Of a stretch of 21,540 nucleotides of DNA, positions 1 through 21,540 are shown piece by piece; within the stretch, counting starts at the first letter, position 1; every line of letters begins with the position of its first letter. The stretch lies in NCBI GenBank assembly GCA_038883795.1, contig JAVZLK010000026.1, positions 1 to 21,540 of the forward strand. The letters run 5' to 3'. The notes under the pieces are model-generated. The model worked only from the letters and a program-made list of their open reading frames with translations, was not told the DNA's origin and did no database searches. Source of the DNA: Candidatus Bathyarchaeia archaeon (GTDB taxonomy: Archaea; Thermoproteota; Bathyarchaeia; Bathyarchaeales; Bathycorpusculaceae). The position numbers were made by a program, and so were the translations under genes.

Positions 1-1
1 T

Positions 2-79
2 GGCTCATTTGATGGCTATGTAGACTTCGATAGTTCAAATCGTTATATTGTAGTTCAGTATATTCATCTGTCATGGTGA
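2..79 (+). CDS. 3' end of an upstream CDS (partial, runs off window)
   Basis: Open frame GSFDGYVDFDSSNRYIVVQYIHLSW* ends 1 nt before the ATG at 81, which is operon-like spacing. Confidence 0.4.
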   Translation, partial: GSFDGYVDFDSSNRYIVVQYIHLSW

Positions 80-80
80 G

Positions 81-440
81 ATGATGGTTAAAGAGTGGAG
101 GAAAGACGCACTCATCTATGCGGAGTTAGGTATGGGCTTCTATATAGTAAGTTTTGTAATGCTTTTTGTAGGTCTCGTTGGATTTCCCTTATTTTTCTTA
201 AGAAGCGATGAATTCATCAGAATAATAATGGCTATAATAGGAATCGTTTGCTCGTCTCCGCCACTACTTTTAGCATGGTTGACATATGATAAAATAGTAA
301 AAGTTCTTAGGGAGAACCGTGAACCCTCAACCAAATGGGCAAAAACACTAGAGTGGTTGGGATATTTTCTAGGACTTTTTATCGCTGGCCTAACGTTATA
401 TATTGCTAATAAGAAAATAGAATATAGCAAACCTACTTAA
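81..440 (+). CDS. Small hypothetical membrane protein (~3 TM helices)
   Basis: Three hydrophobic segments (LGMGFYIVSFVMLFVGLVGFPLFFL, IIMAIIGIVCSSPPLLLAWL, LGYFLGLFIAGLTLYIA); GGTGA just upstream. Confidence 0.7.
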   Translation: MMVKEWRKDALIYAELGMGFYIVSFVMLFVGLVGFPLFFLRSDEFIRIIMAIIGIVCSSPPLLLAWLTYDKIVKVLRENREPSTKWAKTLEWLGYFLGLFIAGLTLYIANKKIEYSKPT

Positions 441-858
441 GCCCCCTAAAAGACTGCGGTGTTGACCCATAGACTGCACTAGCACTCACCACTCTTTAGC
501 TAAAAAACTGCCATGCTAAAATGGCCGGAAAATCGCCATCAAAAGTCGTCAAACACCTTTATGGAATATTTTCTTCTTGGCATATTTTTTACTTTGGAGA
601 AAGGAGTCCCGATCCAAAATATTAATGAAGATCCTTAATAAATACCGCCAATCTTCCGCCTCTGTTAGTGTCTCTTAACGGAAATGTTTTTGAATTTTAA
701 TGGTGTAGGTTTCATTGAAATTGAAAATTGAGAATTTGCTTTAGTTTATGATTAGCGCGATTCCATTAATGTTTTCTTTCAGAATGAATGTTTTAACATT
801 TTTATGAATGGTGTAAAGATGGCCTTATAAAAGCAACAGTGTTTGAAGATGTGCAATT

Positions 859-1305
859 TTAGGGGGTGATTAGCATTTTCTCCCAGACCACGCTTACGGA
901 AATATCAAATCTGTTTACTGAAATGTTGAGTTCTTCTAGGGCTTTTCTGAGGTTGTATATGCATGTTCCAACATCGTCTTTGTCACATAATATTGTTACT
1001 ATCACATCGTGGTGTCCATAGGTTCTCCATAAAAACTTAATTTGATGCTGAACTTTTAAAAACGAAATAGCTTTATCAACGTCCCTCGGGTTTAAATTCA
1101 TGCCTATAACTACGGCTGAAAATCCAATTTTGCTGAAATCCGGAATAGCCGTAATCCTCCTTTTTATAATGCCCTTCTCCTCAAGTTTGGCTATCCTACG
1201 ATAAACAGTATTCCGGCCAACCCCACAGCGTTTTGCCAAATCCTCGTAAGAATACAATCCCTCACACATAGACCTCAAGATTTTCATATCAAGCTGGTCT
1301 AACAC
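859..1305 (-). CDS. Lrp/AsnC family transcriptional regulator
   Basis: N-terminal HTH LDQLDMKIL...SYEDLAKRCGVGRNTVYRRIAKLEEKGIIK, linker PDFSKIG, RAM-domain YGHHD. GGAGGTGA RBS upstream; divergent from the operon. Confidence 0.93.
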   Translation of the reverse strand: MLDQLDMKILRSMCEGLYSYEDLAKRCGVGRNTVYRRIAKLEEKGIIKRRITAIPDFSKIGFSAVVIGMNLNPRDVDKAISFLKVQHQIKFLWRTYGHHDVIVTILCDKDDVGTCIYNLRKALEELNISVNRFDISVSVVWEKMLITP

Positions 1306-1384
1306 CCCATATGTTTCACCTCCTTTTTATAGTATATACTTCATGCTCTATCTATATACTTTCTTCCATAAATATTTACCGCTC

Positions 1385-1436
1385 GATGGTGACAAATGTT
1401 CACGAAACAACGTCAAACAGAACTTTCTTCACCATC
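1385..1436. promoter_or_regulatory. Imperfect inverted repeat in the divergent promoter; candidate operator
   Basis: GATGGTGACAAATGTTC (1385-1401) vs reverse complement of 1420-1436 (GATGGTGAAGAAAGTTC): 14/17 match, 18-nt spacer. Confidence 0.5.
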
Positions 1437-1477
1437 AGTTAATGATAACCAAATCGACTGCCTTTTAACATCTTGAG

Positions 1478-1708
1478 GTGATGGAAATGGCGCAACAATT
1501 AGTGGTAATTGAAAAGGAACCAGAACCGGAAGACGAAATAGTAGGGCTGAGAAAATTGATGTGCGCAAACGAACATCCCCACAAGGTCTGTGTAGTCAGA
1601 TATGGAGACGGTTCAGTATGGGTTTTCTGCCCATACTTCGGCCGCGTAGGATCAGAATTAGGATGCAAAATCAGGCAAGCCCGCTGCAGATACTTCAAGG
1701 CTATCTAA
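1478..1708 (+). CDS. Small Cys/His-rich protein, putative metal-binding; first gene of the operon
   Basis: GAGGTG RBS at 1475-1480 (true start probably ATG 1487). Five Cys and two His: CANEHPHKVC...FCPYF...GCKIRQARC. Confidence 0.65.
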   Translation: MMEMAQQLVVIEKEPEPEDEIVGLRKLMCANEHPHKVCVVRYGDGSVWVFCPYFGRVGSELGCKIRQARCRYFKAI

Positions 1709-1761
1709 AAAGGCGTTTCCTTTCTACACTTTCAAGCATATGAGATCTTAGGGGGAAGTAA

Positions 1762-3198
1762 ATGAAGCAAAATGAAAGAACTAAATTTAATATTCTTTTA
1801 CGAGTGGTCGTACCCGTGATTATTGCTTTAGTGATATGGATCCTACCAACGCCCAATGGACTTTCCTCTAACGCATGGCATGTTTTCGCTATTTTCGTAG
1901 CAGTGATAGTTGCAATGATAACCAGACCTATTCAAGACATCGAATCGATAGCGGTGCTGTGTGGTCTTACAGCCGTTGGAGTCTTTAGTCTTGCAAGTGT
2001 GAGCGATATATTCTCGGGATACGGGAGTTCAACCCCCTGGCTAATATTATCTGCTTTCCTCATTTGTGTTGCGTTTCTCAAATCAGGGTTTGCGGTAAGG
2101 CTCGCATATTTGCTTATTAGAGCATTAGGCAAGAATATCCTTGGGGTGACCTACGCTCTCGGCATTGCAGATTTCATAGTTGGTCCTGCAACCCCCTCTA
2201 CAACAGCTCGTTCAGCAGGAATAATTCTTCCCATCGCAAGCGGTGTGATGAAAGCTTATGGCTCAGAACCTCTGCCTTCTCCAACGGCGAATAGGATAGG
2301 CCGTTATTTATGTTTGACTCTTCCCCACATAACTATGATGACCAGCGCCGCGTTTATAACAGCTATGATAGCGAACCCGCTGGTTGTTAGTTTTGCCAAG
2401 CAAATACTCGGAGTAGAGATATCTTGGACGCTGTGGACAATTGCCATATTGCCGATTGCAATCATCGGTATAATAGTAATCCCAATAGTTTACCTCTACA
2501 TTGTCAAGCCAGAGCTGCGAAAAACTCCTGAGGCCCCACTTGAAGCTCAAAAGAAACTTAAGGAGATGGGGTCTATGTCTAGATCTGAAAAAGTTTGCTT
2601 ATTTACCTTTGTACTTGCAATAGTCTTGTGGGCTACTGGACAGTTACACGGAATTGATGCAACAATTATTGGCTTCCTAGCAGGAATTATACTCATAGCA
2701 GGAGGGGCTATTACATGGGATGACATTGTAAAAACAAAGGCTGCATGGAATACTGTTTTCTGGCTTGCGGGAATGACTTCGTTGGCTGGTATCTTAAATA
2801 AATTAGGATTCTTTAAGTGGGTAGCTAATGGTATCGTAGGAATGATGGGAGGAGCATCTGCTACGGCAATGTTTATTGTTTTCGTTCTCGTAGTAGCTTT
2901 TACAGGCTACGGTTTTGCTTCTTTAACAGCCAGAGTAAGTGCAATAATTCCAGCGTTCTTAGGAGCTGCATCTTTAACTACGCTAAATCCTGTTGGATTT
3001 ACTCTCGCTATGGGTTATGCCATAAGCTTCGGGGGAATATTAACACATTACTCAGCAGCTTCTAGCCCTCCGTGGTTCGGATTGGGATACATGACGTTTA
3101 CTGATTGGTTGAAAAACGCGTTTATCATGGAGATAATATTGATTGCGATATTAATAGGCATAGGGATACCATACTGGTCAGCATTAGGGCTCTGGTAG
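1762..3198 (+). CDS. DASS family (divalent anion:Na+ symporter/antiporter, CitT/TtdT-like) di/tricarboxylate transporter
   Basis: 478 aa, strongly hydrophobic; motifs PTPNGLSSNAW, PSTTARSAGIILPI, TAMIANP, ISWTLW, FASLTA, LTHY. Confidence 0.92.
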   Translation: MKQNERTKFNILLRVVVPVIIALVIWILPTPNGLSSNAWHVFAIFVAVIVAMITRPIQDIESIAVLCGLTAVGVFSLASVSDIFSGYGSSTPWLILSAFLICVAFLKSGFAVRLAYLLIRALGKNILGVTYALGIADFIVGPATPSTTARSAGIILPIASGVMKAYGSEPLPSPTANRIGRYLCLTLPHITMMTSAAFITAMIANPLVVSFAKQILGVEISWTLWTIAILPIAIIGIIVIPIVYLYIVKPELRKTPEAPLEAQKKLKEMGSMSRSEKVCLFTFVLAIVLWATGQLHGIDATIIGFLAGIILIAGGAITWDDIVKTKAAWNTVFWLAGMTSLAGILNKLGFFKWVANGIVGMMGGASATAMFIVFVLVVAFTGYGFASLTARVSAIIPAFLGAASLTTLNPVGFTLAMGYAISFGGILTHYSAASSPPWFGLGYMTFTDWLKNAFIMEIILIAILIGIGIPYWSALGLW

Positions 3199-3208
3199 GG
3201 ATGCTCAA

Positions 3209-4549
3209 ATGGTGAATAAAATAACTAATCATTTGGCGAATTTCGTTGAGAAAACTGCATTTAGGGACTTACCGAAGGGTGTCATAGAACATGCAAAGCT
3301 TTGCGTCCTTGATTGGCTAGGTGCGGCATTAGCTGGTTGCCAAGAAACTCCAGCTAGAATAGTTGTTTCAATTATAGAAAAGATGGGTGGAAAAGCAGAA
3401 TCTTCCATTATTGGTGCACCCCTAAGAACTTCCTGTGTAAACGCCGCGTTGGCTAATGGCATAATTGGACACATAGTTGAAATGGACGATATACACCAAG
3501 AGGCTATAATTCATCCAGCAGCACCAGTCTTGCCAGCAGCATTAGCTATTGCAGAAAGGAATGATATGAATGGAAAGGATCTGATAACTGCTGTTGTTTT
3601 AGGCTACGAAATCGAAATAAGGATTGGAAGAGCTATAAATCCATCTCACTATCAATTCTGGCACACAACTGGAACATGTGGTACTTTTGGAGCTGTTGCC
3701 GCGGCAGGAAAGCTTCTAGGTTTAGACCAGAAAGGTATAATTCATGCTTTCGGAATAGCTGGGACGACAGCAGCAGGCTTAGTTGAAGTCTTTGGAACTA
3801 TGAGCAAGCCTCTTAACGCAGGGAGAGCCGCAATGGATGGTGTACTAGCGGCAATGCTGGCTAGAGAGGGGTTCACTAGTTCAACTAAAATACTTGATTC
3901 GGAGATGGGATATCTCCAAGCCACCGCTAGAGAGTTCAACGTCCAAAAGATTGCTGAGAACCTCGGGAATAGTTTTGAGATAGTAAATAACATATTTAAG
4001 TACCATGCTTCATGTGGCCATACGCATGGAGCAGTAGATGCTGTACTGGAAATTGCCAAAACATATGATGTTAAAGCTGAGGATGTAAGTGAAGTTTTGG
4101 TAGGGACGTATCCAATTGCAGCAAACACCGTAGGCAAAAACTACGAGCCTAAAACTTCATCTGAAGCAAAATTCAGCCTTCCCTACTGCATCGCGGCTGC
4201 ATTAATTTACAGGAAAGTGGGTCTAGGAGAGTTCTCCGACGAAAAACTTAGTGATCCAGAGATAAAGACGCTTTCAAAAAGGGTAAAAGTTTTCGTCGAC
4301 GAGAAATTTATAAATGCTCGCTTGGGCTGTGCAGAGGTAAAAATACGCACTAAAAGCGGAAAGGAGTACTCTTACTGCGTGAGTGCTCCCAAAGGCTATC
4401 CTGAAAACCCCCTTACAAAGCCAGAACTGGAAATGAAGTTCAAGACTTTAGCATCTTCTGCCTTGCCAGAAAATCGAATCACGGAAATATTGGAAATAGT
4501 AAACGGCTTAGAAGAAATAGATAATGTAAAAAACTTTGTGATCTATTAA
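3209..4549 (+). CDS. MmgE/PrpD family protein (IDS-epimerase-like; substrate unknown)
   Basis: AALANGIIGHIVEMDDIH...IHP, WHTTGTCG, KPLNAGRAA, KYHASCGHTH, AKFSLPY, PKGYPENP. Confidence 0.92.
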   Translation: MVNKITNHLANFVEKTAFRDLPKGVIEHAKLCVLDWLGAALAGCQETPARIVVSIIEKMGGKAESSIIGAPLRTSCVNAALANGIIGHIVEMDDIHQEAIIHPAAPVLPAALAIAERNDMNGKDLITAVVLGYEIEIRIGRAINPSHYQFWHTTGTCGTFGAVAAAGKLLGLDQKGIIHAFGIAGTTAAGLVEVFGTMSKPLNAGRAAMDGVLAAMLAREGFTSSTKILDSEMGYLQATAREFNVQKIAENLGNSFEIVNNIFKYHASCGHTHGAVDAVLEIAKTYDVKAEDVSEVLVGTYPIAANTVGKNYEPKTSSEAKFSLPYCIAAALIYRKVGLGEFSDEKLSDPEIKTLSKRVKVFVDEKFINARLGCAEVKIRTKSGKEYSYCVSAPKGYPENPLTKPELEMKFKTLASSALPENRITEILEIVNGLEEIDNVKNFVIY

Positions 4550-4577
4550 GACGTAAGGAGTGAGGTGAAAATAGACT

Positions 4578-5192
4578 TTGAAAGAAGTAAGTTTGACTAC
4601 ACCCTTGAGGAAGGAGGACGTTGCAGATCTAAAAGTTGGAGATGTTGTTTATTTGAGTGGAGCAATATACACAGCTAGAGACATGGCTCACATCAGAATC
4701 ATGGAGTATCTAAGAGAGGGAAAGCAGCTCCCCGTAGACCTAACAGGGGCAGCGATATTCCATGCTGGTCCTGTTGTAAGGAGGAAAAACGAAGAATGGG
4801 AGGTCATTGTTATCGGGCCTACGACAAGCACGCGAATGGAACCGTTCTCAGAAACATTACTTGGGAAACTTGGAGTAAAGGCAATAATAGGTAAAGGTGG
4901 AATGAATAAAGGCACCCAAGATGCATTAGAAAAGTATTGTGGTGTTTATCTTCTGGCTCCGCCTGGATGTGCAGCAATACAAGCGAAGTTCGTACAAAAA
5001 GTGGAGGCGGTTCACTGGTTGGATCTGGGTATGCCCGAAGCAATATGGGTTATAGAAGTGAAGAACTGGGGACCACTGGTGGTAGCGATGGATTCTCATG
5101 GAGGGAACCTTTTCAAAGAAATAAAAGAAAAAGCTGTGGCAAGGATGCGTGAAATCTTAAAAGCGGAGGTTCCTGATGAAAACATTAAATGA
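4578..5192 (+). CDS. Fe-S hydro-lyase, tartrate/fumarate subfamily, beta subunit (class I fumarase C-terminal / TtdB-like)
   Basis: LKVGDVVYLSG, TARDMAH, HAGP, GPTTSTRM, IGKGGM, DLGMPEA, MDSHGGNL; GAGGTGA RBS. Confidence 0.93.
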   Translation: MKEVSLTTPLRKEDVADLKVGDVVYLSGAIYTARDMAHIRIMEYLREGKQLPVDLTGAAIFHAGPVVRRKNEEWEVIVIGPTTSTRMEPFSETLLGKLGVKAIIGKGGMNKGTQDALEKYCGVYLLAPPGCAAIQAKFVQKVEAVHWLDLGMPEAIWVIEVKNWGPLVVAMDSHGGNLFKEIKEKAVARMREILKAEVPDENIK

Positions 5193-6096
5193 AAAAACTA
5201 TATATGAAATTGCCTTAGAGCTTGTAAAGAGAAGTTGCACGGGAATAGCTCCAGATGCCCTAGTACTGCTGAGAAGAGCTCATCAGAGCGAGAGAAGCTT
5301 GGCCGCGAGAAAAATGTTGGAAACCATGATACATAACGCAGAGCTCGCCACTAAAACAGGTAAACCTATGTGCCAATCACCAGGTTATCCCGTTGTCTAT
5401 GTAAGAACTGGTTGTGATATAAAAATAAATGCAGATATTCAGAAAACGTTTCAGAGGGCAATAGTTGAATCTACAAAGAAAGGCTACCTTCGACCGAGCA
5501 TAGTGCACCCAATAACCAGAAAAAACCCGGGAGACAACTCAGGAGTGGGTATACCCGACGTAGAAATAGAACTAGATCCCAACTTAAACTACATGGACTT
5601 TACAATAAGTTTCAAAGGATGTGGCTCAGAAGTGGCCAACGTGTTGAAAGTTCTTACCCCAGTGCAAGTAGGCAGAGACGGCATTGGAATTAAAAAACTT
5701 GTTCTCGAAAGCACAATTGCCGCTGGAGGAATCCCTTGTCCGCCGGTAGCTATCGGAATAGGAATTGGTGGGCAAATGCATTACGCCGCAAAGCTTAGCA
5801 GAAGAGCCGTTAGTGTACGAGAGTGGACCGACACAAACCCAAATGAAGAATTAGCCAGATTAGAGAACGACCTACTCTTGGCTGTTAACTCCTTAGGAAT
5901 AGGTCCAGCTGGTGTTGGTGGCAATACAACCGCACTTACTGTAAAAGTAGAGATGGCTGATACACATACAGCAATATGCCCGGTAGCAATAAATTTCCAC
6001 TGCTGGACTGCAAGGCGCAGCGGAGCGAGAATATACCCCGATGGAAGCGTGAAATTTAAAGAAGATATGTACCCACTTAAAAAAGAGGTTGTGTGA
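5176..6096 (+). CDS. Fe-S hydro-lyase, tartrate/fumarate subfamily, alpha subunit (class I fumarase N-terminal / TtdA-like)
   Basis: Three cluster Cys in PMCQSPG, PCPP-x3-GIGIGG and CW; also LRPSIVHP, DNSG, KGCGSE, GIGPAGVGG. Confidence 0.92.
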   Translation: MKTLNEKTIYEIALELVKRSCTGIAPDALVLLRRAHQSERSLAARKMLETMIHNAELATKTGKPMCQSPGYPVVYVRTGCDIKINADIQKTFQRAIVESTKKGYLRPSIVHPITRKNPGDNSGVGIPDVEIELDPNLNYMDFTISFKGCGSEVANVLKVLTPVQVGRDGIGIKKLVLESTIAAGGIPCPPVAIGIGIGGQMHYAAKLSRRAVSVREWTDTNPNEELARLENDLLLAVNSLGIGPAGVGGNTTALTVKVEMADTHTAICPVAINFHCWTARRSGARIYPDGSVKFKEDMYPLKKEVV

Positions 6097-7460
6097 ATTT
6101 GGCATTTATAAAAACCCCTTGCCATCCCGTAGATTGGGTTCTTTTTAAACACAATTTAGCATCCCCTGACATGAGAGATGTATTTAATGAAAGAAACTTT
6201 ATTGAAAAAATACTCAAGGTTGAAGTGGCTTTAGCGGAGGCTGAAGCGGAGCTAGGAATAATACCCGAAAAAGCGGCAAGAGAGATAGCTAAAAAAGCGT
6301 CAATAGAATACATCGACTTAGAGAAAGTTGAGCAAAGGGTTCAAAAAACAGGTCATTTCTTGGTGGCGATTATTGAATCATGGAGGGAAAAGATAGGAGA
6401 AACTGGTGAATTCTTACATTGGGGAGCAACAACACAGGATATCTCTGATACCGCGATGATATTACTTATTAAAGATGCATGCGACCTGATCTTAAGGGAT
6501 CTGTTCGAAATAAAAGGCTTTCTTGTCGACTTGGCAAAAAAGTATAAAGACACCCCAATGGCTGGTAGAACACATTGTGTACACGCCGTTCCCATGACAT
6601 TTGGATTAAAAGTGGGTGTATGGCTCGATGAGATATCACGGCATATAGAACGGCTTAAAGAGATTCAAAAAAGACTTTTTGTTGGCAATATAACTGGCGC
6701 AGTAGGCACATTTGCAAGTTTTGGTCCCAAGGGACCAGAAATACAGAAGTTAACACTAAGGAAGTTAGGTCTCGAAGTTCCAGCTATATGCTGGCATGCC
6801 GCACGCGATAGACTAGCCGAATTTTTAAACCTTTTAGCGATAATAGCATCCACGCTAAGCAAAATTGCAAATCAAGTATTAATTTTAATGAGACCAGAAA
6901 TACTTGAAATTGAGGAACCAATTCCGCCCGGCCATGTCGGAAGCAGCACTATGCCCCAGAAAAGAAACCCATTTTTAAGCGAAACAAGTGTTGCTTTAGC
7001 GAGAATAATACGAGCACATGCCCATATAATGACAGAATCTATGGAGACACTTGATGAGAGAAACTTTAGCACATGGTTTGTGGAATTTGTGATAATACCT
7101 GAATGCTGTCTCTTTCTTAGTATAATACTCAAAAATCTTAAAACCATTCTACAGAAGTTGGAAGTCCACCCAGAGAACATGAGAAGAAACTTGGAGATAT
7201 CTGAAGGATTAATAAATGCCGAAGCGGTGATGATGGCTTTAGCACCAAAAATCGGGCGACAAAAGGCGCACCACATAGTCTATGATTGCGCTATGAAGGC
7301 TCAAAAGGAGAAAAAACCATTTAGAGATGTCCTATTAGAAAACGAGACTATTACAAAGCATATAAGTAAGAGAGATCTTGAGAAACTGCTAGATCCAGCA
7401 AGCTATATCGGTCTGTCATCGGATATAGTCAAACAACTTACTTCCTCGGAAAACATGTAA
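6093..7460 (+). CDS. Aspartase/fumarase-superfamily lyase (adenylosuccinate-lyase/PcaB-like, fumarate-releasing C-N or C-S lyase)
   Basis: Signature GSSTMPQKRNP; HWGATTQDI, AGRTH, GAVGTFAS; C-terminal LLDPASYIG. Overlaps the upstream stop (GTGA). Confidence 0.88.
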   Translation: MNLAFIKTPCHPVDWVLFKHNLASPDMRDVFNERNFIEKILKVEVALAEAEAELGIIPEKAAREIAKKASIEYIDLEKVEQRVQKTGHFLVAIIESWREKIGETGEFLHWGATTQDISDTAMILLIKDACDLILRDLFEIKGFLVDLAKKYKDTPMAGRTHCVHAVPMTFGLKVGVWLDEISRHIERLKEIQKRLFVGNITGAVGTFASFGPKGPEIQKLTLRKLGLEVPAICWHAARDRLAEFLNLLAIIASTLSKIANQVLILMRPEILEIEEPIPPGHVGSSTMPQKRNPFLSETSVALARIIRAHAHIMTESMETLDERNFSTWFVEFVIIPECCLFLSIILKNLKTILQKLEVHPENMRRNLEISEGLINAEAVMMALAPKIGRQKAHHIVYDCAMKAQKEKKPFRDVLLENETITKHISKRDLEKLLDPASYIGLSSDIVKQLTSSENM

Positions 7461-7471
7461 GGTAAAGTGTT

Positions 7472-9172
7472 ATGGAAAAAGCCACTCATGACATAGTTAT
7501 TGTTGGCGCTGGCTTGGCTGGTTTAAGAGCTGCTGTTTCAGCTGCGGAATACAGCGACAAACTGGACATAGCCATCATTTCTAAGCTTCATCCACTGAGG
7601 TCGCATTCCGTTTGCGCTCAAGGTGGAACCGCTGCGGTAATGCGTGAAAAAGACTCCTTTGACTTGCATGCCTTTGACACCGTGAAGGGCGCCGACTACC
7701 TAGCGGACCAAGATGTTGTGGAATTCTTTGTTAGGCAAGCTCCCAAAGAAATTATCTTGATGGAGCATTGGGGTTGCCCATGGAGCCGCACATCAGACGG
7801 GAAATTAGACCAGCGGCCCTTCGGCGGCCACACATATCCAAGGGCTTGCTTTGCAGCGGACATGACGGGCTTTCATGAGATGCACACGCTTTACGGCAAG
7901 GCGGTAACCTATCCAAACGTGAAGTTTTACGACGAATGGTTCGCCACATCGCTTATCGTTGAAGACAACACGGTGTTGGGCTTAACAGCCATAGAACTTA
8001 AAACAGGCGAAATGCATGCCTTCCAAGCCAAAGCCGTTGTTATGGCGACAGGCGGCCATGAACGCATATACGAGTTCACAACGTTCTCCCACACGACGAC
8101 AGGCGACGGTATGGCCATGGCTTACAGGGCAGGCGCACCCCTAGAAGACATGGAGTTCGTCCAATTCCACCCAACGGGACTCGTGCCATCCGGCGTTTTA
8201 ATAACCGAAGGCGCCCGAGGCGAAGGCGGCTACTTGATAAATGCTCAAGATGAACGCTTCATGAAACGCTATGCGCCAGCAATGATGGAGTTGGCGCCCC
8301 GAGACGTGGTTGCAAGGGCTGAACAAACCGAAATCCTCGAGGGAAGAGCCTTCCAAGGACCTTATGGGCCTTACATCACCCTAGACCTTAGGCATCTGGG
8401 CGAAGAGAAAATCAACGAGAGGCTGCCTTTGATACGGGAAGTAGCCATAAAACTTGCCGGAGTGGACCCGGTTAAGGAGCTTATTCCCATTCGGCCAGCG
8501 GCTCACTACTCCATGGGCGGGATTAAAGCCAACATCCGAACTGAGACTCTTATCAGAGGTTTGTATGCGGCTGGCGAATGCTCATGTTTAAGCTTGCATG
8601 GCGCCAACAGGCTTGGAACAAACTCTACGGCTGAATGTCTCGTTTTCGGGGCTGTTGCCGGCGAGGAGGCAGCCAAATGCGCCTTGTCCGCAAGCTTCCG
8701 CAAATTTCCAATGGAAAAGGCTTTAGCTGAAGAAAAACGGGTTTTTGACGGAATCCTCGGCAGCGAGGGTGGCGAAAAAGTTCCCCAACTTAGGGATGAA
8801 CTGCGAAGGCTCATGAACACTAAGGTTTGGATTTTCCGCAACGGCGAAGAATTGAAAAGCGCCCTCAAAGAGATTAGAGCGCTTAAAGAACGGTTTAAAC
8901 GCATAAAGGTTGAGGATAAAGGGAAAACCTTTAACACAGGCTTTGTGGCTGCCCTTCAGCTCGATTTCATGTTGGATTTGGCTGAAGTCACAACCATATG
9001 CGCTCTCGCAAGAACCGAGTCCCGCGGTGCCCACACGAGGCTTGACTATCCAAAAAGGGACGACGAGGAATGGCTTGTCCACACGTTAGCCTACTACACC
9101 GTGGATGGCCCGAGGCTTGACTATATCCCGGTGACAATCACGAAGTGGCAGCCAGCTGCAAGAAAGTATTAG
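7472..9172 (+). CDS. sdhA: Succinate dehydrogenase/fumarate reductase flavoprotein subunit (SdhA/FrdA/TfrA-like)
   Basis: [16 protein letters not shown] (covalent-FAD His), [43 protein letters not shown]. Confidence 0.95.
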
Positions 9173-9187
9173 GAGGGGATACGCCTC

Positions 9188-10753
9188 TTGAATGGTGAAG
9201 TTGTGAAGGTTGTTGAGTTCCGGATTCGCCGGTACGATCCAGACTCCAAAAAGAGCTACATTTCCACCTATAAGGTTCCGATTCTCCGTGGAACAACAAT
9301 CCTTGACGTGCTCAACTATATTAAGGAGAATTTGGATGAGACTCTCACGTTTAGGCATTCCTGCAGAATGGGGATTTGTGGAAGCTGCGCCGTAAACGTT
9401 AACGGCAAGCCCATGTTAGCATGCTACACGCAAGTTTTAGACCTAAACGCTGACACCATAATTATCGAGCCGCTGTCAAACCTTCCGGTCATAAAGGACT
9501 TGGTTGTGGACATTCAGCCTTTCTTCAAAAACTATAGGAAGATTAAAAACGTGTTGATCAAGCCGGCTGAAGCCTTCAAAAAGCCTGAAGAGTTTATACA
9601 GTCACCTGAAGACCTCAGAAAATACTGGGATTTGACGCTCTGCACGAAATGTTCGGTTTGCTATTCAGCTTGTCCAGCTGCCATAGACGAGAGGTTCCTC
9701 GGGCCTTCAGCCTTGGCAGTTAACTACAGGTTTATCGCCGATTCAAGGGATGAAGGGCTGGACGAGAGGCTTAAGGTTATGGCTGACAATGTCTGGCTTT
9801 GCACCGCATGCAATTCCTGCACGCTTTTCTGTCCAAAGCTTGTTAACTGTGCAAGCTCTGTGGTGGAAGATCGCAGTCTGTTGGTGGAGATGGGGGTCGT
9901 TCCAAGAACCGTCAAAGATGTCCTCGAAAGCGTTATGAAATATCACAACCCCATGGGAACTCACCAGAGCAAGCGTTTGGCTTGGGCTGAAGGCTTAAAC
10001 ATAAAAGCGTACCCAAACGTGACGAAGGCGGACGTGCTATACTTTGTCTGTTGTTCAGCAGCCTACGACATAAGGAACAGGGAAGCCGCTAGAGCCATGG
10101 CGGCTTTGCTGAACAAGCTGAACGTTGATTATGCCACTTTAGGCGAGGAGGAATGGTGCTGTGGAGACCACATCCTCCGCATGGGTGAGAAAGGCTTGTT
10201 TGAAATGCTTGCAGAACACAATGTGGCTGTTTTCCAAAAGTTCAACGCAAACCTCGTTGTGACACTTTCACCCCACTGCTACAACACCTTCAAAAACGAT
10301 AAGCCCTACAGGGATTTAGGCCTAAACGTCCAGCATTACACGCAGTTTCTAGCCGAAGCCATAAACCAAGGCAAACTTAAACCATCAAAACCATATCCAA
10401 AACGGGTCGCCTACCACGACCCATGCTTCTTAGGGAAACGAAACCAAATTTACGACGAGCCAAGGCAAATTCTACAGTCAATAAACGGCCTAGAATTTGT
10501 AGAGATGCGAAGATCCCGCGAAAACAGCTTCTGCTGTGGCGGTGGAGCGGGTAGAGTCTGGACTGAAGAGGCTGACTCGGCGAAAAGGCCGTGTGTGAAC
10601 CGCGTCAAGGAAGCTTTAGAACTTGAAGTTGACACCATTGCAGTTGCATGCCCCTTCTGTGTAACAACTTTTGAAGACGCTGTAAAAGTTCTAGGAGTGG
10701 AAGACAAAATAGTCGTTAAAGACATCCTCGAGATTCTAAAAGAAATTCTTTAA
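9188..10753 (+). CDS. tfrB: Fumarate reductase Fe-S subunit fused to two CCG domains (TfrB-like; SdhB + HdrD-type)
   Basis: 2Fe-2S CRMGICGSC...LAC; 4Fe-4S CTKCSVCYSACP and CTACNSCTLFCP; CCG repeats (WCCG...SPHC; HDPC...FCCGGG...ACPFC). Confidence 0.85.
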   Translation: MNGEVVKVVEFRIRRYDPDSKKSYISTYKVPILRGTTILDVLNYIKENLDETLTFRHSCRMGICGSCAVNVNGKPMLACYTQVLDLNADTIIIEPLSNLPVIKDLVVDIQPFFKNYRKIKNVLIKPAEAFKKPEEFIQSPEDLRKYWDLTLCTKCSVCYSACPAAIDERFLGPSALAVNYRFIADSRDEGLDERLKVMADNVWLCTACNSCTLFCPKLVNCASSVVEDRSLLVEMGVVPRTVKDVLESVMKYHNPMGTHQSKRLAWAEGLNIKAYPNVTKADVLYFVCCSAAYDIRNREAARAMAALLNKLNVDYATLGEEEWCCGDHILRMGEKGLFEMLAEHNVAVFQKFNANLVVTLSPHCYNTFKNDKPYRDLGLNVQHYTQFLAEAINQGKLKPSKPYPKRVAYHDPCFLGKRNQIYDEPRQILQSINGLEFVEMRRSRENSFCCGGGAGRVWTEEADSAKRPCVNRVKEALELEVDTIAVACPFCVTTFEDAVKVLGVEDKIVVKDILEILKEIL

Positions 10754-10765
10754 ACTCCTTTACCT

Positions 10766-10810
10766 ATTTCCCTTTTTTCACTAAAATGTCAGTAGATTGA
10801 TTTTTGTGTT
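10766..10810 (+). terminator. Probable archaeal oligo-T terminator of the operon
   Basis: T-runs (tttccctttttt, tttttgtgtt) immediately after the last stop codon. Confidence 0.4.
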
Positions 10811-11211
10811 GGTTTTATGCCTGCATTACATTGTCCTCATTTTATCTGGTTTTATGGGCTTTATGGCTGTCCGGACTATAAGTATTATGGGCTATTATGC
10901 AGGTAAAGTGCGGGTTGGGATGTTTCTCGTCCTCTTAAGTACATGATATGTTCGAACAATGTGGTGTTATTTGATTGTGCACAATAACTTAACAGCACTA
11001 ACAGAACAACAGCGCTACTTTTCCACTGCATGTTTCCAAAGTAAAGGTGCGGTGGGTTACGGGCGATACTTGGGGATAATGATTTGGAGGGTGGCTGTCG
11101 CAATTGACAGTATCCTTTGAAAGCCTCTCTGGTGGATAGTGTCCATTGAAGGAGGCAGAAAATTCTTGTGTTTTCATCGTGAGCATTTATTGAGGCAGAA
11201 TCAGTGAAGAC

Positions 11212-11875
11212 TCATAGCCGACCAGCCTTCAGCTGATGCTGAATGAGTTGCCGTTTGTAATCATGTGATTTAGGTTGAAATTTTGTATTCCTTAAGTTTT
11301 TGGCTAGCATTTTCCTGAACTTTTTCATTAAAATGTTCATGACGTTATCCGCTGTGGTTCTCGCTTCATCCATTTCAAATGCAGCTTTCACGTCTAGGGC
11401 TAGACCGCATTTCATACAGAACTCGCGTCATATGCGTTTGTGGCTTCACATCTCGGGCATATACGCGGTGTGAGTTTTGGCTTCTATTCAGTTTGCTTTT
11501 TAAGTCCATAAACGCATAGAATGGCGTCGTTAACGTCTCTTCTGAAAGTTGCACGTATATGCTTGGCATCTCTGAACTCTGCTTCCACCCAAATATCTGG
11601 TTCATATGGGCTTCTGTAAGCTTACCCGCTAGGAAAGTGGCTCGGCTATGTCGGAATTTATGAGGTGTGACGCGCTTCTTTATTCCTGCCTTTTGGCAGC
11701 AACTTTCAATATTTAGCTAGGGCTGGATAGCTCATGGCTTGTAGCGGTTAACCTGTTCCCATGTTAGTCCATAATGGGCTTTGGGCTTAGCCCTAAGGGG
11801 GTGATTCTGTATCCAGCTTGAAGGTACGGTGTAGCTGCAACTACTACGATGCACCTCGAGTCAGTCTTTCCCCCT
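11212..11875 (-). pseudogene. Tyrosine recombinase/integrase remnant (C-terminal part, archaeal type with Zn ribbon)
   Basis: Manual translation across frameshifts: GKTDSRCIVVVAATPYLQA / WIQNHPL / KAGIKKRVTPHKFRHSRATFLAGKLTEAHMNQIFGWKQSSEMPSIYVQLS (HxxR, W, catalytic Y) / RDVNDAIL...ICPRC / CMKCGLALD. Several frameshifts and one in-frame stop; N-terminus absent. Confidence 0.9.
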
Positions 11876-11900
11876 AGGCATGAGCGCTATGTGAACGCCC

Positions 11901-13527
11901 TTGGCACGAAATCATTTCCTTATATATTATTTAAATGAGTTAGAAAGTGACCCGACAAAAGATTTTTTGTTAGTTATGCATGTAAAACACATGTACCTTG
12001 AGTTTTTCAAGAACCAGAATAATGGGGCAAGATGGAAAGAAAGACTGGACACCCTTAAAGATTTAGACCTAACGCTCAGTCCAATATTTGAAGCTGTTTG
12101 GCTTTTTGGTAAATGGAAGATTGAGAAAAATTATGAATTAGCAATTAAATCAGCCAAAAAATTTGAAGAGATGGAAAGGATAGCTTATGAGAAAAACTGG
12201 TTTTGGATTTTAACGTGCTGTTTGGAAACAGCTGTTTACATCTATAAAATGTTAGGATATGAGGAACGGCTGAAACTGGTTTCAAAAAGGATAGTTGGCT
12301 ATCTAAAAGAGAAGAAAGAAACGTTCCCTCTTCATACAATATTGGAAGTGAGTCGTTTGTTTAATGATGTAATAAACGTCGCCGAAAGGGAAGATATAGA
12401 GTACGTCTATGTAACGCTGATTGAATTCTCGGAAAGAATGTCAGAGGATAAGAATTTCAATTTTCAAAGAGGCTTTTTGTTTGAGGCGATAAAAATTGCG
12501 AAATTCTTAAAACTCAAAGATGATGAAAAACAACTACATGAAAAACTTATACAGAGTTGGATTAATGAAGCACATGAGAAGGGAAGAACAAGCAAATTAG
12601 TCAAACATTTTATTCTTCAAAAAGCATTAGATTACAGTGTCAAGATAGGCGATAAAGAAAGGACGCAGCAACTGAAGAAAGAATTAGCTGGAATTGATTT
12701 TTCGGACGAGCTAAAAGAGATAACCCTGCCAGAGCAAGAACGAGAACAACTCGAAAAAATCGCTAAAGAATACTACGAAACGCTAGGAGAGAGCATTCGA
12801 GAATACCTTAATAGTTTAAGCAATCTCCCTTCAGCGCAGATACTTTTGAATATATGCATGAATGAATCGATAATTCGCATCAATTTAGAAAAAACAAAGG
12901 AATTTGTACAAAAGTTGATGAGAGAACATCCGCTGCAAAATATTTTTAGCACTATTTTACTCGCCAGCGAGAAAACTATTCGATTAGAATCTATTAAAGA
13001 TAAAGAGAAATTTCAACTAAACCAGCAACTAAACTTTGGAGTACTTGAAACAATTTGGGTGATAACTCGGATTCTTAGAGAACTCCAAGATAAAAACATT
13101 TTAACAATGTCTTTGGTTGCTGATTTTCTTTCACGATGTAATTTAAGCAAAAAAATAACTTTGAATTAATTCTGCATGGAGCAAAACATCATTTTCAAGG
13201 CGATTATGTAGCTTCCGTTTCAATCTTGACACCATTAATCGAAAGCATATTGATTATTTACGTGCAATAGGAGCGGATGTTTCAAGCTATGAAAGCAAAA
13301 TTATTGAGCAAAGAGAACTTGGTGGGCTTCTAAATCTAAAGGAAGTTAAAGATAATTTTGGCGAGAATTTTCAATACTTCTTAAACTACTTTTGGTTGAA
13401 GCGAATTCTATTAACTTCAGAAATAGGTTTGCTCATGGAAATGTGGCAATAGAAGAGTTTAATGAAAGTACCTCTTCTGTCATCCTTTTTCATAATTTTA
13501 AAAATTTGTTCAAAAACTTTTAATTAG
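11901..13527 (+). pseudogene. DUF4209-like (HEPN, R-x4-H) domain protein, frameshifted in the C-terminal domain
   Basis: The 422-aa helical ORF continues in shifted frames: FELILHGAKHHFQGDYVASVSILTPLIESIL / DYLRAIGADV...LGGLLNLKEVKDNFGENFQYFL / KLLLVEANSINFRNRFAHGNV (RNRFAHG at 13419-13439). Start codon uncertain. Confidence 0.75.
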
Positions 13528-14029
13528 CATAAAAAGCTGAATTACAAAGTAGGTATATCAAATAGATATCGTTTTAACTTGTTCCACCCAAAATTAAAAT
13601 AAAGGCTTAAAAGTCCTTTTTGGATATAAACGGCTTTTACTGTAACAATCTAGCAAGGAGCAACAGCACAGACAATTCTACCTAAAATAGGCGCACTACA
13701 TTATAGAAATAATTTACTTTGTTACTCAACGGCACGTTCGCCACTAATGATGGAAGGTTTGTTGGTTAGGGATCGAATGTCAATGAAAAAGGCTATACTT
13801 ACATGTAAAAGTAGGAGCCCAAGCGCATTTACGTTGGAAAGGGCGCGTCTTCAAAGGGAAACGTAACGGTTAATGTTTACAAGACTTGGCAAAGTATTAT
13901 GTTTAAAATTGGGACTCAAGAAGCAGGCAAAAGTCCAAGGCGAATTTTTGGGCCGTTAATTATGCCCTATTATCTACTACTTCTACTGCTCTTGGACGTG
14001 TTAGGGGCTTCACAATAACGCTTCTTTAC

Positions 14030-14557
14030 ATGTTGTTTGATGGTGATGGGCGCTGTTGCGACTTGGCTGAAAGGGCTGGAAAAAACCAGAATTATGTTTG
14101 GCGGTATTTGAAGAACATGCAAAGGTATGGTTTAGCCTTGAAAAATGGTGATTTTTGGTTTTTGACTGATTCTGGGGTTGAATTTGTTAAGTATTTGAAT
14201 TTCACATATAATAATATAAATGATTATCGAAAGAAAGTAGAAACTAACCAGCCAAAAACAACAAAACAAATTCCCATAAGCTTGTGGCTGCAAAATTCTG
14301 GCTTAGACAATGTGGAAAAGGAAGTAGTAGAAGTATTATTAAACCATTACAATGAAACAGGCTCAAAATTCATCCTTGTTAAAGACCAGTTTGAACTTGC
14401 AGAAAAATTAAATGCAAACCCCGGTGAAATTCTCGAAGCACTTAAAAACCTTAGACAAGACAACATAATCTACCTATACCGCTCAGACATACAAAACTAC
14501 TGGAAAATAGGGCTCAAAATAAATTTCTTAAAAATCTTAAAACTAAGTAATATTTGA
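14030..14557 (+). CDS. Tandem winged-helix DNA-binding protein (element regulator/replication-type); 5' end probably damaged
   Basis: Two wHTH-like units: CDLAERAGKNQNYVWRYLKNMQRYGLALKNGDFWFLTDSG and ELAEKLNANPGEILEALKNLRQDNIIY...WKIGL. The frame stays open upstream (GRVRGFTITLLY) with no start codon. Confidence 0.65.
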   Translation: MLFDGDGRCCDLAERAGKNQNYVWRYLKNMQRYGLALKNGDFWFLTDSGVEFVKYLNFTYNNINDYRKKVETNQPKTTKQIPISLWLQNSGLDNVEKEVVEVLLNHYNETGSKFILVKDQFELAEKLNANPGEILEALKNLRQDNIIYLYRSDIQNYWKIGLKINFLKILKLSNI

Positions 14558-14578
14558 AAATCACAAATAACACTTTTG

Positions 14579-16888
14579 TTAAAGAAACCAAGCTTTCTTC
14601 CAGAGGTTAGGGCTCTTCAGCTCTAATTTCGCCGCTAAAGCGGCAGCTTTGCTGGCAAAATGAGTTGTTACCGGCTTGGAAGTCACCGCTAACATATATC
14701 CTCCATAAACAAGAGAAAGGTCGAAAACTTCCTTGCAAGTTTCGCGAATTAATTCCGTGCTTGGTTTTGGCTTCTTTACTTCAATAGTTATCGGCTTTTG
14801 AGCACCACGAATTTCCTGAGGTGGTCCGCTTGTAACTAAGATAGCTTCACTTGGTGTTGTCTGTATATAGCTACCCCTCTTCACCATATAATCTGCTGAA
14901 GCCAGATCATATATTCTATGTATTCCGAGCTTCTTTATACTCACTATCTTAGAGTCTGGCTTCATGGATTGTTCTATAATTTTCATTTCGAGATCAGACC
15001 ATATTTCGCCATCCTTATGTAAAACAACCTGCCTTGGGAGTCCGTGAATTTTTGAAAAAACTTTTACAGCATCATTAAGTCTGCTTTCTAATACTTCTGG
15101 ATAATTTTTCTTGCGAACAGCTTCAGTCCACCCACCAAGCCATTGACCGTAATTATCAAAGACTTGTAGGGACATATAAACAACATCTTTCCGTATGATG
15201 GAAGAGAGTCCTATGAAACATTTCTGTTCACCAACGGGCTGGTCTAGTATCCAAGCTATCCCTCCTATTTTAGCATAAATACACAGTGATAAATTTTTCA
15301 AATACCCGGAATATTTTGAAATTGAAACATTGGGACCAATATTCTTCTCCAAAACAAATTGGCAGGGGATTCCTTCCTTAGATAGTTCTTGCTTATAAGG
15401 CTTGTATTGCCTTACATTTTTTTCTCCCGTTAGTTTTGTTATTATTATTGCTATATGTGGCTGTCTTCGGAAACGAATTCTTGACTCTCGCACGCTTTTT
15501 TGAACAACATCATCGGTAAATCTTGGAATGTTTACTCTAAACAATTTTTTTAATCCAGGAAAACTCGGTCGATTAGAAAAACCTTCAACCAAGTAATTAT
15601 AGAAATTCATAATAGCTTCCTCTGGAAGGTCTGAAAAATTAAAAATTGTTATATAGACTTCGTTAAACCATCTCTTCGGTTTTCCATCCAGGTCGTAAGG
15701 CCCATAAGACTCCAATCCAATATAAGGTTCTAATTCCGTTTTATTTTTTGCGAAACGTAATCGTGGTTCGTTGAAAGTTTCATAATGCTCCCATATTTTA
15801 CCTTTAGAGCCTGCTTCTGCAAATCTACGCACAAGCCTAAGCGGAGGGAGTCTGCCTATTTTAATGTCGTCCACGTATGTTAAAAATCCTTTAGTTAGAT
15901 ACCAGCGTTCCTTCATAGATGGTTGAATATGTTTCATCACAAAAAGTCTACTGAATTTATCAAGCTCATGTAACTTTAACTCTTTTCTTAATCTTTCTAG
16001 TGGAAACTCGAGTATGTCACCAGTGCTTAGGATTTCAATAAGTGCAACTGGAGGCTTGTCTTTAATCGATCTTCCAAGTAAGCCCTCATTAGGACATATG
16101 TCTTTTCTTTGATGATATTCAATTAAATTCCCATAACTTGCATTAGAAGGAGTTTTGGTGAAGTCAAGCCTTGCAAGTAAACGTCTTCTTCCAGCTCCTT
16201 TTAACCGGCAATTGCTTGATGGTGTTTTACGTAATTTGCAATCGATTATCGGACATGCATCAACTACCGTTTCCCCTTCAATGATGGAAACTATCTCTTC
16301 ATTAGTTTTTCCAGCACTTTTCATCTCATCAATAATTTCCCTATAGTTTTTCCTGGGAACAAATCGAAACTTTGGATCAATCAATACAGCACATGAGCCG
16401 TCTTCGTAAACATAGGGCACAAAAATAAAACCTGGATATACGTCCATAACACCCATTGACAATTGTTCGCTGAGATTAAAGGACCAATAGTAAACTTGCT
16501 TGTAAGCTTCGACAAACCACCCTCTTGCTATCTGCTGATTTGAAATCGCTCTAGCCATAAGCCTTCTCAAAAGCTCTCTTCCATTGAGATCGCTTGGGTA
16601 AACATTTTTCGTTTCATCTCTGAGCCAATGAAATTGACCGTTTTTATTCGATACGTTTAATGTCTTTGGTAAAAGTGCAGGGTTCGAAGAAGCACAACAA
16701 ATAGATGAATAAGACTGCACTGCCACTAATGACAACTGAGTTTCAGTTTCCAGTTTTGAAATAGCCTTACCTACCACATACAGATTTTCTTCTGGAATTA
16801 TTTCCGTTGGTTTATAAAATACTAGGCTCACACCATCTTTGAAAGGCTTTCCCTCAAACTCAAAAATATTAACTTGCAGGTTCCTCAT
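14579..16888 (-). CDS. ago: Long prokaryotic Argonaute, catalytically inactive (long-B-like)
   Basis: 769 aa. N-terminal LQVNIFEF strand; L1-like DVYPGF...VLIDPKFRF; L2 EPRLRF...YGPYD; MID YKPYK...IPCQ...NLSLCIYAKIGG; PIWI CFIGLS, VLHKDG, RGSY, PVTTHFASK; C-terminal WFL. Tetrad D1 and D4 positions are Ser. Confidence 0.92.
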   Translation of the reverse strand: MRNLQVNIFEFEGKPFKDGVSLVFYKPTEIIPEENLYVVGKAISKLETETQLSLVAVQSYSSICCASSNPALLPKTLNVSNKNGQFHWLRDETKNVYPSDLNGRELLRRLMARAISNQQIARGWFVEAYKQVYYWSFNLSEQLSMGVMDVYPGFIFVPYVYEDGSCAVLIDPKFRFVPRKNYREIIDEMKSAGKTNEEIVSIIEGETVVDACPIIDCKLRKTPSSNCRLKGAGRRRLLARLDFTKTPSNASYGNLIEYHQRKDICPNEGLLGRSIKDKPPVALIEILSTGDILEFPLERLRKELKLHELDKFSRLFVMKHIQPSMKERWYLTKGFLTYVDDIKIGRLPPLRLVRRFAEAGSKGKIWEHYETFNEPRLRFAKNKTELEPYIGLESYGPYDLDGKPKRWFNEVYITIFNFSDLPEEAIMNFYNYLVEGFSNRPSFPGLKKLFRVNIPRFTDDVVQKSVRESRIRFRRQPHIAIIITKLTGEKNVRQYKPYKQELSKEGIPCQFVLEKNIGPNVSISKYSGYLKNLSLCIYAKIGGIAWILDQPVGEQKCFIGLSSIIRKDVVYMSLQVFDNYGQWLGGWTEAVRKKNYPEVLESRLNDAVKVFSKIHGLPRQVVLHKDGEIWSDLEMKIIEQSMKPDSKIVSIKKLGIHRIYDLASADYMVKRGSYIQTTPSEAILVTSGPPQEIRGAQKPITIEVKKPKPSTELIRETCKEVFDLSLVYGGYMLAVTSKPVTTHFASKAAALAAKLELKSPNLWKKAWFL

Positions 16889-17688
16889 ATTTTACTATGC
16901 TCCATATAAATGTTTAATGGATATGAATCTGGACCCAACGCCACCCTCACTTCAGCATTTTTCCATATCCTTCTAGTCACCCTCTCGATATAGTATAATA
17001 CGATGTATGCGAATGCCTGAGCCATTTTATGCCATTTTGTAGTTTTCACCAAATCCTCCATGAACGAATTCTCAATATCCAAAATGCTCTCATATATTGT
17101 AACTTGAGCTGCAAAATCTCCGTCCTTACTTATTTCGATATCAGATTCAAAATTTTCGTTATCATCTTTAAATTCTAGCTCTATCTTGTTTTCTTCGACG
17201 CTAGGTGTTTTCTTAAAAAACGGTAACCTACATAGTTCATTCGCGAGTAACTCGTGGTCAAATCCATCTGCATTTATTACGCCTGTTACACCTCCGACAA
17301 ACCCAGGCTTTTCCCTTATTTTATTTTCACTTAGCTCCTTTTCAATCCTACTAAAAACATCAAGAACATAGCTTCCATACTTTGTTATAATATAATTTCC
17401 TTCAGCAGTTTGGTCAATAAGTGCGTTGTCTTTCAGAACTTGCAGGTCATAGGTTAGCCTTTGAGAGTTATAATCCATCAGTCTTCTAGAAGATTGAACG
17501 TCTCTTAAAAGTTCAGCAAAACGCGTTTCTCCAACACTTGATTTACTAAGGGATTTTAAGATGGCCAGGCGATTTTGGCATACAGCAGGTTTTTGACTGA
17601 AGACTGCTGAAAAGATATCGGAGGCTCGTATCCTTTTATTTGTATTTTCTATTTTTGATTTATCATTAAGCACTTTTCGTCGTTGCAT
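16885..17688 (-). CDS. Ago-coupled protein: N-terminal winged HTH plus C-terminal alpha/beta domain
   Basis: NRLAILKSL...RFAELL...SQRLTYDLQVLKDNALIDQTAEGNYIITKYG is an ArsR/HxlR-like wHTH. Its stop overlaps the ago start (ATGA). ATG 17688 is preferred because minus-strand TTTATACA (17717-17710) lies ~25 nt upstream. Confidence 0.8.
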   Translation of the reverse strand: MQRRKVLNDKSKIENTNKRIRASDIFSAVFSQKPAVCQNRLAILKSLSKSSVGETRFAELLRDVQSSRRLMDYNSQRLTYDLQVLKDNALIDQTAEGNYIITKYGSYVLDVFSRIEKELSENKIREKPGFVGGVTGVINADGFDHELLANELCRLPFFKKTPSVEENKIELEFKDDNENFESDIEISKDGDFAAQVTIYESILDIENSFMEDLVKTTKWHKMAQAFAYIVLYYIERVTRRIWKNAEVRVALGPDSYPLNIYMEHSKI

Positions 17689-17709
17689 GTATGTTTTTAC
17701 TTTGTAAGT

Positions 17710-17781
17710 TGTATAAAAAACTTTTGTGTTAGGAAACATGCTAACAAAAAAGTTATTTTGTATTCCCAAATACTTTTAAGT
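17710..17781. promoter_or_regulatory. Divergent archaeal promoter pair with a central 18-bp inverted repeat
   Basis: TATA-like TTTATACA (- strand, 17717-17710) and TTTTAAGT (+ strand, 17774-17781). Arms AAAAAACTTTTGTGTTAG (17715-17732) and CTAACAAAAAAGTTATTT (17741-17758) are 16/18 complementary with an 8-nt spacer. Confidence 0.65.
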
Positions 17782-17808
17782 TATTATGTAAAGATACAAA
17801 ATTGGTGA

Positions 17809-18267
17809 ATGGAAATGGAGACCATAATGGAATCAGCCGCTGATCATTATAGGCATCTTGGAGCAACCAGTTTATGTAGTGGACTTGCTATTGAATGTTT
17901 AATATCTCTTGAAAAATATCGAGTAACAAAAAATCAATCTGCCCTTAGACCCACCATATCAGAGTGCCAAATCTTTATCAAACAAACTATTGCTGCACTT
18001 AAGGAAGAAAAAGCTCCCTATCTTGTAAGAAGAGTATACCGAGAATTGTTAGATAAAAACAATACGAGCAGAGATGGATTATTAAGAGGCTGGCAAGCTG
18101 TTGATGATATAATATCCGAAATAAGGCAAGGTCATGAACCCGATGAGAAGCGTATAGATGAATGCATCAAATTTTTAAAGACCATCATATCTCAGTTTAA
18201 TGATATTAGCGAGCATCTGGAGAAGAAACTGTATGCCTCCTCCTGGTTCACAAGAGAACTCTGGTGA
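17809..18267 (+). CDS. Hypothetical all-alpha protein (152 aa)
   Basis: Intact ORF with amphipathic helices; GGTGA RBS at 17804-17808 (start may be ATG 17815); overlaps the next gene. Confidence 0.75.
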   Translation: MEMETIMESAADHYRHLGATSLCSGLAIECLISLEKYRVTKNQSALRPTISECQIFIKQTIAALKEEKAPYLVRRVYRELLDKNNTSRDGLLRGWQAVDDIISEIRQGHEPDEKRIDECIKFLKTIISQFNDISEHLEKKLYASSWFTRELW

Positions 18268-19483
18268 AACCGAATTATGGGAGCATCGAATTAAAGTTAT
18301 AATGAATGACTATGGAAATTATATCGAAAATGAGTTACCCTACATAACTATACCAGGCAAATACTCAGAATTCTTAAAAACGATAATAAGAGACTTACAC
18401 TCAAAGATCAAATCATCTCTTGAAAATTTGAGAGACCATGAATTATCAAGTGATATTGCTCTTATTCTTAGCGGAGCTACGAGATACAATTTATCTCGTG
18501 TATGGCACACGGTGCTTGATTTAACTCAGAATACCGTGGATGTCCCTAAAGATCTATATTTTTTCATGGACAGCGTTTATGAGCGCCTTGGCGGTGAAGA
18601 AGTGCCTTATTTTATTAAGCTTACCCTCACTAATTTAGTGCCAGGCACTGTAGACATCTGTAGATACGTTTTGCGGCCATTTCTTGTAAATCTACGGGAA
18701 GCTTTTGAGTATCTAACAAATAAAAAAGCCTATATTATTTTTGCAACACCCTCGCTGATGAAAAATCCCGTCGATTGGGCTCTTCTTATCCATGAGGCAG
18801 CTCATATTTTAGAGGAAGAGAAACTTCAGATTGTTATAAATTACTACCCTCAACTCAGGCAGGAATTGTATCTGGGTGGATATAACTTGGCCTCTACTTC
18901 ATCATTGGATGTTGAAGAAGCTATGCCAAACTGGGCATTAGAAATAGCATGCGATATATTAGCAACGATTTCGTGTGGACCTATTTTTGGCTATAGACTA
19001 TATGATAATTTTTTCAGGGAAGAAAAGAGTTTATACGGAACACATCCACCGATTAAAAAAAGGTTAAAGTTAATAGCGGATGAGCTGGAAAGATGTGGGT
19101 GGACGGAGGAAGCAAGTGATATAAAGGCTAAAATTAACTGCGTTCGTATGCAAGAGTTTATTGAGAATGTTTCGCTTCCAGAACATTGCGATAGGATCAT
19201 TGAAGATATACGGGCTAAAGCTAGAAGTGAAAAAATAGAGTATAAATGCACAGAGGAATTGCGAAAGCATATTAGCCTATTAGGAGAGAGACTAAACAAT
19301 TTAAAACCATGCATAACGGTTAAAGGAGAATATGTCGATTTGAAAGACTTACTAAATGCTTCGCAACATGTCAAGAAAGAGTTAGCAGAAACTCAAGAAT
19401 TTAAAGAATTTTTGGCAGATATGATTAGATTAATAACAACAAGGGACTTATATCGCAAATATGAATCATTGCTCACCAAGTAA
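18233..19483 (+). CDS. HEXXH gluzincin-like putative metallopeptidase (M48/Lit-like motif set)
   Basis: LLIHEAAH (HEAAH 18791-18805), third ligand EIACD (18941-18955), THPP-x3-R (from 19040); no obvious TM helices. ATG 18233 follows GGAGA; the ORF track starts at 18200. Confidence 0.75.
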   Translation: MPPPGSQENSGETELWEHRIKVIMNDYGNYIENELPYITIPGKYSEFLKTIIRDLHSKIKSSLENLRDHELSSDIALILSGATRYNLSRVWHTVLDLTQNTVDVPKDLYFFMDSVYERLGGEEVPYFIKLTLTNLVPGTVDICRYVLRPFLVNLREAFEYLTNKKAYIIFATPSLMKNPVDWALLIHEAAHILEEEKLQIVINYYPQLRQELYLGGYNLASTSSLDVEEAMPNWALEIACDILATISCGPIFGYRLYDNFFREEKSLYGTHPPIKKRLKLIADELERCGWTEEASDIKAKINCVRMQEFIENVSLPEHCDRIIEDIRAKARSEKIEYKCTEELRKHISLLGERLNNLKPCITVKGEYVDLKDLLNASQHVKKELAETQEFKEFLADMIRLITTRDLYRKYESLLTK

Positions 19484-20284
19484 TTTTTTTGATAGTGTCT
19501 TCTCATCTTTTTCGATCTTTTCTCGTATTTTATTTATGAGTTGCAGATCCTTATCTTCATATATTTTACTAGGAGTTGGCTTTGTTTGGCGATAATATTT
19601 TCTCTCGGTAGGCTCAAGCCCGCTATAACCAACTTCTACCTCTGGGATTTCAAAGAACAAAAGCCTAGCAATTCTCATCAAGGGTAACAGCTTTACGGGC
19701 ATTTTACCATCATTATGAAGCTCTAATGTCAAATGCCCTTCCCATCCCGGGTCAATGGAAGAAGCAGTTGAATGAACCACTACGCCAAGTCTTCCAAGCG
19801 AACTTCGTCCGTCAATCAATCCAAACAAATCACGAGAGAGTGATATATACTCAAAAGTTTGACAATTTACAAATTCACCTGGCTGAAGCGTATACTTACC
19901 CCTAAACAAATCTACTGTAACCAGTTTTGTAGAGTCATATGGGTCCATGCGTTCGTGGACTTCAACTATGCCCTTGCCAGTGTGTTTAGTTTCCAAAAAA
20001 TAGCAATCCAACCTCACATCAACAGAAGAAGATCCAATCTGGTTTTTCTCATCCAATATTGGAACGATAAAAATGCTCTCATTCTTTATGCGTTCTTCTA
20101 TATCCTTTTTGGTAAGCAACTTGCAATATCGCTTCATTTGTGCCAAAATATCCTCATACGCGTCTTTCCAGTTAGACAAAGATTTAGAGATGTGTTTCAC
20201 CCCACATTTAATTTTGTAACAGGTCTTTCTTAAATTTAACCATACTTCCCTAAACAGTTTTGAATTAGTCTCAATCTTAAGCAT
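19466..20284 (-). CDS. dcd: dCTP deaminase (trimeric dUTPase fold), possible ~55-aa N-terminal extension
   Basis: QIGSSSVDVRL, LQPGEF, DGRSSLGRLGVVVHSTA, IDPGWEGHLTLELHN (equivalents of E. coli Dcd S111/R115/H121/E138 retained), KYYRQ. The canonical core starts at TTG 20119 (LLTKKDI). Confidence 0.92.
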   Translation of the reverse strand: MLKIETNSKLFREVWLNLRKTCYKIKCGVKHISKSLSNWKDAYEDILAQMKRYCKLLTKKDIEERIKNESIFIVPILDEKNQIGSSSVDVRLDCYFLETKHTGKGIVEVHERMDPYDSTKLVTVDLFRGKYTLQPGEFVNCQTFEYISLSRDLFGLIDGRSSLGRLGVVVHSTASSIDPGWEGHLTLELHNDGKMPVKLLPLMRIARLLFFEIPEVEVGYSGLEPTERKYYRQTKPTPSKIYEDKDLQLINKIREKIEKDEKTLSKKLLGEQ

Positions 20285-20313
20285 AGTAAAATTCCATTCG
20301 ATTTGAACTTATA

Positions 20314-20478
20314 TCAGCTATGCATCTTTTCAATTACGAGATTCAACTTTTCTGCATATTGCAAGAACGCCATGCGTAGTGTTTCACTTTCGCTTTGTCC
20401 CAATTTTTCGCATATTCTGTCGAGTAGTTCTTTGTGTTATGGGCTTAAAACAACCCTTACAATATGTTTCTTTGCCAC
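20314..20478 (-). pseudogene. Ribbon-helix-helix (CopG/Arc-like) protein with an internal stop
   Basis: Manual translation VAKKHIVRVVLSP*HKELLDRICEKLGQSESETLRMAFLQYAEKLNLVIEKMHS*: alternating strand, helix A, G-x-S turn, helix B. TAA at 20439-20437. Confidence 0.75.
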
Positions 20479-20557
20479 TTTTTGACCATCCCATTGTATA
20501 ATTCAATTTATGTTTTGAAACATATATTTTTATAGGGCAGAGCATAAAAGGCGGGTT

Positions 20558-21274
20558 TTGGCTCTGCCTTGGGAAGAAACCGATCAGTATATTCGTTCTG
20601 GACACCGTAACCCAGACGACTTTGACCCTGACAGTTTTCGCACTATAACGCTTAGTGAAGATGAGGGAATAAAGGCTGTTGTTGGCAAGCTTAAGGGCGA
20701 AGATAAGACAACGGTGCAGAGCTACCTTTTTGACAAGGCTAAAAGCTGGACTGTTGAGAAGGCTAAGGCTTGGTTTGAAAAGCACCGTGAAGCCGTAGTT
20801 AAGGAGCATTTTAGCGCTATTTTACCCTTCAAGGTTTTGGAGAGGATTGTTGACAAGCCTTTACGCATTAAAGGCATTGCGATGACTGCGGGCATGAGCA
20901 GAAACTTCAACATTTACACGCCAGAAGAACTGCAAACCTTCGCCCAGAAGCTTGTTTCCGCTCCCGTCTACATCGAGCATGTTGCTGTTCCTAATGCTGT
21001 TGGCAAAGTAACGAAAACCGAATGGGATGGCGCTAACCTTTGGTATGAGGCTGAAATATACGTTAATGAAACAGCCGAAAGAATCTGCAAGGGCTTAATC
21101 CAACATGTAAGCGTAGGCGCAGACTACGAAACATTAGACGTTTTGGATGGCAAAGTGCCTCATGGCTTACAAAAGTCAAGATCCCATGATGCCCTTATGA
21201 ACAAACTGGCTTTTGGAGTAGAGAAAAAGGGAGTTTGCGGGGGATATCACCATAAAAGTGCGAGTCCGTACTAG
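20558..21274 (+). pseudogene. Truncated caudoviral prohead/maturation protease (HK97-like) with an extra N-terminal domain
   Basis: IKGIAMTAGMSRNFNIYTPEEL...PVYIEH...AVGKV...LWYEAEI...HVSVG fits the His/Ser assemblin-type pattern. The expected ELSLV-type strand is missing after GKVPHGL (~21170), where the frame runs into unrelated sequence. Confidence 0.72.
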
Positions 21275-21285
21275 ACTACGGGCCC
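21263..21285 (-). tRNA. 5' fragment of a tRNA gene (acceptor 5' strand plus D-arm start); isotype undetermined, A20 hints at Arg
   Basis: GGGCCCG-TA-GTCT-AGTACGGA matches T8, A14, G15, G18, G19; TATA box TTTATAT at 21316-21310. No anticodon arm, T arm or 3' acceptor strand follows. Confidence 0.6.
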
Positions 21286-21412
21286 AAATTATAAGATTGT
21301 TCTACTTCGATATAAATTCACGGAAGAGGATTTCGTTAGGCCTCCCTTTTGTTTTTGGGGTTGCAAAAGTTTTAAGTAAAGGGGCTGTTTTGTTAATTTT
21401 CGTGTGGTTTCG

Positions 21413-21540
21413 TTGTCGAAGGTTAAGTCTTCTGAACAGAAGTGCCCTCATGCTGAGGATGACCTTGAATTTTTAGGTGAACAAAAATATGAAGGCGGAG
21501 CAAACAGGTACTATAAGTGTTTAAAGTGTGGCAACGTTAT
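21413..21540 (+). CDS. Small Zn-ribbon-like protein (partial, runs off window)
   Basis: TTG start, MSKVKSSEQKCPHAEDDLEFLGEQKYEGGANRYYKCLKCGNV... (CPH...CxxC); TTTTAAGT box ~40 nt upstream. Confidence 0.6.
   Translation, partial: MSKVKSSEQKCPHAEDDLEFLGEQKYEGGANRYYKCLKCGNV

Follow-up and report, generated by a model that had tools for sequence, protein, structure and literature searches.

The locus raises the question of whether a long Argonaute (Ago), predicted to be catalytically dead, and the four genes packed around it work as one defence system or only share an address. In the window (the whole 21,540-nt stretch of DNA analysed) five intact ORFs lie tightly packed at 14579–20284, as the earlier note on this DNA had described. 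The genes for the Ago (14579–16888, minus strand, 769 aa) and for a two-domain winged helix-turn-helix (wHTH) protein (16885–17769, minus strand, 294 aa) overlap by 4 nt (16885–16888). Across a divergent intergenic region lie a small, all-helical protein (17809–18267, plus strand, 152 aa), an HEXXH protein (zincin; 18200–19483, plus strand, 427 aa) and an accessory Dcd-type (dUTPase-superfamily) dCTP deaminase (dcd; 19466–20284, minus strand, 272 aa). The helical protein and zincin genes overlap by 68 nt when the longest ORFs are taken; zincin homologues have 416–420 aa in public gene calls, so this overlap would shrink. The zincin and dcd genes overlap tail-to-tail by 18 nt (19466–19483). The partner types described for prokaryotic Argonautes (pAgos) had been reported as missing, and this holds: none of the five proteins has a nuclease, Sir2 or TIR match in Pfam or PADLOC, and none contains a transmembrane-grade hydrophobic stretch. 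PADLOC gives no match at E ≤ 0.001 for any of the four non-Ago partners, the best value for the wHTH protein being 0.0025 (Csa3).

The Ago is recognized by the PADLOC pAgo model (6.6e-62), with CpAgo and CbAgo as its nearest solved relatives, and its Pfam Piwi score is 28.2 bits against a cut-off of 28.9. A profile of its clade matches CbAgo/CpAgo in the PDB at 90 bits, aligned over the MID-PIWI half only. The N-terminal half matches no solved Ago in this search, and four cysteines in it (C212, C217, C227 and C265) are invariant across the 28 clade members. The catalytic DEDX tetrad is missing in 28/28 members, in line with the claim of a dead Ago. Specifically, S562, D626 and S746 occupy the catalytic Asp positions, which were taken from the alignment with CpAgo, deposited as a mutant with a change at the D3 position. 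The MID pocket Y495-K499-Q510-K540 is intact and Y-K-Q-K is kept in all 28 members. Loss of the tetrad together with a preserved MID pocket predicts an Ago that is catalytically dead yet competent for guide binding.

The Ago clade comprises 17 distinct loci: the window, G038, and 3 and 15 loci from two further searches, after merging of duplicates (L111 with L005, L112 with L021, and L020 with L021, two contigs that belong to a single MAG). Flanks extend far enough in 11 distinct loci, and every one of these contains dcd, zincin, helical protein, wHTH protein and Ago in the same order and orientation, over a range of 42–88% Ago identity. The remaining loci end early (2 inside the zincin, 3 at the wHTH gene, 1 inside the Ago), and in none of the 17 is a gene missing where sequence exists. 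That close Ago homologues never occur together with the zincin and dcd genes, the outcome named beforehand as fatal to the proposal, is clearly ruled out. All five genes are passed on as a block whose arrangement does not vary. When loci are grouped by pairwise identity, broadly similar clusters emerge for each of the five proteins; Spearman coefficients against Ago are 0.86 for the wHTH protein, 0.46 for dcd, 0.45 for the helical protein and 0.34 for the zincin, calculated over related loci that are not independent. Between subfamilies the zincin and dcd diverge much faster than Ago and the wHTH protein, and the subfamily boundaries differ slightly, which fits some module exchange.

An alternative is that two independent defence systems share a hotspot and a promoter region with no cross-talk. 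Ago and the wHTH protein would then interfere by binding only, or via an unrecognized output, and the helical protein, zincin and Dcd would form a separate, complete system that acts by abortive infection or nucleotide depletion and responds to a trigger of its own. The unequal rates of the two arms, the different clustering of L103/L104 by Ago and by dcd, the divergent transcription and a further candidate defence gene next door all speak for it, as does the occurrence of the trio alone in 3–4 genomes. We nevertheless consider it improbable, because none of the 11 loci with sufficient flank, which reach Ago identities as low as 42%, has Ago and the wHTH protein without the trio, because order, orientation and 3′ overlap are all fixed, and because the zincin pair is independently associated with three other pAgo lineages, which is not expected from hotspot sharing.

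The last point comes from a sample of 401 genomes of the class, in which 21 have a pAgo-like match and 7 a long one (frame ≥700 aa). A small ORF and a zincin adjoin six of the seven long pAgos (G000, G038, G026, G147, G236 and G399) in three architectures; G274 is the exception. The same pairing is present in a second system of L104; G719 and G679, which do not belong to the class, have it too. In G026, G147, G236, G399, G719 and the second L104 system the helical protein and zincin accompany other long pAgos without dcd or the wHTH gene, and pAgo-linked zincins are homologous to the cassette zincin (hhalign probability 98.1%, E 1e-13, invariant motifs shared). Three of the Asp positions can be seen in the alignment, and the partner Ago of G026 keeps Asp at each of them; thus the pair is not restricted to dead Agos in need of an effector. 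The helical–zincin–dcd trio without this Ago is found in G376, G347 and G607, and probably also in G200. The G376 genome is 95% complete and its only pAgo is a distant short one on another contig, while its zincin nests within the Ago-linked zincins (88/96 support). The trio is therefore independent of a need for this Ago. In G179 the zincin and small protein occur with neither partner, and beside distant pAgos of other phyla the four partners are absent in 77/77 loci. Hence the claim that Ago, zincin and dcd are one system stands as far as the full cassette in 11/11 loci is concerned and has to be relaxed where the trio lacks Ago or the pair lacks dcd: the system is modular, its arms linked but separable. 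It is the protease pair, rather than dcd, that is the common denominator with Argonautes.

The 3′ end of the zincin gene overlaps dcd tail-to-tail in 11/11 cassettes as well as in G376, G347 and G607, and in G026, G147, G236, G719 and the second L104 system its tail-to-tail overlap is with the Ago gene. This recurrent geometry would suit a safety or antitoxin function, where a neighbour that may harm its own cell (Dcd in this cassette, an active Ago in the loci of the G026 type) is kept in check by the helical protein and zincin through proteolysis and/or antisense transcription across the convergent overlap; infection-induced loss of restraint would free the effector, and Ago would act in parallel. 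The genes are co-directional in G399, however, and we regard such a function as quite unlikely.

The zincin motif had been correctly recognized: H198-E199-x-x-H202 is present and invariant in the alignment together with E248-x-x-x-D252, H282-P283 and R288. HExxH with a downstream E-x-x-(A/C)-D marks the M48/M56 families. The structural model (pLDDT 71.4) has an N-terminal three-helix bundle, a catalytic domain and a helical C-terminal region, and its VIA matches are BepA (Z 8.8, 163 aa aligned), 3c37 (7.5), ZMPSTE24/Ste24 (7.4/7.2) and abylysin (7.0), values within the range that VIA calls common for helical models. There is no Pfam or PDB sequence match, and 471 representative homologues are found at E ≤ 1e-3 among 1.84 billion proteins. 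With a maximal hydrophobic stretch score not above 1.47, the model and motifs together point to a soluble M48-like gluzincin. It shares the motif of M48/M56 gluzincins such as BepA, Ste24/ZMPSTE24, HtpX and BlaR1; unlike these it is predicted to be soluble, has no membrane helices, and carries its own N-terminal bundle and helical C-terminal region. The helical protein evolves fast, and its gene always directly precedes or overlaps that of the zincin, with a positional orthologue in 13/13 loci reaching it. It has no match in Pfam, PADLOC, NCBIfam or PHROG; its Atlas model is a helical bundle for which no family is named.

Assignment of dcd is firm (TIGR02274 149.5 bits against a cut-off of 92.8; Pfam DCD 1.7e-33), with the best PDB match to 2qxx (1.9e-29), a chain named deoxycytidine triphosphate deaminase. 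Residues S161, H171 and E188 are invariant and R165 nearly so across the 11 cassette copies, which predicts an intact active site. The conserved part begins near residue 51–57, and the true start may be Met51 (20134). The gene lies on its own promoter side, convergent with the zincin gene and not co-transcribed, which we count against a unified cassette. A second, housekeeping dUTPase-like gene is present on contig C1 and in 34/41 relatives; because of it dcd is an accessory extra copy. Among the 41 relatives only G000 and G038 add the full-length dcd type to the housekeeping gene of about 177 aa.

Dcd belongs to a metabolic enzyme family, and the four partners have no recorded defence phenotype and no PADLOC match at the above threshold. 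One could thus suppose that the cluster serves nucleotide metabolism or gene regulation specific to this lineage and includes an Argonaute by chance. This is very unlikely: the Ago type is patchy (2/61 relatives), dcd is an extra copy, the G+C content falls from about 0.43–0.53 to 0.33–0.38 near 11.5–12 kb, making the locus a low-G+C island, and the flanks of related loci vary and contain integrases and genes of the defence type. Moreover, pAgos are well established as proteins of defence. A PDC-S39-like candidate defence gene (PADLOC) adjoins the cassette, and summed contig depth in metagenomes is much higher for the flanks. The proposed location inside a decayed provirus did not find support: no tRNA and no Rfam match was found, the flanking ORFs have no integrase or structural-protein match in Pfam or PHROGs, and IMG/VR returned nothing with the Ago and zincin profiles.

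The wHTH fold is well supported (VIA Z 10–12.8 over residues 46–154 against RosR/MarR/PadR winged helices; AlphaFold pLDDT 76.8). The winged helix is followed by a conserved alpha/beta C-terminal domain (155–290) with no family assigned, and the Foldseek matches (E about 1e-4, low TM) are COR domains and two-domain regulators of the IclR type. The protein is present in 16/16 distinct clade loci that reach that far. Judging by the 4-nt overlap, it is predicted to be co-transcribed and translationally coupled with Ago. Translation probably begins at Met28 (17688), the start also seen in the homologue of L102 (85% identical), and only then is the inverted repeat at 17715–17758 (18-nt arms, 89% complementary) intergenic. 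The palindromic divergent promoter of the earlier note was thus partly upheld: the repeat is there, with its sequence blocks kept in 5/5 close (subfamily-I) loci aligned, but it overlaps the longest wHTH ORF, and we infer its promoter or operator role. The region 17689–17808 holds candidate core promoters and/or an operator for both arms. A shared box recurs in 5/8 more distant loci and is presumably similar to the BRE/TATA element of archaea.

The M56 zincin BlaR1 acts by cleaving the repressor BlaI, and CapP/CapH follows a comparable logic. A switch of the BlaR1/BlaI, ImmA/ImmR or CapP/CapH kind is a serious rival here, even if we think it unlikely to be right. The wHTH protein would be an autoregulated repressor at the divergent promoter; upon infection or damage the zincin and its helical partner would cleave it, turning Ago on and relieving dcd, so that defence itself would be delivered by Ago and Dcd, with no effector role for the protease. 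Consistent with it are the two-domain transcription-factor architecture, the position of the wHTH gene at the head of its operon facing a conserved inverted repeat, and the M48/M56-like zincin. In G399 an HTH_3 gene heads the operon that the zincin closes, and in trio-only G376 the gene divergent from the helical–zincin pair matches Penicillinase_R (BlaI-type) only marginally (E 0.08, well short of the threshold). On the other hand, the loci G026, G147, G236 and G719 have the zincin pair and an Ago with no cassette HTH gene, the divergent promoter does not cover dcd, an M78 or M56 Pfam match is absent, the conserved boxes may be merely BRE/TATA elements, and the apparent coupling of the wHTH protein to Ago, which it tracks closest, is subunit-like. 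The data are equally compatible with a regulatory zincin cleaving the wHTH protein and with activation driven by Ago.

Among described systems, the long-B systems BPAN, BPAS and BPAM have, according to Song et al. 2023 (PMC10620215), an inactive full-length pAgo tied genetically to separate proteins with a presumed output role, and the cassette likewise combines such a pAgo with candidate output proteins. It differs in its archaeal host, in its partners (wHTH, helical protein, zincin and Dcd instead of a nuclease, Sir2 or membrane protein) and in its Ago, which is nearest to long-A (CbAgo/CpAgo 90 bits, as compared to 52.6 for EcAgo and 30.8 for RsAgo). In SPARTA, SPARSA, SPARDA and SiAgo-Aga1-Aga2 a dead Ago serves as the guide-dependent sensor for an associated effector, and the outcome is abortive or depleting. 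By analogy the cassette may follow the same sensor logic with a candidate effector; in contrast to the short pAgos, its Ago has 769 aa, with the N-terminal half unmatched among solved Agos, and the locus has neither an APAZ, TIR, Sir2 or nuclease partner nor an Aga2-like transmembrane partner. In type III-E Craspase and CalpL a guide-bearing sensor switches on a protease whose substrate is a small partner protein. The boldest reading of the cassette would be a similar nucleic-acid-guided sensor driving a protease, with an Argonaute instead of Cas and a zincin instead of a caspase-like or Lon protease. Tal et al. (bioRxiv 10.1101/2021.04.26.441389) describe a dCTP deaminase of 576 aa that acts in defence and combines a kinase at the N terminus with a zinc-dependent cytidine-deaminase domain. 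The likeness to it is in the predicted reaction only, dCTP depletion by deamination during infection; the cassette dcd has the different Dcd/dUTPase fold (PF22769, TIGR02274), no PADLOC match and a multi-gene setting. The sole PIWI–zincin link that we found in print concerns the bacterial pPIWI-RE family (Burroughs, Iyer & Aravind 2013, PMC3702460), described there as overlapping Pfam DUF3893 and forming REase-DinG-PIWI operons; the cassette has no DUF3893 match and no REase or DinG gene.

Based on the results obtained, our preferred reading, held at slightly less than even confidence, is one conserved, modular Bathyarchaeia defence cassette around a dead, guide-binding-competent long Argonaute, with its arms coupled as had been proposed. 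Ago, probably with the co-translated wHTH protein, would hold small nucleic-acid guides and recognize invading nucleic acid. The helical–zincin pair would transmit this recognition to the output by proteolysis, with the Dcd tail, the helical protein or the wHTH protein as candidate substrates. The output in this cassette would be Dcd, converting dCTP to dUTP/dUMP and starving viral or plasmid DNA synthesis. In agreement with the earlier note we found no printed description of this gene combination, and the five-gene set appears to be a type of Argonaute immune cassette not described before. The helical protein and M48-like zincin are a hub pair, new here, that occurs with long pAgos from several lineages and, in a separate association, with Dcd.

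The five cassette genes are intact in the window, an entire contig of 21.5 kb (G000:C26) from a Bathyarchaeia bin, and span only 5.7 kb: an Argonaute (Ago; 14579-16888, minus strand), a winged-helix protein (wHTH; 16885-17769, minus), a helical protein (17809-18267, plus), a zincin with a HEXXH motif (18200-19483, plus) and a Dcd-like protein (dcd; 19466-20284, minus). The ORF listing agrees with the earlier note on these coordinates and on the packing, i.e. a 4-nt overlap of the ago and wHTH genes, a 68-nt run of the helical gene into the zincin gene (longest ORFs used) and an 18-nt tail-to-tail overlap of the zincin and dcd 3′ ends (19466-19483). A contig scan with the single Ago sequence gave no match. 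Profile-guided scans collected 3 genome and 15 metagenome loci, which make 17 distinct loci after deduplication (L111 = L005, L112 = L021; L020 and L021, two contigs of one bin, were joined). The earlier note had made its five-gene system depend on close Agos occurring with the zincin and dcd genes, and they do so: all five genes are present in 11 of 11 loci with enough flank. Two loci end inside the zincin gene, three at wHTH and one inside the Ago gene, and in none of the 17 is a gene missing where sequence exists. In G038, a genome from another family of the same order, the Ago is 54% identical and the five genes are arranged identically; in the protein database the Ago clade comprises 31 clusters with 42-100% identity. 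Flanks of the cassette vary from locus to locus. By pairwise identity all five proteins fall into broadly similar groups, the loci being kin and not independent, and between subfamilies the zincin and dcd diverge much faster than Ago and wHTH.

The Argonaute is a genuine pAgo (PADLOC pAgo 6.6e-62; clade profile against CbAgo/CpAgo 7.9e-25), with a Pfam Piwi score of 28.2 bits, slightly below the cut-off of 28.9. Against solved Agos the clade profile places CbAgo/CpAgo at the top (90 bits), followed by AaAgo, short pAgos, EcAgo and RsAgo, in the MID-PIWI half only; ranked by profile score, the nearest solved relatives are long-A. For residues 1-470 the sequence searches give no solved Ago. The claim that the protein is slicer-dead holds: the window Ago has S562, D626 and S746, and the full DEDX tetrad is found in 0 of 28 aligned clade members. 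In the alignment with CpAgo the protein has Ser for the first and for the last catalytic Asp and retains the middle one, the deposited CpAgo structure being a mutant that differs exactly at the middle catalytic Asp used. Y-K-Q-K is the MID pocket motif for the guide 5′ end, and Y495, K499, Q510 and K540 are invariant in 28/28 clade members. Equally invariant (28/28) are C212, C217, C227 and C265 together with D210, P213, P223 and G231/G233, within residues 210-269 (given as window 15200-16260) of the N-terminal half that solved Argonautes do not match. This Cys4 cluster possibly binds zinc, as an insert at the expected place of PAZ.

In the predicted model of the wHTH protein a winged helix (Z 10-12.8 to RosR/MarR/PadR) precedes a conserved alpha/beta domain, and Foldseek matches the model to two-domain regulators of the IclR type and to COR domains (E ~1e-4). 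The C-terminal domain gave no usable match in the Atlas search, the alignment profile nothing significant against the PDB, and Penicillinase_R is not matched at E ≤ 0.01 in Pfam. At the palindromic divergent promoter proposed for the two arms there is an inverted repeat with 18-nt arms (17715-17758), which is intergenic only if wHTH starts at Met28; an 85%-identical homologue in locus L102 begins at the equivalent position. Sequence blocks in the inverted-repeat region are kept in 5/5 close loci. The helical protein belongs to no family in Pfam, PADLOC, NCBIfam or PHROG, and the Atlas search gives only generic helical bundles under the naming threshold.

For the zincin, the metal motif stands as originally described, and an M48-like fold is suggested by moderate model matches, with no family profile match. 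H198, E199, H202, E248 and D252 are invariant in 16/16 sequences covering all architectures, and the HP and R positions likewise in the alignment; M48-like gluzincins are marked by HExxH and, farther along, by a Glu ligand in ExxAD. By sequence the protein has no match in Pfam (M78 and M56 included), PADLOC, NCBIfam or PHROG, nor in the PDB at E ≤ 1. The model (pLDDT 71.4) finds nothing in the PDB with Foldseek at E ≤ 0.001, and VIA aligns it moderately with gluzincins: BepA (Z 8.8), 3c37 (7.5), ZMPSTE24 (7.4), Ste24 (7.2) and abylysin (7.0), the first four over 161-190 residues. Generic helical-bundle matches to the N-terminal three-helix bundle outrank these. Hydropathy reveals no membrane-grade hydrophobic stretch.

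The dcd protein is a Dcd-family member, as the first reading of the sequence had it (TIGR02274, 149.5 bits against a cut-off of 92.8; PF22769, 1.7e-33). Its best PDB alignment, which takes in the GRSS and LEL motifs, is to 2qxx, a chain named deoxycytidine triphosphate deaminase, which we take to be the M. tuberculosis bifunctional enzyme. Among 11 cassette copies S161 and E188 do not vary and R165 is at least 90% conserved; these are the Ser, Arg and Glu with catalytic roles in E. coli Dcd, and the protein is a predicted deaminase. That dcd is accessory is borne out by a separate dUTPase-like gene (~177 aa) in the source bin G000 and in 34/41 relatives; full-length cassette-type dcd is limited to G000 and G038 among the relatives compared (n = 41).

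The zincin family extends beyond the Ago clade: an exhaustive profile search gives 471 representatives at E ≤ 1e-3, of which 43 remain at E ≤ 1e-30 (cluster labels for 10 representatives hold a single 'hypothetical protein' and no taxa). In a class sample of 401 genomes the cassette zincin profile matched 9. Two carry full cassettes, and three (G376, G347 and G200, the last cut by a contig end) have the trio of helical protein, zincin and dcd with no Ago. The clade profile finds no Ago of this clade elsewhere in the trio-only genomes, although G376 has one distant short pAgo on a different contig, and tblastn for Ago/wHTH remnants in these loci gives chance-level matches only (E ≥ 0.19). The G376 zincin groups with Ago-linked zincins (support 88/96). 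The trio loci speak for an account of the cassette as independent, co-resident systems and the co-occurrence of all five genes in the Ago clade speaks against it; we consider it improbable.

Other Argonautes have the zincin as well. Since Pfam Piwi at E ≤ 1e-5 missed G000's own Ago in the class scan, the clade Ago profile was used instead; it gave pAgo-like matches in 21/401 genomes, 7 of them long. In G026 a different long Ago is convergent with a zincin and a small ORF, an arrangement shared by G147 and G236 (type-2 loci), and G274 is without the zincin pair, which thus adjoins 6/7 long pAgos of this sample. In G399 a co-directional operon (L126, contig G399:C1, 4730-9978) comprises an HTH_3 regulator, a PD-(D/E)XK nuclease (PF12705, 1e-14), an Ago of 794 aa, an ORF of 133 aa and a homologue of the zincin; its Ago resembles the solved chain 7r8k very closely (1e-114), with Gln in place of the middle catalytic Asp. 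Directly downstream of the cassette in locus L104 (12344-16904) lies a second Ago system of the type-2 architecture: an ORF of 180 aa, a distant Ago of 751 aa (profile E 4e-23), a convergent overlapping 448-aa zincin homologue and, upstream of this homologue, a 146-aa ORF. In a phylum-wide sample of 401 genomes the broader zincin profile matched 7, G000 included: G607 has the trio, G719 Ago and zincin, G679 an Ago-like fragment and zincin, G179 zincin and small ORF alone, and G470 and G448 are weak singletons. Cassette partners are absent from all 77 distant pAgo loci of other phyla. The type-2/3 zincins are homologous to that of the cassette (hhalign probability 98.1%, E 1e-13, invariant motifs in common); the small proteins of these loci are equivalent to the helical protein by position only, because no sequence similarity is detectable (hhalign probability 5.7%).

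These loci also bear on what the zincin does. Cleavage of the wHTH protein by the zincin at the palindromic divergent promoter would make a regulatory switch, and the two-domain regulator-like fold of wHTH, the M48/M56-like kind of the protease and the HTH_3 gene of G399 speak for it; type-2 loci, however, are without any HTH gene, and we regard the switch, the main rival reading, as unlikely. At its 3′ end the zincin gene runs tail-to-tail into dcd in cassettes and trios or into the Ago gene in type-2 loci (for example window 19466-19483; L124:9709-9744; L151:9903-9908). Kept across very divergent loci, this convergent overlap may reflect antisense or transcriptional interference. It would also suit a safety or antitoxin role for the zincin pair, which seems very unlikely to us. 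To a non-immune role of the cassette we give hardly any credence.

The element common to Argonautes generally is the pair of small protein and zincin, with Dcd as one alternative companion. As, in addition, the clade's Ago and wHTH are never seen without the trio, we tentatively favour, at somewhat less than even confidence, one modular system. In it, the Ago together with the wHTH protein would be the sensor, the zincin with its small helical protein would couple sensing to output, and Dcd would be the depleting output. A more specific version, which we put forward as doubtful, is that long Agos of Thermoproteota employ a protease module of their own: on recognizing its target, the guide-loaded Ago would activate a soluble M48-like zincin restrained by its helical partner, and in this cassette the zincin would then unleash the Dcd-fold dCTP deaminase.

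The genomic setting was previously described as a decayed provirus, which our searches do not support: no tRNA or Rfam family was found in the window, its flanking ORFs have no integrase or virion match (Pfam, PHROGs), and the Ago and zincin profiles have zero matches in IMG/VR. Upstream, window 1-10753 carries common metabolic genes (a transporter, PrpD, fumarase, a lyase and a fumarate-reductase-like pair), and near 11.5-12 kb G+C drops from ~0.43-0.53 to 0.33-0.38. Between the metabolic operon and the low-G+C island, ~1.1 kb of short overlapping ORFs with no family match (10753-11900) is possibly a decayed junction; Pfam gives no integrase signal there at E ≤ 1. The 422-aa helical protein encoded at 11901-13169 (plus strand) has a PADLOC match to PDC-S39, a candidate defence family (2.8e-13; Pfam none), and its gene is not kept next to the cassette in other loci. 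Contigs of 4 metagenome runs from 3 studies contain near-identical or related copies of the cassette region. Over 14002-14503 and 20277-21000, the summed depth of contigs from four metagenome runs exceeds that of the cassette several-fold to ~100-fold; these flanks (orf175, with PHROG matches, and the orf238 region) have many variant contigs and loose ends and resemble an element that is repeated or widely shared. The depth pattern is the sole hint of a mobile or viral setting of the window. Elsewhere, tyrosine integrases with zinc-ribbon tails (L152:109-1239 and L163:4276-5568; PF00589, ~1e-22) lie a few kb from two type-2 loci, which fits carriage of the latter on integrating elements.

A dead pAgo with associated proteins is a system of a known kind; the partners here are not known ones. 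Nucleases, NADases and membrane disruptors are the known outputs of catalytically dead Argonautes. As had been stated before, described pAgo partners are absent: Pfam and PADLOC recognize no nuclease, Sir2 or TIR among the four partners, whose maximum 19-aa hydropathy is 1.47. Long-B BPAN/BPAS/BPAM need an adjacent nuclease, Sir2 or membrane effector, which the cassette lacks. SPARTA/SPARSA/SPARDA combine a short MID-PIWI Ago with an APAZ-effector, whereas the Ago here has 769 aa and no TIR, Sir2 or nuclease domain. The available text of PMC3702460 describes pPIWI-RE as a DUF3893-type PIWI in a REase-DinG operon and, in a remark on rare fusions of it, has the only printed PIWI-zincin link found; our Ago has no DUF3893 match (E ≤ 0.01) and its neighbours are neither REase nor helicase. 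CapP/ImmA/IrrE (M78) and BlaR1 (M56) resemble the cassette in architecture and divergent palindrome only. The defensive dCTP deaminase of Tal et al. has, in the part of the preprint at hand, an N-terminal kinase and a zinc cytidine-deaminase domain in more than 350 aa (bioRxiv 10.1101/2021.04.26.441389); the predicted reaction of the cassette dcd is the same, but its family is another one (Dcd/dUTPase fold, no PADLOC match). The available portion of a 2026 subsurface defence-gene survey reports Bathyarchaeia long-A pAgos and contains neither 'deaminase' nor 'metalloprotease'. Deaminase, dUTPase, peptidase, protease and HTH all have 0 mentions in the main text of Ryazansky 2018 (PMC6299218), whose supplementary neighbourhood tables might list such genes. 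In the literature on pAgo with deaminase or protease/zincin and on Bathyarchaeia defence, main texts only, no published description of the combination was found, in line with the novelty first suggested.

To our knowledge there are almost no experimental data on archaeal long pAgos of Thermoproteota. As the zincin pair stands beside 6/7 sampled Bathyarchaeia long pAgos, it may be the main accessory module of the archaeal long pAgos of this phylum. If the proposed system is true, dead Argonautes would gain two new output classes, a protease and a dCTP deaminase of dUTPase fold, and the former would be the first link between an Argonaute and a protease. Immunity would then have recruited dCTP depletion twice, from unrelated folds, and a proteolytic cascade triggered by an Argonaute, with dNTP depletion at its end, would be the counterpart of CRISPR-guided proteases.
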